Assembly (NCBI GenBank): GCA_963797605.1
Contig: CAWCPX010000009.1
Coordinates: 867,950-931,949, forward strand
Length of the DNA stretch: 64,000 bases
Direction: 5' to 3'
From: an uncultured Actinomycetota bacterium
GTDB lineage: Bacteria; Actinomycetota; Actinomycetes; Mycobacteriales; Micromonosporaceae
The notes beneath the pieces are model-generated. The model saw nothing but the letters and a program-made list of their open reading frames with translations, made no database searches and was not told where the DNA came from. The position numbers were made by a program, and so were the translations under genes. Positions 1-64,000 of this stretch are shown here, piece after piece (within the stretch, counting starts at the first letter, position 1; each line of letters starts with the position of its first letter).

Positions 1-276
1 CACGTCGACCCGCTCGGATGGCAGCCACGCCGTGGTCGCGCGGTAACAGCGGCCGATCACCAGCGCGATGTCGTCCGAGTCGAGGCCGTCGGGGTGCGTG
101 TCTTCCAACAGCGATCGCAGCACGTCACCGAGCACACGGCCACCGGCGCGCTGGGTGGCCAACTCCGCGGTCGCGGCGACGTAGGCGGTGACGTCGGCAC
201 CGGCGGACGCGACGTCGACTGCTTCGGTCACGATGCGGACCAGGTCACGGGCCGATCGAGGAATGGTGCTCGCCAT
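1..276 (-). CDS. hypothetical protein, 5' part only (gene runs off the left edge)
   Basis: ATG at 276-274 on the minus strand. MASTIPRSARDLVRIVTEAVDVASAGADVTAYVAATAELATQRAGG... stays open to nt 1 with strong G/C at codon position 3. It is absent from the ORF track because no stop lies inside the window. Confidence 0.4.
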   Translation of the reverse strand, partial: MASTIPRSARDLVRIVTEAVDVASAGADVTAYVAATAELATQRAGGRVLGDVLRSLLEDTHPDGLDSDDIALVIGRCYRATTAWLPSERVDV

Positions 277-397
277 CCCCCCATCCTGCCCGGTGGGTAC
301 GACGATTCGGACCCGATCTCCTCCGTGCCACGAGGCCCTCTTGCCGCTTCGGCAAGATCCCTTGTGCGAGACGACGGCGCTGGGCGATGGTGCATCC

Positions 398-1123
398 ATG
401 AGCCACGGATCATCCGACCACGACCATCGACCGACCGGCGTGTTCAGCGCCGAAGACTGGGACGCCCGGTACGCGAGTGCCGACCAGGTCTGGAGCGGGC
501 TGCCGAACACGGCGTTGGTGACCGAGGTCGCCGGGCTCACGCCGGGCCGGGCGTTGGACGTCGGATGTGGCGAGGGTGCCGACGCGGTCTGGCTGGCCGG
601 GCGGGGATGGGACGTGACCGCGTTGGACGTCTCGCAGGTGGCGTTGGACCGAGCGGAGCGGCACGCCCGCGATGCCGGTGTCGAGGTGCGGTGGATCGCG
701 GGCGGCCTGGTCGGGGCTCCGATTTCGGCGGGCGCGTTCGATCTGGTCTGCGGTTTCTATCCGGCGCTGCGGCGCACCGCGACCCACGACGCCGAGCGGG
801 CCCTGATCGCCGCTGTCGCACCCGGCGGCGTGCTGCTGGTCGTACACCATGCCGACGTCGACACCGAAGAGGCGAAGGCGCACGGGTTCGATCCGGCCGA
901 TTACGTCAGCCCGGCCGATGTCGCCGCACTGCTCGGTGCGGATTGGCACGTCGCGTTCGACGAGAGACGCCCCCGTAACACGGCGACCGGCGCCGGGGCG
1001 CACCACACCCACGATGTGGTGTTGCATGCCCGGGCACCCGGCACATCGTCTGCCGTGTCGCCGCCCCGGACCTCGGCTCCCAGCGCGAGCAATGGAGCCG
1101 GACCGCCGACCTCATCCCGTTGA
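398..1123 (+). CDS. class I SAM-dependent methyltransferase
   Basis: Track ORF 188..1123. The internal ATG at 398 (MSHGSSDH...) precedes the SAM-binding motif ALDVGCGEGADAVWLA and the acidic loop VTALDVS. Confidence 0.85.
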   Translation: MSHGSSDHDHRPTGVFSAEDWDARYASADQVWSGLPNTALVTEVAGLTPGRALDVGCGEGADAVWLAGRGWDVTALDVSQVALDRAERHARDAGVEVRWIAGGLVGAPISAGAFDLVCGFYPALRRTATHDAERALIAAVAPGGVLLVVHHADVDTEEAKAHGFDPADYVSPADVAALLGADWHVAFDERRPRNTATGAGAHHTHDVVLHARAPGTSSAVSPPRTSAPSASNGAGPPTSSR

Positions 1124-2317
1124 CGAGAGCGCAGCCGTGAGGACCAACGGGAGCGGCAGCGGGGACTCGTCGGAAACGCGTTCACCGACGGCGGTGAGCC
1201 GGCCGCCGGACCATGACAGCCCGACGGTAAGCAGATGCGTCACCCCGTCGATCGGGATGCCCAACGACTGCCAATGCGTGCCGGTGAGGCGGGCCGTGTA
1301 CCCGTCCATCTCGTCGACGGTGCTTCCCGTGATCGCGATGCCGCCGGGCACGGTGACCACACTCGACAGCGCGCCCGCGTCTGAGGGCGCCGGGACCTGA
1401 CGCCAGCGGTGGCCGTCCCAGTGCGCGACCAGGGCGTGACCGAGGTCGTCCGGATCGAGCACCGCCCGCCCGACAGCCCAGATGTCGTCGGGCCCGTTCG
1501 CCGTGAGAGCCTGTATTTCACCGTTGACGCCGGCGTAGGTCAGTGACGGGGCCGCCGCCCAGACCTGGCCGTCGAAGTGCAGCAGCGCCGGCTGGTCCGC
1601 GCCGGTGTAACCGGCCGCCCACACGTCGGTACGCGAACGAGCGGACACGCTTTGCAGCACCATCTCCCGGCCGCCCGGGACCGCGGTGAGCTGCCAGCCC
1701 CGGCCGTCCCAGTGTTCGAGCAGCGCCTCGTTGTGCGTGACCTGGATCGTGCCGCCGGGTTTGTTCGGATCGGGCTCGGAGCTGTCGAGGATTTCGGCCC
1801 AGCCGGTGGCCCAGACGTCGTCGGCCGCGTGTGCGGAGACGGCGAGGAGCCCGGCGCCGACCGCGTTCGCCGGCACCGGGGCGTTGACCGTTCGCATGGA
1901 CGTGCCGTCCCAGTGCGCGGTCACGATCGAGCCGGCGGTCCGCGACAGGTCGCCGACGAGCCAGGCGTCGTGCGGGGACGCGGCCGAGACGGCGTTGATG
2001 CGATTGTGTTCGCCGAGCGCGTCGGTGGGCATGGCGGTCCAGCCCGGGCCGTCGTGATCGTTTCTCGTCATCAGGAGCGGACCGACGCCCGGGCTCAACG
2101 CCACTCCGTATGCCCAGGTGGTGTGCGTGTCGAGCTGGATCGCGTTGAACAGCACCCCGGAGACCGGCGGCACCGGTGCCGGGGTCCAGCAGACCTGCCC
2201 GGTTGCCGCCGACGCGGTGCCCGGGGTGAGAAAACCAAGAAGGGCAACGGCCAGAGCGATCGTTGGCACGGTACGCGTACGCGTGGCGGAATCGTTTCTC
2301 CGCGTTTGTATGGTCAT
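1112..2317 (-). CDS. secreted beta-propeller-like repeat protein (hypothetical)
   Basis: Last 401 codons of track ORF 1112..3037, starting at ATG 2317 (MTIQTRRND...). Signal peptide ALAVALLGFLTPGTASA. Recurring D-x-W-A/L-x-G blades (DAWLVGD, DVWATGW, DVWAAGY, DIWAVGR). Confidence 0.7.
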   Translation of the reverse strand: MTIQTRRNDSATRTRTVPTIALAVALLGFLTPGTASAATGQVCWTPAPVPPVSGVLFNAIQLDTHTTWAYGVALSPGVGPLLMTRNDHDGPGWTAMPTDALGEHNRINAVSAASPHDAWLVGDLSRTAGSIVTAHWDGTSMRTVNAPVPANAVGAGLLAVSAHAADDVWATGWAEILDSSEPDPNKPGGTIQVTHNEALLEHWDGRGWQLTAVPGGREMVLQSVSARSRTDVWAAGYTGADQPALLHFDGQVWAAAPSLTYAGVNGEIQALTANGPDDIWAVGRAVLDPDDLGHALVAHWDGHRWRQVPAPSDAGALSSVVTVPGGIAITGSTVDEMDGYTARLTGTHWQSLGIPIDGVTHLLTVGLSWSGGRLTAVGERVSDESPLPLPLVLTAALSSTG

Positions 2318-2412
2318 GCCGTCTGTTTGTCCGCGCCCACGGATCGGGTTCCCGCCGAGCGTCCGGGTCGCGTTCGCGGAACCGAAAGTCGCCGACCGGA
2401 CAAGCGGTAGAC

Positions 2413-2988
2413 ATGATGAGATCGGATCTGGAACCCACGGACGCCGAGGCGCTGGCCGGGCGGCCGGATGAGTTCGGCATCCTCTTCGAGCGACACGGGC
2501 GAGCGCTGTACGGGTATTGCGCCCGCCGTGTCGGCCCGGATCTGGCTGAGGACGTGGTCGCGCAGACGCTTCTGACCGCGTTCGAGCAGCGGCACCGGTT
2601 CGACCGGTCGGCGGAAACGGCCCGGCCGTGGCTGTTCGGCATCGCCAGCAACGTGCTGCGCAATCATCGACGCGCGGAGGTGCGTGGGTGGCGGGCCTTC
2701 GCTCGCACGGGAGCCGATCCGCTGGACGGGGTTCGCCGGGTGACCGACGGGATCGCGGATCGGGCGGACGAGCGGATCGACGCGGCGCAGGAGGTTCGGG
2801 CGATTGCCGGGGCGCTGGCGGCCATGCCAGCGGGGCAACGTGAGGTGCTGCTGATGTACGCCTGGTCCGGCCTCGACTACGCCGAACTCGCCATCGCGTT
2901 GTCGCTGCCGGTCGGCACCGTCCGCTCCCGCCTGCACCGGGCCAGGGCTCGGCTGCGAGACGCGCTACCAACCCGGCCCACGACCTGA
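2413..2988 (+). CDS. ECF-type RNA polymerase sigma-70 family factor
   Basis: Track ORF 2263..2988, ATG at 2413 (MMRSDLEP...). Region 2 (LYGYCARRVGPDLAEDVVAQTLLTAF) and region 4 HTH (LDYAELAIALSLPVGTVRSRLHRARARL). Confidence 0.9.
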   Translation: MMRSDLEPTDAEALAGRPDEFGILFERHGRALYGYCARRVGPDLAEDVVAQTLLTAFEQRHRFDRSAETARPWLFGIASNVLRNHRRAEVRGWRAFARTGADPLDGVRRVTDGIADRADERIDAAQEVRAIAGALAAMPAGQREVLLMYAWSGLDYAELAIALSLPVGTVRSRLHRARARLRDALPTRPTT

Positions 2989-2997
2989 TCGACGCTT

Positions 2998-4143
2998 GTG
3001 ACCTTTGAGGAGACAGACATGTTGAAGCACGAAGCATTTGACGCGGACGCGCCCGAGTTGCGCCTGCTGGCCGATGTTCGGCGCGAGCACGCCGAACCCG
3101 ACGCGGACACCATCGACCGCCTGCGGCACGCCGTCGCGCACGCCACCCGGCATCCGGCGTCGTCGCCCCCTCGGACGCGCCGGCCGTGGCGGGTCGGCAT
3201 CCCGATCGCCGTCACCGCGTCGGTCGTCGCCGCGTTGGCGGTGGCGGGCACGCTGACGACCGATCACCAGGGAGAGCGGCCGAGGGTCGCCACGACCGCG
3301 CGCTCACCGCTGGTCTCTGCCGGCGATGACGCCCAGGTGATGATGACGCTCGCTGCCCGGGTGACGCTGACGGCGCCGGCGCTCGCCCCCCACCCGGGGC
3401 AGTACGTCTATCGGCGTACCACGTCGAGGGACCTCGGCGCCTACACGTTCGCCGCCGGCACCGTCAACGTCTTCACCTCGCAGCAGCGGCAGGATTGGCT
3501 GGACCCGCGTCGGGGCCTGGTCAGCGCGCGCTATATCGCGACCGAGCGCATCGTCGGCCCGGTCACACCGCAGGACGCGCGGCTCGCCGCCGAGGTCGGT
3601 TTCGACCTGCACGCCGCGCCGAAAACGATCGACTCGGATCACCCGGAACCCGGAGGGAAGGGCGAGGCGTCGTCGCCTCCGCGGGCGCCGGGCATGCGTA
3701 ACCCGACGCCGGCGTATCTGAACAGTCTGCCGACCGATCCGGTGTCGCTTCTGGCCACGATCCGCCGTGCCGCCAGCGCCGAGGGAAACGTGAAATGGTC
3801 GACCGACAAGACGGCGTTCGACATGGTGCGCGACCTGATCTCGTGGGGCGATCCGCTGCTGTCGCCGCAGTTGCGTGCGGCGCTCTACCGGGCGGTCGCC
3901 CTGATGCCGGGCGTCCGCCGGGTGCCGGGCGCGACGCGGACGGACGACGGGCACACGGGCGTGGCGATCGGTTTCGCGGAAGGAAACGTACGCGAGGAGA
4001 TCGTTTTTGATCCGGTGAGCTTGCGGCCGCTCGGTGCCCGTGACGTCACGCTGACGGCGGCCGATGGCGTGCCCGCCGGCACCGTCATCTCGACGTCGTC
4101 GTTCACGTTCGCGGTCGTGGACGGCGTCGGCCAAACCAGCTGA
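2998..4143 (+). CDS. putative anti-sigma / sigma-associated membrane protein
   Basis: Begins 10 nt after the ECF sigma stop. One TM segment (IPIAVTASVVAALAVAGTL) follows a short cytoplasmic N-terminus, with a large extracytoplasmic domain after it. The start may instead be ATG 3019. Confidence 0.6.
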   Translation: MTFEETDMLKHEAFDADAPELRLLADVRREHAEPDADTIDRLRHAVAHATRHPASSPPRTRRPWRVGIPIAVTASVVAALAVAGTLTTDHQGERPRVATTARSPLVSAGDDAQVMMTLAARVTLTAPALAPHPGQYVYRRTTSRDLGAYTFAAGTVNVFTSQQRQDWLDPRRGLVSARYIATERIVGPVTPQDARLAAEVGFDLHAAPKTIDSDHPEPGGKGEASSPPRAPGMRNPTPAYLNSLPTDPVSLLATIRRAASAEGNVKWSTDKTAFDMVRDLISWGDPLLSPQLRAALYRAVALMPGVRRVPGATRTDDGHTGVAIGFAEGNVREEIVFDPVSLRPLGARDVTLTAADGVPAGTVISTSSFTFAVVDGVGQTS

Positions 4144-4147
4144 CGCG

Positions 4148-5005
4148 TTACCTGCCGGCGGCGCCGGCTGTCGCGGTGGCCTCCGGGTTGTCCGTGGCAG
4201 CGGCGCCGTCGGTCGTTGTGACGCTGTCGCCATGCTCGTCGTCGGGATGCCGGTCGACGAGTTTGAGCAGCCGCTTGCGTCGCCGCCACACGGCCAGGAA
4301 CGCGCCACCGCCGACGGTCACGATCGACGCCCACGTCTCCCACTCGGAGAAGACCTGCTCGACGGTGTAGGAAAAGGTGCGGCCGACGGCGATCGACAGC
4401 GGCACATCGACGGTCTTGACGCTGTTGTCCGACAGGATGACCTCGATGTGCGCGGTGACTTCGAGGTCGTCGGTCGGGTGCTTGGGATGCAGGTACCAGG
4501 TCCAGAGCAACTGGATGTCGCTGCCCGTGGACGCGTTGATCGCGGTCGACGGGTCGACGGACGCGTCGGCGGTGTCGACCTCGAGCGTCGCGGACACGTG
4601 CGGGCCGACCGCGACCGTGCCAGCGGAATGCGTCGACGTCGACGGCAGCAGCGACTGAATATCGTTGGCGAGGGTCGTCGAGTCGCCGATGGACAGACCG
4701 ATGCGGCTCGTCTCACCGGCCCGCAGTGACGAGGGCGTGTGCCACGCGGCCTGAGCCGTCACGAGCTGACTCAGTTGCTGGTCGGTCTGTTGGAACAGCG
4801 GTGGTGCGCTCTGGCCCGCCGAGACGATCGGGTCGGGCTCGCCGGACGTGTGGGTGCCGCCGGGAGGTTGGGCGCCACTCGTGGAACCGTTGTCACCACC
4901 GCAGCCGACCAGCACGAATATGGACAGGGCGAGGACGGCGGCGGCGACCGGGGCCGCGGGCCGAAGGGACGTCGCCCATCGAATGCGCCGTGATGCTACG
5001 GACAC
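4148..5005 (-). CDS. lipoprotein with C-terminal membrane anchor (hypothetical)
   Basis: GTG start. Signal peptide with lipobox (AAAVLALSIFVLVGC-GG) and a C-terminal TM segment (ASIVTVGGGAFLAVW) followed by RRRKR. Confidence 0.65.
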   Translation of the reverse strand: MSVASRRIRWATSLRPAAPVAAAVLALSIFVLVGCGGDNGSTSGAQPPGGTHTSGEPDPIVSAGQSAPPLFQQTDQQLSQLVTAQAAWHTPSSLRAGETSRIGLSIGDSTTLANDIQSLLPSTSTHSAGTVAVGPHVSATLEVDTADASVDPSTAINASTGSDIQLLWTWYLHPKHPTDDLEVTAHIEVILSDNSVKTVDVPLSIAVGRTFSYTVEQVFSEWETWASIVTVGGGAFLAVWRRRKRLLKLVDRHPDDEHGDSVTTTDGAAATDNPEATATAGAAGR

Positions 5006-5344
5006 GACTGGTCAGCCCTTCTCAATGGGAGATTCGCTCGGCGAGGTGACGCACAGACTAGGGGTTCGAGTCGACACGCGCCACCCGCGGCGCCGCGTCG
5101 CGCCGAAGGCTGCCGTGCGCGGGTACGCCACCATCCCGACCGCCGCCGGTCTCGACGCGCTCGGATCGCTGCTGCGGCACCACCGGTGTGAAGCTGCCCG
5201 GCCGACGCGCCCGCGATGCCCGAGGCGGACCTGGCCGGCGGCGCGGTGTCGTTTGCGGAGTCGTGGCGCCACCGGCGCGTCGAGGTCGCCCAGCGGATCG
5301 TCAAAGTCGAACATCTCGAAGGGTCGCCAACTGTTGCCCTTTGA

Positions 5345-5937
5345 GTGAGCGATAGTGTGTTGGTGAACTTGAAGGAGTGGGCGTTGGCGCAGGGTGTGCA
5401 TCCTGTGACGGCGTACCGCTGGTTCCGGGAGGGGAAACTGCCAGCTCCCGCTCGCCGCGCGGGTCGCCTGATTTTGGTGGATCTGGATCTGAAACCGGCC
5501 GAGGTGGGTGTGGTGGCAGCGTATTGCCGGGTCTGGTCGGCCGACCAGAAAGGTGACCTGGAGCGGCAGGTGGGCCGGGTGGTGGTCGGTGCGACCGGGC
5601 TGGGATTGGCTGTGGGCCGGGTTGTCAGCGAGGTCGGGTCGGGCGTGGACGGGCACCGCCGTGAGCTGAGCAAGCTTCTGTCCGACCCCAGCGTTACGGT
5701 CATCGTGGTGGAGCATCGTGATCGGCTGACCCGGTTCGGGTTCGAGTACGTGGCTGCGTCGCTGGCTTCGTGTGGCAGGCGGATCGTGGTGCTGGATGCG
5801 GGCGAGAGCGTGATGGCCTGGTCCGGGATGTCACCGAGGTGCTGACCGGTCTGTGTGCTGGCCTGTACGGGCATGGTTCGGCGTCGCGTCGGGCGGCGCA
5901 GGCGGTCGCGGTCGCCACCGGCGGGGGGGTGGTATGA
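5345..5937 (+). pseudogene. tnpA: IS607-type serine recombinase TnpA, frameshifted and with a substituted nucleophile
   Basis: HTH NLKEWALAQGVHPVTAYRWFREGKLP. The catalytic motif reads YCRVWSADQ (TGG at 5534-5536 where the nucleophile Ser codon is expected). The frame breaks near 5810-5812; the next frame continues DGLVRDVTEVLTGLCAGLYGHGSASRRAAQAVAVATGGGVV* and ends in ATGA with tnpB. Confidence 0.75.
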
Positions 5938-7361
5938 GTACCGTGACGGTGATGCAGGCATACCGGTTCGCGTTGGACCCGTCCCCGGGGCAGGCCCGGG
6001 ATCTGGAGCGCCACGCCGGGGCGGCCAGGTTCGCGTTCAATTGGGCTTTGGCGGCGGTGCGGGTCAACATCGGTCAACGCGCCGCGGAACGCTCCTACGG
6101 CCTTGACGGTGATGAGCTCACCCCGAGTCTGGGATGGAATCTGCCGGCGTTGCGGCGAGTCTGGAACCAGGCCAAGGGCGAGGTTGCCCCGTGGTGGGCG
6201 CAGTGTTCCAAGGAGGCGTTCAACACCGGTCTGGATGGGGTTGCCCGGGCGTTGAAGAACTGGAGCGAGTCCACATCGGGTAAACGTCGCGGCGGCAAGG
6301 TTGGTTTCCCCCGGTTCAAGTCCCGCCGCGCAACGACACCCAGCGTGCGGTTCACTACCGGGACCATTCGCCTCGCCGCTGATCGTCAACATGTGACCCT
6401 GCCGAGGGTCGGCACGATCAAGACCCACGAGTCGACCCGTAAACTCGCCCGCCGCCTTCAGGCCGGGACCGCCCGGATTCTGTCGGCGACGGTGCGCTGC
6501 GAGTGCGGCCGCTGGTACTGCGCGTTCACCGTCGAAGTCGCCCGCCAGGTGCCGGCCCCGGCCCGGGCCGGCGCGGTCGTCGGAGTGGACCTGGGCATCA
6601 CCACCCTGGCCGTGCTGTCCACCGGGCAGGCGGTACCCAACCCACGGCACCTGACCAAAGCTTTGCGCCGGCTGCGTAGGGCTGCCCGTAGGTTGTCCCG
6701 GCGTCACGGCCCCGACCGGCGTACCGGCCAACAACCCTCCGCACGGTGGGAAACCGCGCGCCACGATGTCAACCGCATCCACACCCGGGTGCGGGACCTG
6801 CGCAAAGATGCGCTCCATAAGCTCACCAGCTCTTTGGCGACGACCTACGGCACGGTCGTCGTGGAAGACCTCCACGTCGCCGGGATGCTCACAAACCGCA
6901 GACTAGCCCGACACATCGCGGATGCGTCCTTCGGTGAGATCCGCCGGCAACTCGACTACAAGACCTCCTGGAACGGCGGCCAACTCATCGTCGCCGACCG
7001 GTGGTTCCCCTCCTCCAAAACCTGTTCGGCGTGCGGCCTGGTGAAACCCAAACTGAGCCTCGCGGTCCGAACGTTCACCTGCGAGCACTGCGGTCTGACC
7101 CTCGACCGGGACCTCAACGCCGCGATCAACCTCAAGCACTACGTCGACCTGGAGTGGCCGGGCGACGCTAAAACAGGGCGCGGAGCCGACCAGAAGACCA
7201 AGCCCAGCTTGGCAGGTGGCTATGAAACGCCAACCCCGCACCACCACGGTGGACAAGACAGGGACCGCCGGCTGGAAACAGCCGACTGCGGGCAGAGGCT
7301 TACACATGCTCACTCACTCGCAACGGTACGAGCACTTCGAGCGCGACGACGAGACCGCTGA
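5934..7361 (+). CDS. tnpB: TnpB (RuvC-like, zinc-ribbon, RNA-guided-nuclease family)
   Basis: Track ORF 5853..7361, ATG at 5934 (MSTVTVMQAYRFALDPSPGQ). RuvC residues in VGVDLGITTLAV, VVVEDLHVAGM and DRDLNAAINL. Zinc ribbon CSACG...CEHCG. No internal disruption. Confidence 0.85.
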   Translation: MSTVTVMQAYRFALDPSPGQARDLERHAGAARFAFNWALAAVRVNIGQRAAERSYGLDGDELTPSLGWNLPALRRVWNQAKGEVAPWWAQCSKEAFNTGLDGVARALKNWSESTSGKRRGGKVGFPRFKSRRATTPSVRFTTGTIRLAADRQHVTLPRVGTIKTHESTRKLARRLQAGTARILSATVRCECGRWYCAFTVEVARQVPAPARAGAVVGVDLGITTLAVLSTGQAVPNPRHLTKALRRLRRAARRLSRRHGPDRRTGQQPSARWETARHDVNRIHTRVRDLRKDALHKLTSSLATTYGTVVVEDLHVAGMLTNRRLARHIADASFGEIRRQLDYKTSWNGGQLIVADRWFPSSKTCSACGLVKPKLSLAVRTFTCEHCGLTLDRDLNAAINLKHYVDLEWPGDAKTGRGADQKTKPSLAGGYETPTPHHHGGQDRDRRLETADCGQRLTHAHSLATVRALRARRRDR

Positions 7362-7413
7362 GCGACCGGTGGTGGTGTTTCGGTGGGAGTCGCGTACGGA
7401 GATAGCCGAGTAG

Positions 7414-7953
7414 TCAGACCCGGCCGAAGAACCAGGTGCCGACGGCGTTCTCGTCGGCGCCGACGTAGAACTCGCGGACCGCCACGATCATCTCGTCGAG
7501 GGAGAGCCGACCGTCGCCGTCGAGGTCGAGCCGGTCGAACGCGAAATCGCTCTCCTCGGCCGTCGTGCCGAAGGCCTGCTGCATGACGGCGAATTCGGCC
7601 CGGCTGACGTACCCGTCGGCGTCGGTGTCGGCCAGTTCCAGGACGGCCATCGCGCCGGGCCGGAACAGGTCGTCGAACGCGCCGTCGGGCTGGCCGAAGC
7701 CGGCGAGCATGCCGTCGCGGTACTCCTGTGGGCTCAGCCGCTTGTCGCCGTCGGCGTCGACGAGGCCCTTCCAGAATCCGCTGAAGCCGTCGACGATTTT
7801 CTGCGCCCTCGGGTCGTCGAGACCGACGCCGAAGTTGGCCAGGAGCCGGACGCCCAACTCGCCCAGGTCGCGCTCCTCGACGTAACCGTTGCGGTCCACG
7901 TCGAGATGGTTGAACGCCTTGTCCAGTTTCCGCTGCTGAATGATGGTCGCCAT
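7414..7953 (-). CDS. EF-hand calcium-binding protein (calerythrin-like)
   Basis: ATG 7953 (MATIIQQRKLDKAFNHLDVDRNGYVE...), 179 aa. EF-hand loops DVDRNGYVEERD, DADGDKRLSPQE, DTDADGYVSRAE and DLDGDGRLSLDE. AT-rich upstream region. Confidence 0.85.
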   Translation of the reverse strand: MATIIQQRKLDKAFNHLDVDRNGYVEERDLGELGVRLLANFGVGLDDPRAQKIVDGFSGFWKGLVDADGDKRLSPQEYRDGMLAGFGQPDGAFDDLFRPGAMAVLELADTDADGYVSRAEFAVMQQAFGTTAEESDFAFDRLDLDGDGRLSLDEMIVAVREFYVGADENAVGTWFFGRV

Positions 7954-8333
7954 AGCCACAGAAAATACGACTAACAGCTTTTTTAGGTCAATAGCGGACA
8001 CTCGAACGGGTACCACACCGTCGACCACGCGTGAAGCGTCCGCGAAATCTCATGGTTGTCTCGCTGTGATCTCGGGGTTATGCCCGTCGTGCTCTGCTCA
8101 CCCCGAGGCATCGCACACGCCGAGTGACCACTCGCGGATCAAGGCGACGCGGCGCGAATCGCATCTTCACAGCTCGCTGGGGCTGTGCCTATGAGTGAGC
8201 AGAGCAAAGCGCGCAGCAACACGTCTTGCCTCCGCCAGGGAACCACTACGCTGCGTCACCCGACCGAGCATCACATAGCGTGACCGACGACGGCACCACG
8301 CCAGAATCCGAGTGCATCGGGGCGACGCGACGG

Positions 8334-9785
8334 CTAGGAGTCACTGAACACGGCGTGACGCAGCCGGTGCTTCGCGGCTCGCTGGCGGGCCCGGTCGAGG
8401 TCGGCGAGCGCGCGATCACCGGCGGCGGCCTCCCGGGCGAGCAGGATGCCGTAGGTGAAGGCGTTGTCACCGTCCAGATGCGCGCGGACGCCGAAATCAC
8501 GCATGACCTCGGCCGCGACCACGCTGTCCTGATGCGCGCCGAGCACGTCCTGCAGATCACCGATCCGCTTGGCGAACTGATGGGCCGGGCGCCCGACAAT
8601 CGGCTCGATCACCTCGATGGCGTACCGAGCGCGTTTGTACGCCTTCCGCGCCTCGTGGAACGCGATGTCGCCGTCATCCGTACGCGGCCGCAACGTCGCT
8701 TCCTCCAAAAGGCGATCCGCGCGCCGGACCGCACTCCGGGCGCGCCGACGCAACTGCTGGTCGGAGGCGTTCGGGCCGGGGTAGCGGATGACGTCTTCGA
8801 GCGCGCGCAGCAGACCGGCATAACGGTCGCTGCCGAAGGCGTCGAGCAGTTCGACGGTCGCTCGGGCCTCGTCGGCGAGCAGACGTTCGTCAATACGTCC
8901 TCGGACCGGCCCGAGGACCAACTCCGGTGGCACTTTCTTGACCGCCCGATCGAGATGGGCGCGCAGCATCTGGCTGTCCCGCACGGCGCCGAGAAGTCCG
9001 GCCAGCCAACGCAACTCGGCCCGCAACGGTTCGCTGCGGTCGCGGTCCAGCACGAGACGGTAGGTGCGCAGCGTGGCGCGAGCGCGGCGGATCGCGACCC
9101 GCATGTCGTGCACGCCGTCGGGATCGCTCCGGCGCACCAGCGCGGCGTTGCTGAGGACCGCGGCGTGCTGGGCCCGCAGATAGGTCAAAACGACCGTGGA
9201 GGCTCCGAGCGCCCGGGCGAGTTTGAAGGGCGACGTGGCGGGTCGTACGCCCACGTCGCGGAGTATGGATTCGATCGCGTCGAGAAGGGCGGGCGTGCCG
9301 GCGACGAGTTCGACCTCGAGTTCGTGCCACTCGGTCGTCTGCCTCGGGGCGAGGATCCGGTCGGCGGTCACCATGTCGTCGGCGAGAACGGCGAGAGGGT
9401 TTCCGGCGCTGTCGCGTACGGTCGTTTCGCGGCGGTGATTGCGGATCCGGGCTATCGGTTCGAGCGGCGCCCCACCGGTGATCGCGCGGACTTCGCCGGT
9501 CAGTGAGTCGGGGACGTCCGTGGACAGGTCCTCGTGGGTTTCGGTCCGGCCGACCGCTGTGGTCCGTTTCAGGTGCCAGCCGGCGTCGGCACCGCCTTCC
9601 CGTCGTCGCAGTGTCGTCGCGTCCGCCGTGAGCCTCAGGTCGTCAGTGTCGTAGTAGATGGCGTCCAGGTCGACCTCTTCGGGGCCGGTGACCGCGGCGA
9701 CGCCGGGCAAGGTCGTGAGATCAGGCAACACGAACGCCGCCGGTACGGTGTACTTCCGCTCGATCTCCGTTGTCGTCGTCGCCAC
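8334..9785 (-). CDS. CYTH and CHAD domain-containing protein
   Basis: GTG start behind AAGGGGGAG. The N-terminal EIERKY motif is typical of CYTH. The long Arg-rich helical C-terminal half is typical of CHAD. Confidence 0.8.
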   Translation of the reverse strand: MATTTTEIERKYTVPAAFVLPDLTTLPGVAAVTGPEEVDLDAIYYDTDDLRLTADATTLRRREGGADAGWHLKRTTAVGRTETHEDLSTDVPDSLTGEVRAITGGAPLEPIARIRNHRRETTVRDSAGNPLAVLADDMVTADRILAPRQTTEWHELEVELVAGTPALLDAIESILRDVGVRPATSPFKLARALGASTVVLTYLRAQHAAVLSNAALVRRSDPDGVHDMRVAIRRARATLRTYRLVLDRDRSEPLRAELRWLAGLLGAVRDSQMLRAHLDRAVKKVPPELVLGPVRGRIDERLLADEARATVELLDAFGSDRYAGLLRALEDVIRYPGPNASDQQLRRRARSAVRRADRLLEEATLRPRTDDGDIAFHEARKAYKRARYAIEVIEPIVGRPAHQFAKRIGDLQDVLGAHQDSVVAAEVMRDFGVRAHLDGDNAFTYGILLAREAAAGDRALADLDRARQRAAKHRLRHAVFSDS

Positions 9786-10024
9786 GGCTCCCCCTTTCGT
9801 GCCCGGTGGGTTCCGGGCTCATGCACGGTGACCGACGCGCCGGTCACACCGCAGGCGACGGCTGTGGCTCGGTGGCACCGCGATCGCCGTACGCCGATGA
9901 TGATTGTCCCGCGGTCAGCGGTTGGGCGATGTCCTCCAGCGATTGTCGTTCCGCCTTGACGCCGAAGAAGATCTCCACCAGACCACCGGCTCCGGCCCCG
10001 CGGGCCGATAAGGACGACAATCGC

Positions 10025-11944
10025 TCACTCGGCCAGCATCGCGCGAGCGGCCGCCTCGATGTGCGACGCGTCTATGCCCGCCGCGGCCAGCAACTCCGCC
10101 GGGGTGCCTGAGCCCGGCATCTCCCGGACGCTCAGATGGGCCAGCCGGAGCGACTGCTCGCCGCGCGCCAGCAACGCGTCGGCGACGGCGGAGCCGAGAC
10201 CGCCCTCGGGATGGTGGTCCTCGGCCACGATGAGACGGCCACCTGTGTCCGTCACCGCGGCGACCAGTGTGTCCGTGTCGATCGGCTTGACCGAGTACAG
10301 GTCGATGACCCGAGCCTGGATGTCGTCGGCCGCCAGTCGATCCGCCGCTTCAAGACAGGCATGCAGGGTCACACCCGCGCCGATGAGCGTGACGGCGTCC
10401 GATCCGCTCGATCGCACCACTTTGGAGCCGCCGATCGGAAACGTCTCACTGGCGCCGTACAGCACCGGATACGCTCCCCGCGTCGTACGCATGTAACTGA
10501 TGCCGGTCTGCTCGGCCATCGACGCGACCAGGGCGGCCGTGCTCGTGGCGTCGCTGGGGTAGAGCACCGTCGAACCCTGGACGGCTCGCATCATCGCGAG
10601 ATCCTCCAGCGCCATCTGCGACGGGCCGTCCGCGCCGATCTCGACACCGGCGTGCGAGCCGACGAGCCGGATGTTCGCCTGCGAGATCGCGGCCATCCGG
10701 ATGAAGTCGTACGCCCGGGTGAAGAACGCGGCGAAGGTCGAGGCGAACGGGGCGTAGTGCCGCACGCTCAGACCGACGGCGGACGCGATCAGTTGCTGCT
10801 CGGCGATGAACATCTCGAAGTAACGGCCGGGATAGGCCTTCGCGAACTCGTCCGCGTGCGTCGAGTTGCTGACCTCGCCATCCAGCGCGACGACTTTCGG
10901 ATCGGTGCCGCCGAGGGCCAGGAGCGCGTCGCCGTACGCCTTCCGGGTCGCGACCTTGTCACCGATCCCGTACGCCGGTGCCGCTCCGCCCGGGGTCACC
11001 GGGACGACAGCCGCGACCAGGCCCGGTTGCGGGACCGGGCCGCGGACCCGCAGGTGCCGTTGCCCTCCGAGTTCGGCGATCGCGCGCTCGGCCATGTCCT
11101 CGGGCAGTGGCTTGCCGTGCCAGCCCTCATGGTTCTCGACCTCAGAGAACCCGCGGCCTTTGAGGGTGCGGGCGAGGATCACCGTCGGCCGGTCACCACC
11201 GGCCTGGCCGGCGGTCGTCATCGCCGCGTCGATCTCCTCGACGTCGTGGCCGTCGACCTTGATCACGCGGGCTCCGAAGGCCTCGGCCCGCCGGGCGTAC
11301 GCGTCGAGGTCCCACTGCAGTTCGGTCGGTCCGCGCTGGCCGAGCCGGTTGACGTCGACCATGGCGATCAGGTTGGACAGCCGGTAGTAGGCGGCCTTGT
11401 CGAGCGCTTCCCAGATCGACCCCTCGGCCATCTCGCTGTCGCCGCACAGCACCCACACGCGATAGGGCAGCTCGTCGAGGTACCTTCCGGCGAGCGCGAC
11501 GCCGACGCCGTCCGGCAGCCCCTGGCCGAGTGAACCCGTGGCGACGTCGACCCATGGCAGCACCGGCGTCGGGTGGCCCTCCAACCGGCTGCCGAATCGG
11601 CGGTAGCCGGTCATGAGCTCGTCGTCGGAGACCACGCCGACGGCTTTGTAGACCGCGTAGAGCAGCGGCGACGCGTGGCCCTTGGAGAAGATCAGGTGAT
11701 CGTTGGCGGCGGCGGCCGGATCATCCCAGTCGTAGCGCAGGTGTCGCGAGACGAGCACCGCGAGCAGGTCCGCCGCCGACATGCTGGAGGTCGGGTGCCC
11801 GGAGCCGGCGCTGGTGCTCGACCGGATCGAATCGACGCGTAGTTGTGCGGCGAGATCGCGCGTGGTGGCCAGGTCGATCTCGGTGAGCGTTGCGTTGCTG
11901 GTCAAGGTCAACACCCTTCTCCAGGTACGTCTTATTCCGGCCAT
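10025..11944 (-). CDS. transketolase family protein
   Basis: Track ORF 10025..12196. Recognisable from GSGHPTSSMSAADLLAVL, GHASPLLYA, the ThDP motif GDSEMAEGSIWEA and the C-terminal Pyr/TK_C region. The start is uncertain (ATG 11944 chosen). Confidence 0.85.
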   Translation of the reverse strand: MAGIRRTWRRVLTLTSNATLTEIDLATTRDLAAQLRVDSIRSSTSAGSGHPTSSMSAADLLAVLVSRHLRYDWDDPAAAANDHLIFSKGHASPLLYAVYKAVGVVSDDELMTGYRRFGSRLEGHPTPVLPWVDVATGSLGQGLPDGVGVALAGRYLDELPYRVWVLCGDSEMAEGSIWEALDKAAYYRLSNLIAMVDVNRLGQRGPTELQWDLDAYARRAEAFGARVIKVDGHDVEEIDAAMTTAGQAGGDRPTVILARTLKGRGFSEVENHEGWHGKPLPEDMAERAIAELGGQRHLRVRGPVPQPGLVAAVVPVTPGGAAPAYGIGDKVATRKAYGDALLALGGTDPKVVALDGEVSNSTHADEFAKAYPGRYFEMFIAEQQLIASAVGLSVRHYAPFASTFAAFFTRAYDFIRMAAISQANIRLVGSHAGVEIGADGPSQMALEDLAMMRAVQGSTVLYPSDATSTAALVASMAEQTGISYMRTTRGAYPVLYGASETFPIGGSKVVRSSGSDAVTLIGAGVTLHACLEAADRLAADDIQARVIDLYSVKPIDTDTLVAAVTDTGGRLIVAEDHHPEGGLGSAVADALLARGEQSLRLAHLSVREMPGSGTPAELLAAAGIDASHIEAAARAMLAE

Positions 11945-12119
11945 ACCCCGGCTCTCACCCTTCCACGCCGAGGCCGACGGCGTCCGGGCTTTCGGTAGAG
12001 CTTCGAGGTGATCTACGACTGATAGGTGGTCGCTCACGTCGCCGCGGTCGTCACCGCGATGACCGGGCCGGCGTGGGTCGGTAGGGTGGCCCCGGTGGTT
12101 CGGGACGAAGGATGATGCG

Positions 12120-13349
12120 GTGCGGGTAGCGGTGGTCGGCGGCGGGATCAGCGGGATGTGTCTGGCGCAGGGATTGCGTCGCGACGGCATCGACACGATG
12201 GTCTACGAACGCGACCCGGCACTTCACACCCGGCACCAGGGCTACCGCATCCACCTCGACGGGCGGGCCGGGCGCGCTCTCCACGAGTGCCTGCCAGCGG
12301 ACCTGTACGAGTTGTTCCGGGCCACCCTCGGCGCGCCGGGCACCGCGATCAGCATCGTCGACCAGCGGCTCACGGTGCGCCACCGGATCTCCGGCACGCC
12401 GGGTGACGTCGCCGATCCGACGGCTCTCAGCGCACCGGCCAACCGCCAGACGCTGCGCGAGGTCCTGGTGACCGGGCTCGACGACGTGATCGCGTTCGGG
12501 CGCCACTGCACCGGCTACGAAGAGTTGCCCGACGGCGTGCGGCTGCGTTTCGCCGACGGGTCGACCGCCGACGGGGACGTGCTGGTCGCCGCCGACGGCA
12601 TCGGGTCTCTGGTGCGCCGCCAGTACCTGCCCGACGCACGCGTGGTCGACACCGGTGCCCGCTGCCTGTACGGCAAGACCCTGTTGACCCCGCGAACGCT
12701 CGCGCTGGTGCCGCCGACGCTGTTCGACGGGTTCACCGCGGTGATCGGCGGCGGGGTCGTCGGCCTGGCCAGCGCGCTGGTCCGCTTCCCCGAGCCGCCC
12801 GATCAGGCCGCCGCCCGCATCTGTCCGCGGGCCCGGATCTCCCCGGCCGCCGACTACCTCATGTGGGCCGTCACCGCGCCCGGCGAGCATTTCGGGCTGC
12901 GCGACGACCGCCTGATGGCCTCGGACAGCGCGACACTGCACCGCCTCGCCGAGTCCGCGATCGCGCGCTGGCACTCCGACCTGCGCGGACTGGTCGCGCA
13001 GGCGGAAACGGACGAGACCTTCGTGGTCCGCATCAGCACGTCGCAACCCGTCGGCGCGTGGCCGGCGAGCCGTATCACCGCGATCGGCGACGCCATCCAC
13101 GCGATGAGCCCGGCCGGTGGCTCCGGGGCCAACACCGCGCTCACCGACGCCGCCCTGCTGCGCCAGGAACTCTCGGCCGCCGCACGCGGCGAAAAGCCGC
13201 TGCTGTCCGCGATCGGGGCCTTCGAAGAACGCATGCGCGATTACGGGTACGCGGCGGTCGCCGCCGCCGATCGGAACATGACGAACATGTGGGCACGACG
13301 GCATCCGGTGCTGGCCCGTGTCGCCGGGTTCCTCAACCGAGGCCGTTGA
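12120..13349 (+). CDS. FAD-dependent monooxygenase
   Basis: GTG start. Dinucleotide fold VAVVGGGISGMCLA, then DVLVAADGIGSLVR and GDAIHAMSPAGGSGAN, as in flavoprotein aromatic hydroxylases. Confidence 0.85.
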   Translation: MRVAVVGGGISGMCLAQGLRRDGIDTMVYERDPALHTRHQGYRIHLDGRAGRALHECLPADLYELFRATLGAPGTAISIVDQRLTVRHRISGTPGDVADPTALSAPANRQTLREVLVTGLDDVIAFGRHCTGYEELPDGVRLRFADGSTADGDVLVAADGIGSLVRRQYLPDARVVDTGARCLYGKTLLTPRTLALVPPTLFDGFTAVIGGGVVGLASALVRFPEPPDQAAARICPRARISPAADYLMWAVTAPGEHFGLRDDRLMASDSATLHRLAESAIARWHSDLRGLVAQAETDETFVVRISTSQPVGAWPASRITAIGDAIHAMSPAGGSGANTALTDAALLRQELSAAARGEKPLLSAIGAFEERMRDYGYAAVAAADRNMTNMWARRHPVLARVAGFLNRGR

Positions 13350-13445
13350 TCAGGGTGCGCCGGGTTCGGTGAGCGCTGCCGCGAGGTCGCTGCGCCGGCG
13401 GATGCCCAGCTTGTCGTACACGTGACTGAGACGTCCGCGCACTCG
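13350..13445 (-). pseudogene. orphan C-terminal fragment of a LuxR-type HTH regulator
   Basis: Minus-strand reading ...VRGRLSHVYDKLGIRRRSDLAAALTEPGAP* ends at 13350, directly abutting the monooxygenase stop. No start codon or upstream domain is present, and the frame is lost upstream. Confidence 0.35.
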
Positions 13446-13571
13446 CGTGTGATGACCGCACCGCGCCGGCCCGGACGTGGGCCAGAGCCGCCTCGGCAGC
13501 GGCTTCGGCAGCGACCGGGCGCAGGCCGGTACGGTCCTCGGTCGCCTGTCCTGACCGGGGGCGCCCGGCGG

Positions 13572-14192
13572 TCAGTAGGCCATGACGGTTTTCAGATCGG
13601 TGATCACGGCCGTCAGCGCGCCGTCGATCTCCTGCAATCGCCGGGCGTCGTGCCTGTCCTTGCCGACCAGGCGACGGGTCTCCAATCGCAGCTCACGGTA
13701 GTCACGCGGGCGCAAGTGGGCGACCCGTTCCAACGGGATCGGCACGTACGCCTTGTCGACCCGGATCGACGCCACGTCTCCCCAGTGGACTCTCGGCACC
13801 GCCAGCCACGTCAGCAGCAGGTCCCGGGCGCGCAGGCATTTCTCCTCGAGTTTGATGTCGAGGTAGAGCATGCCCGGATTGTGGCTCCACGTCACCGAGG
13901 TGGAGTACTCCTGGGCCGCGTCGGTGGCGATGGTCAGCAGTTGGAACAGGAACGGATCCGATCGATCGTCGACCCGGCCGCTGATCGTCGCGTAGTTCCG
14001 CAACGAATCCTGTGCGGTACGCGCGTTGACGAACACCTTCTCGTATCGCCCGAGGTGCTTCTCGAACGCCCGGCGGAGGTGATCGTTGTGCACCGCGGTC
14101 CGGTGGCGGGTCCAGACGACGAGCCACGAACCCGCCGCGGTGATCAGGGCCCCGCCGAGAGCACCGATCGCGGCGACCAGAGCGTCGGACAT
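13572..14192 (-). CDS. hypothetical membrane-anchored protein
   Basis: 206-aa ORF with an N-terminal TM segment (LVAAIGALGGALITAAGSWLVVW) and no family I recognise. It starts 5 nt after the stop of the Lrp-domain gene. Confidence 0.6.
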   Translation of the reverse strand: MSDALVAAIGALGGALITAAGSWLVVWTRHRTAVHNDHLRRAFEKHLGRYEKVFVNARTAQDSLRNYATISGRVDDRSDPFLFQLLTIATDAAQEYSTSVTWSHNPGMLYLDIKLEEKCLRARDLLLTWLAVPRVHWGDVASIRVDKAYVPIPLERVAHLRPRDYRELRLETRRLVGKDRHDARRLQEIDGALTAVITDLKTVMAY

Positions 14193-14196
14193 CGGC

Positions 14197-14472
14197 TCAC
14201 GCGGCCCGGACGGCGTGCATGTTCGGGATGATGATGAAGGTACGCGTGACGGTGACGTTGTTGAGTTTCTGAATGTTGCCCATCACGAGTTTGTGCAACT
14301 CGTCGACGGAGGATGTCTCGACTCTCGCGATCACGTCAGCTTCGCCGTAGACGGCCTCGGCCTCCTTGACGAACTGCGGAAACTGGTCGAGAAGCGTGTT
14401 GACAAGGTCCCCGGAGCCCTTGGCCGGCACTGTGATGAGAACGTACGCGGAAACAACGGAACCACTGCTCAT
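14197..14472 (-). CDS. stand-alone Lrp/AsnC ligand-binding-domain protein
   Basis: ATG 14472 (MSSGSVVSAYVLITVPAKG...EAVYGEADVIARVE...VTVTRTFII). It has the alpha-beta sandwich pattern of the AsnC effector domain without an HTH. Confidence 0.7.
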   Translation of the reverse strand: MSSGSVVSAYVLITVPAKGSGDLVNTLLDQFPQFVKEAEAVYGEADVIARVETSSVDELHKLVMGNIQKLNNVTVTRTFIIIPNMHAVRAA

Positions 14473-14530
14473 GACGACCCCCCAGGGCGTGAACGACGGC
14501 ATGTTGCCGCCGCCCGTCTCTGACGGACCG

Positions 14531-15001
14531 TCAGGCGGCGGTCACCTTGGCCTTGCCCCGCCGCATCGGGACGCCCTGGGCCACCGCCGGGCCGTAGAAC
14601 GTGTCGTCGACGGGCTCGCGTTTGTCGGGGCCGACGACATCGGCCTCGATGTCGCCGACGAACCGCGCCAGATTGCGGCGGCTCTGCATCAACACGTCGA
14701 TACGCTCGTCCAACGCGGCCAGCTCACCGGCGAGCACCGCGGCCAGTTCGGCCCGCTCGTGGGGGTCGGCCGGCATCTCCGGCGCACCGTCGATGAGGTA
14801 GCGGATCGCCAGCCGCACGACGTGGGTCGGCAACGCGGACGCGAGCATGCACCGAATGTGACGCACCCGTTGAATGTCGTCTTCGTGGTAAACGCGATAG
14901 CCGACGGCGGTGCGATCGGGGCGGAGAAGATCCTGCTGCTCGTAGTAGCGGAGCATCCGTTCGGTGGCACCGGTACGCGCGCTGAGTTCACCGATCTGCA
15001 T
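14531..15001 (-). CDS. MerR family transcriptional regulator
   Basis: ATG 15001 (MQIGELSARTGATERMLRYYEQQDLLRPDRTAVGYRVY). Divergent from the MFS gene. Confidence 0.85.
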   Translation of the reverse strand: MQIGELSARTGATERMLRYYEQQDLLRPDRTAVGYRVYHEDDIQRVRHIRCMLASALPTHVVRLAIRYLIDGAPEMPADPHERAELAAVLAGELAALDERIDVLMQSRRNLARFVGDIEADVVGPDKREPVDDTFYGPAVAQGVPMRRGKAKVTAA

Positions 15002-15017
15002 ACACCGCACAACACGG

Positions 15018-15049
15018 TTGACTCTCACATCGATGTCAGGCCTTAGCGT
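15018..15049 (+). promoter_or_regulatory. candidate MerR-type promoter/operator for the MFS gene
   Basis: TTGACT (15018-15023), a 19-20 nt spacer containing the perfect palindrome ACATCGATGT (15027-15036), then TAGCGT (15044-15049). Confidence 0.4.
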
Positions 15050-15056
15050 CCATTTC

Positions 15057-16226
15057 ATGATCATTGTTGTCTTGATGGTGTGCGCCTTCGGCGTAGCCAC
15101 CACGGAATTCGTGCTCGTCGGCGTATTGGGGCAGGTCGCGGACGCGCTCGGGGTCTCGGTCGCGCAAGCCGGCCTGCTCGTGACGGCCTACATGCTCGTC
15201 GTGAGCATCGGCGGCCCGGCCGCGACCGTGCTGACCCGCAGGGTGCCGCGCCGGCCGCTACTCGTGGCCACGATGGCCATCGCCCTGCTCGCGGCGACCG
15301 GATCCGCGATGGCACCCGGTTACGGATGGCTGATGGTGGCACGCATGGCGTCCGCGCTGGCGCAGGCCCTTTTCATGGCGGTGGCGTCCCAGGTCGCCAT
15401 GGCCGCTGTGGCTCCCGAGCGCCGTACGGCCGCGGTGGCCAGCGTCTTCAACGGTTTCGCGGTCGCGACCGTGGCCGGTTTGCCGCTGGGCACCCTGATC
15501 GGCGAGGCGTTCGGGTGGCGGGCGACGTTCGTGGCGGTCGCCGTGCTGCTCGCGGTCGGACTCGCCGGCGTGGTCATCTTCGCCCCGGCGATCGACAATC
15601 CGGCACCGGGACGCCTCGCGGACAGCGTCACGCCGCTGCTCACCCGCCGAGTCGGTGCGCTGCTGCTGGTGACGCTTCTGTCGCTGACCGGTTTCGTGGC
15701 CGCGTTCACGTACGTCGAGCCGACGCTGCGTGAGGTCACGGGCCTGTCCCCGACGTGGGTGACCGTGGCACTCGTCGTCTACGGCGCCGGCACGATCGCC
15801 GGCACCGCGTTCGCCGGCCGGATCCCGCCGATCCGGATCGCCGTCGTGCTGCCGGGCGCGGTCGGGGCGCTCGCGGTCGCGCTGACGTTGCAGACATTCT
15901 CGGTACGCTCCCCCGTCGCAGCGGTCGCCGGGCTGCTCGTACTCGGAGCGACCGCGTTCGTCGTCGTCCCGCTCGGGCAGACGTGGCTGATGGGCGAGGT
16001 GGGCGAGGCCGCGGCCGGCGTCGCCGCGTCGGTCAACATTTCGGCGGCCGGGCTCGCCGGGGCGGCGGGAGCGGCGTTGGGCGCGGTCGTGATCGGTGGC
16101 CCGGGATTGGTCTGGATCGGCCCGATCGCCGCCGTGCCGGTCGCCGTCGGCGTCGTGGCGGCGTGGTCTTTGCGCGGGCGTGCGGTGGTCGGGCAGATCG
16201 GCCGGTCGGTGGCCAGCCGCCCGTGA
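15057..16226 (+). CDS. MFS transporter
   Basis: Track ORF 14964..16226 with about 12 hydrophobic segments. Start either ATG 15057 (7 nt after the -10-like box, possibly leaderless) or ATG 15033. Confidence 0.85.
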   Translation: MIIVVLMVCAFGVATTEFVLVGVLGQVADALGVSVAQAGLLVTAYMLVVSIGGPAATVLTRRVPRRPLLVATMAIALLAATGSAMAPGYGWLMVARMASALAQALFMAVASQVAMAAVAPERRTAAVASVFNGFAVATVAGLPLGTLIGEAFGWRATFVAVAVLLAVGLAGVVIFAPAIDNPAPGRLADSVTPLLTRRVGALLLVTLLSLTGFVAAFTYVEPTLREVTGLSPTWVTVALVVYGAGTIAGTAFAGRIPPIRIAVVLPGAVGALAVALTLQTFSVRSPVAAVAGLLVLGATAFVVVPLGQTWLMGEVGEAAAGVAASVNISAAGLAGAAGAALGAVVIGGPGLVWIGPIAAVPVAVGVVAAWSLRGRAVVGQIGRSVASRP

Positions 16227-16254
16227 TGGATCCCGTCGGGCCGCCACATCCCTG

Positions 16255-16390
16255 CCATGATCCGCGTGATCATGGGGTCCGCGCGGTCAACGGTCGGTTT
16301 CAGCGACACCCTGTCCATGATCACGCGGATCATGGACAGCCGGGGCCAGGTGCGATCATCGACGGTCGGGGCCGCGTGCGATCATCGCGT
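16255..16390. repeat. cluster of GATCAT-containing palindromes and direct repeats
   Basis: CCATGATCcgcgtGATCATGG (16255-16275) and its exact reverse complement CCATGATCacgcgGATCATGG (16315-16335, stem extendable to 10 bp) lie 60 bp apart. GTGCGATCATCG occurs twice (16350-16361, 16376-16387). Confidence 0.6.
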
Positions 16391-16409
16391 GTTCACCCGG
16401 TCTGTCTGC

Positions 16410-17195
16410 TCACGGTTGCTGGTAGTTCACGGCGTGGCCCTCCGCGACGGCGGTGGCCAGGTCACGGGACTTCTGTGGCTGATCGTCGTCTGTCCACGGG
16501 GGCGGCACGGGAGTCTCGTCGTGCCGCACCTCGGCTGGACCGACAGCCGCCGCCATGAGAGCGCTGTTGGGGATGTTGAGTGGTCCGTCGTCGGTCTGCA
16601 GCATCGTATAGAGCAGTCCGGCCGAGACGATCACGCCTTCGTGCGGACCGTTGATGGCGCCGGCCATGACGCGGATGCGCTGACCGGGCACGTACGGTCG
16701 CGCGAACAGCAGCACGATGCCGGCGAACAGGTTTCCCAGGATCGGCTGGGCGGCCAGGCCGACGACGATGCCCGTGATCGCGCCGCCGATCAGCAGATGA
16801 CCGAGGTCCACCGCGCAGAGATCGCAAACCGTGATCGCGGCGATCAGGTAGCCGACGAGCAGGACGATGATGCGCAGCGGAGTGGCGGCTGCGGCTCCCG
16901 CCCGAGCGGTGGTGAATCGGTCCACCTCCCGGGCGGCGGTCCGGCTGGCCGCGATTCCGAAGATCGCGGTCAGCAGGGCGCAGCCGTACGCGAACAGCCG
17001 TACGTGTGCTGAATGCGCGTGCACGCCGCCGATCTGGTGGCCGGTGATCAACGCGGCCAGGGCGATGGTGCCGAAGACGACCGTCCGCCGGAAGTCGGCT
17101 CGTACGTGTGCCTCGATGGCACGGACAGCGTCACGGGCGGCGCGGGCACGCGGGATGGAGCTGGCAAACGGGGAGTAATCGCGGTTCGTCACCAC
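16410..17195 (-). CDS. mechanosensitive ion channel (MscS) family protein
   Basis: Three TM segments, then the MscS beta-domain signature (LAAQPILGNLFAGIVLLFARPYVPGQRIRV...GVIVSAGLLYTML). Confidence 0.8.
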   Translation of the reverse strand: MVTNRDYSPFASSIPRARAARDAVRAIEAHVRADFRRTVVFGTIALAALITGHQIGGVHAHSAHVRLFAYGCALLTAIFGIAASRTAAREVDRFTTARAGAAAATPLRIIVLLVGYLIAAITVCDLCAVDLGHLLIGGAITGIVVGLAAQPILGNLFAGIVLLFARPYVPGQRIRVMAGAINGPHEGVIVSAGLLYTMLQTDDGPLNIPNSALMAAAVGPAEVRHDETPVPPPWTDDDQPQKSRDLATAVAEGHAVNYQQP

Positions 17196-17249
17196 ACCAA
17201 TCTGCCCTGGTATCGGGGAAAGTTCACCCTTCGGCCACCGAGGCGAACG

Positions 17250-17286
17250 CCACAGCCGGGACCCGCGAGGCGGATTCCGGCTGTGG
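17250..17286 (-). terminator. stem-loop downstream of the GlsB-like gene
   Basis: Perfect 10-bp arms CCACAGCCGG / CCGGCTGTGG with a 17-nt loop, 20 nt past the stop at 17307. No U-tract. Confidence 0.45.
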
Positions 17287-17306
17287 CATGTCCGTTGTCA
17301 GGCCGC

Positions 17307-17585
17307 TCACACGCGGCGGCGGCGGGTGCCCGTTCCGGCCACGAGCGCGACACCGATGGCGGCGAGGATCACCTGGATGATGTGCTCGATCCAGTTCACG
17401 CCGGAGGTGTGGGCGACGCCGAGGGCGGAGGCGATGAGGAAGCCGACGAACGAGGCGACGACACCGACCAGAAGCGTCATGCCGAGGCCCATGTTCTGCT
17501 TGCCGGGGACCACGAGGCGACCGAGGCCGCCGATGACGAGGCCGATGATGATCGTCCAGATGATGACAGCGACGGTGATATGCAC
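17307..17585 (-). CDS. GlsB/YeaQ/YmgE family stress-response membrane protein
   Basis: GTG 17585 behind GGAAAGG. 92 aa with three Gly-rich TM segments (IIGLVIGGLGRLVVPGKQNMG...). Confidence 0.8.
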   Translation of the reverse strand: MHITVAVIIWTIIIGLVIGGLGRLVVPGKQNMGLGMTLLVGVVASFVGFLIASALGVAHTSGVNWIEHIIQVILAAIGVALVAGTGTRRRRV

Positions 17586-17634
17586 GGGGGCGACCTTTCC
17601 CAGAAATGACGTTGAGGCGTTAACGCCCGGTATT

Positions 17635-17659
17635 TGCCCCGGAGTCACGGTGTCAAAAC
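17635..17659 (-). promoter_or_regulatory. candidate SigB/SigF-type stress promoter
   Basis: Minus strand GTTT-N15-GGGGCAAATA, 50 nt upstream of the GlsB-like start. Confidence 0.45.
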
Positions 17660-17801
17660 GTCGCGATCGTCGCTTGATCGTGACTGGCGCCACAGATCCG
17701 CGAGCGCGGATCGGTCGATCACGGCGAGCGGCGCCGCAGGATGCTCCGCGTGACGGTGAAACCCGATGGCGCGGACCTTCCGGCGTTGTTAGCTTCCGGC
17801 C

Positions 17802-18566
17802 ATGACCGACGCACCCGCACCCGCACTCGGAACCGGTTCCCGACTCATGTTCAACGGACCGCTCAGTGACGAACGTGCCAATCGATTCGCCGGCGAACTC
17901 GCCGCCCGAGCGCCAGCGACCGTTGTCGACTACGGCTGCGGCTGGGGTGAGCTGCTGCTACGTGTGATCGCCGCGGCGCCCGACGCCCGAGGCATCGGCG
18001 TGGACACCCACAAGACCGACATCGCCCGCGGCCGGATGGAGGCGGAGCGGCGAGGACTGGCCAACCGCGTCACCTTCCTTGAAGAGGCTGCCGCCACGCG
18101 AACGGGCGGCGCCGACGTTGCCATCAGCGTCGGTGCCTACCAGGCGTTCGGCTCCATCGGGGAGTCGCTTGCCGCGCTGCGGACGCGAGTGAATCCGGGC
18201 GGCCGGTTGTTGTTCGGCGCCGAATACTGGGAGCGTCCGCCGACCTCGGAACAACTCGGGAACATGTGGCCGGGCATCACCGCCGACGACTGCACAGACC
18301 TGGTGGGGATCGTCGACCAGGCCACGGCGGCCGGGTTCCGTCCGATACGCATCGAAACGGCGACCCGTGGGGAATGGGAGGAATTCGAGTCCGGGTTCGG
18401 TGCCGAGATCGAGGAATGGTTGCTGGACAATCCGGCGCACCCGGACGCGGAGGGCGTTCGCGCGAAAGTCGACACGAGCAGGTCGATTTGGCTGCGCGGC
18501 CACCGTGACGTGATGGGCTTCGCCTACCTGACCCTCGGCGTGCCGCGCTCCCTCGAGCGTGCCTAG
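17802..18566 (+). CDS. class I SAM-dependent methyltransferase
   Basis: Motif I VVDYGCGWGELLL and a typical Rossmann-fold MTase layout. Confidence 0.8.
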   Translation: MTDAPAPALGTGSRLMFNGPLSDERANRFAGELAARAPATVVDYGCGWGELLLRVIAAAPDARGIGVDTHKTDIARGRMEAERRGLANRVTFLEEAAATRTGGADVAISVGAYQAFGSIGESLAALRTRVNPGGRLLFGAEYWERPPTSEQLGNMWPGITADDCTDLVGIVDQATAAGFRPIRIETATRGEWEEFESGFGAEIEEWLLDNPAHPDAEGVRAKVDTSRSIWLRGHRDVMGFAYLTLGVPRSLERA

Positions 18567-18777
18567 GCGCCCTGTCACGCGCGCCCGATGACCGCCGCCG
18601 TCTCCTTCTCCGAGCGCGGCGCCTCGTGATGGATGAAAATCGGCCACGAAAGCGATACATAGTTCCCCGATAGTTTTAGTAGGCATATCGGAGGAGCATC
18701 ATGGTTGCGTTGGCACGTACGCCTTCGCCGCGCCACGGATCCGGCGAAGCTGTCTTACGAAAGTGAGAACGAACTCG

Positions 18778-19476
18778 ATGACCACGGCACATCCCCTCGA
18801 CAATCCGGCACAGTCGTCACTGCTCGGCCCGCACGCTCACTTCGCCGAGCGCCACGGTCAGGCCCTGCGGTATCCGACCGACGTGTCACCGTTCGTCGCG
18901 CTCGCCGACGACGCCGACGAGACGGCGTGGCATGACGTCGCAGTCCTGTTCGGCCCGGGTGCGGTCGTGCCCGTCGCCGGCATCACCGCTCCGCCGCCCG
19001 CCGACTGGGAGGTGGTCCTGGATCTCCCCGGCGTACAGATGATCGACGCGTCCGTGGCGTCCGCGCCCGACCCGGAGGCGGTCCGGCTCGGCCCGGCCGA
19101 TGTTCCGGAGATGCTCGACCTGGTGGCGCGTACGCAACCGGGTCCGTTCCTGCCCCGCACGATCGAACTCGGCACCTATCTGGGAATCCGTCGCGGCGGC
19201 ACGCTCGTGGCCATGGCCGGCGAGCGGCTGCATCCCCCGGGCTGGACGGAGATCAGCGCCGTCTGCACCGACCCGGCGTTCCGGGGGCAGGGCCTCGCGT
19301 CCCGGCTCGTGCTCGCGATCGCGGCCGGCATCCGCGCCCGCGACGAAACTCCGTTCCTGCACACCGCCGCGCACAACACGAACGCGATCCGGCTCTACGA
19401 ATCGCTCGGCTTCGCGCTTCGCCGCACCCTGACGTTCCTGGCTGCCCGGGTGCCCGCAGCGGCACCCGTCGGCTAA
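18778..19476 (+). CDS. GNAT family N-acetyltransferase
   Basis: Track ORF 18763..19476, ATG 18778. Acetyl-CoA motif FRGQGLASRLVLAI ... NTNAIRLYESLGF. Confidence 0.8.
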   Translation: MTTAHPLDNPAQSSLLGPHAHFAERHGQALRYPTDVSPFVALADDADETAWHDVAVLFGPGAVVPVAGITAPPPADWEVVLDLPGVQMIDASVASAPDPEAVRLGPADVPEMLDLVARTQPGPFLPRTIELGTYLGIRRGGTLVAMAGERLHPPGWTEISAVCTDPAFRGQGLASRLVLAIAAGIRARDETPFLHTAAHNTNAIRLYESLGFALRRTLTFLAARVPAAAPVG

Positions 19477-19558
19477 ACCTGTCCAGTCGATCATGGTGAT
19501 CGGCAGGACAGGGCTTGATCGGGCATCGCTCGGCTGATCCCATGAAGGAGAAGACATC

Positions 19559-20464
19559 GTGACCAGATACGCCAGCCCGGTCGACACCGAGACCTACGGC
19601 GTCTACACGATCAAACGTGTTCCCGGCGACGAACGGCCCCTCTACCGCTTCACCGGCCGGATCACGGCAGACGGCTCCAGCGGCTTCCGGGCCGAGCCGG
19701 GCCGCTACCACATCTACGCGGGATGGTTCTGCCCGTGGGCCCAGCGCACCACGATCGAGCGCTCGCTGCACGGGCTGGAAGACATCGTCTCGGTGTCCTA
19801 TGTCGACGACAAGCGAGATGCCCGCGGGTGGGCGTTTCGTGAGCACCACGGCGCCGATCCGGTCAACGGGTTCGAGTTGCTGCGCGAGGCGTACAACGCG
19901 ACCGAACCCGACTTCGACGGGCACGTCTCGGTGCCGACGTTGTGGGATCGGCAGACCGGGCGGATCGTCAGCAACAACTTCACGACGATCGGCATCGACC
20001 TGGCGACCCAGTTCGGCGCGTGGAGCAACGGCGCCGACACCTACCCGGCGGCGTCCCGGGACGACATCGAAGAGCTGGACAGGTGGCTCGGTCCGGCCGT
20101 GAACCAGGGCGTGAACGCCGCCGCCGGCGAGGAGGGGGCGCGGAAGCGTCTGCTGGGCGCCTTCGCCGACCTCGACGAGCGCCTGGCCACCCGCCGCTAT
20201 CTGCTCGGCGACCGGTTGACCGAGGCCGACGTGCGACTGTACGTGAGTCTCGCCCGCTACGACGCGCAGGCGAACGCGCACCGCACGATCAACGGTGGTC
20301 TGGCGGAGTTCCCGCACCTGTGGGCGTACGCCCGCGACCTGTACGCCGAGCCCGCGTTCCGCGACACCACCGACTTCACCACGTTCACGGCCGCCGGCGC
20401 GACCGTGCCCGACTGGGACGCACCGACCGATCGGCCGACACTCACGTTCGCGAATGTGTCTTGA
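19559..20464 (+). CDS. glutathione S-transferase, Xi class (glutathionyl-hydroquinone reductase-like)
   Basis: GTG behind GAAGGAG. The CPWAQR active-site motif and the tyrosine-rich pattern resemble the YqjG/ECM4 family. Confidence 0.8.
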   Translation: MTRYASPVDTETYGVYTIKRVPGDERPLYRFTGRITADGSSGFRAEPGRYHIYAGWFCPWAQRTTIERSLHGLEDIVSVSYVDDKRDARGWAFREHHGADPVNGFELLREAYNATEPDFDGHVSVPTLWDRQTGRIVSNNFTTIGIDLATQFGAWSNGADTYPAASRDDIEELDRWLGPAVNQGVNAAAGEEGARKRLLGAFADLDERLATRRYLLGDRLTEADVRLYVSLARYDAQANAHRTINGGLAEFPHLWAYARDLYAEPAFRDTTDFTTFTAAGATVPDWDAPTDRPTLTFANVS

Positions 20465-20465
20465 T

Positions 20466-20488
20466 ATCCCTATCACGCCGATAGGGAT
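20466..20488. promoter_or_regulatory. perfect palindrome ATCCCTATC-N5-GATAGGGAT (candidate operator)
   Basis: 9-bp arms. It lies 2 nt after the GST stop and 55 nt before the small ORF at 20543. It is related to the sites at 47649-47671 and 32255-32277. Confidence 0.5.
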
Positions 20489-20542
20489 TGCGCGTCAACA
20501 GGTGAAACCGTTACGCTCAGGGCAGGTCAGGAGGTAGTGACC

Positions 20543-20671
20543 GTGCATACACGAACCGATCTCGTGCTCGCCGCGCCACGGCGCCGACTGCCCTTCTCCC
20601 GTCGCCACATCGATCTGCGGCGCACCGCCAGCGCTCTGTGTCGGGGCTTCGACGCCCCGGTCCTCGGCTGA
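20543..20671 (+). CDS. candidate leader peptide (42 aa) of LLM operon 1
   Basis: AGGAGG sits 8 nt before GTG. VHTRTDLVLAAPRRRLPFSRRHIDLRRTASALCRGFDAPVLG*. The peptide is a paralog of the uORF at 47513..47650. Confidence 0.4.
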   Translation: MHTRTDLVLAAPRRRLPFSRRHIDLRRTASALCRGFDAPVLG

Positions 20672-20765
20672 ACCAAGCGACCGACACGCAGCTCCGCCCC
20701 CGCATAGCCCGGGGTCCGCGGGCACGTTTGGTGTGCCCATCGAGCGATTGAGGAGCGACCTCACC

Positions 20766-21980
20766 ATGCCCACCCGAACCGGACCACTGCACCTCTCCGT
20801 CGCCCTCGACGGCACCGGCTGGCACCCCGCGGCCTGGCGCGAGCCGCAGGCCCGGCCCGGCCGAGCTGTTCACCGCCGCGTACTGGCTCGACCTCGTCCC
20901 AGGAGGCCGAGCGCGGTCTGCTCGACTTCGTCACCATCGAAGACTCCCTCGGCCTGCAGTCGTCGCGCTACACCGAGCCCGACGACCGCACCGACCAGGT
21001 TCGGGGACGCCTCGACGCGGTCCTCATCGCGGCCCGGGTCGCGCCGCTGACCCACCACATCGGCCTGGTCCCGACCGCCGTCGTCACCCACACCGAGCCG
21101 TTCCACGTCGCCAAGGCCATCGCCACGCTCGACTACGTCAGCACCGGCCGGGCCGGCGTGCGCGTACAGGTATCGGCGCGGCCCGGCGAGGCGGCCCATT
21201 TCGGCCGGCGCGACGTTCCCGACGATCCGGATCGAGGACCGCGACGATCCGGTCGTGCAGCGGCTTGTCGGCGAGCTGTTCGACGAGGCCGCCGACTACG
21301 TCGAGGTGGTGCGGCGGCTCTGGGACAGCTGGGAGGACGACGCCGAGATCCGCGACGTCCGCCACCGGCCGGTTCGTCGATCGCGACAAGCTGCACTACA
21401 TCGACTTCGAGGGCCGAAACTTCCGCGTCAGGGGACCGTCGATCACGCCGCGCCCACCACAGGGCCAGCCGCTCGTCACCGCGCTCGGCCACCAGAGCGT
21501 GCCGTACCAGCTGATCGGCCGGGTCAGCCGACGTCGTCTTCATCACGCCGCGCGACGCCGACCACGCCCGGGCGATCGTCGCCGAGATCCGGGCCGCGCA
21601 GGCCGCGGCCGGTCGGGCCGAGGAGCCGGTCCACGTCTTCGGCGACCTCGTCGTCTTCCTCGACGAGACGCGCGACCGGCGCGACCGACCGCAAGGCCCG
21701 GCTCGACGACCTGGCCGGCGGCGACTACACCAGCGACGCCACGGTCTTCGCCGGCACCGCCGCCCAGCTCGCCGACCTGCTCGAGGACTGGCAGCAAGCC
21801 GGCGTCAGCGGCTACCGGCTGCGCCCCGGCACGGTTCCACACGACCTGGAGGCCATCACCCGCGGGCTCGTGCCGGAACTGCAGCGCCGGGGCGTGTTCC
21901 GCCGCGCCTACGAAGCCGACACCCTGCGCGGCCTGCTCGGCCTGTCCCGCCCCGCCAACCGCTACGCGGCCGCGGCCTGA
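20766..21980 (+). pseudogene. LLM-class (luciferase-like) flavin-dependent oxidoreductase with about six frame changes
   Basis: Seven frame segments join into one continuous LLM protein: MPTRTGPLHLSVALDGTGWHPAAWREPQARP / AELFTAAYWLDLV / QEAERGLLDFVTIEDSLGL...HFGRRDVP / TIRIEDRDDPVVQRLVGELFDEAADYVEVVRRLWDSWEDDAEIRDV / ATGRFVDRDKLHYIDFEGRNFRVRGPSITPRPPQGQP... / DVVFITPRDADHARAIV... / ATGATDRKARLDDLAGG...RPANRYAAAA*. Confidence 0.75.
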
Positions 21981-22052
21981 ATTCGGAGCCCCTCGAGCCT
22001 GTCAGCGAACCATGAACAGCATGGCCGCGCCCTGCGAAGCGGGACGGACATG
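21978..22052 (+). repeat. intercistronic element, copy 1
   Basis: ...GAGCCTGTCAGCGAACCATGAACAGCATGGCCGCGCCCTGCGAAGCGGGACGGACATG runs from the LLM1 stop to the LLM2 start. It is homologous to the tandem copies at 23418-23547. Confidence 0.7.
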
Positions 22053-23420
22053 AGCAAACCGCAAGCAGATCCACCTCGGCGCGCACTTCCCCGGCGTCAA
22101 CAACACCACCGTCTGGAGCGATCCCGAGCGCCGGCAGCCAGATCGAGTTCAGCTCGTTCCGACACTTCGCCCAGACCGCCGAGCGCGGCAAGTTCGACTT
22201 CTTCTTCCTGGCCGAGGGCCTGCGCCTGCGCGAGCAGGGCGGGCTGATCTACGACCTCGACGTGGTCGGCCGGCCGGACACGTTCACGGTGCTGGCCGCG
22301 CTCGCCGCCGTCACCGATCAGCTCGGCCTGGCGGGCACGATCAACTCGACCTTCAACGAGCCCTACGAGGTGGCCCGCCAGTTCGCGAGCCTCGACCACC
22401 TCTCGGGCGGCCGGGCCGCGTGGAACGTCGTCACGTCGTGGGACGCCTTCACCGGCGAGAACTTCCGCCGCGGCGGATTCCTGGCACAGGACCACCGATA
22501 CGCGCGAGCCGAGCAGTTCATGCGTACGACCTGGGAGCTGTTCGACTCGTGGCGCGGCGACGAGATCGTGGCCGACAAGGATTCCGGGCGTCTTCCTCGG
22601 CGACGCGGATGCCGGCCGGTTCCGGCATCACGACGACCACTTCGACATTTCCGGCCAGTTCAACGTGCCGCGCAGCCCACAGGGGCGCCCGGCCATCTTC
22701 CAGGCCGGCGACTCGGACGAGGGCCGGGACTTCGCGGCGGCGACCGCGGACGCGATCTTCAGCCGGCACAGCACGTTCGACGCCGGGCAGGCGTTCTACG
22801 CGGACGTGAAGGGTCGGCTGGCACGGTTCGGCCGTACCCATGACCAGCTCTTGATCTTGCCAGCGGCGACGTTCGTGCTCGGCGACACCGATGCCGAGGC
22901 GCAGGAGCTGGCGCACCAGGTGCGGCTGCAGCAGGTCAGCGGGCAGACCGCGATCAAGTTCCTGGAGCAGCTGTGGAACCGCGACCTGTCCGCCTACGAC
23001 CCGGACGGCCCGCTGCCGGAGATCGATCCCGACACCGGTGAGCACACCGTCGCGCGGGGCCGGGCGAGCGTGCGGATGTACCGGGACCCGGTCGCGACCG
23101 CGAACGAATGGCGCGAACGGGCGGCGGCGGAGAAATGGTCAATTCGCGAGCTGATCATCGAGGTCACGGGCCGGCAATCGTTCATCGGCTCGGCGGCCAC
23201 CGTGGCCGAGACGATCGACAGGTTCGTGCAGAAGGACGCAAGCGACGGCTTCATCCTGGTGCCCCACATCACGCCGGGCGGCTTGGACATCTTCGTCGAC
23301 ACGGTGGTGCCGCTGCTGCAGGAACGCGGCTCGTTCCGCACCGAGTACGAGGGCAGCACGCTGCGGGAGAACCTCGGTCTGGCGCCACACGGGGCGGTTG
23401 TCGAACAGGTGGCAGCGTGA
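22050..23420 (+). pseudogene. NtaA/SnaA/DszA-family FMN-dependent monooxygenase with three frame changes
   Basis: MSK / RKQIHLGAHFPGVNNTTVWSDPE / AGSQIEFSSFRHFAQTAERGKFDFFFLAEGLRLREQ...WRGDEIVADKDSG / VFLGDADAGRFRHHDDHFDISGQFNVPRSPQGRPAIFQAGDSDEG...VVEQVAA*. The breaks lie near 22059, 22130 and 22589, and each is explained by one extra C. Confidence 0.8.
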
Positions 23421-23547
23421 GCGAGCTTGTCGGAGCGAACCATGAGACAGCATGGCCGCGCCCTGCGAAGCGGGGGCGGACATGAGCGAGCTTGTCGGAG
23501 CGAACCATGAGACAGCATGGCCGCGTCCTGCGAAGCGGAGGCGGGCA
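23418..23547 (+). repeat. intercistronic element, tandem copies 2 and 3 (65-bp period)
   Basis: TGAGCGAGCTTGTCGGAGCGAACCATGAGACAGCATGGCCGCG(C/T)CCTGCGAAGCGG(G/A)GGCGG(A/G)CA occurs twice (23418-23482, 23483-23547) with 3 mismatches by eye. Confidence 0.85.
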
Positions 23548-24677
23548 TGACCACAACACCACTCGGGGTGCTCGACCTCGTACCGATCTCGACCGGGTCG
23601 ACCGCGGCGGAGGCTCTGCGCAACAGCATCGACCTCGCGCAGCAGACCGAACGATTCGGGTACGCCCGCTACTGGTTCGCCGAGCACCACCTCAACCCCG
23701 GTGTGGCCGGCACCTCCCCCGCCGTTGTGCTCGCCCTGACCGCGGCCGCCACCTCGACGATCCGGCTCGGGTCGGGTGCGGTGCAACTCGGCCACCGCAC
23801 CGCGCTGTCGACCGTGGAAGAGTTCGGCCTGCTCGACGCGCTGCACCCGGGGCGCCTGGATCTCGGTCTCGGCCGCTCTGGTGGGCGGCCGCCCGAACCA
23901 ACACGCGAGCCGACGCTCGCCGGCCCGAGCCAGGTCATCAACGGGTACACCGCGAACGGGCTGCGCATCCCGGCGAAGTTCTCCTTCGAAGGGCTGCTCA
24001 AGTCGCCGCGGTTCGCCTTGCAGAAAGGACTCCTGGCGCAGCCGCACGCGGAGCCACAGAACTACACCGAGCAGATCGGCGACATCCTGGCGCTCATCGC
24101 GGGCACCTACCGCAACGCCGACGGCGTCGAGGCGCACGTGATCCCGGGCGAGCACGCCGACCTGCAGATCTGGATCCTCGGCAGCAGCGGCGGTGATAGC
24201 GCGAACGTGGCCGGTCACAACGGGCTGCGTTTCGCAGCGAACTACCACGTCAGCCCGGCTACCGTGGTCGAGGCCGCCGAGGGGTACCGGGCCGCGTTCC
24301 GGCCGTCGGCGGTGCTCGACCGGAGGTACATCAGCGTGTCCGCCGATGTCGTGGTCGCTGACGACGAGGCGACCGCACGCGAACTCGCCACGGGCTACGG
24401 TCTATGGGTGCGCAGCATCCGCAGCGGCTCCGGCGCGATCCAGTTCCCGACGCCGGCCGAGGCTCGTCGACACGTGTGGACGGCCGAGGACCGCGCCCTG
24501 GTCGACGACCGGGTCGAGACGCAGTTCGTGGGCACCGCCGCGCACGTCGCCGATCAGCTCGAGACGTTGCGCGACGCGACCGGCGCCGACGAGCTGATCG
24601 TCACGACGATCACCCACGACCACGCCGACCGGGTCCGGTCCTATGAGCTGCTGGCTCAGGAATGGCACCGGCGATGA
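23547..24677 (+). CDS. LLM-class flavin-dependent oxidoreductase (intact)
   Basis: Track ORF 23517..24677, ATG 23547 behind GGAGG. MTTTPLGVLDLVPI...ERFGYARYWFAEHH is a typical luciferase-like N-terminus. Confidence 0.85.
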   Translation: MTTTPLGVLDLVPISTGSTAAEALRNSIDLAQQTERFGYARYWFAEHHLNPGVAGTSPAVVLALTAAATSTIRLGSGAVQLGHRTALSTVEEFGLLDALHPGRLDLGLGRSGGRPPEPTREPTLAGPSQVINGYTANGLRIPAKFSFEGLLKSPRFALQKGLLAQPHAEPQNYTEQIGDILALIAGTYRNADGVEAHVIPGEHADLQIWILGSSGGDSANVAGHNGLRFAANYHVSPATVVEAAEGYRAAFRPSAVLDRRYISVSADVVVADDEATARELATGYGLWVRSIRSGSGAIQFPTPAEARRHVWTAEDRALVDDRVETQFVGTAAHVADQLETLRDATGADELIVTTITHDHADRVRSYELLAQEWHRR

Positions 24678-24696
24678 TCGTTATGAGGCGAGCGCG

Positions 24697-25200
24697 ATGA
24701 ACATGCGACCGGCGTTGCAACCGGAGGAATTGCGGCGGGTATTCGCCGCGTTCCCGACGGGCGTGACCGCTATCGCCGCGCTCGTTGACGGCGTCCCGGT
24801 CGGGCTCGCGGCGAGTTCGTTCGTCTCGGTGTCGCTCGACCCGCCGATGGTGTCGGTGTGCGTCGCTCACACGTCGACCACGTGGCCCCGGTTGCGGCAG
24901 GTGCGGCGGCTGGGTGTCAGCGTGTTCGGCGCCCATCAGGAGGAGGCGTGCCGTCGCTTCAGCGCCCGCGACGGCGACCGGTTCGCGTCTCTGCGGTGGC
25001 GCTTGGGTGAGGGCGACGGCATCGTGATCGACGGGTCGAGCGCGTGGCTCGATTGCAGCATCGAGCAGGAGATCCCCGCCGGCGACCACGACATCGTGCT
25101 GCTGCGCGTACACAACCTCGACGCCGATCCGACGGTGGCACCGTTGGTCTTCCACGGCAGCCAGTTCCGGCAGCTCCAACCGCACGACCGCGCGGCATGA
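24697..25200 (+). CDS. flavin reductase family protein (NAD(P)H:FMN oxidoreductase)
   Basis: ATG 24697. FAAFPTGVTAIAALVDGVPVGLAASSFVSVSLDPPMVSVCV is the HpaC/NtaB-type flavin reductase domain. Confidence 0.85.
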   Translation: MNMRPALQPEELRRVFAAFPTGVTAIAALVDGVPVGLAASSFVSVSLDPPMVSVCVAHTSTTWPRLRQVRRLGVSVFGAHQEEACRRFSARDGDRFASLRWRLGEGDGIVIDGSSAWLDCSIEQEIPAGDHDIVLLRVHNLDADPTVAPLVFHGSQFRQLQPHDRAA

Positions 25201-25505
25201 TGAACGAGCACCGGCGGCGCCCGATTTGTCGCGTGTCGACACGCTGATCCTCGGATCTCCGACGCCACGGTCACCGGAACCCCGCGGAACGACACTGACG
25301 TCGGAAATCCGAGCCTGTCGGCGTGTCATGAGAGCGTGTCGCGTGGCGTTCTGTGCGCGCTGAACGGAGCCCGGGCATCACGCGCTCGGAGTTAGCTCGG
25401 GTCATCGTCGCAGCGACCGTGCCGCTGCCTGATCCCCAGAGTTCCCGAGTGATCGCGGACGCCGGCGACGACCGGCCACCGTCGCTGGTCGACTAGGTTC
25501 GGATC

Positions 25506-25901
25506 ATGACAACGCTTCCCGACGACCTCGTCACCCTGTTACAGGGTCAGGCCCTGGGCTTCATCGCGACCGTGATGCCGGACGGATCGCCGCAGGTCAC
25601 ACAGGTGTGGGTCGACACCGACGGTGAGCACGTGGTGGTCAACACGGTGCGCACGCATCAGAAGGCCAGGAACATCGCCCGCGATCCCCGGGTCGCGATC
25701 AGCATCGCCGACCCGACCGATCCGACGCGCTACTGGGCCGTCCGCGGCACCGTCGTCAACTCGACGACCGAGGGCGGCGCGGAGCACATCGAAGCGCTGT
25801 CGCATCGCTACACCGGCCGGCCGTACCCGTGGTGGGGTGGCCCCGATCAGGTCCGTGTCATCGTGACGATCAAACCCGAGTCGATCGCCGGACAGCACTG
25901 A
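25506..25901 (+). CDS. PPOX-class (pyridoxamine 5'-phosphate oxidase-like) F420/FMN-binding protein
   Basis: 131 aa. GFIATVMPDGSPQVTQVWV...KARNIARDPRVAISI is the split-barrel pattern. Confidence 0.75.
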   Translation: MTTLPDDLVTLLQGQALGFIATVMPDGSPQVTQVWVDTDGEHVVVNTVRTHQKARNIARDPRVAISIADPTDPTRYWAVRGTVVNSTTEGGAEHIEALSHRYTGRPYPWWGGPDQVRVIVTIKPESIAGQH

Positions 25902-26020
25902 ACGGGTCGCCGTCACCCGAGGGCGGGTAACGTCGCGGACCGGCAATCACCGGTGGGGCGCGGTCCGGCCGACGCGGACGGGCAGCGCGGACGCGACCGG
26001 TCCTGCTAGCGTGCGCAGCT

Positions 26021-26317
26021 ATGGGAGCGGTCAAACCTTGGCACATTGCCGTGTTGTGCTGTTGTCTCGTCGTGGTCGCGATCGTCGCCGGTGTCATCGT
26101 GCTGATCGTGCAGCGAGCCAACCGCAAACAGAACGGTCCGGGTGTCGTCCCCGGGCCCGGATGGCCGGGCGGCCCGGCTGGATGGCCGGGTAACCCACAA
26201 GGTGGCCCGACTCCAGGTCCCGGCCCCGCTCCTGGGCCGGGTGCAGGCCCGGGTCCCGGCCCGGATGCTGGCCCGGGCAGCGGCCCGGCGGGCGGTCCGC
26301 CCGGGCCCGGTGCGTGA
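26021..26317 (+). CDS. small membrane protein with Pro/Gly-rich tail (hypothetical)
   Basis: One TM segment (HIAVLCCCLVVVAIVAGVIVLIV), then about 60 residues of PG/GP repeats. Confidence 0.45.
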   Translation: MGAVKPWHIAVLCCCLVVVAIVAGVIVLIVQRANRKQNGPGVVPGPGWPGGPAGWPGNPQGGPTPGPGPAPGPGAGPGPGPDAGPGSGPAGGPPGPGA

Positions 26318-26440
26318 CCCGGCATCGAGAACGGCGATTCGCGGTGACGGCTCGCGGTCTCCGCACACACCGTCCGGCCGCGGTAGCACGTGGACGGCGA
26401 GGCGACGCGGGCTGACGGCGCACACGATCCACGTGCCGAA

Positions 26441-27064
26441 CTACGCGGCGCGCAGGCCGATTCCGGCCACGCCCAGCGGGTCCACGCATCCGTTGCCGTC
26501 ATTCCGGCGCACCGAAGCGACGGGTGTGCGGTGGGCCAGGCCGACGGCGGCGAGGAACGCGTCCACGACCTGATCAAGGGCGGGTTGCGCGTCGGCGTCG
26601 ATGGTCCAGCCAGCGTCCGGGTCCGCGACGAGCAACCGGTCCAGCACGAAGTATCCGGGCACGACGTGGGCGGCTCCCATCGCCGCGAGCACGGGCCGGA
26701 GTGCGTAGTCGAGGGCCAGCACGTTGGCCAGTGATCCGCCGGTGGCGAGCGGCAGGATGGTCTTCCCCGTGAACGCCAGCTGCGTGACGGAGTCGAACCA
26801 GACCTTCAGCAATCCGCTGTAGGACGCTTTGTAGACGGGTGTGCCCACCACGACGGCGTCCGCCCGGCGCAAGCGCTCAGCGGCATCCGCGATGAACGGG
26901 TCGGCGTGGTCGGCGTTCAGGAGCGGTGACGCGGGCAGGCTTCGGAGGTGTAGCACGTCGACACTGTGGCCGTCGTGCCGTACCCGGCGACTGACGTTGT
27001 CGACGACCGCGGCGGTGCGGGAGGTGGGTGAGGGGCTGCCCGAGACGGCGAGGATGTGGGCCAT
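26441..27064 (-). CDS. NADPH-dependent FMN reductase (SsuE-like)
   Basis: MAHILAVSGSPSPTSRT...AVVVGTPVYKASYSGLLK is the NADPH-FMN reductase fold. Last gene of the 32140->26441 operon. Confidence 0.85.
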   Translation of the reverse strand: MAHILAVSGSPSPTSRTAAVVDNVSRRVRHDGHSVDVLHLRSLPASPLLNADHADPFIADAAERLRRADAVVVGTPVYKASYSGLLKVWFDSVTQLAFTGKTILPLATGGSLANVLALDYALRPVLAAMGAAHVVPGYFVLDRLLVADPDAGWTIDADAQPALDQVVDAFLAAVGLAHRTPVASVRRNDGNGCVDPLGVAGIGLRAA

Positions 27065-27075
27065 GGTTGCCCTTC

Positions 27076-28425
27076 CTAGTTCGTTTTGCCGGGGTTGAGG
27101 ATGGCGTGCGGATCGAACAGGAGCCGCAGTTGCTGCTGCAGGTGGTGGTTACGGGGGCCGAGTTCGTCGCTGACCCACCGGCGTTTGAGCACGCCGACGC
27201 CGTGTTCGCCGGTGAGGGTGCCGCCGAGGCTCAGGGCGAGGTTGAAGATCTGCTCGGCCGCGCACCATGCCTGCGCCGGGATCGTCGGCAGGTTGGGGTC
27301 GATGACAATGATCGGGTGGACGTTGCCGTCGGCGGCGTGGGCGATGGTGAAGATCGGTACCCCCGTGTCGGCGCTGATCCCGGCGATGCGCGTGACGGCT
27401 TCGGCCAGCCGGGACCGAGGCACGGCGATGTCCTCGATCAGCGGACGGCCGAGGAGTTCGAGTGAGGGCAGCGCGAGGCGCCGGGCGGCGACGAGGGCGG
27501 TGGCCCGGGCCGGGTCGGTCGCGCGGATGACGGTGGCGGCGGACGTGTGGAGGATCTTCTCGATCGCGTCCGCCTCGATGTCGGCCGCGGTGCCATCGGT
27601 CTGGACGATCAGGAGCGCCGTCCCCCGCGTGGTGTGATCGGTTTCCTGGGCGGCATCGATCGCCGCCAGGGTGGGCCCGTCGATCAACTCCGCCATCGAC
27701 GGCACGATCCCGGATGCCGTGATGCTGGTCGCGGCGGTCGCGGCGGCTTCGATCGAGGAGAAGTACGCTGCCAGCGTCGCCGTGACCGCCGGAGCCGGGC
27801 GCAGGCGAAGGGTGGCCCCGACGATCACGCCCAGGGTGCCTTCGGAGCCGACGAACAGGCTGGTCAGGTCGTATCCGGTGACGTTCTTGACGGTGCGGCC
27901 ACCGGTACTGATCAGATCACCGTCGGCGAGGACGACATCGAGGCCGAGGACCGAGTCGCGAGTGACGCCGTATTTCGCGCATCGCAGGCCGCCGGCGTTG
28001 GTGGCGATGTTGCCGCCGATCGTGGAGATCTCGACGCTGGCCGGATCGGGAGGATAGCGGAGTCCGTACGCCGCCGCGGCCCGGTCGAGGTCGGCGGTGA
28101 TGACGCCGGGTTCGACCACCGCGATCGCGTCCGGCACCGAGATGTCCCGGATGCGGTTGAGGCGGGTCAGGTCGAGCACGACGCTTCCGGCCGTGGCCGC
28201 CGCTCCCCCGGACAGGCCGGTGCCGGCGCCGCGTACGACCACCGGGATGCGGGCCGAGTTCGCGACCCGGAGCACCGACCGCACGTCCGCGACGGATTCC
28301 GCGAACGCGACGCCGAGCGGTTGCCCGTCTGGTTCCCAGCCCGATCGGTCGAGCCGGTGCGCCGCGATGACATCACGGTCGGTGCTCCATTGCCGGCCCG
28401 GCAGGACGGTCGCGAAGTCGATCAT
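27076..28425 (-). CDS. FAD-binding oxidoreductase (GlcD / FAD-linked oxidase family)
   Basis: PCMH-type FAD domain (VVVRGAGTGLSGGA, GGNIATNAGG, VTGYDL) plus the FAD-oxidase C-terminal domain. Confidence 0.85.
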   Translation of the reverse strand: MIDFATVLPGRQWSTDRDVIAAHRLDRSGWEPDGQPLGVAFAESVADVRSVLRVANSARIPVVVRGAGTGLSGGAAATAGSVVLDLTRLNRIRDISVPDAIAVVEPGVITADLDRAAAAYGLRYPPDPASVEISTIGGNIATNAGGLRCAKYGVTRDSVLGLDVVLADGDLISTGGRTVKNVTGYDLTSLFVGSEGTLGVIVGATLRLRPAPAVTATLAAYFSSIEAAATAATSITASGIVPSMAELIDGPTLAAIDAAQETDHTTRGTALLIVQTDGTAADIEADAIEKILHTSAATVIRATDPARATALVAARRLALPSLELLGRPLIEDIAVPRSRLAEAVTRIAGISADTGVPIFTIAHAADGNVHPIIVIDPNLPTIPAQAWCAAEQIFNLALSLGGTLTGEHGVGVLKRRWVSDELGPRNHHLQQQLRLLFDPHAILNPGKTN

Positions 28426-28432
28426 GTCCGAC

Positions 28433-29529
28433 TCAAGCCGAGACGAGCACGCGATGAGCGAGTTCCTGGCGGACGAGCGGAAGGACGTACCGGGCGTAGT
28501 CGATGGCGTCGTTCAGCGGGTCGTACCCCCGGATGGACAGCAGCTCGCAGCCGATGTCGACGTAGTCGAGCAGCGCCTTCGCGACGGTTTCGTAGCTGCC
28601 GACGAGCGCGGTCGAACTCCCGGCTGCGTTGGTCGCGGTGACCAGCGGCGTCCACAGCGCCCGGTCGTGCAGTTCGCCCCGGGCCGCGACCTCGAGAAGC
28701 CGCTGCGAGCCGACGTTTTGCGGCCGGCCGCCGGCGAGCGGGACGCGTCCGGCCAGGACGGTGTCCGCGTTACGTTGGACCTGGCCGAGGATCGCGTGCG
28801 CCTTCTCCCAGGCCAGTTCGTCGGTGGCGGCGACGATCGGACGGAACGACACCCAGATCCGGGGGCGGCCCGCCCGGCGGCGTCGGCGTACGCGTTGACC
28901 GACGCGATCTGTTCGGCCGTCTCCTTCAGCGGCTCGCCCCATAGCCCGAAGATGTCGCCCTGCTCGCCGCCGACCCGGTACGCCTCCTCCGACGAACCGC
29001 CGACCGAGATCGGGATGCTCCCGCCGTACGGCTTGATGTCGGTCTGGAAGTCCTCGAACGTGTAGTAGACTGCCCTCGTGACTGATCGGTCCGTCCGCCG
29101 ACCAGACCTTACGCAGGATCTGGATGTACTCGTCGGAACGCTCGTAGCGCTTGCTCCTTGGTCGAGTAGTCGCCCTCACGGCGCTGCTCGGCGTCGCTGC
29201 CACCGGAGATGATGTGGATGCCGAGCCGGCCGCGGCCGATCTGGTCGATGGTCGGCGAACGTCTTGGCCGCCTGCGTCGGGTAGAGGAAGCCGGGCCGGT
29301 GGGCCAGCATCGGCTTGACGCGCTCGCTGTTGTTGACCACGAATTGCGCGAGCTGGTTCGCGTCGACACTGGCCGAACCGTAGGCGACGAGCGTGTAGTC
29401 GAAGCCGCCGTCATCGAGCGCGTGCACGAATTTGCGGGTGTAGTCGACGTCGAAGGATCCGTGCCGGCGACCACCGGAGGCCTCGGTCGTCGGGGTCGTG
29501 TGGGTCGCGCTGATGAATTCAACAGGCAT
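28433..29529 (-). pseudogene. SsuD-like LLM alkanesulfonate-type monooxygenase with four frame changes
   Basis: AGGAG-N6-ATG 29529. MPVEFISATHTT...PTQAAKTFA / TIDQIGRGRLGIHIISGGSDAEQRREGDYSTKEQ / RYERSDEYIQILRKVWSADGPISHEGS / YYTFEDFQTDIKPYGGSIPISVGGSSEEAYRVGGEQGDIFGLWGEPLKE...AAGRA / PRIWVSFRPIVAATDELAWEKA...LAHRVLVSA*. Confidence 0.75.
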
Positions 29530-29540
29530 GATCTTCTCCT

Positions 29541-31391
29541 CTACAGCGATGCCGGGCCGGTGGCGGAGGGCGCCGGGCCGGTGGCGACAGGCCTTTCGGG
29601 ATCGGACGACCACGCGGACCAGGACCCGGGGAACAGTGCGGCGTCGATCCCGGCGATGGCCAGCGCGGCGATCTGATGGGAGGCGGTCACGCCGGAGCCG
29701 CAGTAGACCCCGACCGTGCTTCCGGGCGTCACCCCCAGGGCAGCGAAACGGGCCCGGAGGTGCTCGGCCGTCCGGAAAGCGCCATCCGGGCCGAGGTTCT
29801 CGACGGTCGGTGCGCTGATCGCGGCCGGAATGTGCCCGGCGTGCGGATCGATCGGCTCGATGTCACCCCGGTAGCGCTCGGCGGCCCGGGCGTCGAGGAG
29901 CACCCCGTCGCGTGCGAGCTCGGCGGCCTCGTCGGCGGACAGCGTCGGAAGATGCCCCGCCGCCAGCTCGATGTCACCGGCGGCCCGCTCCGGCGACCCG
30001 GACTCGATATCGAATCCGGCTTCCGACCAGGCACCGAACGCGCCGTCGAGGATGCGTACGTCACTCACGCCGGCCCACCGCAGCAGCCACCAGGCGCGTG
30101 CCGCCGACAGACCGTTCACGTTGTCGTAGACCACGACCGGCCGCCCACGGGTCAGCCCCCAGCCGCGCGCCGCCTCCTGGAGCCGGTCGATGGACGGCAG
30201 CGGATGCCGGCCCGCTAGCGGTTCGGCGGGATCGGCCAGTTCAGTCTCCAGGTCGACGTACGCCGCGCCGGGAATATGACCGTCGTCGAAGTGCCCGCGG
30301 CCGCGCGGGTCACCGAGGGCCCACCGCACATCCAGCAGCAGGGGCGGGTTCGCGCCGGCGAGTTCGTCGCGGAGCGTCTTGATGTCGACGAGAACGGCCA
30401 GCGTCGGCAGCGTACGCCGGAGGTCGGCATCGTCCAGGCCACCGGCGGCTGTTCCGTCCCGCGCTACCCGAGCGGCGCGAGCCTGCACCGCAGCGTTCAG
30501 GGGCGCTCGTGCGCCGTAGAGGCGTGCCAGCAGCGCGATTTCCCCGTTGAGGAAGTCGGATTCGTGCGAGCCGGAGCGGGCCAGGCTCTGCCACGTCGAG
30601 CTACCGCCGCGGTCGTGGCCGGCGATCGGCTGGGTGGCGATACGCGTCAGGTCGAGGTCTCCGTCGGCGAACGGCTGGGCCACGTCGATGCCGGCGGCTG
30701 CGAGCACCGCCGAGGCCTCGGCCCGCAGCGCGGCGGCAGCGGCATCGCGCAGCTCACTGGGCTGATAGAGCGCGTCGAGGTTGTGGGCGAGGTTGCCGAG
30801 CAGCTTGCCGGCCTTCCAGCGGCCGATGTCCGGCACGACCTGCACGGCGTACCGCGCCGCGCGCAGATCCGTCGCGACCTGCTCGATCCGGGGATCGGTG
30901 CCGTGCGGTGCGGCGCCCAGGAAGATCGCCCCGATGTCCGGCGCGGCCGGCGATACGACCTCGCCCGGCGTCACGTAGGACGCGGGGATCAGCACGGCGG
31001 CGTCGAATACGGTCGCGAACCGGCGCAGCGCCGGGCGGACGTTGTCCAGGCCGTTCTGGAGGAGCACGATCGGCAGCAGTTCGGCGGCCGAGGCATCGGT
31101 GCCCTTAACCGGTTGCCAGGCCCACTCCGCGACGGTCGCCTCGGTGTCCTGTGACTTCGTCGCCAGCACCAGGACATCGCCGGCGCGCAGGGCGATGTCC
31201 TGCGGGCCACCCGCGACCGGCAGCACCACGCGCTCGGTGCCTGCCGCGGTGACGTACTCCAACCCGCGCTCGCGCAGCAGTTCGAGATGCCTGCCCCGGG
31301 CGATCAGCACGACCTCCCGTCCGGCCCGGTGCAACTCCGCGGCCGTGGTCCCACCGACCGCGCCCGCGCCGATCACGATGTACCTGGTCAT
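29541..31391 (-). CDS. fusion protein: ketopantoate-reductase-like (ApbA/PanE) domain + tandem-rhodanese sulfurtransferase
   Basis: N-terminus MTRYIVIGAGAVGGTTAAEL... with the ApbA C-terminal region (STWQSLARSGSHESDFLNGEI). The C-terminal 280 aa carries two rhodanese domains with the active-site loop YCGSGVTAS. Single uninterrupted 616-aa ORF. Confidence 0.8.
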   Translation of the reverse strand: MTRYIVIGAGAVGGTTAAELHRAGREVVLIARGRHLELLRERGLEYVTAAGTERVVLPVAGGPQDIALRAGDVLVLATKSQDTEATVAEWAWQPVKGTDASAAELLPIVLLQNGLDNVRPALRRFATVFDAAVLIPASYVTPGEVVSPAAPDIGAIFLGAAPHGTDPRIEQVATDLRAARYAVQVVPDIGRWKAGKLLGNLAHNLDALYQPSELRDAAAAALRAEASAVLAAAGIDVAQPFADGDLDLTRIATQPIAGHDRGGSSTWQSLARSGSHESDFLNGEIALLARLYGARAPLNAAVQARAARVARDGTAAGGLDDADLRRTLPTLAVLVDIKTLRDELAGANPPLLLDVRWALGDPRGRGHFDDGHIPGAAYVDLETELADPAEPLAGRHPLPSIDRLQEAARGWGLTRGRPVVVYDNVNGLSAARAWWLLRWAGVSDVRILDGAFGAWSEAGFDIESGSPERAAGDIELAAGHLPTLSADEAAELARDGVLLDARAAERYRGDIEPIDPHAGHIPAAISAPTVENLGPDGAFRTAEHLRARFAALGVTPGSTVGVYCGSGVTASHQIAALAIAGIDAALFPGSWSAWSSDPERPVATGPAPSATGPASL

Positions 31392-32140
31392 GACGCGGTC
31401 TCCACCTCAGTGCGGGCGATGCGGGGCAGGTCGACGCCGAGGCGAAGCCTCTCGAGGAACAGCACGATGGTCGCGGCCGCGGTCCGGTGGGTGGCGTCGT
31501 TCAACGCGTCGTGTTTGCCACCGTCGATGCTCACGAGCGTGGCTTGGCGAACGGATTCGTACTGCCTGCGGGCCCGATCGAGGGTGCTGATGGTGTCGGC
31601 GGCGCCGTGCAGGCCGAGCACCGGCACGATCACGGCGGCGAGATCGGCATGCGTGAACCACTGTGGTGGCAGCGGATTCGCGAGGGCTCCCCGCTTCACG
31701 TCGGCGTCGGCGCGCAGCCGTCCCTGATGTGTCGGACAGGCCGTACGCTCGGTCAGTTCGGCGTCCCAGTCACCGACGATGACGGGCGACTCCCGGTCGC
31801 GGGTCGGCAGCCCGGCCAGGATGAGCGCGTCGACCTTCACCTGGCCGGTGGCGACGAGCGCGGCCGCGAACAGGGCGCCGCCGTCGGAGCCGATGAGCAC
31901 CTTCGGACCGGGCAGGTCGACATCGGCGAGCAGTCCGGCCACCTGCGCGGGGACGGTGTCATCGCGCGTGGGGTCCGCGACGGCCCGCACCCGGTATCCG
32001 TCGGACGCGATGCGGGTGCCGAATCGTTCGTACACCCCGGCGTGTTCGCCCCGGCCCGGGACGATGATGAGGTTTCCGCGGGCGGCGACCGTCTCCGGAT
32101 TGTTCCAACTGCGGATCGTCTCGGCCTGTTCGGTGGTCAT
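31388..32140 (-). CDS. alpha/beta hydrolase
   Basis: ATG 32140 behind GAAGGA. Nucleophile elbow GSDGG and a C-terminal H in GGKHDAL. The stop overlaps the next start as ATGA. Confidence 0.7.
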   Translation of the reverse strand: MTTEQAETIRSWNNPETVAARGNLIIVPGRGEHAGVYERFGTRIASDGYRVRAVADPTRDDTVPAQVAGLLADVDLPGPKVLIGSDGGALFAAALVATGQVKVDALILAGLPTRDRESPVIVGDWDAELTERTACPTHQGRLRADADVKRGALANPLPPQWFTHADLAAVIVPVLGLHGAADTISTLDRARRQYESVRQATLVSIDGGKHDALNDATHRTAAATIVLFLERLRLGVDLPRIARTEVETAS

Positions 32141-32254
32141 GTGGCGTCCTTCTCGGGATGACGGTCGGCGATAACGGTCGGGTGATGACGGCTGCGGGGG
32201 CGGGGCGCTCGGGTCGGACGGGTGCGCGAATGGCGCGTGACACCTCGGCCGGAA

Positions 32255-32284
32255 TTCCCTACTATGTCTATAAGGATGGTAGAC
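32255..32284 (+). promoter_or_regulatory. shared TTCCCTACTA box plus GTCTA-N9-TAGAC dyad in the hydrolase/LysR divergent region
   Basis: The 10-mer TTCCCTACTA is identical to the one upstream of cysA (38459-38468, minus). TCCCTACTAT-N10-ATG has the same spacing as at 47650. TGACAC-N16-TACTAT is promoter-like. Confidence 0.45.
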
Positions 32285-32354
32285 AATTCTGAGGATGTCC
32301 AATGCTGATGCGTGGTCAGTACCGATCGCGATTCGTCATCGGTCACCGATAGCC

Positions 32355-33215
32355 ATGCCGGCCACGCTGGACATCGGAGCGTTGCGCAGTCTCATCGCGA
32401 TCGTCGACTGCGGCGGCTTCCACCGCGCGTCCGAGTCCCTCCGGATGTCGCAATCGGCCATCAGCCAACACGTGCGCAAACTCGAAGCGGTGCTCGGCCG
32501 CCGTGTCGTCGAACGCCACGGCCGCGCCACCCGGTTCACCCCCGACGGCGAAGCGCTGATCGCCGAAGCGCGGCTGATTCTCGCCGCTCACGACCAAGCG
32601 CTCCGGCGCCTCGGCACGCACGAGATCGACGCGCCCACGATCACGGTCGGCTCCACCGAGCACGCCGCCGAGCACCTGTTGCCGTACATCGGCAACGCCC
32701 TGGCCACGCACCTTCCCGGCGCGCACGTCAAGTTCCGCCTCGATCGTGGCGCCCGCCTCAACGAGGCGCTCGACCGCTCCGCCATCGATGTGGCCATCTT
32801 CATCGGCGACGCACGTGCTCCGGAGAGCGAACCCGCGGGCGAACTCCCCCTGTCGTGGTACGCGGCGCCCGGCTGGACGGCTCCCGCCGGTCTCGACGCG
32901 GTGCCGGTGGTCGTCATCGACGAGCCGTGCACGATCCGCCGGAAGGCGCTGAACACGCTGGCGCAGGCCGGGCGCACCGCCTCGATCGTGGGTGAATCCG
33001 GCTACCTCGCCGGCGTGCTGAACGTGGCGCGCGCGGGCGTCGGTGTCGCGCTGCTGGCCAACGTGGGATCAGCCCCGGAAGGCCTCGAACGCCGCCGCGA
33101 CCTACCCGAGGTGCGCTCGGAACCGCTGCACATCCGGGCCCGGCGCGGTGGCCCAGCCGGCCTCGCCCGCATCGTCAGCGCCGCCGTGCGCACCGCACTC
33201 GAAGACGCGAAGTAG
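32355..33215 (+). CDS. LysR family transcriptional regulator
   Basis: Track ORF 32295..33215, ATG 32355 (MPATLDIGALRSLIAIVDCGGFHRASESLRMSQSAISQHVRKLE). Confidence 0.85.
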   Translation: MPATLDIGALRSLIAIVDCGGFHRASESLRMSQSAISQHVRKLEAVLGRRVVERHGRATRFTPDGEALIAEARLILAAHDQALRRLGTHEIDAPTITVGSTEHAAEHLLPYIGNALATHLPGAHVKFRLDRGARLNEALDRSAIDVAIFIGDARAPESEPAGELPLSWYAAPGWTAPAGLDAVPVVVIDEPCTIRRKALNTLAQAGRTASIVGESGYLAGVLNVARAGVGVALLANVGSAPEGLERRRDLPEVRSEPLHIRARRGGPAGLARIVSAAVRTALEDAK

Positions 33216-33223
33216 GAGACGGG

Positions 33224-33622
33224 GTGCAGGTCACAGCACGCGGCGAGTACGCCGTTCGGGCCGTGATCGCCGCCGCGCAACATCCGACCGACAGCCCTGT
33301 GACGGCGACCACGGTCGCGCGGATCCAGCACATTCCGCTTGGGTTCCTCTACAGCATCATGACCGACCTGCGCCGGGCCGGGCTCATCACGACGTACCGC
33401 GGTTCGACCGGCGGCTTCCGACTGGCGCGGCCGGCCGAGGCGATCACGATCGGCGACGTGCTGCGGTCGGTCGACGACGGCGTCAACCACTTCGGCATGG
33501 ACCCGGCAATGTCAAAGGGGCACCAGTCCGGGCTCGATCGCGTCTGGGCGTCGGTGGGCAGCGCGATCGCCGACATCGTCGACCACACGACGATCGCGGA
33601 CGTCATCGGTTACGGCGACTAG
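33224..33622 (+). CDS. Rrf2 family transcriptional regulator without cysteines
   Basis: GTG start. ARGEYAVRAVIAAA...GFLYSIMTDLRRAGLITTYRGSTGGFRLARP. There is no Cys in the protein, so no Fe-S cluster ligands. Confidence 0.85.
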   Translation: MQVTARGEYAVRAVIAAAQHPTDSPVTATTVARIQHIPLGFLYSIMTDLRRAGLITTYRGSTGGFRLARPAEAITIGDVLRSVDDGVNHFGMDPAMSKGHQSGLDRVWASVGSAIADIVDHTTIADVIGYGD

Positions 33623-34266
33623 GCCCTGCCACCTAGCAGTGCCGGATCAGGCGTCGGCACGAATCGCCGAGGCCAGATCGGATCGGACCTCCAGCCGAGC
33701 GAGAGGTAGAGCGCCCGGCCCTCTTCGGAGGCGGACAGGACGCCTTCGGTCAGGCCGATCGCGACCGCTCGATCAGCGAGTAACTGCATCATCACGGTGC
33801 CGAGGCCGCGACGCTGGTGTGGGGCACGGGTCCAGACTCGATCAATCACGCCGTACGCGCCGCTGGTCGCCAGTCGGGCCCACGCTGCGATCTCGCCGTC
33901 CGCATCGAGGACATGCGCGACGTGCGTCTGGCCTTCCATCGCGATCCGCGCCGTGTAAGGCGCGACGGGCATGGCTGTACCGCTGCGGAACGTGGTCGTC
34001 ATCAAGTAGCCGCGATCGTCGTCCCCGATGGTCCACGTGCCGGGCAGCGCGGCGTGCAGTTCCGCCTTCGTGCCGCAGATCTTGATCCCGGTGCCGGGCA
34101 CGGTGACCTCGTCGCCGAGCCGGCGGAGCGTATCGACCTCCCACGTATGCAGCACGTACCGGTCACACGGGACGGGCTGCCGCACGTCCACCACGAATCC
34201 GCCCGGGATCGGCACCGGCGGAGGCGACTCGCGGGAGATCGCCCAGCCGCGGACCCAGGCCGCCAT
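33619..34266 (-). CDS. GNAT family N-acetyltransferase (start uncertain)
   Basis: QRRGLGTVMMQLLADRA...EEGRALYLSLGW. The first in-frame ATG is 34266, but homolog-like sequence continues upstream and another frame offers MPESTLPDLAVPAQ, so a frameshift is possible. Confidence 0.6.
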   Translation of the reverse strand: MAAWVRGWAISRESPPPVPIPGGFVVDVRQPVPCDRYVLHTWEVDTLRRLGDEVTVPGTGIKICGTKAELHAALPGTWTIGDDDRGYLMTTTFRSGTAMPVAPYTARIAMEGQTHVAHVLDADGEIAAWARLATSGAYGVIDRVWTRAPHQRRGLGTVMMQLLADRAVAIGLTEGVLSASEEGRALYLSLGWRSDPIWPRRFVPTPDPALLGGRA

Positions 34267-34490
34267 CAGCTCCGACAGATCAATCTCCGAACTGCGCGGG
34301 CACTGCCAGGTCGGGAAGGGTCGACTCAGGCATGGAGAGGATCGTGCCGGAGACCGTCGAGCATCGCAACCCGATAACTCGGGCGCGACATCGGCAGGAT
34401 CCGCTTGCACCGTGCGACGATGTGTCGGAAATGTCAGATGCGCTGCAGGGGGCTCGGAGGCCGCGAACTCGGTGACTGGCGGATCTCCGG

Positions 34491-35355
34491 TTAGATGCGG
34501 ATGCGCCGCCGGATGAAGGCACCCAGCAGGATCGCGGCGAAGGACACGATCATCAATACGAAGGTGATCGCGTACGCGGAGTTGTAGTCGAGACTGTTCT
34601 CCACGAGGTTGCCCACCCGTAGCGGCGCGGTCTCGGTCTGACCTTCGATGTTGTTCGAGACAACCAGGACGGCGCCGTATTCACCGATGCATCGGGCCAC
34701 GCTCAACACGACGCCGTACGTCAGTGCCACGCGCACCGTCGGCAGCGTGATCCGGCGCAGTCGCACGGCGGCACTGGCACCGAGGGTCGCCGCGGCCTGC
34801 TCCTGCTCCGTGCCGGCCTGTTCCAGCACCGGCACCAGAGCTCGCGACGACCAGTGGCAGCGATACGAACGCCGTCGCGATGATCATGCCGGGTTTCGCG
34901 CCGATCATCACCACGCCGTGACGTTCGAGGAAGGGACCGAACCAGCCGGTCGGCCCGTACACGAGGATCAGCGCGAGCCCGACGACGATCGGCGAGACCG
35001 CGACCGGCAGGTCCACGAACGCGTTCAGCAGGCCGTGGCCCCAGAATCGGTAACGGGCCAGCAGCAGCGCGATGGCGACACCGAGCACCGTGTTGATGGC
35101 GACCGCGGAGAGCGCGACGATCGCGGTCATCTCGAACGCGTGGCCGGACTCGGGCGTGCTCAGCGCCGACCAGAAGGCGTGGAGGCCGGGCTGGAAGGTG
35201 CGGTACAGGATGACGATCACCGGGACGAGGACGAGCAGGCCGACGTACAGGACGACGAGGCTCTGCAGGCCGAGCGTGCCCGGGCGCAACCGTCTGCGCC
35301 GACCAACGGCGGTCGATACCGGTGGCGGCGCGATCTGGACTCCGGTGTCAGCCAC
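34491..35355 (-). pseudogene. cysW: sulfate ABC transporter permease CysW, one frame change
   Basis: GTG 35355 overlaps the cysT stop (GTGGCTGA). ...GMIIATAFVSLPLVV breaks near 34840-34850 and resumes as (R)ELVPVLEQAGTEQEQAAATLGASAAVRLRRITLP...FIRRRIRI*. Length 865 nt (3n+1). Confidence 0.8.
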
Positions 35356-36241
35356 GGCGAGCGTCCCGTCTCTGCAGCAGGTAGGCGATGATGAGCACCA
35401 CGGCGCTGGCGGCCAGCAGGACGGTCGCGATCGCGGCGGCCTGCTGCGTGGACCTGGTCGCGTTATCGGCGTCCTGCAGCTTGCCGTAGATGACCGACGA
35501 CGCGATCTCCGTCTTGAACGGCAGGTTGCTGGAGATGAGCACGAGCGATCCGTACTCGCCGAGCGCCCTGGCGAAGGAGAGGATCGCGCCGGAGACGATC
35601 GCCGGCGCGAGTTGCGGCAGCGTGATGCGGCGGAAGGTGACCAGCGGGCTCGCACCGAGCGACGCGGCGGCCTCTTCGACGTCACGGTCGAGCGCGATGA
35701 GGACTGGCTGCACCGTGCGCACGGTGAACGGCAGCGTGACGAACAGCAGCGTGACGAGCAGACCGGTGCGGGTGCCGACCAGGGTGATGCCGATCGGACT
35801 GTTCGCGTTGTAGAGCGTGAGCATCACCAGGCCCGCCACGATGGTCGGCAGCGCGAACGGGATATCGATGACCAGTTCGAGGATGCCGGCGCCGGGGAAC
35901 TTCGCGCGCACGAGCACCCACGCGACCAGTGCGCCCATGACGGCGTTGATGACCGCGACCGCGGCCGACAGGCCGATCGTCAGTTTCAGCGCGGACGCTG
36001 TCTCGGGGCTGGTGATGGCGTCGGTGAAGGCGCTGAGGCCGCCGCCGAACGCCTTGCCGACCACGGCAGCCAGCGGAATCGCGATGATGAGGCTCATCCA
36101 GACGACGATGATGCCGAGGGTGGTGCCGGACGCACCGCGTAGCGGCAGCCCCCCACGGTGCCGCCGTCGTCGGGACGGCCGAGCGGCCCCGGTGGTGACC
36201 TGTGCGGTCACGACCGGAGCCGCGTCGACGTCAAGTGCCAT
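35348..36241 (-). CDS. cysT: sulfate ABC transporter permease CysT
   Basis: 297 aa. EAA-loop region EEAAASLGASPLVTFRRITLPQLAP and six TM segments. Confidence 0.85.
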   Translation of the reverse strand: MALDVDAAPVVTAQVTTGAARPSRRRRHRGGLPLRGASGTTLGIIVVWMSLIIAIPLAAVVGKAFGGGLSAFTDAITSPETASALKLTIGLSAAVAVINAVMGALVAWVLVRAKFPGAGILELVIDIPFALPTIVAGLVMLTLYNANSPIGITLVGTRTGLLVTLLFVTLPFTVRTVQPVLIALDRDVEEAAASLGASPLVTFRRITLPQLAPAIVSGAILSFARALGEYGSLVLISSNLPFKTEIASSVIYGKLQDADNATRSTQQAAAIATVLLAASAVVLIIAYLLQRRDARRG

Positions 36242-36247
36242 GGTGCG

Positions 36248-37360
36248 TCAGCTGGACCCTTCGATCTTGGTGACGATGCCGTCTGCCGAGAAGAACTTAT
36301 CGTTGACCGCGCTCCAGCCGCCCAATTGGTCGATCGTGGCGATTTTCTGCGGGTTCGGGAACGGGTTGTTCGGGTCGTTGGCGCCGCTGACCGCACCGGG
36401 AGTGACTCCGGCGATGATCGGGCGGAAACCCGTCTGCGCGAAGACGGTCTGGCCGGCTGTGCTTTGCACGTAGTTGAGGAAGTTCGTGGCGGACGGCGAG
36501 GCCCCGATCGTCACAGCGGCCGGGTTCTCGATCAGGAAGCTCTGCGCCGGGACGATGTAGTCCAGCGACTGGCCGGCCTGGCGAGCGTCGATCGCCTCGT
36601 CTTCGTAGGAGATCAGGACATCGCCGGTGCCGGAGGTGAATTGCGTGGTGGCGACGGCGCCGCTGGAAGCCCGGACGACGACGTTCTTGAAGAACTTCGA
36701 CAGGTAGTCCGAGGCCTGGTCATCGGTGCCGCCGTTGAGCAGCACGTGCTCGTACGCGGCGAGGATGTTCCATTTCGCGGAACCGGAGGTGGCCGGGTCC
36801 GGCGTGACGATCTTGACGCCCGCCTTGGTCAGGTCGTCCCATCCGCAGATGTGCTTCGGGTTGCCCTTGCGGACGGCGATTACGACGACCGAATCGGAGA
36901 CGATGCCCTTGTTCGGGGCCGAGTCCCAACCCGCGGCGACCTTCGTCGGCACGAGTTTCTTCAGGTCGGATCCGACCGAGAAGCCCACGTAGTCGGCCTT
37001 CTGGCCGGCCAGGACGTTCTTGCTCTGGGTGCCACTCGGACCGTAGGAGGCCTGGAACTTCACGCCCGAGCCGGCCGGCGTCGCCTGGAAGGCGGTCGTC
37101 AGCTTGTCGTACGCGGGCTTGGGCACCGAGTACGCGACGATGTTGACCGTGCCGCCGGCACTGGTCGTCGGGGCAGCCGCGGTCGGGGCCGCCGTAGTGG
37201 GCGACCAGCTTCCCGACGTCGTGACGGGGCAGGCGAACGGCTTGCCGTCGCTCGACGCGTCGGACGCAGCCGACGAGGAGCAACCCGCCAATCCGGCGGC
37301 GACCACGCTCGTGGCGGCCAGCAACACGCCGAACCGTGCTCGGCGGCTGAGAATATTCAC
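36248..37360 (-). CDS. sulfate/thiosulfate ABC transporter substrate-binding lipoprotein
   Basis: GTG behind GGAGG. Lipobox LAGC. VNIVAYSVPKPAYD...SGSAKWNILAAY... is the Sbp/CysP family pattern. Confidence 0.85.
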   Translation of the reverse strand: MNILSRRARFGVLLAATSVVAAGLAGCSSSAASDASSDGKPFACPVTTSGSWSPTTAAPTAAAPTTSAGGTVNIVAYSVPKPAYDKLTTAFQATPAGSGVKFQASYGPSGTQSKNVLAGQKADYVGFSVGSDLKKLVPTKVAAGWDSAPNKGIVSDSVVVIAVRKGNPKHICGWDDLTKAGVKIVTPDPATSGSAKWNILAAYEHVLLNGGTDDQASDYLSKFFKNVVVRASSGAVATTQFTSGTGDVLISYEDEAIDARQAGQSLDYIVPAQSFLIENPAAVTIGASPSATNFLNYVQSTAGQTVFAQTGFRPIIAGVTPGAVSGANDPNNPFPNPQKIATIDQLGGWSAVNDKFFSADGIVTKIEGSS

Positions 37361-37413
37361 GGACGAACCTCCATTGATCTGACGTACCCATGGATCAGAA
37401 AGTGTTGGGTTGG

Positions 37414-38400
37414 CTATCGCGTTGACTGCAGTGTCTGCTGCGATGGAATACGGACCGCGTCCGGACGCGCGGCGAGGTGCACGATGGCGTCTGTGCGCAG
37501 GCCCAGGTCGTCGGCTTGATCGCGGGTCACCTGCGCCCAGACCTCATCGCCGGACCCTTCGACGGTCATCTCGACGCGCACCTCGAAACCCATGCGCACG
37601 ACGCGACGGATCCGGGCGGCGACCGAACCCGGGTGCGGTTCGAGGGAGAACGCGATGTCGTGTGGACGGACGAGCTGCCCGCCGACGCTGGTGACCGCGC
37701 CGACGAATCCCATCACGAACGAGTTCGCCGGGTGCTCGTAGATCTCGGCCGGTGAGCCCACCTGCACCACCTGGCCGCCGGCGAGGACGACGATCCGGTC
37801 GGCGACGTCCATCGCCTCTTCCTGGTCGTGCGTGACGAAGACCGTGGTGACGTGGACCTCGTCGTGGAGCCGCCGCAACCAGGTGCGGAGCTCCTTGCGG
37901 ACCTGCGCATCGAGCGCGCCGAACGGCTCGTCGAGCAGCAGCACCTCGGGTTCGACCGCGAGGGCTCGCGCGAGCGCCATGCGCTGTCGCTGGCCGCCGG
38001 AGAGCTGTTGCGGGTAGCGACCGGCTAACTGCTCGAGATGCACGAGTTCGAGGAGCTCGTTGACGCGCTTGCGGATCTCGGGCTTGGACTTCTTGCGGAT
38101 CTCTAGACCGAAGGCGACGTTCTTGAACACCGTCATGTTCCGGAACGCCGCGTAGTGCTGGAAGACGAACCCGACGTTGCGCCGCTGCGGCGACAGCCGG
38201 GTGGCATCGACGCCGGAGATCAGCACGGTGCCCTGATCAGGCACTTCCAGCCCGGCGATGACACGCAGCAACGTGGACTTGCCGCCGCCGCTCGGGCCGA
38301 GCAACGCCGTCAACGAACCGTCGGGGACGGTGACCGAGACGTCGTTGAGCACCGGCGTGGCGCCGAATGACTTGTGGACGCCCAGGACCTCGATAGCCAT
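37414..38400 (-). CDS. cysA: sulfate/thiosulfate import ATP-binding protein CysA
   Basis: ATG 38400 ([13 protein letters not shown]). Walker [10 protein letters not shown], signature LSGGQRQR, Walker B LLLDEP and a TOBE-like C-terminus. Confidence 0.9.
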
Positions 38401-38466
38401 GCGCTCCCCCTTCCGTTCGCCGCGCAAGCTGAGTGTTCCTTATATTGTCGATGTGTTTAGTAGGGA

Positions 38467-38494
38467 ATCTTACCGACGCGGGAGCGCGTGTCAA
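38467..38494 (-). promoter_or_regulatory. candidate promoter of the cysA operon
   Basis: Minus strand TTGACA-N16-TAAGAT, immediately followed by TCCCTACTA, about 65 nt upstream of the cysA ATG, in an AT-rich stretch. Confidence 0.45.
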
Positions 38495-38562
38495 TATGGC
38501 CGCACGGCCCTCGCGCCGAAGATGCGGGCGGCCGGCGACGCCGGGTTACCTGACGCCGTCGT

Positions 38563-39630
38563 TCAGCCGGCGGGCGACCAGCCCAACGCCGGTGCCACGG
38601 TCCGCGCCAGGTCGGTCAGCAGGCGTACGTTCTCCCCCAGCCCGAACGCCGGCGGCAGGAACAGCACCAGCTCATCGGCGACCGCCAACCCCGGATCGGC
38701 CAGGACGGCCTCGGCGACGGCCTCCGGGTCACCGTGGTAGACCGGGCTCATCACGATCCCCTCGGGCAGGTCGGCCGACAGCGTCGGCGCCAATGCGCCC
38801 TTCGGCCGGGAGGCGGCCGGCCCCTGGGTCCGGCGTTCGAGATCGTAGGCGGCGTACGTCGCGCGCAGTTCGGCCGTCGGGCCCGGTAGCACCGAGGCGG
38901 CCACGGCCACGGGCGGCGGTTCGGTGCCGTGGGTGACGTTCCAGGCCTCACGGTACGCGCCGACCAGCCGGGCCTGGTGTTCCGGGAACGACACGCCGAC
39001 GGGTACGTCGTGCAGGATCGTGCCGGTGACGAGCCGCAGGCCCTGTCGCGCCGCTGTCGTCGCGGAGGCGATACTGCCCGACCCGTACCAGATGCGGTCC
39101 CGCAGGCCAGGGCTGTGCGGGGTCACCCTCAGCTCGGTCCCGACCGGCGGACCGCCAATGCCCCGACGCTCGGTGACCGTGTGAATGGTCTCGCCCGCGA
39201 CTCCGGCCAGGAACCGGGCGAGCCGCCGCTGACCCTCGGTGCGGGCATCGGTGTCGACGGCGCCGAAGACCTCGTCCCAGACGTCCGTGCCGCTGGAAAA
39301 GGCCAGCTGTAGCCGTCCACCGGTGAGCAGATCGGCAGTACCGGCGGCCTCCGCGAGCAGGATCGGCTCCTGAAAACGCGCCGGGATGACGGCACTGCCC
39401 AGGGTGATCCGCGACGTGTGCTGACCGGCGGCGGCGAAGAACGGGATCGGCGAGGACAGGTAGTTGTCGAAATGCCGCTGGTACGCCCATCCCGACTGGT
39501 ATCCCAGTGCCTCCGCGGTCCGGAAGAGTTCGATGCCGTCCCGCAGGCCCCGGGCAGCTTCGCCGGCCGGGAACGACACCCGGGTGTTGAAGCCGAGCCT
39601 TCTTTTCGGCCTGGCCGCCTGGGCCGTCAT
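38563..39630 (-). CDS. LLM-class flavin-dependent oxidoreductase (intact)
   Basis: 355 aa. AEALGYQSGWAYQRHF... The start overlaps the ABC ATPase stop as ATGA. Confidence 0.8.
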   Translation of the reverse strand: MTAQAARPKRRLGFNTRVSFPAGEAARGLRDGIELFRTAEALGYQSGWAYQRHFDNYLSSPIPFFAAAGQHTSRITLGSAVIPARFQEPILLAEAAGTADLLTGGRLQLAFSSGTDVWDEVFGAVDTDARTEGQRRLARFLAGVAGETIHTVTERRGIGGPPVGTELRVTPHSPGLRDRIWYGSGSIASATTAARQGLRLVTGTILHDVPVGVSFPEHQARLVGAYREAWNVTHGTEPPPVAVAASVLPGPTAELRATYAAYDLERRTQGPAASRPKGALAPTLSADLPEGIVMSPVYHGDPEAVAEAVLADPGLAVADELVLFLPPAFGLGENVRLLTDLARTVAPALGWSPAG

Positions 39631-41297
39631 CCGATCCCCCGAGCGATGCGCCGGCCGGGGATGGCGTCGATCAACTCGCGCGTGTAGGGGCTCTGTGGGT
39701 TCGTGAAGACCTCCGCCACCGGCCCCTGTTCGACCACCCGGCCGCGGCTCATGACCGACACCGTGTGCGATATCTCGGCGACGACAGCCAGGTCGTGCGA
39801 GACGAACAGGTACGACAGGCCGAGCTGTGCCTGCAGGTCGGTGAGCAATCGGAGGATCTGCTCCTGGACCAGCACGTCGAGTGCCGAGACCGGCTCGTCC
39901 AGCATGATCAGGTCCGGCCGCAACGCCAGTGCGCGGGCGATCGCGACCCGTTGCCGCTGGCCGCCGGACAACTCGTGCGGCAGACGGTCGAGGTAGGCGG
40001 CGGGAAGAGCAACCTGGTCGAGCAGTTCGCGGGCACGTGCTTGCCGGCTCGTGCGGTCACCGATCCGGAAGGCGACCAGCGGCTCGGTGATCGACTGCCC
40101 GATGGTGAACTTCGGATCCAGGGTCGCGAACGGGTCCTGGTGCACGATCTGGGCCTTGCGGCGGAGCGGGCGCAGCTCGCGCCACGACAGACCGCCGATC
40201 TCCGTACCGTCGAGCACAATGGACCCGCTGGTCGATGTCTCCAGACCGAGCGCGATGCGCAGGGTCGTCGTCTTGCCGGAGCCGGATTCGCCGACGAGCG
40301 CGTGTGTCTGACCGCGCGGCACCGTGACGGTGATGCCGTCGAGGGCGTTGAAGCCCCGCTGGCCGCGACGGGAGTCGTTGACCGCGAACGTCTTGCTGAC
40401 GTCGGTCAGGGTGAGGATCGGCTGGGGCACCGGCTGCTCGCGGACGTCGAATCGCGGCACGACGCCGCCACTGCCGGCAAGGCCGGGCGCGGCCGCGATG
40501 AGGCGGCGGGTGTAGTCCACTCGCGGCGCGGTCAGGATGGTGTGCGGGTCGCCTTCCTCGACCTTGCGACCGTGTTGCATGACCACGATCCGATCGGCCC
40601 GGTCGGCGGCGATGGCCAGGTCGTGCGTGACGATCAGCAGCGAGATGCCACGATCACGCACCAGGTCGCCGAGGTGGTCGAGGATCTTGCCCTGCACTGT
40701 GACGTCGAGGGCGCTGGTCGGTTCGTCCGCGATGATCAGCTTCGGCCGGCCGGCCAGCGCGATCGCGATGAGGACACGCTGCCGTAGGCCGCCGGACAGC
40801 TCATGCGGGTACTGGCCGGCGCGCAGTCCGGGATCGGGCACCCCGGCCTGTTCGAGGAACTCTGTCACCTCGGCGTCCGCCTGCGGGCCGGTGACGCCAC
40901 GCAGCTTGACCGCCTCGGCGATCTGCGCCCCGATCCGTTTCGTGGGATTGAGGCTCACCATCGGGTCCTGCGGAATCAGGCTGACGACCGAGCCGCGCAG
41001 TGTACGCAGAACCCGTTCCTTCGCCCCGGCCGTCTCGGTGCCGTCGACGATCGCCGAACCGGCGGTGATGCGCCCGTTCGCCGGGAGGAGTCCGATGATC
41101 GCGTTGGCGATCGTGGTTTTGCCGGAGCCCGACTCCCCCACGATTGCGACGACCTCAGCCGGGTTGACGGTGAGGTCGAGGCCGACGACCGCTGGATGCA
41201 CCGAGCGCCGCCGGATATAGCCGACGTCGAGGCCCCGGATCTCGACGAGCGCGGGCGTCTCGGGTGTGCGTGCGCGTTCGGGGAGGATGGCGGTCAT
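39627..41297 (-). CDS. ABC transporter ATP-binding protein, fused double cassette (Dpp/Opp D-F type)
   Basis: ATG 41297. Two Walker A motifs (GESGSGKTT twice) and two signatures ([16 protein letters not shown]). Confidence 0.9.
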   Translation of the reverse strand: MTAILPERARTPETPALVEIRGLDVGYIRRRSVHPAVVGLDLTVNPAEVVAIVGESGSGKTTIANAIIGLLPANGRITAGSAIVDGTETAGAKERVLRTLRGSVVSLIPQDPMVSLNPTKRIGAQIAEAVKLRGVTGPQADAEVTEFLEQAGVPDPGLRAGQYPHELSGGLRQRVLIAIALAGRPKLIIADEPTSALDVTVQGKILDHLGDLVRDRGISLLIVTHDLAIAADRADRIVVMQHGRKVEEGDPHTILTAPRVDYTRRLIAAAPGLAGSGGVVPRFDVREQPVPQPILTLTDVSKTFAVNDSRRGQRGFNALDGITVTVPRGQTHALVGESGSGKTTTLRIALGLETSTSGSIVLDGTEIGGLSWRELRPLRRKAQIVHQDPFATLDPKFTIGQSITEPLVAFRIGDRTSRQARARELLDQVALPAAYLDRLPHELSGGQRQRVAIARALALRPDLIMLDEPVSALDVLVQEQILRLLTDLQAQLGLSYLFVSHDLAVVAEISHTVSVMSRGRVVEQGPVAEVFTNPQSPYTRELIDAIPGRRIARGIG

Positions 41298-42208
41298 CGC
41301 TCGAGCTCCTGCAGGGTTTTGGAGATGTGGTTGAGGCTGAGCACGAGCAGCGCGACGAACAGGCCCGGCAGCAGGCTCAGCCACCACGCCGTGATCAGGT
41401 AGTCGCGGCCGTCGGCGATGAGCGTGCCCCACTCAGCGGCCGGCGGCGCGGCGCCGAAGCCGAGGAAGCTCAGCGACGCGATCGCGATGATGGCCACGCC
41501 GGCGTCGAGGACGGCGAGCACGGCGACCGGCCCCCAGGAGTTCGGGAGGATGTGCCGCAGCAGCACCCGGACCCAGGACGCGCCGCCGGCGCGGGCCGCC
41601 TCGACGTACGGCAGGGTTTTGACGCGGAGCACCTCGGCTCGGGTCGTCCGGGCGAATCCGGGGATGATGCCGACGCCGACGGCCAGCGCGACCGGAAGCG
41701 TGCCGTAGCCGAGGGCGGTCACGATGGACAGGGCCAGGAGCAGGCCTGGGATGGCGAGCAGCACGTCGACGACGCGCATCAGCAACGCGTCCGTGATGCC
41801 GCTGAGAAAGCCCGAGAGCACGCCCAGGCCGAGGCCGGCGACGAGCGCGATAACCAGCGCGATCAGCGTTGCCTTGATGGTGAGCGCGGACCCGTAGAGC
41901 ACACGCGTCCACAGATCCCGGCCGTAGTTGTCCGTGCCGAACAGGTGGTGCAGGCTCGGGGACAGCATCGCCGTCCGCGGGTGCGTGTCGTACGGGCCGG
42001 CCGAGGTGAACCCGCTTGGCCAGAACGCCGACACGATCACGAACAGCACGTAGAGCACCGCGATCAGGAACACCGGCTTGCGTACCAGTGCCGCGATCTG
42101 TGCTCGTAGGTTGAGCCACCGGCCGCCGGCGTCCTCGACATCGACCGGCACGTCCGCACCGACCGTGCGTACGCGGGTCGCGACGTGCTCGGATACCTCG
42201 ACGGTCAT
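41294..42208 (-). CDS. ABC transporter permease (DppC/OppC type)
   Basis: 304 aa with the binding-protein-dependent transport motif YVEAARAGGASWVRVLLRHILPN. Confidence 0.9.
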   Translation of the reverse strand: MTVEVSEHVATRVRTVGADVPVDVEDAGGRWLNLRAQIAALVRKPVFLIAVLYVLFVIVSAFWPSGFTSAGPYDTHPRTAMLSPSLHHLFGTDNYGRDLWTRVLYGSALTIKATLIALVIALVAGLGLGVLSGFLSGITDALLMRVVDVLLAIPGLLLALSIVTALGYGTLPVALAVGVGIIPGFARTTRAEVLRVKTLPYVEAARAGGASWVRVLLRHILPNSWGPVAVLAVLDAGVAIIAIASLSFLGFGAAPPAAEWGTLIADGRDYLITAWWLSLLPGLFVALLVLSLNHISKTLQELER

Positions 42209-43194
42209 ATCGCACTCACCTCCGGGGGCGCCGCCGGCAACCGCACCTTCCCGCCGCCGGTGTGGGATATCCGCGGGTCCAGTAACGGATAGAGCAGGTC
42301 GACGACGAGGTTGACGAACACGAAGATCGCGGCGGCGATGGTGACCACGGCGAGCACGACCGGCACGTCCTGCGACAGCACCGACTCTTGCGCGAGTTTG
42401 CCGAGACCTTCCCGGGTGAAGACCGTCTCCACGACGATCGAGCTGGTCACGGTCAGGCCGACGATGACACCGAGGATGGTCATGGCCGGCAGTGCCGCGT
42501 TGCGGAACGCGTGCCGCAGGTGCGTCGCCGAACGCGACAGGCCCTTGGCCCGCGCGGTGACGATGTACGACTGCCGCAGCGTCTCATCGAAGCTCTTGAT
42601 GAGCACCTGCGCCAGAATCGACGAGGTGAGCAGCGAGATCGTGATGACCGGCATGGCCAGCGAAGCGGGGCCCTGGGTGCCGGTGGCGGGGAACCATCCG
42701 AGCTGGAAGGAGAAGAACTGAATGAGGAACAGCGCCACGAAGAACTGCGGGAACGAGGCGCCGAGCGCGGGAAGGCGGGTGAGGAAGATCCGCAGCGGGT
42801 TCCACCGTGCGAACGTGGCGATGTAGGCCAGTGCCGAGCCGGCTAGCAGGGAGACGATGGCGGCGACGACGCTGAGCAGCAGTGTCTGGCCGATCCGTTG
42901 GCCGATGAGCTGGCTGACGGGCACTCCCTGGATGAGCGACGTGCCGAAGTCGCCGTGCAACGCGCCGACGAGGTGATGCCAGTACTGCGTCCAGATCGAC
43001 TGGTCGAGGCCGAATCTGTGCTTCGTGGCGGCCAGTTGTGCCGCCGTCAGGCTGTCCTCCTGCACGCCGGCCGCCGCCAGTTGCAGCTGCATCGGGTCGC
43101 TGGGCAGCAGATAGAGGATCGCGAAGGTGAGCGTGAACGCCGCCCAGAGGACGACGACCGCTTGCGCCACGCGACCGGCGATGTACCGGATCAT
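42205..43194 (-). CDS. ABC transporter permease (DppB/OppB type)
   Basis: ATG 43194 (MIRYIAGRVAQAVVVLW...). SYIVTARAKGLSRSATHLRHAFRNA. Confidence 0.9.
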   Translation of the reverse strand: MIRYIAGRVAQAVVVLWAAFTLTFAILYLLPSDPMQLQLAAAGVQEDSLTAAQLAATKHRFGLDQSIWTQYWHHLVGALHGDFGTSLIQGVPVSQLIGQRIGQTLLLSVVAAIVSLLAGSALAYIATFARWNPLRIFLTRLPALGASFPQFFVALFLIQFFSFQLGWFPATGTQGPASLAMPVITISLLTSSILAQVLIKSFDETLRQSYIVTARAKGLSRSATHLRHAFRNAALPAMTILGVIVGLTVTSSIVVETVFTREGLGKLAQESVLSQDVPVVLAVVTIAAAIFVFVNLVVDLLYPLLDPRISHTGGGKVRLPAAPPEVSAI

Positions 43195-43258
43195 GCGCTC
43201 CGCCTTTCTCAAAGCGGTCCGCCCCGCACCGGGGTTCCGATGCGGGGCGGCCCGTCGG

Positions 43259-44935
43259 TCAGCTCTTCCAGACGTCGTTGAGCTTGAGGAAGCTCTCGGA
43301 CGTGAACGCCAATCCGTGGACGTGGCTGTTGACGCCGGCTTCCTGCACCCGCTCGAACAGCGGGAACACGACACCCTGATCGATCAGGTAGTCCTGCAGG
43401 TCGGCGTACGCCTGCGTGGTCTGGCTCGCGTCGGTGGTCTGGATCGCCTTCTTGAAGAGGCCCTGGATGTGCGCGATGACGTCGGGTGCGGCCGAGCGGC
43501 CGGCGAGCGCCTTCGAGTTCGCGACGTCCGGGTTGATGATGTACTGCAGCGCGCCGGGGTCGGCCCGGGTGAAGTAGTTCGCGGTCAGGTCGTAGCTGCC
43601 GTCGGGCAGGTAGGTCGCCTGCTGGGCCGGCGTCAGGGTGCGCAGGGCCAGGTTGATGCCGACCTGCTTCAGCTGTGCCTGCAGCAGTTCCGCACCGTCG
43701 CTGAACTGGGTGACGGGGTAGTCGAGCGTCAGCTCCTGGCCATTCTTGTAGCGGTAGCCGCCCTTGCCGATGCTCCAGCCGTCCGTTTGCAGGATCTGCT
43801 CGGCGCCGGTCGGGTTGTAGGCGAGCTTCGCCGACTCCGATTTGAAGCCCGGCGTGGTCGAGTCGAACACGCTCTGCACCACCGGGTAATCGGGGCCGAA
43901 GACGGTCGACGCGTACGTCTTGAGGTCGATCGCCTGGTAGAGCGCCTGGCGGACCTGCGGGTCGTTCAGCGGGTGGCCCACGCTCGTGTTCGCGAACTGC
44001 GTGTAGGAGACGCCGGGAAGTGGACGCTTGGCGACGGTGTCCCCGGACTTCTCGATCAGCTTCTCGTCCTGTGGTGAGAACGGGTTGCGGGGCCAGGCGA
44101 TGTCGATTGCCCCGCTGACCAGGTTGCCCGTCCGCACGCTGTCTTCGGCCACGTAGTTGAAGACGACCTTATCGAGGTACGCCTCACCCCGGTTGGTCTC
44201 CAGGGAGGATGCCCACTGGTAGCCCTTGCGTTTGGTGAGGACGGTCTCGACCTTCGGCGTGTAGTGGTCGAGCACGAACAGGCCGGAGCCGATGACACCC
44301 TTGCCGAGGCACCGGTCGGTCGGCTGCTCCTGGTACTCGGTCGGGTCGGTGATGGCGAGGTTCGTGGTCGACGTCGCCTGCAGGAACGACGAGTTCGGCT
44401 GGCTGAGGTGAAACGCCACCGTGGTCGGGTCGACGACGGTGGCACCGGTCAGGCCCTGGACGTACGAGGATCCGTAGGCGGTGCCGTTGGTCGCTTTCAC
44501 GGTGTCGATCCAGCCTTGGGCGTCCGTGGCGACGGCCTGGGCGTCGAGTTTGTCGCCGTTGCTGAAGGTGACGCGGTCGCGAAGGTGGAACGTGTACGTC
44601 AGGCCGTCGGGGCTGATCTGCCAACCGGTGGCGAGCCAGGGCACGATCTTGCCGGTCGCCGGGTCCTGGTCGGTGAGCGAGTCGGCGAAGTTACGGATGA
44701 TCGTGCGGCTTTCGATCCAGTACACCTGGAACGGGTCGATGCACGAGAACGTCGGGTTGTCCGGGAAGAAGGACACTTTCAGGGTGCCGCCGTGCTGTGG
44801 TGTTCCGTTACCGGCCGAACCGGCGTCCGCTTTGCCGCTGTTGCAGCCGGCGAGGGCGATGAGGGCGGAGGCGGCGACGGCGGCGACCGCGGAACGGCGC
44901 CACAGGCGAGGTCTAGGGGGTCTGAGCGTGGTCAT
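43259..44935 (-). CDS. ABC transporter substrate-binding lipoprotein, peptide/nickel family 5
   Basis: ATG 44935. Lipobox LAGC. GGTLKVSFFPDNP...TFSNGDKLDAQAV is the SBP_bac_5 pattern. Confidence 0.9.
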   Translation of the reverse strand: MTTLRPPRPRLWRRSAVAAVAASALIALAGCNSGKADAGSAGNGTPQHGGTLKVSFFPDNPTFSCIDPFQVYWIESRTIIRNFADSLTDQDPATGKIVPWLATGWQISPDGLTYTFHLRDRVTFSNGDKLDAQAVATDAQGWIDTVKATNGTAYGSSYVQGLTGATVVDPTTVAFHLSQPNSSFLQATSTTNLAITDPTEYQEQPTDRCLGKGVIGSGLFVLDHYTPKVETVLTKRKGYQWASSLETNRGEAYLDKVVFNYVAEDSVRTGNLVSGAIDIAWPRNPFSPQDEKLIEKSGDTVAKRPLPGVSYTQFANTSVGHPLNDPQVRQALYQAIDLKTYASTVFGPDYPVVQSVFDSTTPGFKSESAKLAYNPTGAEQILQTDGWSIGKGGYRYKNGQELTLDYPVTQFSDGAELLQAQLKQVGINLALRTLTPAQQATYLPDGSYDLTANYFTRADPGALQYIINPDVANSKALAGRSAAPDVIAHIQGLFKKAIQTTDASQTTQAYADLQDYLIDQGVVFPLFERVQEAGVNSHVHGLAFTSESFLKLNDVWKS

Positions 44936-44966
44936 GGCTTTTCCTTCGGGAAGGTCGGAGGATGGA

Positions 44967-46151
44967 TCAGAGGCCGAGAACGCGGCGTCCACTCGCGAGC
45001 AGGACGGTGTCCTGCTGTGGCGGGTGGACGCGGATACAGAGCGCGTCGCGCAGATGCCGTTCGAGGGCGTGGTGCTTGGAGAGGCCGGGGTTGCCGAGCG
45101 CGGCGACCGCGGCTTGCGTCGCGGCGATCACCGACCGGGCGATGGCGACCTTGATGGCGGACAGTTCCGGCAAGATCGAGGTCTCGCCCGCCTCGACTCG
45201 CAGCAACGCGCCGTGCAGCAGCGTTTCCGCCTGCACGATCTGGAGATCGATCTCGCCCGCGACGGACTGGATCCGTTCGGTCTGCGCGATCGGTTTGCCC
45301 AACGCCGCGGGAACTCGGGTGCGGGCGAACCCGGCGAACGCCGTCCGCGCTGCCCGGGCCACGCCGACGTAGAGCGCTGGATGGCCGAAACCGGCCAGGC
45401 CCGCCATCGCGGCCGGGTCCCGGTAGACCCCGTCAGGGCCACGCGGGATCTCGACGAACGCGTCCGCGGGGAGACGGACGTTCTCGTAGATCACGTCATG
45501 TGTGTTCGAGGCGCGCAGGCCCAGGTGGTCCCACGTGTCGACCCAGGTGATCCCGGGCAGGTCGCCGGGCACGATGACGTGACCGACGCGAGGTCGCTCC
45601 GGGTTGCCACCCGGCTCGTCGGCGACGGCCCAGACGACGTGGTAGGCGAGGCCGGAGCCGCCGCTGGCGTACGCCTTGTGCCCGTTCAGGACCCAACCAT
45701 CGGGCGTGCGGGTGGCGGTCGTCTTCGGTAGGCCCCCGCGAGCGGGAGCACCCAACTCGGGTTCCGCCCGGACCGCGTTGACCAGGGCGGCGCCGGTTTG
45801 CGAGCGTCGCAGCAGATCGTCGTAGTATGCGACCGGCCAGTGCGGGTTGGCCGCCTGGCCGGCGTGGCTCATCAGGGAGTTCGCGGCGAGCAGGGCAACT
45901 GACGCGTCGCCTTCGCCGAGCGCCGTGAGGATGCGGACGATTTCCCGGGGGCCCGCGCCCGGTCCGCCGTACCGCGTGCCGACGGCCGCGGTGAGCAGAC
46001 CCGCCCGGTGCGCGACCTCGAGGCCCCGCCAGGGAATGTCGCCCGTGCGGTCGTACTCGGCAGCCGTCGTCGCGATCTCGGCGGTCACGGCGGCGAGCGC
46101 GTCGTCGGACAGGTCCGGGACGGCGAACGTGACGGTGGACGTGTCGGTCAT
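44967..46151 (-). CDS. acyl-CoA dehydrogenase-fold protein (SfnB/DszC-like sulfur-acquisition oxidoreductase)
   Basis: 394 aa with the ACAD N/M/C layout. The start overlaps the upstream stop as ATGA. It sits between an LLM gene and the ABC importer, as in sfn/ssu-type clusters. Confidence 0.8.
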   Translation of the reverse strand: MTDTSTVTFAVPDLSDDALAAVTAEIATTAAEYDRTGDIPWRGLEVAHRAGLLTAAVGTRYGGPGAGPREIVRILTALGEGDASVALLAANSLMSHAGQAANPHWPVAYYDDLLRRSQTGAALVNAVRAEPELGAPARGGLPKTTATRTPDGWVLNGHKAYASGGSGLAYHVVWAVADEPGGNPERPRVGHVIVPGDLPGITWVDTWDHLGLRASNTHDVIYENVRLPADAFVEIPRGPDGVYRDPAAMAGLAGFGHPALYVGVARAARTAFAGFARTRVPAALGKPIAQTERIQSVAGEIDLQIVQAETLLHGALLRVEAGETSILPELSAIKVAIARSVIAATQAAVAALGNPGLSKHHALERHLRDALCIRVHPPQQDTVLLASGRRVLGL

Positions 46152-47368
46152 GCCCGGGCCGCCGTGGCGTATTCGGCGTATCGGGTGCCGTAGTTGCCCA
46201 GGTTGTCGGCCTGCAGCGGGCCGCGCTGGCCGGTGGCTTTGCGGTGGGCGAGTTCCTGGCGGACCAGTGGCAGCACGTAGCGGCCGTAGTCGACGGCGTC
46301 GGCGAGGGTGTCGTAGCCGCGGATCGAGACCAGGGACGCCCCGCGGTCGACGTAGTCGAGGATCGCCGCGGCGACCGTCTCCGGCGAGCCGACGAGCGCG
46401 GTCGAGGCGCCAGCCGGCGTTGGTCGCCGCGGCGGTCTTCGTCCACAGTGCCCGGTCGTAGAGGTCCGATCGGGCGGCGAATGCGAGCGCGCGCTGCGAG
46501 CCGACGTTCTGCGGTGTGCCCTGGCGGTAGCGCTGCGCCCCGTACCCGGCGGCCTGGAAGGTCTCGGCGATCCTCGCGACGTATTCGTGCGCCTTCTCCC
46601 ACGCGAGTGCGTCGGTCTGGGCGATGATCGGGCGGAAGGTGACCCAGATGCGGGGCAGCGTGGTGCGCCCGGCCGCCCGCGCGATGGCGTGGACGCGGTC
46701 GATCTCGGCACGCAGGTCGTCCAGCGGTTCGCCCCAGAAGCTGAAGATGTCGGCCTGGGCGCCGCCGACCTGGAACGCCTCGTCGGACTGCCCGCCGATC
46801 GAGATCGGGATCGGGCCCGCGAACGGCGCGAATCCCGGTCCGAAGTCGTCGAACTTGTAGAACTCGCCGTCGTGGCTGAACGGAGCCGGCTCGGTCCACG
46901 ACCTGCGCAGGATGTCGATGTACTCGACGGTGCGGGCGTACCGTCGCTATTTGGGCAGGTAGTCGCCCTGGCGGGCCTGCTCGGCGTCGCTGCCGCCGGA
47001 GATGAGGTGCACGACCGCGCGGCCCTCGGTCAGCTGGTCGAGGGTGGCGAGCTTCTGCGCGCCGACCGTCGGGAAGGTCGTGTTCGGTCGCAGGGCGACG
47101 ATCGGGCCGGATCCGTTCGGTCAGGTGGCCGACGCGCGCTGGCGACGACGAACGAGTCGGCGGTGTTGGAGCCGTAGGGAAGCAGCGTGTAGTCGAACCG
47201 CCCGTCTTCCAGGGCTCGGACGTATCGGCGGAAGAACTGCAGGTCGATGCCTCGGGTCGGGATCGGTTCGAGTTCGGTCGACGGGTTCAGGTGCGAGAGG
47301 CTAATGAACTCGACTTCGGGCGACGCGGCCGGGGGGATCGCCTGGTCGAACGTGGGGGTGGCGGTCAT
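46148..47368 (-). pseudogene. SsuD/SfnG-like LLM monooxygenase with three frame changes and an in-frame TAG
   Basis: MTATPTFDQAIPPAASPEVEFISLSHLN...SFVVASA / VGHLTERIR / PIVALRPNTTFPTVGAQKLATLDQLTEGRAVVHLISGGSDAEQARQGDYLPK-TAG-RRYARTVEYIDILRRSW...WTKTAAATNAG / GASTALVGSPETVAAAILDYV...YATAARA*. Confidence 0.75.
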
Positions 47369-47435
47369 GGGGGACCTCTTTCTCTGCGGGCACGCGGCAT
47401 CGCGCCCGTTCGAGCGGGCGGCGGGTGGCGATCGG

Positions 47436-47471
47436 AAAATTGGCCTTCGTCATGCGCGCACAACCGAAGGC
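47436..47471 (-). terminator. terminator-like hairpin inside the operon leader (candidate attenuator)
   Basis: Minus strand GCCTTCG-N15-CGAAGGC followed by CAATTTTCC. It lies 42 nt after the uORF stop and 68 nt before ATG 47368. Confidence 0.4.
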
Positions 47472-47512
47472 GCGCGGGCTCGGGCCCCCGCCGGGCCAGG
47501 GGCTCTACAGGG

Positions 47513-47650
47513 TCAGCGACAACACGCCGCGCTGCGGCGCATGAGGTCAATGACGCGCCGGTGCGTCAGGCGCCTTCGTGACGCCGCGGGCAGGCCGGGA
47601 TCGGTGCACTTCGTCCGCTCGTCGCAGCGGATGCGCTTAATCCCGATCAT
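47513..47650 (-). CDS. candidate Cys-codon leader peptide (45 aa)
   Basis: ATG 47650 sits 7 nt after TATTCT (TANNNT). MIGIKRIRCDERTKCTDPGLPAASRRRLTHRRVIDLMRRSAACCR*. Paralog of the 20543..20671 peptide. Confidence 0.45.
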   Translation of the reverse strand: MIGIKRIRCDERTKCTDPGLPAASRRRLTHRRVIDLMRRSAACCR

Positions 47651-47671
47651 GCCTATCAGAATAGTAGGGAT
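47649..47671 (-). promoter_or_regulatory. ATCCCTA-N7-GATAGG dyad overlapping the uORF start
   Basis: Minus strand ATCCCTActattctGATAGGcAT, nested inside the 8-bp inverted repeat TTAATCCC...GGGATTAA. Confidence 0.45.
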
Positions 47672-47849
47672 TAATGATCGCGTCCAACGCCGATACGCGA
47701 TCGACATCGATCGCGAAGGCTTATCACAGGAGGCGGGGACCGGCGTGCCGGCCCGACGTCACGGGCGATCGTCGGGAGCGGCCACCTGGCTCGCGCCGCA
47801 GGCGACCGCGCACACGACACCGCAGCCTCAGCGGCGGCGAGACCCGTGG

Positions 47850-48020
47850 TCAGCGGGTTCGGCGCGTGACCCGGCTCCGGCCCCGGAACGCGCCGAAGAC
47901 CAACGTGAACGCGAACAGCACGCACGCGATGATGAACAGCCAGAACAGGCCGTGCACGACGAAGCCGATGAGTCCGAGCACGATCCAGACGATGACGAGT
48001 GCCAGCAGAAACGCGATCAC
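47850..48020 (-). CDS. small hydrophobic protein (56 aa, hypothetical)
   Basis: GTG 48020, 15 nt after the PRC-barrel stop. VIAFLLALVIVWIVLGLIGFVVHGLFWLFIIACVLFAFTLVFGAFRGRSRVTRRTR*. Below the ORF-track size cutoff. Confidence 0.35.
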   Translation of the reverse strand: MIAFLLALVIVWIVLGLIGFVVHGLFWLFIIACVLFAFTLVFGAFRGRSRVTRRTR

Positions 48021-48035
48021 CGTGTCACCACGGCA

Positions 48036-48392
48036 TTACCGCCTTCCCAGCCGACGTTCGCCCGACAGTCCGGGCTGATACTGAAGGCCGTAATGCTCGA
48101 AGATCGCCGGCTCGTCTGCGGCCGCGAGTTCGCCGTCCACATCGATCGCAGGTGCGTCCTTGACCAACTTCTTGCCGACCTGCACGCGGACGTATTTCGG
48201 GGCCACCGTGGCGCCGGCGAGCGGCACGAAGACGAGCCGGTGGCGCCCGACCATGCCGACGCGCACCGTCGCGAACACCGGTTCTTCGGTCGCCGTGTCG
48301 AAGTAGACCGCCTCGAGCGAACCGATCTTCGAAGCATCGGCGTCGACGACGTCATGGCCCCGCCAATCGCGGAGATCCCCGGCCTCGAACAC
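48036..48392 (-). CDS. PRC-barrel domain-containing protein
   Basis: GTG 48392 behind GAGGAGG. VVDADASKIGSLEAVYFD...RHRLVFVPL. Confidence 0.75.
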   Translation of the reverse strand: MFEAGDLRDWRGHDVVDADASKIGSLEAVYFDTATEEPVFATVRVGMVGRHRLVFVPLAGATVAPKYVRVQVGKKLVKDAPAIDVDGELAAADEPAIFEHYGLQYQPGLSGERRLGRR

Positions 48393-48423
48393 GCAGCCTC
48401 CTCGCGAACGACGCAAATCACCT

Positions 48424-48449
48424 GTACCAGCCACGCTAGTCGAGAAAAC
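48424..48449 (-). promoter_or_regulatory. weaker SigB/SigF-type promoter candidate
   Basis: Minus strand GTTT-N16-TGGTAC, 32 nt upstream of the PRC-barrel GTG. Confidence 0.3.
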
Positions 48450-48523
48450 GAGCAGGTCGAGGCGTTCGCCGACATCGCCGGCCGGGAGCGCGAGCAGAGC
48501 CCGTCTCCCGGCCGACCCGACCG

Positions 48524-49339
48524 CTATCGAACGCGGCGGTATTCGACGTGCTTACTCCAGATCTTCACGTGCCGGACGCTCGCACCGGAGTGCGGAGCCT
48601 CCCACCACGTGCCCTTGCCGGCGTAGATGGCGACGTGCGTCGCGTACGACCCCGACATGACGAACACGAGGTCACCGGGGCGTACGTTTTTCGCCGAGAC
48701 CCGGGTTCCGTAGCGCTTCTGCGAGTTCGCCTGGTGTGGCAGCGCGATACCGAAGCGCCCGTAGACGTACTTCACCAGACCGGAACAGTCGAACGAGTGC
48801 GGTCCGGCCGCCCCGTACGCGTACGGGCGGCCCTTCTCCTTCGCGGCCGCCGCGACGATCGCCGGACCGATGTCGGCCGGCTTCGCGACGACGGTGACGC
48901 TCGGAGTGTTGACCGCGTCATAGATCTTCGTGCCCGCCGCCGAAACGGCCGACAGGTCGATCTGATAGCGGTGCGTCACGGTCGGGGTGAACGTGAACGT
49001 CGCCGAACCGCCGGCCGAGAGCGCCTTGGTCGAGACGTACTTCCACCCGGCTTTCGTGTGGACGTAGAACCTCGCCCGTGCCGAGGCCACGGCGGCGCCG
49101 GCTCGGGTCCGCTCGGTCACGGTGAACGTGACCGGGTGTCCCGAGGTGACGCCGGAGTGGTTCGCTACCAGTTTCGCCACCGGAGTGGCGGGTGCCGCGG
49201 AGCCGGCCGTGGTGACGGCGGCGTTCGCCGGGGTGGACCCGACGGTGGCGCCGACGATGCCGGCCGCGGCGAGAGATGCCGTCGCTGCGAGCCGCCGCGC
49301 GTTGGTGGGCGTGCGGCGACCGTGCTCGGGGGTTGACAC
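48524..49339 (-). CDS. C40 (NlpC/P60) family peptidoglycan peptidase
   Basis: Signal peptide, then the catalytic region YAYGAAGPHSFDCSGLVKYVY...GDLVFV...HVAIYAG. Confidence 0.85.
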   Translation of the reverse strand: MSTPEHGRRTPTNARRLAATASLAAAGIVGATVGSTPANAAVTTAGSAAPATPVAKLVANHSGVTSGHPVTFTVTERTRAGAAVASARARFYVHTKAGWKYVSTKALSAGGSATFTFTPTVTHRYQIDLSAVSAAGTKIYDAVNTPSVTVVAKPADIGPAIVAAAAKEKGRPYAYGAAGPHSFDCSGLVKYVYGRFGIALPHQANSQKRYGTRVSAKNVRPGDLVFVMSGSYATHVAIYAGKGTWWEAPHSGASVRHVKIWSKHVEYRRVR

Positions 49340-49344
49340 AGATC

Positions 49345-49510
49345 ATTCCCTTCGGAACGCCTGCGAGGTCAGCTGTCGGGTTCGGGACGAAGGTGCCCGG
49401 CCCGCCGCGTACGGCTTGGCTTCACCCCAAGACGCGGCCGAAAAGCGCCGCGCCGATCGTGGGTTCCCCGCTTCTGCCCGTTGCCCCGTTGTCGACACTG
49501 TGTTGGCGCC
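49345..49510 (-). promoter_or_regulatory. ydaO/yuaA-type cyclic-di-AMP riboswitch (ends approximate)
   Basis: The minus strand contains GCGGGGAACCCA, UGGGGUGAAGCC and CCCGAACCCGACAGCUGACCUCGCAGGCGU. These match the three conserved blocks of the ydaO motif as I recall them from Bacillus subtilis. The element lies directly upstream of the NlpC/P60 RBS. Confidence 0.7.
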
Positions 49511-49764
49511 GTCCCGGGCGGACAGAACTCGGCGTGACCCGAACGCGACACCAGCCGGGTTGAGGCCGGCATGCCTGTCTACCTCGAATCACCCGGCCAC
49601 GCCGAAGTCCGAAATCGGACGGCCGGGGCGAGACGCGGCGGCGACATTTCGCGACCGCGACGGTAATGTCGGAAAAATACTCACGCTGAGTGATGACTAT
49701 TGTCCACAGTGTCACCAGATCGTATCGAGGAGAGTGAGTGGCCTCACGAAGACGGCGGCGGCGT

Positions 49765-50715
49765 TCAGTGCACCAGCACGATCTTGCCGCGGGCGTGCCG
49801 GGTCTCGCTCAGTTCGTGCGCGGCCGCCGCTTCGGCAAGCGGGAAGGCCGCCGCGACCGGGACCCGCAACCGGCCCTCGCCGGCAAGCGCGACGGCGACC
49901 GCGAGGCCGTGTACCGCCGGCGGATCGGCGGCGGTCGCGAGGCGCGCGCCCGTGACATCCACGGGCGCGCCGTGGGACAGGTGCACGCCGTGGCTTGCCG
50001 CCGTGAAGTCCGCGATCGTCACCACCCGGGCAGTGCCGCCGGCGATGGCGATGAGATCGGGCAGCGCTCCCCCGGCACAGTCGAAGACCGCGTCCACTCC
50101 GTCCGGCGCCAGCGCGCGTACGCGGTCGCCGAGCCCCGCGCCGTATGTCGTCGGCTCGGCACCCAAGGAACGCAGGAAGTCGTGGTTGCGTTCGCTCGCC
50201 GTGCCGATGACCCGGGCACCGCGAGCGACTGCCAGTTGCACCGCGATGGTGCCCGTGCCGCCGGCCGCCCCCTGCAGGAGCACCGTGTCGCCGGCACCGA
50301 CACCGAGGCGGTCGAGCACCCGGGTGCCCGTCTCGACACCGCCGCCGGCGCCGCCCGCCTCCTCCCAACTCCACCCGGACGGCTTGGGCGCCCAGGCGGC
50401 CAGCACCGCAAAGTCGGCGTTCGCGGCACGCGCCGTCATGGTGGTCATGCCGAACACCTCGTCGCCGACGTCGACTCCGGTCACGTCGGAGCCGATTTCG
50501 TCCACCACTCCGGCGGCGTCGAATCCCGTCCGATACGGGAACGTCAGCGGAACCCGGTCGCGCCACACGCCGGAGCGCAGGTACGTCTCCCCCGGCGAGA
50601 TCCCGGAGGCCCGGACGGCGATGCGGACCTGACCCGGGCCGGCGTGCGGCTCGGCCACCTCGGCGACGTGGACGACGTTCGGCGGCCCGTACTCGGTGAA
50701 TTGAACAGCTCTCAT
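49765..50715 (-). CDS. NADPH:quinone oxidoreductase / zinc-type alcohol dehydrogenase family protein
   Basis: ATG 50715 (MRAVQFTEYGPPNVVHVAEV...). Nucleotide motif GAAGGTGTIAVQLA. Confidence 0.85.
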   Translation of the reverse strand: MRAVQFTEYGPPNVVHVAEVAEPHAGPGQVRIAVRASGISPGETYLRSGVWRDRVPLTFPYRTGFDAAGVVDEIGSDVTGVDVGDEVFGMTTMTARAANADFAVLAAWAPKPSGWSWEEAGGAGGGVETGTRVLDRLGVGAGDTVLLQGAAGGTGTIAVQLAVARGARVIGTASERNHDFLRSLGAEPTTYGAGLGDRVRALAPDGVDAVFDCAGGALPDLIAIAGGTARVVTIADFTAASHGVHLSHGAPVDVTGARLATAADPPAVHGLAVAVALAGEGRLRVPVAAAFPLAEAAAAHELSETRHARGKIVLVH

Positions 50716-50761
50716 GCCGGCGACCGTAACGGAGCACCCCGTCCGTTTGGCTAAAGTGATA

Positions 50762-51385
50762 GTGGTGACCGCCGAAGTGGTAGAGACGCTCCGCTCGGAC
50801 GCCCGCGACAACCGCGCTCGCATCCTCATCGTCGCCCGGGCCGCCTTCGCCGCCGACGGCCTCGACGTGCCCATCCGCGAGATCGCCCGGCGCGCGCAGG
50901 TCGGTGTCGCGACCGTCTACCGGCATTTCCAGACCAAGGAAGCACTGCTGACGGCCGCGTTCGCCGAGCAGATGACCGCGTGCTCCGCCGTCGTCGAGGA
51001 GGGCCTGGCCGCCGGCGACGCGTGGCTCGGGTTCCGCTTGGTGATCGAGAAGCTGATGGAGATGCACGCTCTCGACCGGGGGTTCGCGCGCGCCTTCACG
51101 TCCCGGTTTCCCGTCGCGGTCGAGTTCGCCCGGGACCGCGACCGGGCGCTGCGGCTCCTGCTCGAACTGGTGCGGCGGGCGAAGGAGGCCGGCCGATTGC
51201 GACCGGATTTGGTGCTGGAGGACATCAGCCTGGCACTGATGGCCAACGAGGGCATCCGGGCAGAGTCGCCGGAGATGCGGGTGGCGGCATCACGGCGGTT
51301 CGCGGCCCTGATGATCCAGTCGTTCCAGGCCCATCCAGTGCCGGCGCCACTGCCGCCCGCCGTCCGGCTGCCGCTGTCTCGATAG
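50762..51385 (+). CDS. TetR/AcrR family transcriptional regulator
   Basis: HTH ARAAFAADGLDVPIREIARRAQVGVATVYRHFQTKEAL. GTG starts at 50756/50762/65 are preferred over ATG 50714, which would leave no intergenic space. Confidence 0.85.
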   Translation: MVTAEVVETLRSDARDNRARILIVARAAFAADGLDVPIREIARRAQVGVATVYRHFQTKEALLTAAFAEQMTACSAVVEEGLAAGDAWLGFRLVIEKLMEMHALDRGFARAFTSRFPVAVEFARDRDRALRLLLELVRRAKEAGRLRPDLVLEDISLALMANEGIRAESPEMRVAASRRFAALMIQSFQAHPVPAPLPPAVRLPLSR

Positions 51386-51718
51386 TCAGCGTTCGTCGGC
51401 GCCCACCGTCTCGGCCTGTTCGACCTGGTGAATGATCTGTTTGAGATGGGCGATCTCATCTCGGAGCGCGGCTTTCCCGGCCGGCGTGAGCGTGACCCAG
51501 GTGCGCGGCCGTTTGCCTTCGTAGCCCTTTTCGATGTGGATCAGGTCGGCCCTCTCGAGCACGGTCAGGTGCTGGCCGAGGTTGCCGGCGGTCAGGTCCA
51601 GCGTGGTGCGCAGGAAGCCGAACTCCGCCCGGCGCGCCTCGTGCGCGATCGTCAGGATGCCGAGCCGGACCCGCTGGTGGACGATGTCGTCGAGGCCGTT
51701 GGCCGGGTGATCGGTCAT
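51386..51718 (-). CDS. winged-helix (ArsR/MarR-like) transcriptional regulator
   Basis: ATG 51718. VHQRVRLGILTIAHEARRAEFGFLRTTLDLTAGNLGQHLTVLERADLI. Confidence 0.7.
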   Translation of the reverse strand: MTDHPANGLDDIVHQRVRLGILTIAHEARRAEFGFLRTTLDLTAGNLGQHLTVLERADLIHIEKGYEGKRPRTWVTLTPAGKAALRDEIAHLKQIIHQVEQAETVGADER

Positions 51719-52018
51719 CGCGAATTCCAGCGCGCGGGCGGACGCGTCGCGGCGAAGCCGACACTTCCGATCAGCAGCAGCCCTGCGGGAACCAGCAGCA
51801 CCGGCAGGAAAGCCCACGGCGAGGACGAGCGGATGACCTGGTTGCCCTGGATCACCACGATGACGAGGAAGACGACGCGTACGCGAGGAGCCCGGGTTGT
51901 GCTCCACCCACGCGAGAGTCAGGAGGGCTAGGCAGATCGCGACGGCCGGCGCGGCCAGACCGTAGAGGAACCCGTGCGCGGGCGGCGTGCCGACGCCGTG
52001 CGCGTTGGACGACGGCAT
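51715..52018 (-). pseudogene. small three-TM membrane protein, one frame change
   Basis: MPSSNAHGVGTPPAHGFLYGLAAPAVAICLALLTLAWVEH.. shifts near 51880-51900 to ..RVRVVFLVIVVIQGNQVIRSSSPWAFLPVLLVPAGLLLIGSVGFAATRPPARWNSR*. The stop overlaps the regulator start as ATGA. Confidence 0.45.
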
Positions 52019-52197
52019 GAGCGGGTGGAGCGCCCGCCACAGCGACGCGGCCGCCAGCTCGTGGGGACCATCCGCCTGCGGGGCGGATTGTTTGTTATGC
52101 AGTTAGCTTTGCATTACAGACTAGTCGACGCAAGTGATGACATGAAAACGGCCAGGATGGCGCATCCCCGGCCCCGCCATGGAGCGACCACGACAGG

Positions 52198-52950
52198 ATG
52201 CTTACGATCCATTTGCCCGCGATTCCACCGCTTCCGCTGGCAGGATTTGAGCTTGTGACGACCGACGAGCCGGGAGCAGCCGCGGACGTTACCGGGACCG
52301 ACGCTGCGAAGGTCGGCGAGAGTCGCTGGCCGATGGCGCTTGCTGTGCTGGCCGCCGGCGGATTACGGGCGGCGCTGGCCCCGCAGATCCGGACCGGCGA
52401 CGCGCGCTGGCTGTTTCTGCTGACGCTGATCCCGCTGCTCGCGGTGCTGATCATCGGCGATCCCGGGCGCATCGACCGCGATTCACGGTGGCTGCGCGTG
52501 GCCACGGGCACCCTGATCGGCTTCATCACGCTGGTGAACGCGGGCGCCGCGGTGCGACTGGTCATCGGCATCGTCGGGGCGAAGCCGTTCACCAATAACG
52601 CCGACGTCCTGCTGATCAGCGGCGGCGCGGTATGGCTGACGAACGTGATCGCCTTCGGCCTGTGGTTCTGGGACCTCGACCGTGGCGGGGCGGCGGCACG
52701 CGCGCGCGGCTCAACTCGGCGGCCGGGGTTCGTCTTCCCCGAGATGACGAACTCGGCCTACGTCGCGCCGAACTGGTACCCGAAATTCGTCGACTACCTG
52801 TTCCTGTCGTTCGCGACCGCGACGGCGTTCAGCCCGACCGATGTCTCGGCCATCAAGCCCTGGGCGAAACTGATGATGGCGGCCGAGGAAGCGATCTCGC
52901 TACTGGTCGCGCTGCTCGTCGTCGCACGGGCCGTGAACATCTTGAAATGA
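52198..52950 (+). CDS. DUF1345-like integral membrane protein
   Basis: 250-aa ORF with several TM segments and the WFWDLDRGG / FVFPEM / YLFLSFATATAFSPTD pattern. The start is uncertain. Confidence 0.65.
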   Translation: MLTIHLPAIPPLPLAGFELVTTDEPGAAADVTGTDAAKVGESRWPMALAVLAAGGLRAALAPQIRTGDARWLFLLTLIPLLAVLIIGDPGRIDRDSRWLRVATGTLIGFITLVNAGAAVRLVIGIVGAKPFTNNADVLLISGGAVWLTNVIAFGLWFWDLDRGGAAARARGSTRRPGFVFPEMTNSAYVAPNWYPKFVDYLFLSFATATAFSPTDVSAIKPWAKLMMAAEEAISLLVALLVVARAVNILK

Positions 52951-52951
52951 C

Positions 52952-53398
52952 CTACGGCGCGGACGGGTACTTCCGGGCGAGGTGCTCCAACCGGTTCAGT
53001 GATTCGGTGTTCCGCGCGTGCAACACGACGTCGGCGACCTGATTGCGCAGCGCCAACGCCGGGCCGCCGACGAACTGCTCCTCCATCCGCACCCGGCAGC
53101 CGCCACTCGAGACCGGTTCCCAGGACATCCGCACGGTCGCTTCGCCGAAGGGTCGCAGCCGCGCGCGCAAGACCAGGGAACGATCCGGCTCGTAGGAAAC
53201 CACCTCGGTGTTGTCGTTGATGGTCAGCGGCCACGCGCCGATGCGATGGTGGACCTTGCTGCCCGCGGACGGCCACGTCGCGTCGACATCACGCACGTGG
53301 ACGGCGCCGACGACCCAGTCGGCGTAGTTCCACCCATCCGCGAGAACCGCGGTAATCTGCGCGGTCGTCGCATCAAGTACCCGCTCGTTGACTGACAT
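52952..53398 (-). CDS. SRPBCC (polyketide cyclase/dehydrase-like) family protein
   Basis: 148 aa. WNYADWVVGAV... The start overlaps the upstream stop (TGATG). Confidence 0.75.
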   Translation of the reverse strand: MSVNERVLDATTAQITAVLADGWNYADWVVGAVHVRDVDATWPSAGSKVHHRIGAWPLTINDNTEVVSYEPDRSLVLRARLRPFGEATVRMSWEPVSSGGCRVRMEEQFVGGPALALRNQVADVVLHARNTESLNRLEHLARKYPSAP

Positions 53399-55017
53399 CA
53401 GGTGCCCACCTCTAACCTAGCCGGATTTGCGTAGATGACGCGATGGAGGGCCCGGATCGTGGCCGCGTACGCGGTGCCGGTCACGGGCCGGTGGCGGACC
53501 AAGGCGGACCGAGCGGCGTTCGCTCCGGGTCCACCGTGGACGCCGCCGCCGGGGTGCGCGCTGCCGTTCGCGAGATAAAGACGGTCGATCACGGTGTCAG
53601 CGCGCCCGAGGCCCGGCACCGGCCGGAACATCAACTCCTGATGAATGCTCGACGTGCCGCCGCCGATCGCACCGCCGACCAGGCTCGGGTTCTGCGCGGC
53701 GAGTTCGGCCGGTCCCAGGACGCTCCGTGCCGTGATGAGGCCACGGAACCCGGGCGCGTGCTCCTCGATGATGTCCTCGATCCGGGCCGCGTAGGCGGAG
53801 ATGTCGTCGGCGGCCCACGTGTCGCGCCACGGCAGATGGGTGTACGCCCACATCGACTCGGTGCCGGCCGGCGACCGGGTGGGATCGGCGGTGGTCATCT
53901 GCCCGGCCAGGATAAACGGCCGCTCGGGGATCCGCTGGGCCGCCATCTGTGTCGCATACGCGGACAACTCTTCCAGCCCACCATCGAGATGGATCGTCCC
54001 GGCGCCGCCGACCCGCGCGTTACGCCACGGGACCTTCCCCGACAGAGCCCAGTCGACCTTGACCGTGCCGTTGTCCCATTGAAAGTTCTCCAGGTCCGAC
54101 AGCAACCGGTCCGGCAAATCACGGGGGTCCAGCAGGTCGCGGTACAACAGCGGCGCGGCGATGTCCGCGAGGACTCCGCGACGGGCCCGGAATCCGCGTG
54201 CGTCCGCGCAGATCACACCGAGCGCTCGGCCATGACGCACCAGAATCCGCGCCGCGGTAGCGCCGTAGACGATCTCGCCTCCCGCCTGGCGCAGCCGGCG
54301 TTCAAGGGCCGCGGTGATCTCGCCCGCGCCCCCGACCGGGACAGGAAAGCCGTCGTGCTGGGCGACCATCGCCATGAGCCAGCCGAAGATGCCGCTGCCG
54401 GCCTGATCCGGTGACAGATCGGTGTGCTGAGCGCAGCCGGCCAGGAGGAGCCGGGCGCCGTCGCCGTCGAAGAGTTCCTGCGTCATGCGCCGGGCTGGGA
54501 GCATCATCGAGCGGGTCAGGCGCAGCAGGTCGGCGGCGCCGAGCCGGCGGGCGAGGCGGGCGGAGGCGCGGATCGGCGGGAACGAGGCGAAGAGCGCGTC
54601 GATGAACTCGTCACCGACGCGTTGCCAGGCGGTGACTTCGCGCATCCACCGGTCGCCGTCGCCGGCCGCGAACTCCTCGACCGACGCAGCGGTGATGTCG
54701 GGGTCACGGTTGAGGATCGCGACCCGGTCGTCGCGGAAGACGTGCGCCAGGACGTGCTGGGCGTGCCGCCACCTCACTCCCTGATCTTCCAGGTGCAGGG
54801 CCTGGATGACGGGGCTGACGGCGGCGAACGGGTAGAAGGCGCTGCACACGTCGTTGCGGAACCCGGGCGCGGTGATCTCGGCCGTGTGGACCGCGCCGCC
54901 GCCGTGCTCGGAGGCTTCGAGCACAACCACCGACCAGCCCGCGTCGGCGAGCAGGTTGGCCGCTACCAGGCCGTTGTGACCCGCGCCGATGATCACCGCG
55001 TCCGTTGTTGTGACCAC
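53398..55017 (-). CDS. phytoene-desaturase-family NAD(P)/FAD-dependent oxidoreductase
   Basis: GTG 55017. DAVIIGAGHNGLVAANLLADAGWSVVVLEA and the C-terminal GSAHPGGGVHG. Confidence 0.85.
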   Translation of the reverse strand: MVTTTDAVIIGAGHNGLVAANLLADAGWSVVVLEASEHGGGAVHTAEITAPGFRNDVCSAFYPFAAVSPVIQALHLEDQGVRWRHAQHVLAHVFRDDRVAILNRDPDITAASVEEFAAGDGDRWMREVTAWQRVGDEFIDALFASFPPIRASARLARRLGAADLLRLTRSMMLPARRMTQELFDGDGARLLLAGCAQHTDLSPDQAGSGIFGWLMAMVAQHDGFPVPVGGAGEITAALERRLRQAGGEIVYGATAARILVRHGRALGVICADARGFRARRGVLADIAAPLLYRDLLDPRDLPDRLLSDLENFQWDNGTVKVDWALSGKVPWRNARVGGAGTIHLDGGLEELSAYATQMAAQRIPERPFILAGQMTTADPTRSPAGTESMWAYTHLPWRDTWAADDISAYAARIEDIIEEHAPGFRGLITARSVLGPAELAAQNPSLVGGAIGGGTSSIHQELMFRPVPGLGRADTVIDRLYLANGSAHPGGGVHGGPGANAARSALVRHRPVTGTAYAATIRALHRVIYANPARLEVGT

Positions 55018-55487
55018 GGGACTACGCCGTCCGTCCGGCGGACGCCATCGGGAACGGCAGGCGGTCCCACTCGCAGTGCGGACCGACGGCGTTGGCATGG
55101 ACCAGCGGGCCAGCGGACGGCTGGCGCTGGGGCTTAGCCTCGGGCGGCGGGCGCTTGACAGCCACGATTCCTCATTTCGGAAATGTACGAATCAGGTTGA
55201 GCATCCGCTATGCCCGCAATACCGGGATGCGAAACCCTGAGAGATCCACCCGTCATTTAATCGTCGTGGCTGCTCGGTCGTGTCCTTGGCCGGCCGCCGG
55301 GCCGTCAGCGGCGTCCTTGCCGAGAACCATCTCCCAGGCGCACGACCGTCCCGTCCAGGCCGCTGTCGACGCGTACGCGGCCGGTGATGGCTTGGCTGAG
55401 CGAGAAGGCTTGGCTGAGCCAGAAGCCAGCGGCCACGGCGCTCCACCGGCGCAGCGGCCGTCAACGGGAATGTTGAGAGGGTCCGGC

Positions 55488-56741
55488 TCAGGCCAGGCGG
55501 CGAAGAGCGACGACCGCGACGTCGTCGGTGGCGGTGAAATCGCCCAGCATGCCGTCGGTCGCGGCGCTGCAGAGGTACTGCGGATCGGTGGAGATCAACA
55601 GTGTGGTCAGCTCGGCGATGCAGTCGGTGATCAGGCGATCGCGGCGTTCGACAAGGCCGTCGGTGTAGAGCAGCAGCGCCGAGCCGACACCGATCGGTTT
55701 GGTCACGCTCCGTCGCGGCGCGTCGCGGTAAGCGCCCAGTGGCAGATCGACCGGCGCTTCCAGCACGGCCACGTCGCCGTCAGGACTCACGCGGAGCGCG
55801 GGTAGGTGCCCGGCCATCGAGACGGTGAGGGTGGTGTGGGTGGGGTCGATGACGATGTACAGCGCGGTGGCCATCGCGTCCGGCTCGAAGAGCTGGATCT
55901 TGCGGTCGAGTCGGGTCAGGACATCGGCGGGATCGTCGGTCTCCAGTGCGTAGGCGCGCAGGGCACTACGGATCCGCCCCATCACCACGGCGGCTCGCAG
56001 ACCACTTCCGGCCACGTCGCCGATGGCCACACCGATGTGCCCGGACGGCAGCGTGAAGACGTCGTACCAGTCGCCGCCGACGCCGACAGCGGCACCGGGA
56101 ATGTAGCGGACGGCCACCTCGAACCCGGCCACCGGAGCGGGTCGCGCCGGCAGCAGGCTTCGCTGTAACGCGAGCGTGCTGGCCCGGTCCAGCTGGGACA
56201 GCCGCGCTTGGGTCGCCAGACTGGCCCGGTCCGCCACGAGTCGTAGCAGGTCGATGTCGTCGCTGGTGAAGGCGCGGGGCGCCATGGAGCCGACGTGGAG
56301 GACGCCGAGAATCTGACCCGTGGTGAGCATTGGTACACCGGCCAGTGATGACAGATGCTTGTCGATCAACACTTGGCTGAAGACGGTGGTGGCATCGACG
56401 TGATCGAGGATCACCGGAAGGCCGGTCGCCGCGATCCTGCCGGTGAATCCGTCGCCGACCGGCACGCGTACGCCGAGGCGGATTTCGTCGTCGAGCCCGC
56501 TGGACGCCGTGGCGACCAGCTCCGTGCCCGAGGAGTCGAGCAGCATGATCGCTGCCGTGTCGACCTGCAGCAGTTCCCGGGTCCGGTCGAGGAGCTCGGT
56601 GAGCAGCTCGTCGAGTTCCAGCCCGGAAAGCGCGGCGTCCGTGACGGCCTGCAGGCGGCGTAGCTTTTCGTCCACGTCGGGGGCCACACGATGGGGTGCC
56701 GTGCTGCCGCGCTGTTCGGGGCCGACGATCGGCGCGACCAT
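55488..56741 (-). CDS. GAF domain-containing PP2C (SpoIIE/RsbU-type) phosphatase
   Basis: GAF domain (LLQVDTAAIMLLDSSGTELV...), then PP2C motifs GGDWYDV, IGDVAGSG, LLLYTDGLVE and DDVAVVAL. Confidence 0.85.
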   Translation of the reverse strand: MVAPIVGPEQRGSTAPHRVAPDVDEKLRRLQAVTDAALSGLELDELLTELLDRTRELLQVDTAAIMLLDSSGTELVATASSGLDDEIRLGVRVPVGDGFTGRIAATGLPVILDHVDATTVFSQVLIDKHLSSLAGVPMLTTGQILGVLHVGSMAPRAFTSDDIDLLRLVADRASLATQARLSQLDRASTLALQRSLLPARPAPVAGFEVAVRYIPGAAVGVGGDWYDVFTLPSGHIGVAIGDVAGSGLRAAVVMGRIRSALRAYALETDDPADVLTRLDRKIQLFEPDAMATALYIVIDPTHTTLTVSMAGHLPALRVSPDGDVAVLEAPVDLPLGAYRDAPRRSVTKPIGVGSALLLYTDGLVERRDRLITDCIAELTTLLISTDPQYLCSAATDGMLGDFTATDDVAVVALRRLA

Positions 56742-56743
56742 CG

Positions 56744-57061
56744 TTAGCCGGTCTGACCGGACAGATGTGCCCAGACGCCGGTGACTTCCAGCACCGTGAG
56801 CACGACTCCGTGAGCGCCGGTGACCTGGTAGTCGAGGTTGTGCTCTTCGGCGAAGCGGCGGCCTCGCAGCAGCACGCTGATGCCCGAGGAGTCGAGGAAC
56901 GTCACCTGCGACAGATCCACGGTGATGCCGGAGACGTCGCGTGCGCTGGCGGCGGCCTCGATCGCCGTGTCGACGGCGGGGGCCGTGGCGAGATCAACAT
57001 CGCCGGTCACGGCCACGGTCGCGTTTCGGCCGTGCCGCAGTGTGGTCACTGATACCGCCAT
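56744..57061 (-). CDS. STAS-domain anti-sigma-factor antagonist
   Basis: ATG 57061. VAVTGDVDLATAPAV...VTFLDSSGISVLL with the phosphorylatable-Ser context DSSG. Confidence 0.85.
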   Translation of the reverse strand: MAVSVTTLRHGRNATVAVTGDVDLATAPAVDTAIEAAASARDVSGITVDLSQVTFLDSSGISVLLRGRRFAEEHNLDYQVTGAHGVVLTVLEVTGVWAHLSGQTG

Positions 57062-57272
57062 TTCACCTGGCCTTTCCTGCGTAAGTGCCGGTCCGCCAGA
57101 CAAACTTTAGAGCGTCGCGTACGCGGATTCGTCGAACAGATCATTGCACTTGTTCCATACCGACGGTTAACGGGAATCGGAGAACCCTCCGGAAAGGCCG
57201 GTCCCCGGGTCGTGCCGCGAACTGTGTGCGAACCTACCGCGTCGGCCGTCGCCAAAGTGGGTAAGGGCGACC

Positions 57273-58331
57273 ATGAGTTTTGACGAGGACCACCCCGACA
57301 CTGGCATCGACCGGGTGATCCGACCGATAGACCGGCTGCAGCAACGCCACACCTGGCTTGGGTTCCCGCTCGCCGTTCTGACGAAGTGTAGCGACGACTC
57401 GGCCGGCAACCTGGCGGCGCTGATGGCCTATTACGGATTCGTCGCGATCTTCCCGCTGCTTCTGCTGTTCACCACGATCCTGGGCTACGTGCTGCAGAGC
57501 CACAACGCGCTGCGGGAACGGCTGCTGCGGTCAGCCATCGTCGATTTCCCGGTCATCGGAGATCAGTTGCGGTCCACTGGCGGTCTTCCGGGCCACTGGT
57601 ACGTGGTGGTGTTGTCGCTCGCGATCAGCCTCTGGGGTGCCCGGGGCGTGGCCAACGCCTGCCAGACGGCGTTCAACACCGTCTGGAACGTACCGTTTTC
57701 GCAGCGCCCTGGGTTCCCGACCGCGATCCTGCGAAGCTTCGCGCTGCTGGGAGTCGCCGGGATCGCGGTGTTGGCCACAGGCACGCTGTCGGGCATTGGC
57801 AGCACGGCGAACGTACTCGGTGCCACCGCTCGGATTTTCGCGCTGATCTTGTCCGCGGCCATCACGATCGCGGTGTTCCTGCTGGGCTTCCGGCTCGCCA
57901 CGGCCCGCGCGGTGCCGCTGCGCCGGATGGCACGCTCGGCCGTCGCCTCGGCGCTCGTCTGGCAGTTGCTGCTGGTCGCCGGGAGTTTCCTCCTCGATCA
58001 CCAGGTGCGTCACGCACAGGCGCTTTACGGCACGTTCGGGCTGATCCTCGGTCTGCTGGCTTGGTTGCACCTGCAGGCCCAGCTGACGCTGTACGCCGTG
58101 GAGGCCGATGCCGTGCGCGCCGACCGTCTCTGGCCGCGTGGGCTCCTGCGGCCTCCACTGACCGGCGGAGACAAACGTGCCTATCGTGCGTACGCGGAGA
58201 CCGCACGGCGGCGCCCGGCCGACGAGCAGAGCGTCGAAGTGCGGTTCCCGGGGGAACGGCCGCCCGTCTACCCACGCATCGACCCTGACTCACAGGCAGG
58301 TGCGGACGCCGAAACGGAAGGAAAACGATGA
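57273..58331 (+). CDS. YihY/BrkB (virulence factor BrkB) family membrane protein
   Basis: NLAALMAYYGFVAIFPLLL..., six TM segments and a charged C-terminal tail. Confidence 0.8.
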   Translation: MSFDEDHPDTGIDRVIRPIDRLQQRHTWLGFPLAVLTKCSDDSAGNLAALMAYYGFVAIFPLLLLFTTILGYVLQSHNALRERLLRSAIVDFPVIGDQLRSTGGLPGHWYVVVLSLAISLWGARGVANACQTAFNTVWNVPFSQRPGFPTAILRSFALLGVAGIAVLATGTLSGIGSTANVLGATARIFALILSAAITIAVFLLGFRLATARAVPLRRMARSAVASALVWQLLLVAGSFLLDHQVRHAQALYGTFGLILGLLAWLHLQAQLTLYAVEADAVRADRLWPRGLLRPPLTGGDKRAYRAYAETARRRPADEQSVEVRFPGERPPVYPRIDPDSQAGADAETEGKR

Positions 58332-59413
58332 GCGTAGGCGAAACGATCGGCGTGGAAGAGGAGTTTCACATCGTCGATCCCGAAACCGGTGCACTGGTGC
58401 CTGCCGCCCGGCGGCTGCTGCGCTCCGACGAAACGGAGGCCGAGCCGGAACTGCAGCGCACGCTCGTCGAGACCGCGACCGACGTGCACACCGATCTGGC
58501 ATCGCTGCGAGACGACCTGCTCAGCCAGCGCCGGGAACTCGCCTCCGCAGCGGCGGACATCGGTCTCGCGGTGGTGACCGCCGGCACCGTGCCCGATTCC
58601 GGCAGCAACCCGGGCCGCGTCTTCCCCGACGAACGCTACGAGTGGATGGCCGCCGAATATCGACAGCTCGTCGACGAACAGCAGGTGTGCGCGTGCCAGG
58701 TGCACGTGAGCGTCGATGATCGCGATCAGGCCGTGCTTATCACGCGCCAGATCCGTGGCTGGCTCCCGACGCTGCTCGCGTTGAGCGTGAGTTCTCCCTG
58801 GTTCCAGGCCCAGGACACCGGCTACGGCTCCTATCGCACCGTCGTGGTCTCCCGCTGGCCGACGGTCGGCCCACCACCGGATTTCGCGTCGGCCGCCGAC
58901 TACGACCGCACCGTCGCCACCCTCGTTGCAAGCGGGGTCATCAGCGACGCCGGCATGATCTACTTCGATGCACGGCTGTCGGCCCGCTACCCGACGATCG
59001 AGATCCGGATCGCCGACGCCTGCCCCTCCGTTGATGACGCCGTGCTGGTGGCGGCTCTCGGACGCGCGCTGGTAGTCACGGCGGCCCGCAGCGATCAGAC
59101 GCCGGACGCGGCCACCAGTCATCAGGTGCTGCTGCGGGCGGCGACGTGGCGAGCCGCGAGATCCGGACTCGACGGGTTTCTGATCGACCCGAGCACCGCA
59201 TTGGCCGTCCCGGCACCGGCGATGGTCCGTGCACTGCTCGACCACTGCCGCTCGGCTCTCGAAGAACGCGGCGAGTGGGACACCGTCGTTGAGCTGACCG
59301 ACGCCTTGCTGGCCCGGGGCCCGTCCACGCGCCGCCAGCGGGACGCGCTCCGGCGCGGCTCGACCGCCTCGGACATCGTCGCCGCGCTGGTCGCGGAGAC
59401 CGTGGACGGCTGA
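58328..59413 (+). CDS. carboxylate-amine ligase (glutamate-cysteine ligase family 2, YbdK-like)
   Basis: IGVEEEFHIVD...ELQRTLVETAT...CACQVHVSV. The start overlaps the upstream stop (ATGA). Confidence 0.85.
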   Translation: MSVGETIGVEEEFHIVDPETGALVPAARRLLRSDETEAEPELQRTLVETATDVHTDLASLRDDLLSQRRELASAAADIGLAVVTAGTVPDSGSNPGRVFPDERYEWMAAEYRQLVDEQQVCACQVHVSVDDRDQAVLITRQIRGWLPTLLALSVSSPWFQAQDTGYGSYRTVVVSRWPTVGPPPDFASAADYDRTVATLVASGVISDAGMIYFDARLSARYPTIEIRIADACPSVDDAVLVAALGRALVVTAARSDQTPDAATSHQVLLRAATWRAARSGLDGFLIDPSTALAVPAPAMVRALLDHCRSALEERGEWDTVVELTDALLARGPSTRRQRDALRRGSTASDIVAALVAETVDG

Positions 59414-59426
59414 GGCCATCGCGTCC

Positions 59427-60677
59427 GTGCGTCCCGGCACGAACGTCATGGAGACGACTTACGGTGGCAGCATGGACGTCGCTCTCGAAGACTGGCACCG
59501 AGCGCTCATCTCGCTGACTCGCGGCGGCCACACTGTCCAGGCCAGTGGCCTGGCACCGCTGCTCAACGAAATATTGCGGCCCGTCGGCATCCGCGCGATC
59601 GTCTATCTCGTTGACGTCGAGCAACGTACGCTGCACGCGCTTCCCGATATGGGCCCCGTCGCCGGCCCGTTACCGATCGACGGAAGCCTGGCCGGCCGTT
59701 GCTACATGACGGTCACGCCGCTGATCGCGAGCCGTGACCCCATCCGGTTCTGGATGCCGCTGATCGACGGAACCGAACGACTGGGCGTGCTGGACCTGAC
59801 GCTGCCGGCCGGGATGGATCCCGACAAGGCCGACGTTCGCGAAAACATCGATGCGGTCGCCGGCCTTCTGGCGCACCTGATCGTCGCCAAGACCCAGTAC
59901 GGTGACGCGCTCAGTCGGGCCCGCCGCTCCCAGCCGATGTCCCCGGGTGCCGAGACGCTCTGGCGCCTACTGCCGCCGTTGACGTTCACGACGGATCGCC
60001 TCGTGTTGTCGGCGATCCTGGAGCCCTGCTATGCCGTGGGCGGCGACGTTTACGACTACGCCGTCGACGACGACATCGCCCGCATCGCGCTATTCGACGC
60101 GGTCGGGCACGGGCTGCCGGCGGCGTTGACGGCGACCGTCGCATTGGGTGCCTCGCGGAGCGCGCGAATTCAAGGTCGAGGTCTCCAAGAGGTCGGACGC
60201 GCCGTGGACGAGGCGATTCTCGGTGAGTTCCGGGATTCCCGGTTCCTGACGGCAGTCCTCGCCGAGTTGCATCTGCGGACGGGGACGTTGCGTTACATCA
60301 ACGCGGGGCATCCACCGCCGGTCCTGTTGCGTGGCGGCAAGGCGGTCGCCCAACTCGACAGCGGCCGCCGCCTGCCGTTGGGCCTCGGCGGCGCGGCCGC
60401 GGCCGTCGCTGAAATCAGCCTCGAACCCGGCGACCGGCTGCTGCTCTACACGGACGGGTTCACCGAGGCACGCGACCAGTTCGATCAGCAGTTCGGTCTG
60501 ACCCGGCTGATCGACTTCGCCGAGCGGCACGCCGCCGCCGGCCTGCCACCTCCGGAGACCGTGCGCCGCCTCGTTCACGATCTGCTCGACCATCAGGACG
60601 GACCCCTACGTGACGACGCCAGCATGATGCTTGTGAGCTGGAATTCTGTGGCCAGTGTGGGCCAGACGTTGCCGTAA
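59427..60677 (+). CDS. PP2C (SpoIIE) family phosphatase with N-terminal sensor-like domain
   Basis: GGDVYDY, LFDAVGHGLPAA, LLLYTDGFTEA, DDASMMLV. Alternative starts at ATG 59448 and 59472. Confidence 0.8.
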   Translation: MRPGTNVMETTYGGSMDVALEDWHRALISLTRGGHTVQASGLAPLLNEILRPVGIRAIVYLVDVEQRTLHALPDMGPVAGPLPIDGSLAGRCYMTVTPLIASRDPIRFWMPLIDGTERLGVLDLTLPAGMDPDKADVRENIDAVAGLLAHLIVAKTQYGDALSRARRSQPMSPGAETLWRLLPPLTFTTDRLVLSAILEPCYAVGGDVYDYAVDDDIARIALFDAVGHGLPAALTATVALGASRSARIQGRGLQEVGRAVDEAILGEFRDSRFLTAVLAELHLRTGTLRYINAGHPPPVLLRGGKAVAQLDSGRRLPLGLGGAAAAVAEISLEPGDRLLLYTDGFTEARDQFDQQFGLTRLIDFAERHAAAGLPPPETVRRLVHDLLDHQDGPLRDDASMMLVSWNSVASVGQTLP

Positions 60678-60812
60678 AGATCCCGACGGGGTTGGCGTCA
60701 TTTCAGCAATGGCAGTCGATCTTCTTCGAGCCTCCGCTCAACCTTCCGCGTCACCGCACAAGGCGGCGGCCGCCGGTACCCGAACCGGGGCCGGCGACCG
60801 CCGTGGAAGGCG

Positions 60813-60986
60813 TCAGTTCTTGAACACGTCCTTGATCTTCTCGCCGGCCTGCTTCAGGTTTCCCGCCGCCTGGTCCTTCTGGCCTTCGGCCTCGAGTTCC
60901 TGGTCGTTAGTGGCCTTACCCGCGCCCTCCTTGACCTTGCCGGCGACTTCCTGTGCCTTGTTGTCGATCTTGTCGTCGAGCCCCAT
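60813..60986 (-). CDS. csbD: CsbD family general-stress protein (57 aa)
   Basis: GAGGGGG-N5-ATG 60986. MGLDDKIDNKAQEVAGKVKEGAGKATNDQELEAEGQKDQAAGNLKQAGEKIKDVFKN*. Below the ORF-track cutoff. Confidence 0.8.
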   Translation of the reverse strand: MGLDDKIDNKAQEVAGKVKEGAGKATNDQELEAEGQKDQAAGNLKQAGEKIKDVFKN

Positions 60987-61064
60987 CACATGCCCCCTCT
61001 AGCGTCATCACCTGAGTGGATCGATGACCACGCTCCCATTGAAGTGATGCTGTCCGGCAGTGTT

Positions 61065-61089
61065 TGCCCCGCTCAGCGGGGGTCTAAAC
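61065..61089 (-). promoter_or_regulatory. candidate SigB/SigF-type stress promoter of csbD
   Basis: Minus strand GTTT-N15-GGGGCAAACA, about 80 nt upstream of the csbD ATG. Confidence 0.45.
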
Positions 61090-61161
61090 GCCCGCAAGGC
61101 GGACAGTTCGGTATTCGACGTTCGTGTTGCCGCGCGAGCGCTCACGGGTTTGACTTGCTAG

Positions 61162-62765
61162 GTGCCCAGTCGAGGGAAGCGTTCGCCGGCCGAGGATCCG
61201 CTCACGCCGTACCGGCGCAAGCGCGACTTCAAGCGGACGCCCGAGCCCGATGGCACGCCGTCAGCGTCACGCGGCGCGACCGAGCGGCGATTCACCGTGC
61301 AACGGCACCGGGCAGCCGGCTGCACTATGACTTTCGCCTCGAAATCGACGGTGTGTTGGTCAGTTGGGCGGTCCCGAAGGGTCCGACGCTGGATCCGAGA
61401 GTCCGCCGGGCCGCCTTTCACGTCGAAGATCATCCCCTGGACTATATCGACTTCGAAGGCATCATTCCCGCGCGCGAATACGGCGGGGGTGACGTCATCG
61501 TGTGGGACACCGGCACGTGGAGCCCCGACGATGCCCCCGATCCGGGCAGTGCCGTACGCGACGGCGAATGCATTTCGACGTCGACGGCCCAAGCTCTAGG
61601 CCGCTTCGTGCTCGTCCGGACCCGGGTTGATTCCGGCGGCAAGGAGGAGTGGCTGCTGCTCCACAAACACGATGAGTACGCGGTCGACGGATGGGTCACC
61701 GAGGACCATCCCCAATCGGTGGTGAGCGGCCGCACCAACGACGAGGTGAAAGCCAACCCGGAGCGCACATGGCGCTCCAACAGGTCCGACGGCGGTGCGC
61801 TGAGCGGAGAGCCTGCCGCCCAGCATCGACCGGAACTGGGGCCGGCGTCCGGGGTCCGGGAAGTGGGTTCGGCCGGGAACTGCGCGTCACCAACCTGGAC
61901 AAGGTGCTGTTCCCGCCGCGCCGCGGCTCTCGTGCGGCACACCAGGAAGCGGCCGTGACGAAGCGGGACTGCTCCGCTATACGGCGCAGATCGCGCCCAG
62001 CGTGTTCCCTATCTCACGGGGCGGCCGATGAACCTGCACCGATTCCCTACTGGCGCCGAAACCGCCGGCTTCTGGCAGAAGGCGCTGCCCGGATCACGCG
62101 CCGGCATGGGTGCCCAGGTGGGACAATCCACACGTGAGGCCGGGCGAGGCGAGGACTTACCTGGTCGTCGACGAGCCGGCCGCGCTGCTGTGGGCGGCGA
62201 ATTTCGGCGGATTGGAGTGGCACGCCTGGACCTCGCCACCGGCGAGCCACGGAGCGGCCCAGCTATGCCTGATCGATATCGACCCGGGCTCGAGCACCAG
62301 CTGGGAGGATTGCTCGTGCTCGCCCGCTTCATCGGACCGTTCGAGCATCTCGGCGTGACCGGGCCTAGCCCGAAAGTCACCGGCCGCCGGGGCATCCAGA
62401 TCTGGATACCGATCGCCGCCGGGCCGGGGTTCGGCGACACCCGCGCGTGGATGGAGCAGCTGTCGAAGACCGTCGGCGCCGTCGTGCCCGACCTGATCAG
62501 CTGGAAATGGCACACCAACGATCGGGGCGGGCTCGCACGACTCGACTACACGCAGAACGATCCCACAAGACGCTCGTCGCTCCCTACAGCCCAGGCCTGC
62601 GCCGGGGCGACGGTGTCCGCGCCGATCGACTGGGCCGAACTCGACGATCCCGACCTGCGTCCGGACGGCTTCACCATCCGCACCATGCCGCAGCGGCTGA
62701 CCGCGAAGGGCGACCTGTTCCGCGGCGTCCTGGACCACCCGCAACGGCTGCCGTCCCTGACGTAA
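61162..62765 (+). pseudogene. ligD: LigD-like NHEJ protein (3'-phosphoesterase + primase-polymerase domains) with at least eight frame changes
   Basis: PE domain: YRRKRDFKRTPEPDG...RFTVQRHRA / SRLHYDFRLEIDGVLVSWAVPKGPTLDP...HVEDHPLDYIDFEGIIP. Pol domain: RELRVTNLDKVLFPP / LLRYTAQIAPSVFP / YLTGRPMNLHRFPTG...FWQK / VPRWDNPH...YLVVDEPAALLWAANFGGLEWHAWTS...LIDIDPG / LLVLARF...KVTGRRGIQIWIPI...DYTQN / KTLVAPYSP / GATVSAPIDW... Confidence 0.7.
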
Positions 62766-62851
62766 CGCGGGCCACCCGAGGTCGGCTCCGCCGATGACCG
62801 GATCGCTGAAGGCTTGGTTCGCCGATTACCTGGACGAATCTCCGCGCACGG

Positions 62852-62875
62852 GTTTGGGGTCTCCCATATGGGGCA
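62852..62875 (+). promoter_or_regulatory. candidate SigB/SigF-type stress promoter
   Basis: GTTT-N14-GGGGCACACA, 70 nt upstream of ATG 62945. Confidence 0.45.
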
Positions 62876-62944
62876 CACAGACCGGGTGCAATACCTCGAA
62901 GGATCAGCGATCTGACAAATATCAGCCAACACTCGAAGGAGCAC

Positions 62945-63253
62945 ATGATGAGGACCCTCACGTTCGTTACCGGCGCGGCCATTGGCTACGTCTTCGGCAC
63001 CAAGGCGGGCCGAGAGAAGTACCAGCAGCTCGTCGAGGGCGCTCGCGCGTTCAGCGAGAAGCCCGCGGTGCAGCAGGCACAGTCGAAGGTCAAGGACATG
63101 GTCGGCCAGGGTACGTCGGCCGTCGCCAGCAAAATCGGCATGAGCAGCGACGACTCGACGAAGTCGTTCGACGATGGACCAACCGTCGCCACGACCCCCG
63201 CCACCACGAGAAAGGCCGCGGCCGCTGGAACCCGCACCGACAACACGTTCTGA
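62945..63253 (+). CDS. YtxH-like small stress protein (hypothetical)
   Basis: GGAG-N5-ATG. N-terminal hydrophobic helix LTFVTGAAIGYVFG, then a charged helical region. Paralog of 63526..63879. Confidence 0.6.
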   Translation: MMRTLTFVTGAAIGYVFGTKAGREKYQQLVEGARAFSEKPAVQQAQSKVKDMVGQGTSAVASKIGMSSDDSTKSFDDGPTVATTPATTRKAAAAGTRTDNTF

Positions 63254-63525
63254 GGACCTCGGGGGTGAGGCTGCGGGCGGGCACGCTGTCATGGCGTGCC
63301 CGCCCGCAGAGCGTTCACGACCTCGGTCCCGCTGTCGCGGATGGCGGCCCCACGGCATTGCCGGAGAAGTTGCCTCGTGCAATCGTTTCCGAACGCGCTG
63401 CCCCGGGCACGTCGTCGGGAAGCACCGGACGCATCTCGGCCCGCTGCCGGCCAACCTGGCACGGCAGCCTCGGCTGCTGTACCCGGTCCGCCGGATCCGT
63501 CCCTCGACCCTAAGGAGCCGTACGC

Positions 63526-63879
63526 ATGAAGACCGTCACGTTTCTCGCTGGTGCCGCCGTTGGCTACGTCCTCGGGGCACGGGCCGGCCACGAGCGATAC
63601 GAACGCATTCTCGGCAGTGCACGCCGCCTCAGTGGCCAGCCCGTTGTGCGGCAGACCGGGACGACGATCAAGGACCTGAGCGCGAAAGGCGGGGACATCG
63701 TCACCGAGAAGCTCAGCAATATCGGTTCCGGGACCGGCATCGACGCTGATTCGACCGATGATATGGGTGCCATGGCAACATCGCCGGCCGTGAACCCCCG
63801 GAAGGCCACGAAGAACGCCGCCACGGCCCCTATTCCGACAGGTGCTCCGGTCACTCCGCCCGCTCCGGACATGGACTGA
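63526..63879 (+). CDS. YtxH-like small stress protein, paralog
   Basis: AAGGAG-N7-ATG. MKTVTFLAGAAVGYVLGARAGHERYERILGSARR... aligns with MMRTLTFVTGAAIGYVFGTKAGREKYQQLVEGARA... Confidence 0.6.
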   Translation: MKTVTFLAGAAVGYVLGARAGHERYERILGSARRLSGQPVVRQTGTTIKDLSAKGGDIVTEKLSNIGSGTGIDADSTDDMGAMATSPAVNPRKATKNAATAPIPTGAPVTPPAPDMD

Positions 63880-63945
63880 TCGACTTCGTCTCGATCGGTC
63901 AGGGGTGGTGACCTGCACGTCGCCGTCCTCGACCGGCATTACAGG

Positions 63946-63970
63946 GTTTGCCGATCGCCGATTACGGGTA
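63946..63970 (+). promoter_or_regulatory. candidate SigB/SigF-type stress promoter for a gene beyond the right edge
   Basis: GGGTTT-N16-GGGTAGG, followed by a possible GTG at 63978. Confidence 0.4.
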
Positions 63971-64000
63971 GGTAAGACGTGGACTTCTACGAGGGGGGGA

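What the first reader, a model, noticed from the sequence alone, without database searches (positions are those of the whole stretch)
20466..20671. Paralogous leader peptide and perfect ATCCCTATC-N5-GATAGGGAT palindrome in front of LLM operon 1
A perfect 9-bp-arm palindrome (20466-20488) is followed 55 nt later by AGGAGG-N8-GTG. This opens a 42-codon ORF, VHTRTDLVLAAPRRRLPFSRRHIDLRRTASALCRGFDAPVLG*, which ends 95 nt before the LLM1 ATG. By hand alignment, RRRLPFSRRHIDLRRTASALCR versus RRRLTH-RRVIDLMRRSAACCR (uORF at 47650) gives 13 identical positions of 22. Several identical residues use different codons (ATC/ATT Ile, GAT/GAC Asp, CTG/CTC Leu, CGG/CGC Arg). That pattern argues for conservation at the peptide level rather than the RNA level. 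So two separate sulfur-type operons carry the same dyad-plus-peptide architecture.
Basis: seen in the sequence. Interest (0 to 1): 0.7.

Follow-up and report, generated by a model that had tools for sequence, protein, structure and literature searches.

The report
Cysteine-sensing leader peptide plus sulfur-regulon operator
The small ORF belongs to an already catalogued family of actinobacterial leader peptides that sense cysteine supply and control sulfur genes, and the palindrome in front of it is a regulator binding site shared by the neighbouring sulfur genes, so the finding is real but largely of a known kind.

Summary
Both observations hold. The perfect 9-5-9 palindrome (20466-20488) and the SD-led 42-codon ORF (GTG 20543 to TGA 20671) are there. 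The only other close copy of the palindrome in the window (47649-47671) sits in front of the ORF most similar to sORF1.

sORF1 passes NCBIfam NF042934 ("cis_reg_atten, putative leader peptide"). So does Ms5788A, the M. smegmatis leader shown experimentally to attenuate in response to cysteine. The family core is RRH[IV]DLxR[VT][AS]xAxC. It precedes LLM1 orthologs, sulfite reductase or GST-like genes in Streptomyces, Jatrophihabitans, Pseudonocardiales and Mycobacteriales (some of them MAGs).

Relatives with an intact LLM1 keep the window's variant core (RRHIDL[RQ]RTASALC) and the dyad. sORF2 is a significant but divergent paralog. It fails the NCBIfam model and is absent from all 35 examined LLM2-ortholog leaders.

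Synonymous variation supports constraint on the peptide. The sensing Cys codon is always the rare TGT, which I cannot explain.

The dyad is a transcription-factor operator. There are six motif hits (five sites, one a double dyad) against 0.58 expected. They lie at the promoters of cysA, GNAT-GST, both LLM operons and a LysR-Rrf2 regulator pair.

Verdict: a new member of a known kind. The RNA switch in these two leaders and the identity of the regulator remain unresolved.

The parts
20466..20488 (.). Perfect 9-5-9 dyad ATCCCTATC-N5-GATAGGGAT, read as a transcription-factor operator. Its centre is about -47 from the predicted TSS and its last T is the first base of the -35.
   Evidence: It is conserved in L050 (ATCCCTATCACACCGCTAGGGAT), in L052/L053 (TTCCTACCAGACAGATAGGGA) and is 100% identical in L098.
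20488..20517 (+). Predicted promoter of leader 1: -35 TTGCGC (20488-20493), an 18-nt spacer, -10 TACGCT (20512-20517), and a TSS near 20524.
   Evidence: Read by eye. The same TAGGGATTGCG...17-18 nt...TA(C/A)(G/C)CT arrangement is present in L050 and L052. The strict sigma-70 consensus scan found nothing.
20529..20534 (+). Shine-Dalgarno AGGAGG of sORF1, 8 nt before GTG 20543.
   Evidence: It is conserved in L050 and appears as GGAGG in L052.
20543..20671 (+). sORF1, a 42-codon leader peptide of the NF042934 'cis_reg_atten' family. The core SRRHIDLRRTASALC spans 20597-20641.
   Evidence: NF042934 gives 31.3 bits against a cutoff of 27. A local family HMM gives E = 9.7e-11 in a six-frame scan. 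Orthologous sORFs are present in L050, L052, L002 and L098.
20639..20641 (+). The single Cys codon (TGT), the presumed sensing codon.
   Evidence: TGT occupies this position in 37 of 37 family loci. Ordinary genes use TGT for only 15-17% of Cys codons.
20750..20768 (+). SD GAGGAG (20750-20755) and ATG (20766) of LLM1, the regulated gene.
20766..25200 (+). Regulated operon: LLM1 (NtaA/SsuD-like), a second LLM, an MsnO8-family LLM (23517-24677) and a flavin reductase (24643-25200). LLM1 and the second LLM are frame-broken in this assembly.
   Evidence: An independent assembly, L098, lacks the first two LLM1 frameshifts.
47649..47671 (.). Second dyad (minus strand ATCCCTACTATTCTGATAGGCAT), with an extra half-site, GATCGGGAT, one helical turn downstream (to 47640). 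It overlaps the predicted -10 and +1 of leader 2.
   Evidence: The same promoter-dyad arrangement precedes LLM2 orthologs in L056, L059 and L066.
47658..47687 (-). Predicted promoter of leader 2: -35 TTGGAC (47687-47682), an 18-nt spacer, -10 TATTCT (47663-47658). The TSS would be at or next to A47650.
   Evidence: Read by eye. The -35 TTGGAC/CTGGAC sits at a fixed 13-14 nt from the dyad in L056, L059 and L066.
47513..47650 (-). sORF2, 45 codons and probably leaderless, ending ...RRVIDLMRRSAACCR*. Both Cys codons are TGT (47524-47519). It is a divergent paralog of sORF1.
   Evidence: The local family HMM gives E = 0.0014, the second-best hit in the window. NCBIfam gives no hit. The public variant P0342 (LTSRRVIDLMRVATALCR) passes NF042934.
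38563..47368 (-). Operon 2: LLM2 (ATG 47368, frame-broken), an SfnB-like acyl-CoA-dehydrogenase-fold protein, a peptide/nickel-type ABC transporter (SBP_5, two permeases, ATPase) and a further LLM.
   Evidence: The whole block 38508-47842 is absent from a relative about 88% identical.
18665..18685 (.). Dyad-like site upstream of the GNAT-GST genes (18763-20464).
   Evidence: It is conserved upstream of the GNAT gene in L053.
32256..32285 (.). Two overlapping dyads, TCCCTACTATGTCTATAAGGA and TGTCTATAAGGATGGTAGACA, upstream of the LysR-Rrf2 gene pair.
   Evidence: The same double dyad lies upstream of the LysR ortholog in L051 (output).
32295..33622 (+). Candidate regulators: a LysR-type gene (32295-33215) followed by a Cys-free Rrf2-family gene (33224-33622).
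   Evidence: Pfam and NCBIfam. LysR orthologs or homologs lie next to dyad promoters or LLM orthologs in L051 and 13 other loci.
38446..38466 (.). Dyad-like site just downstream of the -35 TTGACA / -10 TAAGAT of the sulfate ABC transporter operon (cysA-like gene 38427-37414, minus strand).
   Evidence: It is conserved in the relative L097.

Best explanation
There are two stacked controls on a sulfur-scavenging monooxygenase operon.

(1) The 23-bp dyad is the operator of a sulfur-regulon transcription factor. The same half-site, (A/T)TCCCTA(C/T), sits on or against core promoter elements at several promoters. Those are the sulfate transporter, the GNAT-GST genes, both LLM operons and the LysR-Rrf2 regulator pair itself. 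The regulator is most likely one of those two proteins. Because the sites overlap the -35, the -10 or the +1, it most likely acts as a repressor that is released when sulfur is short.

(2) The transcript then starts with a short ORF of the Ms5788A/'cis_reg_atten' family. A ribosome translating it reaches a single rare TGT cysteine codon, with the conserved RRHIDLxRTASAL peptide in its exit tunnel. When charged tRNA-Cys is scarce, the ribosome lingers there and holds the leader RNA in a form that allows expression of LLM1 and the genes behind it. When cysteine is plentiful, the ribosome finishes and leaves, and the leader refolds to damp downstream expression.

What is shown: family membership, conservation of the element, its association with sulfur genes, and constraint on the peptide. 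What is inferred: translation of the ORF, cysteine responsiveness, the direction of control, the RNA rearrangement, and which protein binds the dyad.

sORF2 is a diverged second copy, apparently leaderless, in front of an accessory second operon.
For: Family membership:
- sORF1 scores 31.3 bits on NF042934, cutoff 27.
- Ms5788A itself scores 38.9 bits on the same model. Mutational analysis showed Ms5788A to be a cysteine-responsive, translation-dependent attenuator (bioRxiv 10.1101/834739).
- 472 cluster representatives match the family profile at E <= 1e-3. NCBI names the members 'putative leader peptide'.

Association with sulfur genes:
- The first downstream genes in 42 genome loci are LLM1 orthologs, sulfite reductase or GST-like genes.

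Conservation in relatives:
- Relatives with an intact LLM1 keep the dyad, the promoter, the SD and an sORF with the same core (L050, L052/53). The 54-nt core is identical while the flanks vary.

Constraint on the peptide:
- Six Leu codons and four to five Arg codons are used at fixed residues.
- Ten of the 15 residues identical between sORF1 and sORF2 use different codons.

RNA mechanism in the family:
- An anti-SD directly 3' of the sORF stop pairs with the SD, with some compensatory changes.
- Duplex energies have a mean z of -1.96 in 15 sulfite-reductase leaders.
- Masking a ribosome stalled at the Cys codon opens the SD in 13 of 15 and 7 of 9 leaders.

Operator:
- Six motif hits against 0.58 expected, all in promoter regions of sulfur-related genes or of the regulator pair.
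- Orthologous sites are conserved in L050, L052/53, L051, L097, L056, L059 and L066.
- A LysR ortholog (76-80% identical) sits directly before a dyad-GST-LLM1 operon in L051.
Against: - No expression, TSS or ribosome data exist for this organism.
- sORF1 has one Cys codon followed by nine more codons. The published criterion was at least two consecutive Cys codons near the end.
- In the window's own leaders the folding tests do not show a convincing switch. MFE z-scores are about 0. SD accessibility rises only from 0.27 to 0.34 on simulated stalling in leader 1, and falls from 0.55 to 0.37 in leader 2. The three-sequence consensus fold has an unfavourable covariation term.
- sORF2 gets no NCBIfam hit. 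It is absent upstream of 35 LLM2 orthologs. It lies in a 9.3-kb block missing from a close relative.
- The promoters were assigned by eye, and the consensus scan found none.
- The dyad lies at different positions relative to the promoters, so a single mode of action is not certain.
- LysR and Rrf2 cannot be told apart with the data in hand.
Confidence: 0.68

Rival explanations
1. The conserved element works as an RNA, either a riboswitch-like structure or a protein-binding RNA. On this view the reading frame is incidental and the peptide similarity is a by-product of a conserved RNA sequence.
For: The 54-nt core is identical, without even synonymous changes, between the window and L050, while flanking codons differ at 15 positions. 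RNAalifold predicts a 13-bp hairpin inside the core coding sequence of the sulfite-reductase group. The Cys codon is fixed as TGT, which is a nucleotide-level feature.
Against: Across 41 loci the same 11 residues are encoded by 40 different DNA sequences. Third positions vary freely, including changes that break the predicted hairpin: CGC/CGG, GTC/GTG and CGC/CGG/CGA/CGT. sORF1 and sORF2 share 62% of residues but only 58% of bases. No Rfam family matches either leader, even at E <= 10. The frame, a start codon with an SD, and a stop codon are kept in every member. For Ms5788A, start-codon, nonsense and frameshift mutations abolish regulation.
Confidence: 0.08
2. sORF2, and possibly the whole of operon 2, is a decaying or non-functional relic. 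Only leader 1 is then a working attenuator, and the 'same architecture twice' is historical rather than functional.
For: sORF2 fails NF042934. It departs from near-invariant positions (H to V, V to R, G to A). No sORF precedes any of the 35 LLM2 orthologs examined; there the dyad promoter runs straight into the SD. The 9.3-kb block is missing in a relative. LLM2 carries at least 3 frame changes and a stop codon. Simulated stalling closes rather than opens its SD.
Against: The similarity to sORF1 is significant. sORF2 is the second-best family-HMM hit in the window. A public member with the same VIDLM variant passes the NCBIfam cutoff. sORF2 keeps the hallmark TGT-TGT-CGC-stop ending and a start codon at the predicted +1. 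The frame breaks may be assembly errors, as shown for LLM1.
Confidence: 0.3
3. The palindrome is an RNA hairpin that terminates or stabilises the upstream GST transcript, not a protein-binding site.
For: It starts two bases after the GST stop codon and can form a 9-bp stem with a 5-nt loop.
Against: There is no U-tract, and the terminator scan found nothing. The same sequence, not merely a hairpin, recurs at four other promoter regions that do not follow genes in this way. In L050 one arm changed (GATAGGGAT to GCTAGGGAT) without a compensating change. In L051 the site lies upstream of the GST gene instead.
Confidence: 0.04
4. sORF1 encodes the precursor of a ribosomally made, modified peptide, tailored by the adjacent luciferase-like monooxygenases.
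For: It is a small Cys-containing ORF next to several LLM genes and a flavin reductase.
Against: The same core peptide precedes sulfite reductase and GST-like genes in other genera. The surrounding genes are for sulfate transport and sulfonate scavenging. A SAM-IV riboswitch precedes the sORF in L052. No RiPP maturation, protease or export genes were seen. NCBI curates the family as a cis-regulatory leader.
Confidence: 0.02

Closest known systems
Ms5788A/Rv0815A and the other polycysteine leaderless short ORFs of mycobacteria (Canestrari et al. 2020, bioRxiv 10.1101/834739; NCBIfam NF042933, NF042936)
   Same: The core motif is homologous. Ms5788A reads LTKRRAVDLCRVAG-Cn, the family consensus LTSRRHIDLLRVAGAxC, and sORF1 FSRRHIDLRRTASALC. 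Ms5788A passes the same NF042934 model. In all cases there are Cys codon(s) at the 3' end of a short ORF that forms the first cistron of a cysteine/sulfur operon. sORF2 appears leaderless and ends CCR*, as Ms4533A does.
   Different: sORF1 has a strong SD and a predicted 5' UTR of about 19 nt, so it is not leaderless. It has one Cys codon, not 2-8, and nine codons follow it. The host is an uncultured non-mycobacterial actinomycete. The downstream genes are LLM monooxygenases. The long SD-sequestering duplex described for Ms5788 is not evident here. A transcription-factor operator is stacked on top, whereas at the one locus tested in detail (Ms5788) the authors concluded that transcription initiation did not contribute to the cysteine response, and RNA-seq suggested robust constitutive transcription of the other LL-sORFs.
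NCBIfam NF042934 'cis_reg_atten, putative leader peptide' (annotated in Streptomyces, Jatrophihabitans, Pseudonocardia)
   Same: sORF1 scores above the curated cutoff. Its position is orthologous to that of the annotated leaders in front of LLM1 orthologs in Streptomyces.
   Different: The window lineage carries a variant core (L to R/Q, V to T, G to S) and a 9-codon tail. Neither sORF of this genome is present as a called protein in the public collection. sORF2 is below the model's detection.
Classical amino-acid operon leader peptides (trpL, hisL, pheL, ilvL of enterobacteria; established knowledge)
   Same: A short upstream ORF enriched in the codon of the regulated amino acid couples ribosome speed to downstream expression.
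   Different: The classical leaders act through alternative terminator and antiterminator hairpins and use runs of the sensed codon. Here no intrinsic terminator is predicted. A single codon may do the sensing, and a long invariant peptide precedes it.
Sulfur-regulon transcription factors: LysR-type CysB/Cbl (enterobacteria) and Rrf2-type CymR (Bacillus/Staphylococcus); compared from established knowledge, not tested here
   Same: A LysR-type gene and a Cys-free Rrf2 gene lie together behind a double dyad. The dyad contains a T-N11-A core typical of LysR boxes, and its 23-bp inverted repeat is typical of Rrf2 operators. The genes it marks (sulfate transporter, sulfonate-type monooxygenases) match those regulons.
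   Different: Neither protein reaches the CysB or CymR equivalog cutoffs. The operator sequence is not one I can match to a published motif. Binding has not been tested.

Membership tests
NCBIfam NF042934 cis_reg_atten (putative leader peptide) | HMM score at or above the curated cutoff (27 bits) | tested here: met
   sORF1 scores 31.3 bits. Its orthologs in L050 and L052 score 29.6 and 30.8 bits, and Ms5788A scores 38.9 bits.
NCBIfam NF042934 cis_reg_atten (putative leader peptide), applied to sORF2 | HMM score at or above the curated cutoff (27 bits) | tested here: not met
   No hit at E <= 10, whether the whole 45 aa or the last 24 aa are scanned. The only support is a broader local HMM (14.6 bits, E = 0.0014 for the window's six-frame set) and pairwise similarity to sORF1.
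Cysteine-responsive attenuator sORFs (Canestrari et al. 2020) | A short ORF is the first cistron, on the same strand, upstream of cysteine/sulfur metabolism genes | tested here: met
   sORF1 ends 94 nt before LLM1, which is followed by two more LLMs and a flavin reductase. sORF2 ends 144 nt before LLM2, which is followed by an SfnB-like gene and an ABC transporter.
Cysteine-responsive attenuator sORFs (Canestrari et al. 2020) | At least two consecutive Cys codons at or near the C-terminus | tested here: not met
   sORF1 has a single Cys (residue 33 of 42). sORF2 meets the criterion (CC-R-stop). Many NF042934 members also have a single Cys, so the criterion of the paper's screen is narrower than the family.
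Cysteine-responsive attenuator sORFs (Canestrari et al. 2020) | Leaderless transcript (TSS at the start codon) | tested here: inconclusive
   Sequence only. sORF1 has AGGAGG-N8-GTG and a conserved promoter about 19 nt upstream, so it is predicted to be SD-led. The ATG of sORF2 lies 7-8 nt after a -10-like TATTCT, so it is predicted to be leaderless. TSS mapping is needed.
Cysteine-responsive attenuator sORFs (Canestrari et al. 2020) | A leader RNA duplex occludes the downstream ribosome-binding site and is disrupted by a ribosome stalled at the Cys codons | tested here: inconclusive
   The feature is supported in family leaders. In the window, SD accessibility changes only from 0.27 to 0.34 in leader 1 and from 0.55 to 0.37 in leader 2, and the MFE z-scores are about 0.
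Cysteine-responsive attenuator sORFs (Canestrari et al. 2020) | Downstream expression responds to cysteine supply and depends on translation of the sORF | not testable with these tools
   This needs reporter, proteomic or Ribo-seq experiments.
LysR-type regulator operator | An inverted repeat with a T-N11-A core near the -35 to -65 region, a linked LysR gene, and an autoregulatory site | tested here: met
   The dyad contains a TA-N9-TA core. A LysR gene lies at 32295-33215, with a double dyad at 32256-32285. The LysR ortholog in L051 directly precedes a dyad-GST-LLM1 operon. Homologs lie within 4 kb of LLM2 orthologs in 13 loci. Actual binding was not tested.
Rrf2/CymR-type repressor operator | A palindrome of about 23 bp overlapping core promoter elements, and an Rrf2 gene in the regulon | tested here: inconclusive
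   An Rrf2 gene lies at 33224-33622 (104.9 bits on rrf2_super; below the CymR and IscR cutoffs; no Cys residues) directly after LysR. The dyads overlap the predicted -35, -10 or +1. Among fetched loci, an Rrf2 neighbour was seen only in L003.
Intrinsic terminator | A GC-rich hairpin followed by a U-tract | tested here: not met
   No terminator-like sites in 20350-20850 or in 47300-47800.
Rfam riboswitches and leaders | A covariance-model match | tested here: not met
   Nothing at gathering threshold in either leader. At E <= 10 there were only noise hits to eukaryotic or unrelated families.

The most novel reading that the evidence does not exclude
The near-invariant 12-residue peptide RRH[IV]DLxR[VT][AS]xA, together with the obligatory rare TGT codon, may form a programmed ribosome-arrest module. 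On this reading the nascent chain in the exit tunnel slows decoding or peptide-bond formation at the Cys codon, or senses a sulfur metabolite. A single Cys codon, or in some members none, would then be enough to report cysteine status. That would make this widespread actinobacterial family a TnaC- or SpeFL-like sensor rather than a simple codon-counting attenuator.
Probability: 0.25. Interest if true: 0.7.

Novelty: new member of a known kind. Interest (0 to 1): 0.36.

Why it matters
The finding extends a mechanism proven only in mycobacteria to an uncultured actinomycete lineage. That mechanism is ribosome-mediated cysteine sensing by tiny upstream ORFs.

It also shows that the module is combined freely with other controls on the same sulfur-scavenging operon. 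Here it is stacked on a transcription-factor operator, and in one relative a SAM-IV riboswitch sits between the two.

It gives a concrete operator motif and two candidate regulators for a sulfur regulon in actinomycetes that has not been characterised.

The family-wide analysis raises one question that can now be tested directly. An amino-acid attenuator keeps a 12-residue peptide almost invariant and always uses the rare TGT codon at the sensing position, and the reason is unknown.

Tried and rejected
**Rfam.** I scanned the whole window at gathering threshold and both leaders at E <= 10. Nothing relevant came up.

**Promoter and terminator consensus scans.** No hits at either leader. The promoters in this report are therefore by-eye assignments, backed by conservation in relatives.

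**Single-sequence folds of both leaders.** They are no more stable than shuffles, with z = +0.35 and -0.23.

**Three-sequence consensus fold of the window-lineage leader.** It suggested a long-range helix between the core coding sequence and the region upstream of the LLM1 SD. The covariation term is unfavourable, so I did not adopt it.

**A narrow family HMM built only from canonical RHIDLLRVAGA members.** It missed sORF2. A broader HMM built from 134 distinct public cores recovered it.

**The dyad in the other leader-peptide loci.** It is absent from all 41 family loci examined, so dyad and peptide are separable modules.

**An sORF upstream of LLM2 orthologs.** A regex search and an HMM search of 35 loci both found none.

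**Literature search for the motif string HIDLLRV.** No papers.

**First reading of LLM1 and LLM2 as true pseudogenes, with the sORF variants as decay products.** I rejected this for sORF1, because relatives with an intact LLM1 keep exactly the same variant core. The pseudogene reading itself is weakened, because an independent assembly lacks the first two frameshifts.

**The published CymR motif.** It was not retrievable from the one paper I opened. The resemblance to CymR therefore stays a recollection, not a test.
Full report
**1. Observation**

The sequence is as described.
- ATCCCTATC-ACGCC-GATAGGGAT lies at 20466-20488, two bases after the stop codon of a glutathionyl-hydroquinone-reductase-type GST gene (19559-20464).
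- AGGAGG lies at 20529-20534, and GTG 20543 opens a 42-codon ORF ending at TGA 20669-20671.
- The LLM1 ATG is at 20766.

Allowing up to 3 mismatches, the dyad has exactly one other copy in 64 kb, at 47649-47671, against 0.01 expected. That copy sits in front of a minus-strand ORF (ATG 47650 to TGA 47513) ending RRRLTHRRVIDLMRRSAACCR*.

The peptide similarity is significant.
- The local score is 56, reached by none of 20,000 residue shuffles and none of 5,000 dinucleotide shuffles.
- sORF2 is the top non-self hit of sORF1 among all 1,419 six-frame segments of the window, though the runner-up scores 52.
- Of 24 aligned codons, 15 encode the same residue. Ten of those use different codons, and only 42 of 72 bases are identical.

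**2. What the small ORF is**

sORF1 passes the curated cutoff of NCBIfam NF042934, 'cis_reg_atten, putative leader peptide' (31.3 bits against 27).

A profile search of the public protein collection returned short proteins that NCBI names 'putative leader peptide'. They come from Streptomyces, Jatrophihabitans, Pseudonocardia and Actinacidiphila, and all carry ...SRRHIDLLRVAGAxC near the C-terminus. An exhaustive HMMER search of 1.84 billion cluster representatives found 472 members at E <= 1e-3.

The family includes the experimentally studied case. Ms5788A of M. smegmatis (VSTRLELSLTKRRAVDLCRVAGCCCCCCCC) scores 38.9 bits on NF042934. Canestrari et al. showed that Ms5788A confers cysteine-responsive control on the downstream genes. 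They also showed that this needs its start codon, its reading frame and its Cys codons. Their model is that a ribosome stalled in the Cys tract prevents an RNA duplex that otherwise hides the downstream ribosome-binding site (bioRxiv 10.1101/834739).

A back-translated RHIDLLRVAG pattern found 42 loci among 185,579 species genomes. Two of them (a Planctomycetota MAG and a contig binned as a cyanobacterium) lie outside the actinomycetes, and one of these was dropped from the codon analysis. The first downstream gene is an LLM1 ortholog in Streptomyces and a sulfite reductase in Jatrophihabitans, Pseudonocardiales and Mycobacteriales MAGs. In two Streptomyces lineages it is a GST-like gene.

**3. 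sORF1 is a conserved lineage variant, not decay**

sORF1 differs from the commonest core at three positions (L to R, V to T, G to S) and has nine codons after the Cys. At first I suspected decay, because LLM1 looked frame-broken. Four observations argue against that.
- A JGI contig with an intact LLM1 (86% identical) carries the dyad (ATCCCTATCACACCGCTAGGGAT), the same SD and an sORF with an identical core. Its peptide is VQPRTDLVPAVPRRRLAFSRRHIDLRRTASALCRGLDTPVR* (L050). Codons 18-35 are identical at the base level, while the flanking codons differ at 15 positions.
- Two further contigs have GNAT-GST-[TTCCTACCAGACAGATAGGGA]-...-MPSGLLRICRRHIDLQRTASALCPRAH*-LLM-LLM (L052/L053).
- Public members with RTASAVC and with DLRR also exist and pass the NCBIfam cutoff.
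- An independent assembly of a 99.5%-identical sequence (L098) has a leader that is 100% identical.

**4. sORF2**

sORF2 fails NF042934. A local HMM built from 134 distinct public cores, none from this window, finds exactly two hits above its inclusion threshold in the six-frame translation of the window. These are sORF1 (E = 9.7e-11) and sORF2 (E = 0.0014); the next hit is at 0.085. One public member, P0342 (LTSRRVIDLMRVATALCR), shares the unusual VIDLM and passes the cutoff.

However, 35 LLM2 orthologs from JGI metagenomes (48-87% identical, mostly 81-87%) have no such ORF. In L056, L059 and L066 the same -35/dyad promoter runs directly into the SD. In addition, the whole block 38508-47842, which holds leader 2 and operon 2, is missing from a relative about 88% identical (L097). 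sORF2 is therefore a diverged, lineage-restricted paralog, and its function is less certain.

**5. Peptide or RNA?**

In the 41 pattern-selected loci analysed, 40 different DNA sequences encode the motif. Leu uses six codons, including TTA. Arg uses CGC, CGG, CGT, CGA and AGG. Val uses four codons. The pattern itself fixed the residues, so this shows free synonymous change rather than residue invariance. Residue invariance comes from the unconstrained searches.

RNAalifold does predict a hairpin within the core coding sequence. Most of its pairs never vary, and common synonymous variants break it.

One nucleotide-level feature is striking. The last Cys codon is TGT in 37 of 37 loci, and also in sORF1, sORF2, L050 and L052. 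Ordinary genes in the same DNA use TGT for only 15-17% of Cys codons. I have no tested explanation for this.

**6. Mechanism**

In the sulfite-reductase leaders, a UCCCUUC directly after the sORF stop pairs with the GAAGGGA Shine-Dalgarno, and the helix extension shows some compensatory changes.
- Duplex energies beat shuffles, with mean z = -1.96 and 8 of 15 leaders at P <= 0.05.
- Masking the footprint of a ribosome stalled at the Cys codon raises SD accessibility in 13 of 15 leaders.
- In Streptomyces LLM leaders it does so in 7 of 9, through a UCCUGA:UCAGGA pairing.

This matches the published model.

For the window's own leaders the same tests are weak or contrary.
- In leader 1, SD accessibility rises only from 0.27 to 0.34.
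- In leader 2 it falls from 0.55 to 0.37.
- The MFE z-scores are about 0.

I therefore assign the mechanism by homology. The local RNA rearrangement is unresolved.

**7. The dyad**

A relaxed motif, TsCCTAy-N7-rTAGGsA, has six hits (five sites, one a double dyad) against 0.58 expected. Their positions are:
- upstream of the GNAT-GST genes (18665);
- at leader 1 (20467);
- as two overlapping dyads upstream of a LysR gene (32256 and 32265);
- just after the -35 TTGACA / -10 TAAGAT of a sulfate ABC transporter operon (38446);
- at leader 2 (47650).

Orthologous sites are conserved in relatives (L050, L052/53, L051, L097).

At leader 1 the dyad abuts a -35 TTGCGC. The arrangement TAGGGATTGCG, then 17-18 nt, then TAnnCT is conserved in L050 and L052. 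At leader 2 and its orthologous promoters, a -35 TTGGAC sits 13-14 nt from the dyad, so the -10 falls inside the dyad and the ATG of sORF2 falls at +1. These promoter calls were made by eye.

The LysR gene (32295-33215) is followed by a Cys-free Rrf2 gene (33224-33622). A 76-80% identical LysR ortholog directly precedes dyad-GST-LLM1 in L051 and has the same double dyad upstream of itself. LysR homologs lie within 4 kb of LLM2 orthologs in 13 loci, several of them followed by a dyad promoter. Site positions on core promoter elements favour a repressor. Genomic linkage favours LysR, and operator shape suits Rrf2. I cannot decide between the two proteins.

**8. Modularity**

The dyad occurs without the sORF in L004, L051, L056, L059 and L066. 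The sORF occurs without the dyad in all 41 family loci examined. Both occur together in the window (twice), in L050 and in L052/53. In L052 a SAM-IV riboswitch (97.9 bits) sits between the dyad and the sORF.

**9. Verdict**

The element is a new member, in an uncultured actinomycete, of a known and curated family of cysteine-sensing leader peptides. It is stacked on an uncharacterised sulfur-regulon operator.

The open questions worth following concern the family as a whole: the invariant peptide, the obligatory TGT codon, and the identity of the regulator.

Noticed in passing
window 20766-23420 and 46148-47368; L098: LLM1 has at least 5 frame changes. The second LLM has 2. LLM2 has at least 3 plus an in-frame stop. 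About 40 kb of other genes are intact. An independent assembly of a 99.5%-identical sequence lacks the first two LLM1 frameshifts, and all ten mismatches cluster in LLM1. These are probably consensus or strain-mixture errors rather than true pseudogenes.
   Followed up: partly
window 38508-47842 versus L097: The 9.3-kb block carrying leader 2 and the whole of operon 2 is absent from a relative about 88% identical (ERZ25039594 contig_57141). In that relative the NlpC/P60 region joins directly to the cysA promoter. I saw no flanking repeats.
   Followed up: partly
L007-L048 (family loci), window 20639-20641 and 47519-47524: The last Cys codon of the leader peptides is always TGT (37 of 37, plus the window copies), although TGT makes up only 15-17% of Cys codons in neighbouring genes. 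Where there are two Cys codons in the genome loci (four cases), the order is TGC then TGT; the window's sORF2 has TGT-TGT.
   Followed up: partly
L052 1120-1229: A SAM-IV riboswitch (97.9 bits) lies between the dyad promoter and the leader-peptide ORF of the orthologous LLM operon. That gives three stacked sulfur-related controls in one leader.
   Followed up: yes
window 32256-32285: Two dyads offset by 9 bp lie upstream of the LysR-Rrf2 pair. The second is a perfect TGTCTA-N9-TAGACA. The same double dyad lies upstream of the LysR ortholog in L051. Leader 2 likewise has an extra half-site (GATCGGGAT) one helical turn downstream of its dyad.
   Followed up: partly
window 33224-33622: An Rrf2-family regulator with no cysteine residues, so it cannot hold the usual Fe-S cluster. 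It lies directly after the LysR gene.
   Followed up: no
window 49343-49507 (minus strand): A c-di-AMP (ydaO/yuaA) riboswitch, 49 bits, lies directly upstream of an NlpC/P60 cell-wall hydrolase gene at 48524-49339.
   Followed up: no
window 7224-7290: An Rfam 'Transposase-2 RNA' motif, 51.6 bits.
   Followed up: no
L019 about 3295-3447; L027, L038, L046: These family members lack the sensing Cys. L019 has TGG in place of TGT and a long read-through tail in front of an LLM1 ortholog. The S. macrosporus, S. tardus and Streptomyces sp. XM4193 leaders end AGAARPLH* or AGAS*. In L027 and L038 (S. macrosporus, S. tardus) the first downstream gene was checked and is GST-like; L046 (XM4193) was not checked.
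   Followed up: no
L058, L063, L064, L068 (upstream of LLM2 orthologs): A different dyad, CCGATAAC-N5-GCTATCGG, with half-sites in the opposite order, lies between a LysR homolog and the LLM2 ortholog.
   Followed up: no

Follow-up and report, generated by a model that had tools for sequence, protein, structure and literature searches.

The nine frame changes that interrupt two adjacent luciferase-like monooxygenase (LLM) genes, here called LLM1 and LLM2, are, judged from the sequence, very probably uncorrected errors of the assembly consensus, each a single inserted nucleotide, and no real biological feature. The breaks exist, their signature recurs throughout the genome, and it hits genes that cannot be pseudogenes. 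The analyzed window is the whole stretch of 64,000 nucleotides (G000:C9:867950-931949; positions below are those of the window unless a contig is given). It belongs to an assembly, G000, of 5.67 Mb in 17 contigs with approximately 69% GC. The host is a high-GC actinobacterium near Micromonospora.

Frame changes in LLM1 and LLM2

The segment 20740-23430 was compared with intact orthologs from two other genomes by a frameshift-aware dynamic-programming alignment. These orthologs comprise ORFs of 374 and 452 aa at locus L002 and of 405 and about 463 aa at locus L003. Global DNA alignment served to compare the window with L117, another intact locus, which is syntenic. LLM1 (20766..21980, plus strand) encodes a luciferase-like monooxygenase of approximately 400 aa on read-through, a relative of the NtaA/DmoA family. 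It contains six single-nucleotide surpluses and thus six +1 shifts, both in the alignment with L002 and L003 and in that with L117. LLM2 (22050..23420, plus strand) encodes a probable FMN-dependent monooxygenase of the NtaA/DmoA family with approximately 450 aa on read-through. The alignment with L002 and L003 revealed two single-nucleotide surpluses and a third frame change at the N-terminus of this gene, and three +1 shifts are counted here.

The first shift in LLM1 is located at 20854..20862, where a G or a C is surplus in gcccggcccggccgag, and the second at 20899..20902, with a surplus base in gtcccagg; both were placed by the alignments with L002/L003 and L117. The third (21211..21233) falls within a length-variable stretch in which the gap relative to L117 amounts to 13 nt, i.e. 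12+1. One surplus base each was found at 21357..21360 (in gacgtccgcc), at 21514..21526 (in gatcggccgggtca) and at 21668..21674 (in gacgcgcgacc, a CG-repeat context) by the ortholog alignments and by the Viterbi scan described below. In LLM2 the surplus bases are located at 22122..22129 (in gatcccgagcgcc; alignments with L002/L003 and L117) and at 22589..22592 (in ccgggcgtcttcc; ortholog alignments and Viterbi scan). The N-terminal shift of LLM2 at 22059..22062 (aaaccgCaagcag) is either +1 or -2. The frame changes at approximately 22060, after the ATG at 22050 and ahead of the conserved KQIHL motif. A 2-nt deletion describes this shift equally well, since the window has aaa ccg c aag cag in place of the KPRKQ of the orthologs. 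All nine shifts are given for the plus strand. Most of the sites are short C/G runs of 2-3 nt or CG repeats rather than long homopolymers.

The nine changes that the sequence-only reading had called, six in LLM1 and three in LLM2, are present in the deposited sequence, all within approximately 10 nt of the positions given there. The comparison with the orthologous locus, which it had suggested as a check, confirmed the single-base surpluses in the window against three intact loci. It had further taken each of the LLM2 insertions for an extra C. This is compatible with the sequence, although the inserted base is not uniquely determinable.

Apart from these surpluses both coding sequences are undamaged. 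The remaining gaps within them in the global DNA alignment with L117 are all multiples of three. The corrected reading of LLM1 and LLM2, obtained by skipping the single bases, contains no in-frame stop codon, in agreement with the earlier remark that stops have not accumulated between the breaks. Across 100% of its length the LLM2 read-through is 88% identical to numerous intact NtaA/DmoA proteins of 452-458 aa, and in a search of 5.8 billion proteins its best homolog was likewise 88% identical.

Essential genes and the genome-wide distribution of frame switches

The rpoB model matched a single locus in G000, in seven pieces of differing frames. As reference we used the RpoB of Micromonospora, the nearest relative found. 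The alignment (94% identity, 1143 residues) revealed exactly four +1 insertions in the G000 gene (C, C, C and G), with neither stops nor other damage. In the same operon rplL carries two +1 insertions and rplJ one, giving seven for rplJ-rplL-rpoB (G000:C5:1188371-1193200). The first approximately 600 codons of rpoC are clean. Since a viable organism is impossible with broken rpoB, rplL and rplJ, the single-base insertions in these genes are an assembly artefact. The breaks in the LLM genes are indistinguishable from these lesions in type, in inserted base and in context (short C/G runs and CG repeats). The operon is also a handy test locus for re-polishing G000.

The sequence-only reading had pointed out that each LLM gene returns to its original frame at the end. 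This was indeed seen in LLM1 and LLM2, but it is no rule: with four shifts in rpoB, two in rplL and one in rplJ, none of these genes returns. Return to frame was rejected as a signal, and its chance for two genes is approximately 1 in 9.

In order to cover the complete assembly a Viterbi segmentation with plus-coding, minus-coding and non-coding states was used, the codon log-odds of which were trained on the long ORFs of G000 itself. An event was defined as a frame change on the same strand with a gap of at most 40 nt and with the upstream frame open for more than 45 nt. The scan of 5.67 Mb detected 2153 frame switches (380/Mb). Among these, 1590 were of the +1-type and 563 of the -1-type, a +1 share of 74% that rose to 82% among the sharply localised events. 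As a control, 400 kb from a same-family genome that is complete in one contig went through the identical procedure and yielded 4 events (10/Mb), evenly split between the types. The event density of G000 is about 38 times that of this complete relative. When the control sequence was spiked with random indels, insertions and deletions were typed correctly with a sensitivity of 49-60%. As the scan finds only this fraction of spiked indels, the true indel load of G000 is probably roughly 3500-4000.

Further measures of the assembly were recorded. G000 contains 149 long ORFs per Mb, about half of the 268/Mb in the control, and its CheckM completeness is 80.9% despite only 17 contigs. In 29 kb of coding DNA from 23 orthologous genes, sampled by comparison with a reference, 7 shifts were found, five of them of the +1-type; four of the seven sit in one DEAD-box helicase gene. 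Several of the same-genus genomes G001-G011 also combine few contigs (3-20) with a completeness of just 75-94%, and several of them may be burdened by similar indels.

The events were over-dispersed, with a variance-to-mean ratio of 3.1 for 2089 bins of 2.7 kb. No event was found in 61% of the bins, and at least four were detected in 213 of the 2089 (approximately 10%), where a Poisson distribution predicts 43. The scan detected four events at the LLM1-LLM2 locus, the event cluster of which is not exceptional for G000. With increasing GC the density rose approximately 6-fold, from 0.41 per bin at a GC of 0.62-0.66 to 2.63 per bin above 0.72. LLM1 has a GC of 0.72-0.75. The +1 fraction was 70-86% at all cluster sizes. 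Nine +1 shifts out of nine, which have a probability of approximately 0.17 at a rate of 82%, are unremarkable because the +1 share is high regardless of cluster size.

Explanations for the frame changes

For an assembly artefact one would look for lesions in essential genes, an excess over a clean relative and an otherwise undamaged read-through, and all three were observed. The preference of the earlier reading for an artefact over pseudogenes is strongly supported by the +1 C/G signature in rpoB, rplL and rplJ and by the 38-fold genome-wide excess. The errors would mostly be surplus C or G residues spread over the whole 17-contig assembly, about three quarters of them of the +1-type. They would form gene-sized clusters that are commoner at high GC. 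Their probable origin, we infer, is a long-read or hybrid consensus that received too little polishing.

That indels fragment genes in long-read assemblies is documented (PMC12007338, PMC8011154). The long-read assemblies and MAGs considered for Kastor (PMC12007338) and Homopolish (PMC8011154) resemble G000 in their thousands of 1-nt indels and in genes split into adjacent frames. They also resemble it in the involvement of essential genes, in a low marker-gene completeness with few contigs and in a corrected reading that is undamaged. In contrast to them, the errors of G000 are strongly clustered and linked to GC. Nanopore assemblies exhibit a deletion-dominated profile located in longer homopolymers (PMC12007338, Table 1), whereas G000 is insertion-biased by approximately 3:1 and affected at C/G, in short runs and CG repeats. 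This insertion bias and the shortness of the runs at most of the nine sites speak against the artefact, and the bias suggests that another chemistry or pipeline was used. The gene-sized clustering may, speculatively, go back to a dropout of short-read coverage where GC is high, to long-read bridges within a hybrid assembly, to locally low depth or to a mixture of strains.

It is very unlikely that LLM1 and LLM2 are real, very recent pseudogenes in which nine genuine insertions led to the loss of a sulfonate/NTA-type oxidation cluster. Such pseudogenes would agree with the presence of the breaks in the deposited sequence, with the nature of the LLM genes as dispensable accessory genes and with two more broken LLM genes in the window. 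Gene decay, however, would leave a mixture of nonsense changes, deletions and drift and would be confined to dispensable genes. Here we found +1 insertions only, and essential genes are affected. Nine insertions with no nonsense change and no out-of-frame deletion, in genes with 88% identity to intact homologs, are unlike decay. The same type of lesion occurs in rpoB, rplL and rplJ, for which pseudogene status is impossible, and the lesion density exceeds that of the complete relative by the factor of about 38 given above. Moreover, a gene is dead after its first frameshift, and eight further events that are insertions alone would require insertions, specifically, to arise at a very high rate. 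Mycobacterium leprae is an example of genome-wide pseudogenisation. Its genome is likewise actinobacterial and contains many broken genes. Unlike it, G000 has broken essential genes, its lesions are almost exclusively 1-nt indels, and stops, larger deletions and sequence drift are missing.

Also very unlikely is a real heterogeneity of the sample as the origin of the gene-sized, GC-linked clusters of +1 C/G insertions. True indel differences in a mixture of closely related strains would then have merged into a chimeric consensus, or a subset of the cells would be subject to a genuine insertion-prone mutational process. A clonal organism with exactly the deposited sequence would not be viable, because rpoB, rplJ and rplL carry insertions; heterogeneity within the population as the trigger is compatible with these insertions.

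The sequence-only reading had proposed a specific cause, namely that short-read polishing failed at the LLM genes through multimapping on paralogs and that raw long-read consensus was left only there. In its favour, most frame breaks of the window lie in LLM genes. The neighbouring long genes named as clean are in fact uninterrupted, with Viterbi segments of 1.5-1.9 kb, but at least two further LLM genes of the window are frameshifted. An SsuD-like LLM gene on the minus strand (28460-29574) is distributed over at least four frames, and its pieces match PF00296 positions 9-90, 149-216 and 222-312; its breaks belong to the same artefact class as those of LLM1 and LLM2. Another LLM gene on the minus strand (46157-47368) is split across frames, with pieces matching PF00296 positions 76-118 and 124-283. 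Outside the LLM family, an ABC-transporter permease gene on the minus strand (34494-35280) has a candidate frameshift. The Viterbi frame switch is located at 34839-34842, and just the 3' piece of the gene matches BPD_transp_1 (model positions 76-183). A small gene at about 51.9 kb likewise contains a candidate frame switch.

The genome does have many LLM-family loci, which speaks for multimapping. A first tblastn search for LLM paralogs at an E-value of 1e-6 returned the locus itself only. Distant members were found with a relaxed threshold and iterated phmmer, and the latter led to 45 LLM-like loci with a total of 58 kb. The closest in-genome paralogs of LLM1 and LLM2 share at most approximately 35% protein identity. 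At the DNA level, no matches of the two genes elsewhere in G000 were found except for a 66-nt intergenic repeat. These relatives are far too distant for multimapping. The event density of the LLM-like loci was 0.395/kb, close to the 0.380/kb of the whole genome, with 33 of the 45 loci free of events. An enrichment specific for the LLM family, apparent inside the window, was rejected on these densities. The single-locus gene rpoB and the DEAD-box helicase gene are affected as well, with four shifts each. Failed polishing by multimapping is thus extremely unlikely. Local GC predicts the events better than paralogy, and we read the concentration of breaks in the LLM genes of the window as a local coincidence of clusters.

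A biological decoding of the extra bases by programmed +1 ribosomal frameshifting, quadruplet decoding or transcriptional slippage would suit nine shifts in one direction and two genes back in frame by their end, but its probability is practically nil: the contexts of LLM1/LLM2, rpoB, rplL and rplJ have no common motif, the orthologs at L002, L003 and L117 are unshifted at every LLM1/LLM2 site, the -1-type makes up about a quarter of the events in the genome, rpoB, rplL and rplJ do not come back into frame, and thousands of recoding sites are not known from any bacterium. An Rfam scan of 19000-26000 matched no RNA family and therefore gave no known recoding element in this region.

The monooxygenase cluster and consequences for its interpretation

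With the surplus bases skipped, LLM1 and LLM2 would be ordinary, functional-looking members of a putative two-component flavin-dependent monooxygenase cluster. The order of genes in the window is GST-like, LLM1, LLM2 (NtaA/DmoA), LLM3 (MsnO8) and flavin reductase, all on the plus strand. The intact GST-like gene (19559..20464; GST_C_2 and GST_N_2) is located immediately upstream of LLM1, in the same order as at L117. LLM3 (23517..24677) is an intact ORF of 386 aa that belongs to the MsnO8 family of LLM oxidoreductases (TIGR03558, 303 bits; cut-off 167). The flavin reductase gene of the same cluster (24643..25200) is also intact (PF01613, 118.6 bits). L117, which is part of a 1.4-Mb metagenomic contig, contains the order GST, LLM, LLM, LLM and FMN reductase with every gene intact. 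Its FMN reductase belongs to PF03358, a family differing from the PF01613 flavin reductase of the window.

The LLM2 ortholog (L002:2611-3969) reached 404.8 bits against TIGR03860 (NtaA/DmoA), the cut-off of which is 279.7. The longest unbroken piece of LLM2 in the window, a C-terminal one, gave 207.8 bits for model positions 201-422, a score that refers to this partial sequence only. The intact LLM1 ortholog reached 229.8 bits and stays below the TIGR03860 cut-off, which is the criterion for full-length members, but it is a clear member of Pfam PF00296 (75.3 bits; cut-off 27.9). The cluster is comparable to the NtaA/DmoA systems with their partner flavin reductase: LLM2 is 88% identical to proteins so named, its ortholog exceeds the cut-off, and a flavin reductase gene lies within the cluster, as in two-component systems. 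Unlike these systems, the LLM1 of the window is shorter and falls below the subfamily cut-off.

DNA matches to the LLM1-LLM2 locus were sought in 11 same-genus genomes and none was found, but matches of 73-76% occur in three genomes of other genera, one from the same family and two from other families of the order. Because of this distribution the cluster looks like an accessory region, possibly acquired horizontally. For the intact LLM3 protein the protein records searched contained no entry. Searches with the LLM2 and LLM3 proteins found no conspecific sequence and hence no second assembly of this species.

The cluster is also accompanied by a GC-rich intergenic repeat of approximately 66 nt, which runs from GAGCGAGCTTGTCGGAGCGAACCATGAGACAGCATGGCCGCGCCCTGCGAAGCGGG to GGACATG. 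Copies are located at 21985-22052, 23419-23484 and 23485-23550 in the window, and further ones at G000:C9:286756-286951 and G000:C5:1077050-1077310. We obtained 68 blastn hits in G000, 41 of them nearly full length, and the repeat is often present in tandem with 2-4 copies. Two or three hairpins are predicted for it (-27 kcal/mol). Both LLM2 and LLM3 take their ATG from the 3' end of the repeat. At L117 the repeat is missing between LLM1 and LLM2, and the two genes overlap there by 4 nt. Short matches to the repeat were found in same-genus genomes, and no Rfam family matched it.

The main value of these findings is a quality warning. Until G000 has been polished, any call of pseudogenes, gene loss, split genes or recoding on it is unsafe. 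The same caution may extend to other genomes of the genus with few contigs and low completeness. Those who develop polishing, or annotation that allows for frameshifts, for long-read assemblies of high-GC actinobacteria may profit from knowing this insertion-biased, GC-linked and clustered error profile. For the organism itself, a metabolic reconstruction would wrongly score it as being without the flavin-dependent monooxygenase cluster.

What the first reader, a model, noticed from the sequence alone, without database searches (positions are those of the whole stretch)
47436..47671. Candidate leaderless Cys-codon uORF with a terminator-like hairpin in the leader of the LLM/SfnB/ABC-importer operon
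On the minus strand, TCCCTACTAT-N10-ATG (ATG at 47650, 7 nt after TATTCT) opens a 45-codon ORF: MIGIKRIRCDERTKCTDPGLPAASRRRLTHRRVIDLMRRSAACCR*. It has 4 Cys codons, and two adjacent TGT codons sit just before the last sense codon. Forty-two nt after its stop lies GCCTTCG-N15-CGAAGGC followed by CAATTTTCC, the only T-run in this GC-rich leader. The RBS and ATG of the first LLM gene (47368) follow 68 nt later. Every downstream gene is of a sulfur-scavenging type. This is the layout expected of an attenuator that senses Cys-tRNA supply. Polycysteine leaderless short ORFs with that role have been described in mycobacteria. This peptide is longer and has a peptide-level paralog at 20543..20671, which points to an undescribed leader-peptide family.
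Basis: partly seen in the sequence, partly recalled or inferred. Interest (0 to 1): 0.75.

Follow-up and report, generated by a model that had tools for sequence, protein, structure and literature searches.

The report
Cysteine-sensing leader peptide before sulfur-scavenging operon
A conserved 45-codon mini-gene starts right at the promoter of a sulfur-scavenging operon. It is a divergent relative of the cysteine-sensing leader peptides already characterised in mycobacteria, so it is a real regulatory element of a known kind, not a new family.

Summary
The uORF (47650..47513, minus strand) is real and under selection.

- **Orthologs:** they occur in Frankiales, Pseudonocardiales, Acidothermales and Jatrophihabitans. 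All keep an ATG or GTG 6-7 nt after a conserved -35/-10 promoter, and an ORF of 41-53 codons.
- **Peptide:** the N-terminus drifts freely. The C-terminal motif LTxRRxIDLxR-x5-C is kept through synonymous changes.
- **Cys codon:** the invariant Cys is TGT in 16 of 16 sequences, against about 18% TGT in genes.
- **Known relatives:** the same motif is in the published M. smegmatis attenuator peptides Ms5788A and Ms4527A. The window's paralog (20543..20671) passes NCBIfam NF042934, "putative leader peptide". The family is therefore described. The candidate belongs to a longer RRVID branch that falls below the curated cut-offs.
- **Terminator reading:** this part is weak. The hairpin plus TTTT is real and is the only one in the window. 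However, it has only four U after a 3-nt gap and no ribosome-dependent alternative fold. Eight of 14 homologous leaders have no T-run at all.
- **Other outputs:** SD occlusion is not predicted either. The C-rich spacers fit Rho-dependent termination.

Verdict: a new member of a known kind. The sensor is well supported. The output step is unresolved.

The parts
47696..47725 (-). Upstream promoter-proximal element: a GATAAGC box (47725..47719) and a perfect 9-bp inverted repeat, CGCGATCGA-TG-TCGATCGCG (47715..47696). It is probably a transcription-factor site, possibly LysR-type.
   Evidence: Inverted repeat I1. The element is conserved at the DNA level in the Pseudofrankia, Actinoplanes, Paractinoplanes and Dactylosporangium loci. 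LysR genes lie next to several homologous leaders. The regulator itself is not identified.
47682..47687 (-). -35 hexamer TTGGAC.
   Evidence: Conserved as (T/C)TGG(A/C)C, 17-19 nt before the -10, in 10 of 13 leaders by a strict pattern. A further two fit with TTGACT.
47658..47663 (-). -10 hexamer TATTCT. It lies 18 nt after the -35 and 7 nt before the ATG.
   Evidence: The base before the start codon is always C and the first base of the start codon is A or G. By general knowledge, this is the usual pyrimidine/purine pattern at a start site.
47652..47668 (-). Operator-like palindrome CCTAC-N7-ATAGG overlapping the -10.
   Evidence: There are exact matches here and at the paralog promoter (20469-20485). 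Two more sites with one mismatch lie at 18667 and 32258. That is 4 found against 0.99 expected. Exact matches also occur at the operon promoter in 16 fetched loci.
47513..47650 (-). Leader-peptide uORF: 45 codons plus TGA. The ATG at 47650 is the predicted transcript 5' end, making it leaderless.
   Evidence: Orthologs keep an ATG or GTG at the same promoter distance and an ORF of 41-53 codons, although the N-terminal sequence drifts.
47516..47569 (-). Conserved C-terminal motif LTHRRVIDLMRRSAACCR, the sensor core.
   Evidence: Codon table: the two Arg columns use 4 and 3 synonymous codons, Asp uses GAC/GAT, and Thr uses ACG/ACC. Close pairs show 0-4 non-synonymous changes in the last 20 codons against 8-14 in the N-terminal part. 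The motif is shared with Ms5788A (SLTKRRAVDLCRVAGCCCCCCCC) and Ms4527A.
47519..47524 (-). Regulatory Cys codons TGT TGT. The second one (47521..47519) is the family-invariant Cys, six residues after the conserved Arg.
   Evidence: The invariant position is TGT in 13 of 13 aligned leaders and in three further members. TGT makes up 18% of Cys codons in high-GC3 ORFs of the window and the loci.
47369..47512 (-). Untranslated spacer of 144 nt between the uORF stop and the LLM start. Its C/G ratio is 1.21.
   Evidence: All 14 homologous spacers have C/G of at least 1.21. In 10 of 14, the most C-rich 78-nt stretch is in the top 5% of same-strand windows. For the window it is in the top 9%.
47436..47471 (-). 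Hairpin GCCUUCG...CGAAGGC with an inner 5-bp stem and a CGCG loop, -13 to -14 kcal/mol, followed by CAA and UUUU (47439..47436).
   Evidence: It is not reported by the terminator consensus scan. It is not conserved in the family. It forms regardless of the modelled ribosome position.
47366..47378 (-). Shine-Dalgarno GAGG (47378..47375) and the ATG (47368..47366) of the first LLM gene.
   Evidence: The predicted pairing probability of this stretch is 0.35 in the free leader and 0.55 with a ribosome on the Cys codons, so no occlusion is relieved by stalling.
46148..47368 (-). First operon gene, an alkanesulfonate-monooxygenase-like LLM. In this assembly it is interrupted by two frame changes, near 47135-47105 and near 46415.
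   Evidence: tblastn with the L004 ortholog gives three segments in different frames. The C-terminal piece hits NF001939/TIGR03565 weakly. The truncated 112-aa product is on record from a 987,560-bp contig.
20543..20671 (+). Paralogous leader peptide of 42 codons. Its GTG is preceded by AGGAGG, and it sits upstream of a second LLM gene (ATG 20767).
   Evidence: NF042934 scores 31.3 and 33.2 bits against a cut-off of 27. Sequence. The downstream LLM also shows frame changes.

Best explanation
The region 47725..47366 (minus strand) is a two-layer control region for the operon LLM / SfnB-like / ABC importer / LLM.

**Layer 1, transcription.** A sigma-70-type promoter (TTGGAC, 18 nt, TATTCT) is flanked by conserved protein-binding palindromes.

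**Layer 2, the uORF sensor.** Transcription is predicted to start at the A of ATG 47650, so the mRNA begins directly with a 45-codon leader ORF. Ribosomes read through a sequence-unconstrained N-terminal half. They then translate the conserved LTHRRVIDLMRRSAACCR. The two UGU codons three and two codons before the stop (the second is the family-invariant one) make progress depend on charged Cys-tRNA.
- When cysteine is plentiful, the ribosome terminates and leaves. The 144-nt spacer is then bare and expression of the operon is attenuated.
- When cysteine is scarce, the ribosome stays parked on the 3' end of the uORF and attenuation is relieved.

**What is shown and what is inferred.** Shown here are the ORF, its conservation and coding-type selection, the promoter geometry, homology to characterised mycobacterial Cys attenuator peptides, and the sulfur-acquisition gene context. 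Inferred are the transcription start, the Cys response, and the output step.

**Output step.** I favour premature transcription termination in the spacer, at about 0.4. At family level this would be Rho-dependent, as at the E. coli tna operon. In this genome it may be helped by the hairpin-UUUU. I rank this above SD occlusion of the Ms5788A type.
For: - **Real sequence features:**
- **Orthologous and paralogous leaders:** they were found in Pseudofrankia, a Pseudonocardiales MAG, Acidothermaceae, Parafrankia, Pseudonocardia, Jatrophihabitans, Streptomyces and metagenomes.
- **Start codon:** it is fixed 6-7 nt after the -10, and one ortholog has ATG replaced by GTG.
- **Coding-type conservation:** the C-terminal motif is kept through synonymous changes while the N-terminus drifts.
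- **Invariant TGT:** 16 of 16, against an 18% background.
- **Family size:** a profile search finds 67 cluster representatives at E <= 1e-3, nearly all 22-100 aa, with the motif close to the C-terminus. In 60 of 75 members the stop lies 1-3 codons after the invariant Cys.
- **Known relatives:** the motif is present in Ms5788A. For that peptide, start-codon, frameshift and deletion mutants showed cysteine-responsive attenuation. It is also present in Ms4527A, whose downstream protein rose on cysteine limitation.
- **Ribosome stalling:** M. tuberculosis homologs hold ribosomes stalled at Cys codons when tRNA-Cys is depleted.
- **Paralog:** it passes NCBIfam NF042934.
- **Downstream genes:** they match SfnB-like, TIGR04028 and TIGR04027 cluster proteins, with a CysA-type ATPase just beyond.
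- **Spacers:** all are C-rich and long, 94-476 nt.
- **Earlier proposal:** Rho-dependent, tna-like control was already suggested for actinobacterial Cys leader peptides that lack terminators.
Against: - There are no expression data for this organism. The transcription start and translation are inferred.
- The candidate scores below every NCBIfam leader-peptide cut-off: 11.1 bits against 27, and 12.5 against 45.
- The leader fold is no more stable than shuffles, z = -0.62.
- No ribosome-position-dependent structural switch is predicted, either for the hairpin or for the SD.
- The window's spacer is the least C-skewed of the family. Its best stretch is only in the top 9%.
- Many orthologous operons do without the uORF. 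They use the same promoter with a leaderless or short-leader LLM, so transcription-factor control alone can suffice.
- The first structural gene is frameshifted in this assembly.
Confidence: 0.62

Rival explanations
1. Classical ribosome-mediated transcription attenuation. The hairpin 47471..47443 plus UUUU is an intrinsic terminator. Its formation is prevented when a ribosome stalls on the Cys codons.
For: - The hairpin is real, at -13 to -14 kcal/mol.
- It is followed by the only T-run of the leader.
- It is the only perfect 7-bp stem followed by TTTT in 128 kb of both strands.
- Two uORF segments are complementary to parts of it: 47578..47570 with the 5' arm (9 bp), and 47544..47537 with 47457..47450 (8 bp).
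Against: - It has only four U, separated from the stem by CAA, and the consensus scan does not call it.
- The stem is predicted at P = 0.8-0.94 for every modelled ribosome boundary, so no antiterminator depends on stalling at Cys rather than at the stop.
- The Cys codons lie only 2-3 codons before the stop, which leaves 6-9 nt of positional difference.
- The two complementary uORF segments would cross each other. They would also be free in both states.
- Eight of 14 homologous leaders have no T-run of 3 or more.
- The closest relative, L081, is cut off 24 nt after the stop, so covariation could not be tested.
Confidence: 0.2
2. Translational attenuation as shown for Ms5788A. The vacated 3' end of the uORF pairs with the Shine-Dalgarno region of the LLM gene, and a stalled ribosome frees it.
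For: - The peptide is homologous to Ms5788A. For Ms5788A this mechanism was shown by compensatory mutations.
- A 6-nt complement exists between GACCUC (the Asp-Leu codons) and GAGGUC at the SD, by direct reading.
Against: - The predicted pairing of the SD and start region is low in the free leader (0.35). It rises, rather than falls, with a ribosome on the Cys codons (0.55).
- No consistent shift is seen in 12 leaders.
- The Asp codon is GAT in four of eleven non-redundant leaders, which removes that complement.
- Only two Cys codons are present, so there is no long UGY tract to pair with an SD.
- Canestrari et al. state that the mechanism at the other loci is undetermined.
Confidence: 0.15
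3. The ORF is a by-product of a conserved promoter and operator region, or it encodes a small protein acting in trans. On this view, regulation of the operon is entirely by transcription factors.
For: - The first codons (ATG ATC GGG) overlap DNA that is conserved even in loci without a uORF.
- Many orthologous operons have the same promoter and no leader peptide.
- Conserved palindromes flank the promoter.
Against: - The conserved part of the peptide lies 80-135 nt downstream of the promoter.
- Its variation is concentrated at third codon positions.
- The frame and length are kept while the N-terminal sequence changes.
- Homologs precede different sulfur-related first genes: an LLM, an alpha/beta hydrolase, and an NMT1/SsuA-like binding protein.
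- Related mycobacterial peptides act in cis.
Confidence: 0.06

Closest known systems
Ms5788A / Rv0815A polycysteine leaderless sORF attenuator of mycobacteria (Canestrari et al. 2020; NCBIfam NF042933)
   Same: - Both are short ORFs at the 5' end of a sulfur/cysteine operon and start at a promoter-proximal RTG.
- They share the peptide core: L-T-x-R-R-x-(V/I)-D-L-x-R, then Cys codons next to the stop.
- Ms5788A reads SLTKRRAVDLCRVAGCCCCCCCC. The candidate reads RLTHRRVIDLMRRSAACCR.
   Different: - The candidate has 45 codons rather than 30.
- It has two Cys codons at the end rather than eight.
- It scores 12.5 bits against a cut-off of 45.
- No Cys-tract/SD duplex is predicted.
- The downstream operon is LLM/SfnB/ABC importer, not cysA2-type genes.
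- The host is a non-mycobacterial actinomycete.
NCBIfam NF042934 cis_reg_atten, "putative leader peptide" (the LLTSRRHIDLGRTSSAICRP type), and NF042936, the Ms4527A family
   Same: - They share the same motif and spacing: RR-x-(I/V)-D-L-x-R-x5-C, with the stop 1-3 codons later.
- The window's own paralog at 20543..20671 is a member.
- They also occur before LLM and sulfonate-binding-protein genes.
   Different: - The candidate has Val rather than His after RR and belongs to a longer branch. The median length is about 47-48 aa, against about 34 for the His type.
- It scores 11.1 bits against a cut-off of 27, so annotation pipelines would miss it.
- Other RRVID-type members also fall below the cut-offs.
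TnaC / tna operon of E. coli (arrest peptide controlling Rho-dependent termination)
   Same: - Both have a conserved leader-peptide sequence at a fixed distance from the stall site near the stop codon.
- Both have a long untranslated spacer before the structural genes.
- No convincing intrinsic terminator is conserved in the family.
- This analogy was proposed for actinobacterial Cys leaders by Seliverstov et al. 2005.
   Different: - TnaC senses free tryptophan at the peptidyl-transferase centre. Here, Cys-tRNA supply at a UGU codon is the more likely signal.
- Rho dependence and rut sites are untested.
- There is no sequence similarity.
uORFC-8-2 motif upstream of cysS in Rhodobacterales (Brewer et al. 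2021)
   Same: A uORF with two tandem Cys codons, followed by a stem and a U-run, read as a Cys-tRNA-sensing transcription attenuator.
   Different: - It comes from a different phylum.
- Its Cys codons sit inside the first stem, UGC dominates, and a conserved terminator is present.
- In the present family the invariant codon is UGU, and the terminator is not conserved.

Membership tests
Mycobacterial polycysteine leaderless sORF attenuators (Canestrari 2020) | The ORF begins at the transcript 5' end (5' AUG or GUG, no Shine-Dalgarno). | tested here: inconclusive
   The geometry fits. The layout is -35 TTGGAC, 18 nt, -10 TATTCT, 7 nt, ATG, and no SD is present. The same geometry holds in 12-13 related leaders, and one has ATG replaced by GTG. 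The start site itself cannot be mapped with these tools.
Mycobacterial polycysteine leaderless sORF attenuators (Canestrari 2020) | At least two consecutive Cys codons, near the 3' end of the sORF. | tested here: met
   TGT TGT at 47524..47519, codons 43-44 of 45.
Mycobacterial polycysteine leaderless sORF attenuators (Canestrari 2020) | Located upstream of, and co-oriented with, an operon for cysteine or sulfur metabolism. | tested here: met
   Downstream on the same strand lie an alkanesulfonate-monooxygenase-like LLM, an SfnB-like oxidoreductase, a TIGR04028-like binding protein, Opp/Nik-type permeases and ATPase, a TIGR04027-like LLM, and then a CysA-type ATPase.
Mycobacterial polycysteine leaderless sORF attenuators (Canestrari 2020) | The Cys-coding tract pairs with the SD region of the next gene (shown for Ms5788A only). 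| tested here: not met
   SD and start pairing probability is 0.35 in the free leader and 0.55 with a stalled ribosome. No consistent change is seen in 12 leaders. This is thermodynamic prediction only.
Mycobacterial polycysteine leaderless sORF attenuators (Canestrari 2020) | Downstream expression rises on cysteine limitation and depends on uORF translation and on the Cys codons. | not testable with these tools
   This needs reporter fusions or proteomics in the host organism.
NCBIfam NF042933 (Ms5788A family) / NF042936 (Ms4527A family) | HMM score at or above the curated cut-off of 45 bits. | tested here: not met
   NF042933 scores 12.5 bits (E = 0.088) on the C-terminal 20 residues. NF042936 gives no hit.
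NCBIfam NF042934 cis_reg_atten (putative leader peptide) | HMM score at or above the curated cut-off of 27 bits. | tested here: not met
   The candidate scores 11.1 bits (E = 0.24). The paralog at 20543..20671 scores 31.3-33.2 bits and is a member.
Actinobacterial LTxRRx(I/V)DLxR-x5-C leader-peptide superfamily (the union of the three NCBIfam models) | The motif with invariant spacing lies at the C-terminus of a short ORF, with the stop within a few codons of the invariant Cys. | tested here: met
   The alignments give invariant R31, R32, D35 and C44. A profile built from the family scores the candidate ORF at 39.7 bits. The published Ms5788A and Ms4527A sequences carry the motif. In 60 of 75 members the stop is 1-3 codons after the invariant Cys.
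Classical leader-peptide transcription attenuator (trp/his type) | An intrinsic terminator: a G+C-rich stem directly followed by a U-tract. | tested here: inconclusive
   A 7+5-bp stem is present at -13 to -14 kcal/mol. However, it has only four U after a 3-nt gap, and the consensus scan does not report it.
Classical leader-peptide transcription attenuator (trp/his type) | A mutually exclusive antiterminator, chosen according to where the ribosome sits. | tested here: not met
   The terminator stem probability is 0.8-0.94 for all 5' boundaries from 47515 to 47487. These include the boundaries for a ribosome on Cys1, on Cys2 and on the stop.
Classical leader-peptide transcription attenuator (trp/his type) | The terminator is conserved in homologous leaders. 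| tested here: not met
   Eight of 14 leaders have no T-run of 3 or more in the spacer.
tna-type Rho-dependent attenuation | A C-rich, G-poor untranslated stretch after the leader stop (a rut-like site). | tested here: inconclusive
   The window spacer has C/G 1.21, and its best 78-nt stretch reaches 1.48, in the top 9%. Ten of 14 homologous spacers are in the top 5%.
tna-type Rho-dependent attenuation | Termination depends on Rho and is blocked by the stalled ribosome. | not testable with these tools
   This needs Rho inhibition or depletion together with 3'-end mapping.

The most novel reading that the evidence does not exclude
The conserved core of this pan-actinobacterial family may not be a polycysteine tract. 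It may instead be an arrest-type nascent peptide, LTxRRx(I/V)DLxR, placed exactly six residues before one invariant, wobble-decoded UGU codon next to the stop.

On this reading the peptide in the exit tunnel slows or holds the ribosome. A single Cys codon then suffices as a sensor of Cys-tRNA, or the ribosome senses free cysteine or a related metabolite as TnaC senses tryptophan. The output would be Rho-dependent termination rather than SD occlusion.

The window's 45-codon RRVID form would be a distinct, unannotated branch of that family. It would have been inserted between a leaderless promoter and the LLM gene.
Probability: 0.3. Interest if true: 0.7.

Novelty: new member of a known kind. 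Interest (0 to 1): 0.4.

Why it matters
- **Reach of the mechanism.** The cysteine-responsive leader-peptide mechanism, so far worked out in mycobacteria, also reaches Frankiales-, Pseudonocardiales- and Streptomyces-type actinomycetes. It also reaches organosulfur-scavenging operons (LLM/SfnB/ABC importer), not only cysteine biosynthesis.
- **Annotation gap.** A whole branch, the RRVID type of about 47 aa, falls below the current NCBIfam cut-offs and is therefore not annotated.
- **Testable features not found in the open-access literature held here.** Two family-wide features stand out:
  1. A non-Cys peptide motif lies at fixed spacing from a single invariant Cys.
  2. That Cys uses the rare UGU codon exclusively.
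  Both point to a role for the nascent peptide and for decoding kinetics, and simple reporter mutants could test this.
- **Limits.** The proposed terminator mechanism is the least secure part.

Tried and rejected
- **Rfam.** The gathering search on the whole window and the E-value search on 47300-47950 found nothing in the leader, only chance snoRNA hits. A known riboswitch such as SAM-IV is therefore unlikely.
- **Consensus promoter and terminator scan.** It found 0 promoters and 0 terminators. The promoter was recognised only by comparison with orthologs.
- **Whole-leader fold.** z = -0.62, so it is uninformative.
- **Single-peptide homology search.** No candidates. An alignment query was needed.
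- **Metagenome DNA-pattern scan for the motif.** It gave one hit, a chance match inside a methyltransferase-like gene.
- **tblastn against plasmids.** No match.
- **Search for closer relatives, to test hairpin covariation.** The best LLM N-terminus hits are 78% identical or less, apart from the window's own product. The closest leader, L081, is truncated 24 nt after the stop.
- **Source record of the window.** It could not be retrieved.
- **SD-occlusion model.** No consistent effect.
- **Hairpin-cascade antiterminator idea.** Not supported.
- **Pairing of uORF segments with the hairpin.** The segments exist. However, they cross each other and would be free in both states, so I rejected them as a switch.
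- **C/G skew as evidence for Rho.** I kept this only as a family-level tendency, because the coding strand of downstream genes is also C-rich in the window.
- **McbR-type operator (TAGAC-N6-GTCTA).** I considered it for the GTCTAC-N7-GTAGAC variants of the operator. I rejected it because the half-sites face the other way (from memory of the McbR motif, not tested).
Full report
**1. The observation**

- TCCCTACTAT lies at 47670..47661 and ATG at 47650.
- The -10-like TATTCT (47663..47658) ends 7 nt before the ATG.
- The ORF has 45 codons, MIGIKRIRCDERTKCTDPGLPAASRRRLTHRRVIDLMRRSAACCR, and ends at TGA 47515..47513.
- There are four Cys codons. TGT TGT sits at 47524..47519, just before the last sense codon.
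- A 7-bp inverted repeat, GCCTTCG-N15-CGAAGGC (47471..47443), is followed by CAATTTTCC.
- GAGG and the ATG of the first LLM gene (47368) follow.

The mechanical ORF list extends the frame to an ATG at 47707, giving 64 aa. That ATG lies upstream of the -35 box. The paralog at 20543..20671 is also as described.

**2. Not a known RNA family, and not found by simple scans**

Rfam finds nothing in the leader. The consensus promoter and terminator scan finds nothing. The whole leader folds no better than shuffled sequence, z = -0.62. Single-sequence evidence is therefore weak, and the case rests on comparison with other genomes.

**3. The peptide belongs to a described superfamily**

- The paralog passes NCBIfam NF042934, "putative leader peptide" (cis_reg_atten), at 31-33 bits against a cut-off of 27. 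It also touches NF042936, the Ms4527A family.
- The candidate reaches only 11.1 bits on NF042934 and 12.5 bits on NF042933, the Ms5788A family.
- The supplement of Canestrari et al. 2020 gives the mycobacterial sequences. Ms5788A is VSTRLELSLTKRRAVDLCRVAGCCCCCCCC and Ms4527A is VTSARNSITGSLVARRHVDKRVCSCCCLP.
- Ms5788A carries the same L-T-x-R-R-x-(V/I)-D-L-x-R core, followed by Cys codons, as the candidate (RLTHRRVIDLMRRSAACCR). Ms4527A carries a reduced form of it, L-V-A-R-R-H-V-D-K-R, with different spacing to the Cys codons.
- Ms5788A is the peptide for which start-codon, frameshift, deletion and compensatory-pairing mutants established cysteine-responsive attenuation.
- M. tuberculosis homologs hold stalled ribosomes at Cys codons when tRNA-Cys is depleted.

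The candidate is a divergent member that the curated models miss, as they miss other RRVID-type members.

**4. Orthologs and selection**

A genome scan with the SfnB-like protein gave 80 loci. The best were 82-85% identical at the protein level, and the window's own species was absent. Motif and profile searches then found leader peptides in these sources:
- Pseudofrankia (L002)
- a Pseudonocardiales MAG (L004)
- Parafrankia (L014)
- Acidothermaceae (L032)
- Pseudonocardia (L035, L084)
- Jatrophihabitans (L086)
- Streptomyces (L085, two copies)
- several metagenome contigs

A profile search of 1.84 billion representatives found 67 at E <= 1e-3, almost all 22-100 aa.

The codon alignment is decisive for translation.
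- The two invariant Arg columns use four and three synonymous codons.
- Asp alternates GAC/GAT, Thr ACG/ACC and Val GTC/GTG.
- In close pairs the N-terminal 25 codons take 8-14 non-synonymous changes, while the last 20 codons take 0-4.
- Even so, ORF length stays at 41-53 codons.

The invariant Cys, six residues after the conserved Arg, is TGT in all 16 sequences examined. TGT accounts for only about 18% of Cys codons in genes of the window and the loci. Across 75 members:
- 43 have a single Cys in the tail.
- 23 have adjacent CC.
- In 60, the stop follows within 1-3 codons.

Polycysteine is thus not the hallmark of the family. The hallmark is the peptide motif plus one UGU codon next to the stop.

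**5. The leaderless start**

All uORF-bearing leaders share the layout -35 (T/C)TGG(A/C)C, 17-19 nt, -10 NANNNT, 6-7 nt, ATG or GTG. The base before the start codon is always C. No SD precedes ATG 47650. This supports a start at the transcript 5' end, but it remains an inference.

Many orthologous operons use the same promoter with no uORF. These are in Actinoplanes, Dactylosporangium, Lentzea, Umezawaea and Amycolatopsis. In them the LLM itself starts at, or within about 35 nt of, the predicted start site. The uORF plus spacer therefore looks like an optional module added behind a promoter that is already regulated.

**6. The output step**

*The hairpin.* The hairpin plus UUUU is genuine, at -13 to -14 kcal/mol. 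It is the only perfect 7-bp stem followed by TTTT in both strands of the window. As an attenuator terminator it is unconvincing, for four reasons:
- It has four U after a 3-nt gap.
- The predicted stem probability is 0.8-0.94 whether the modelled ribosome sits on Cys1, Cys2 or the stop.
- The two uORF segments complementary to it cross each other and would be free in both states.
- Eight of 14 homologous leaders have no T-run of 3 or more.

*SD occlusion.* SD occlusion of the Ms5788A type is not predicted. SD pairing is 0.35 in the free leader and 0.55 with a stalled ribosome, and there is no consistent shift in 12 leaders.

*What the family shares.* The shared features are a stall site 1-3 codons from the stop and a long spacer of 94-476 nt that is C-rich. 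C/G is 1.21-2.15 in 14 of 14 leaders, and 10 of 14 are in the top 5% of same-strand windows. The window is only in the top 9%.

*My ranking.* This pattern fits the tna-like, Rho-dependent idea raised for actinobacterial Cys leaders in 2005. It also fits later evidence that Rho and translated uORFs shape premature termination in M. tuberculosis (cited). I therefore rank termination in the spacer first, at about 0.4: Rho-dependent, possibly hairpin-assisted in this genome. A purely intrinsic-terminator attenuator comes next at 0.2, and SD occlusion at 0.15.

**7. Context**

Downstream genes match an SfnB-like oxidoreductase, a TIGR04028-type binding protein, Opp/Nik-type permeases and ATPase, and a TIGR04027-type LLM. 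A CysA-type ATPase follows. All scores are below the equivalog cut-offs, but the set forms a recognised sulfur-acquisition gene cluster.

The first LLM gene has two frame changes in this assembly, and the LLM after the paralog has several. The truncated product is on record from a 987,560-bp contig. The uORF frame itself agrees with its orthologs from start to stop.

**8. Verdict**

The Cys-sensing, probably leaderless, leader-peptide reading is well supported by homology and by comparative genomics. The terminator layout is not. The claim of a new family is refuted.

It is a new, unannotated member of a known kind. A residual novel angle concerns the role of the conserved non-Cys motif and of the invariant UGU codon. 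I found nothing on either in the literature held here.

Noticed in passing
window 47652-47668, 20469-20485, 18667-18683, 32258-32274: An operator-like palindrome, CCTAY-N7-RTAGG, overlaps the -10 of four promoters in the window: 4 sites found against 0.99 expected. It matches exactly at the LLM/SfnB operon promoter in 16 fetched loci. This suggests a shared, unidentified repressor of a sulfur-scavenging regulon. An Rrf2 gene lies next to the Streptomyces leader, and LysR genes lie next to others.
   Followed up: partly
window 47696-47725: A GATAAGC box and a perfect 9-bp inverted repeat, CGCGATCGA-TG-TCGATCGCG, lie just upstream of the -35. They are conserved at the DNA level in distant genera, including loci that lack the uORF. 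This is probably an activator site, possibly LysR-type.
   Followed up: partly
L015-L017, L022, L024, L028, L030, L034 (about 2700-2830 in each): In many orthologous operons the same TTGGAC/-10 promoter is followed directly by the start codon of the LLM gene, giving a leaderless LLM. In L024 the LLM even begins ATGATAGG, like the uORF. The uORF plus spacer therefore looks like a module inserted behind a leaderless promoter.
   Followed up: partly
window 47519-47521 and the homologous codon in 15 other leaders: The family-invariant Cys is always encoded by TGT, although TGC is about 4.5 times more frequent in these genomes. Neighbouring Cys codons use both. The reason is unexplained. It could be slower wobble decoding or an RNA-level constraint on UGUCGC.
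   Followed up: partly
window 46148-47368 and 20767-22000: Both LLM genes that follow the two leader peptides are broken by frame changes, two in the first and several in the second. This may reflect indel errors in the assembly, or pseudogenes.
   Followed up: partly
window 32139-32335 (minus strand): A third promoter of the same type (TTGGAC, 18 nt, CATCCT, operator with one mismatch) has ATA where the others have ATG. It has no leader peptide, and a C-rich leader of about 110 nt runs to a gene starting at ATG 32139.
   Followed up: no
L085 1052-1160 (minus strand): A second family member in the Streptomyces locus, MGRMDADQRLVTRDHIDFGRVWSAACCA, lies upstream of an LLM gene. Directly abutting its start codon is a four-codon ORF, ATG TGC TGC TGA (Met-Cys-Cys-stop).
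   Followed up: no
window 49343-49507 (minus strand): A c-di-AMP riboswitch (ydaO/yuaA, 49 bits against a gathering score of 38) lies upstream of the ORF 48524..49339. By eye, that ORF's sequence looks like an NlpC/P60 cell-wall hydrolase. This is a known arrangement in actinobacteria.
   Followed up: no
window 7224-7290 (plus strand): Rfam Transposase-2 RNA match, 51.6 bits against a gathering score of 42.7.
   Followed up: no
window 47570-47578 / 47465-47473 and 47537-47544 / 47450-47457: Two uORF segments are perfectly complementary to parts of the downstream hairpin: 9 bp to its 5' arm and 8 bp to its loop and inner 3' side. The two pairings cross each other, and their significance is unclear in such G+C-rich sequence.
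   Followed up: partly
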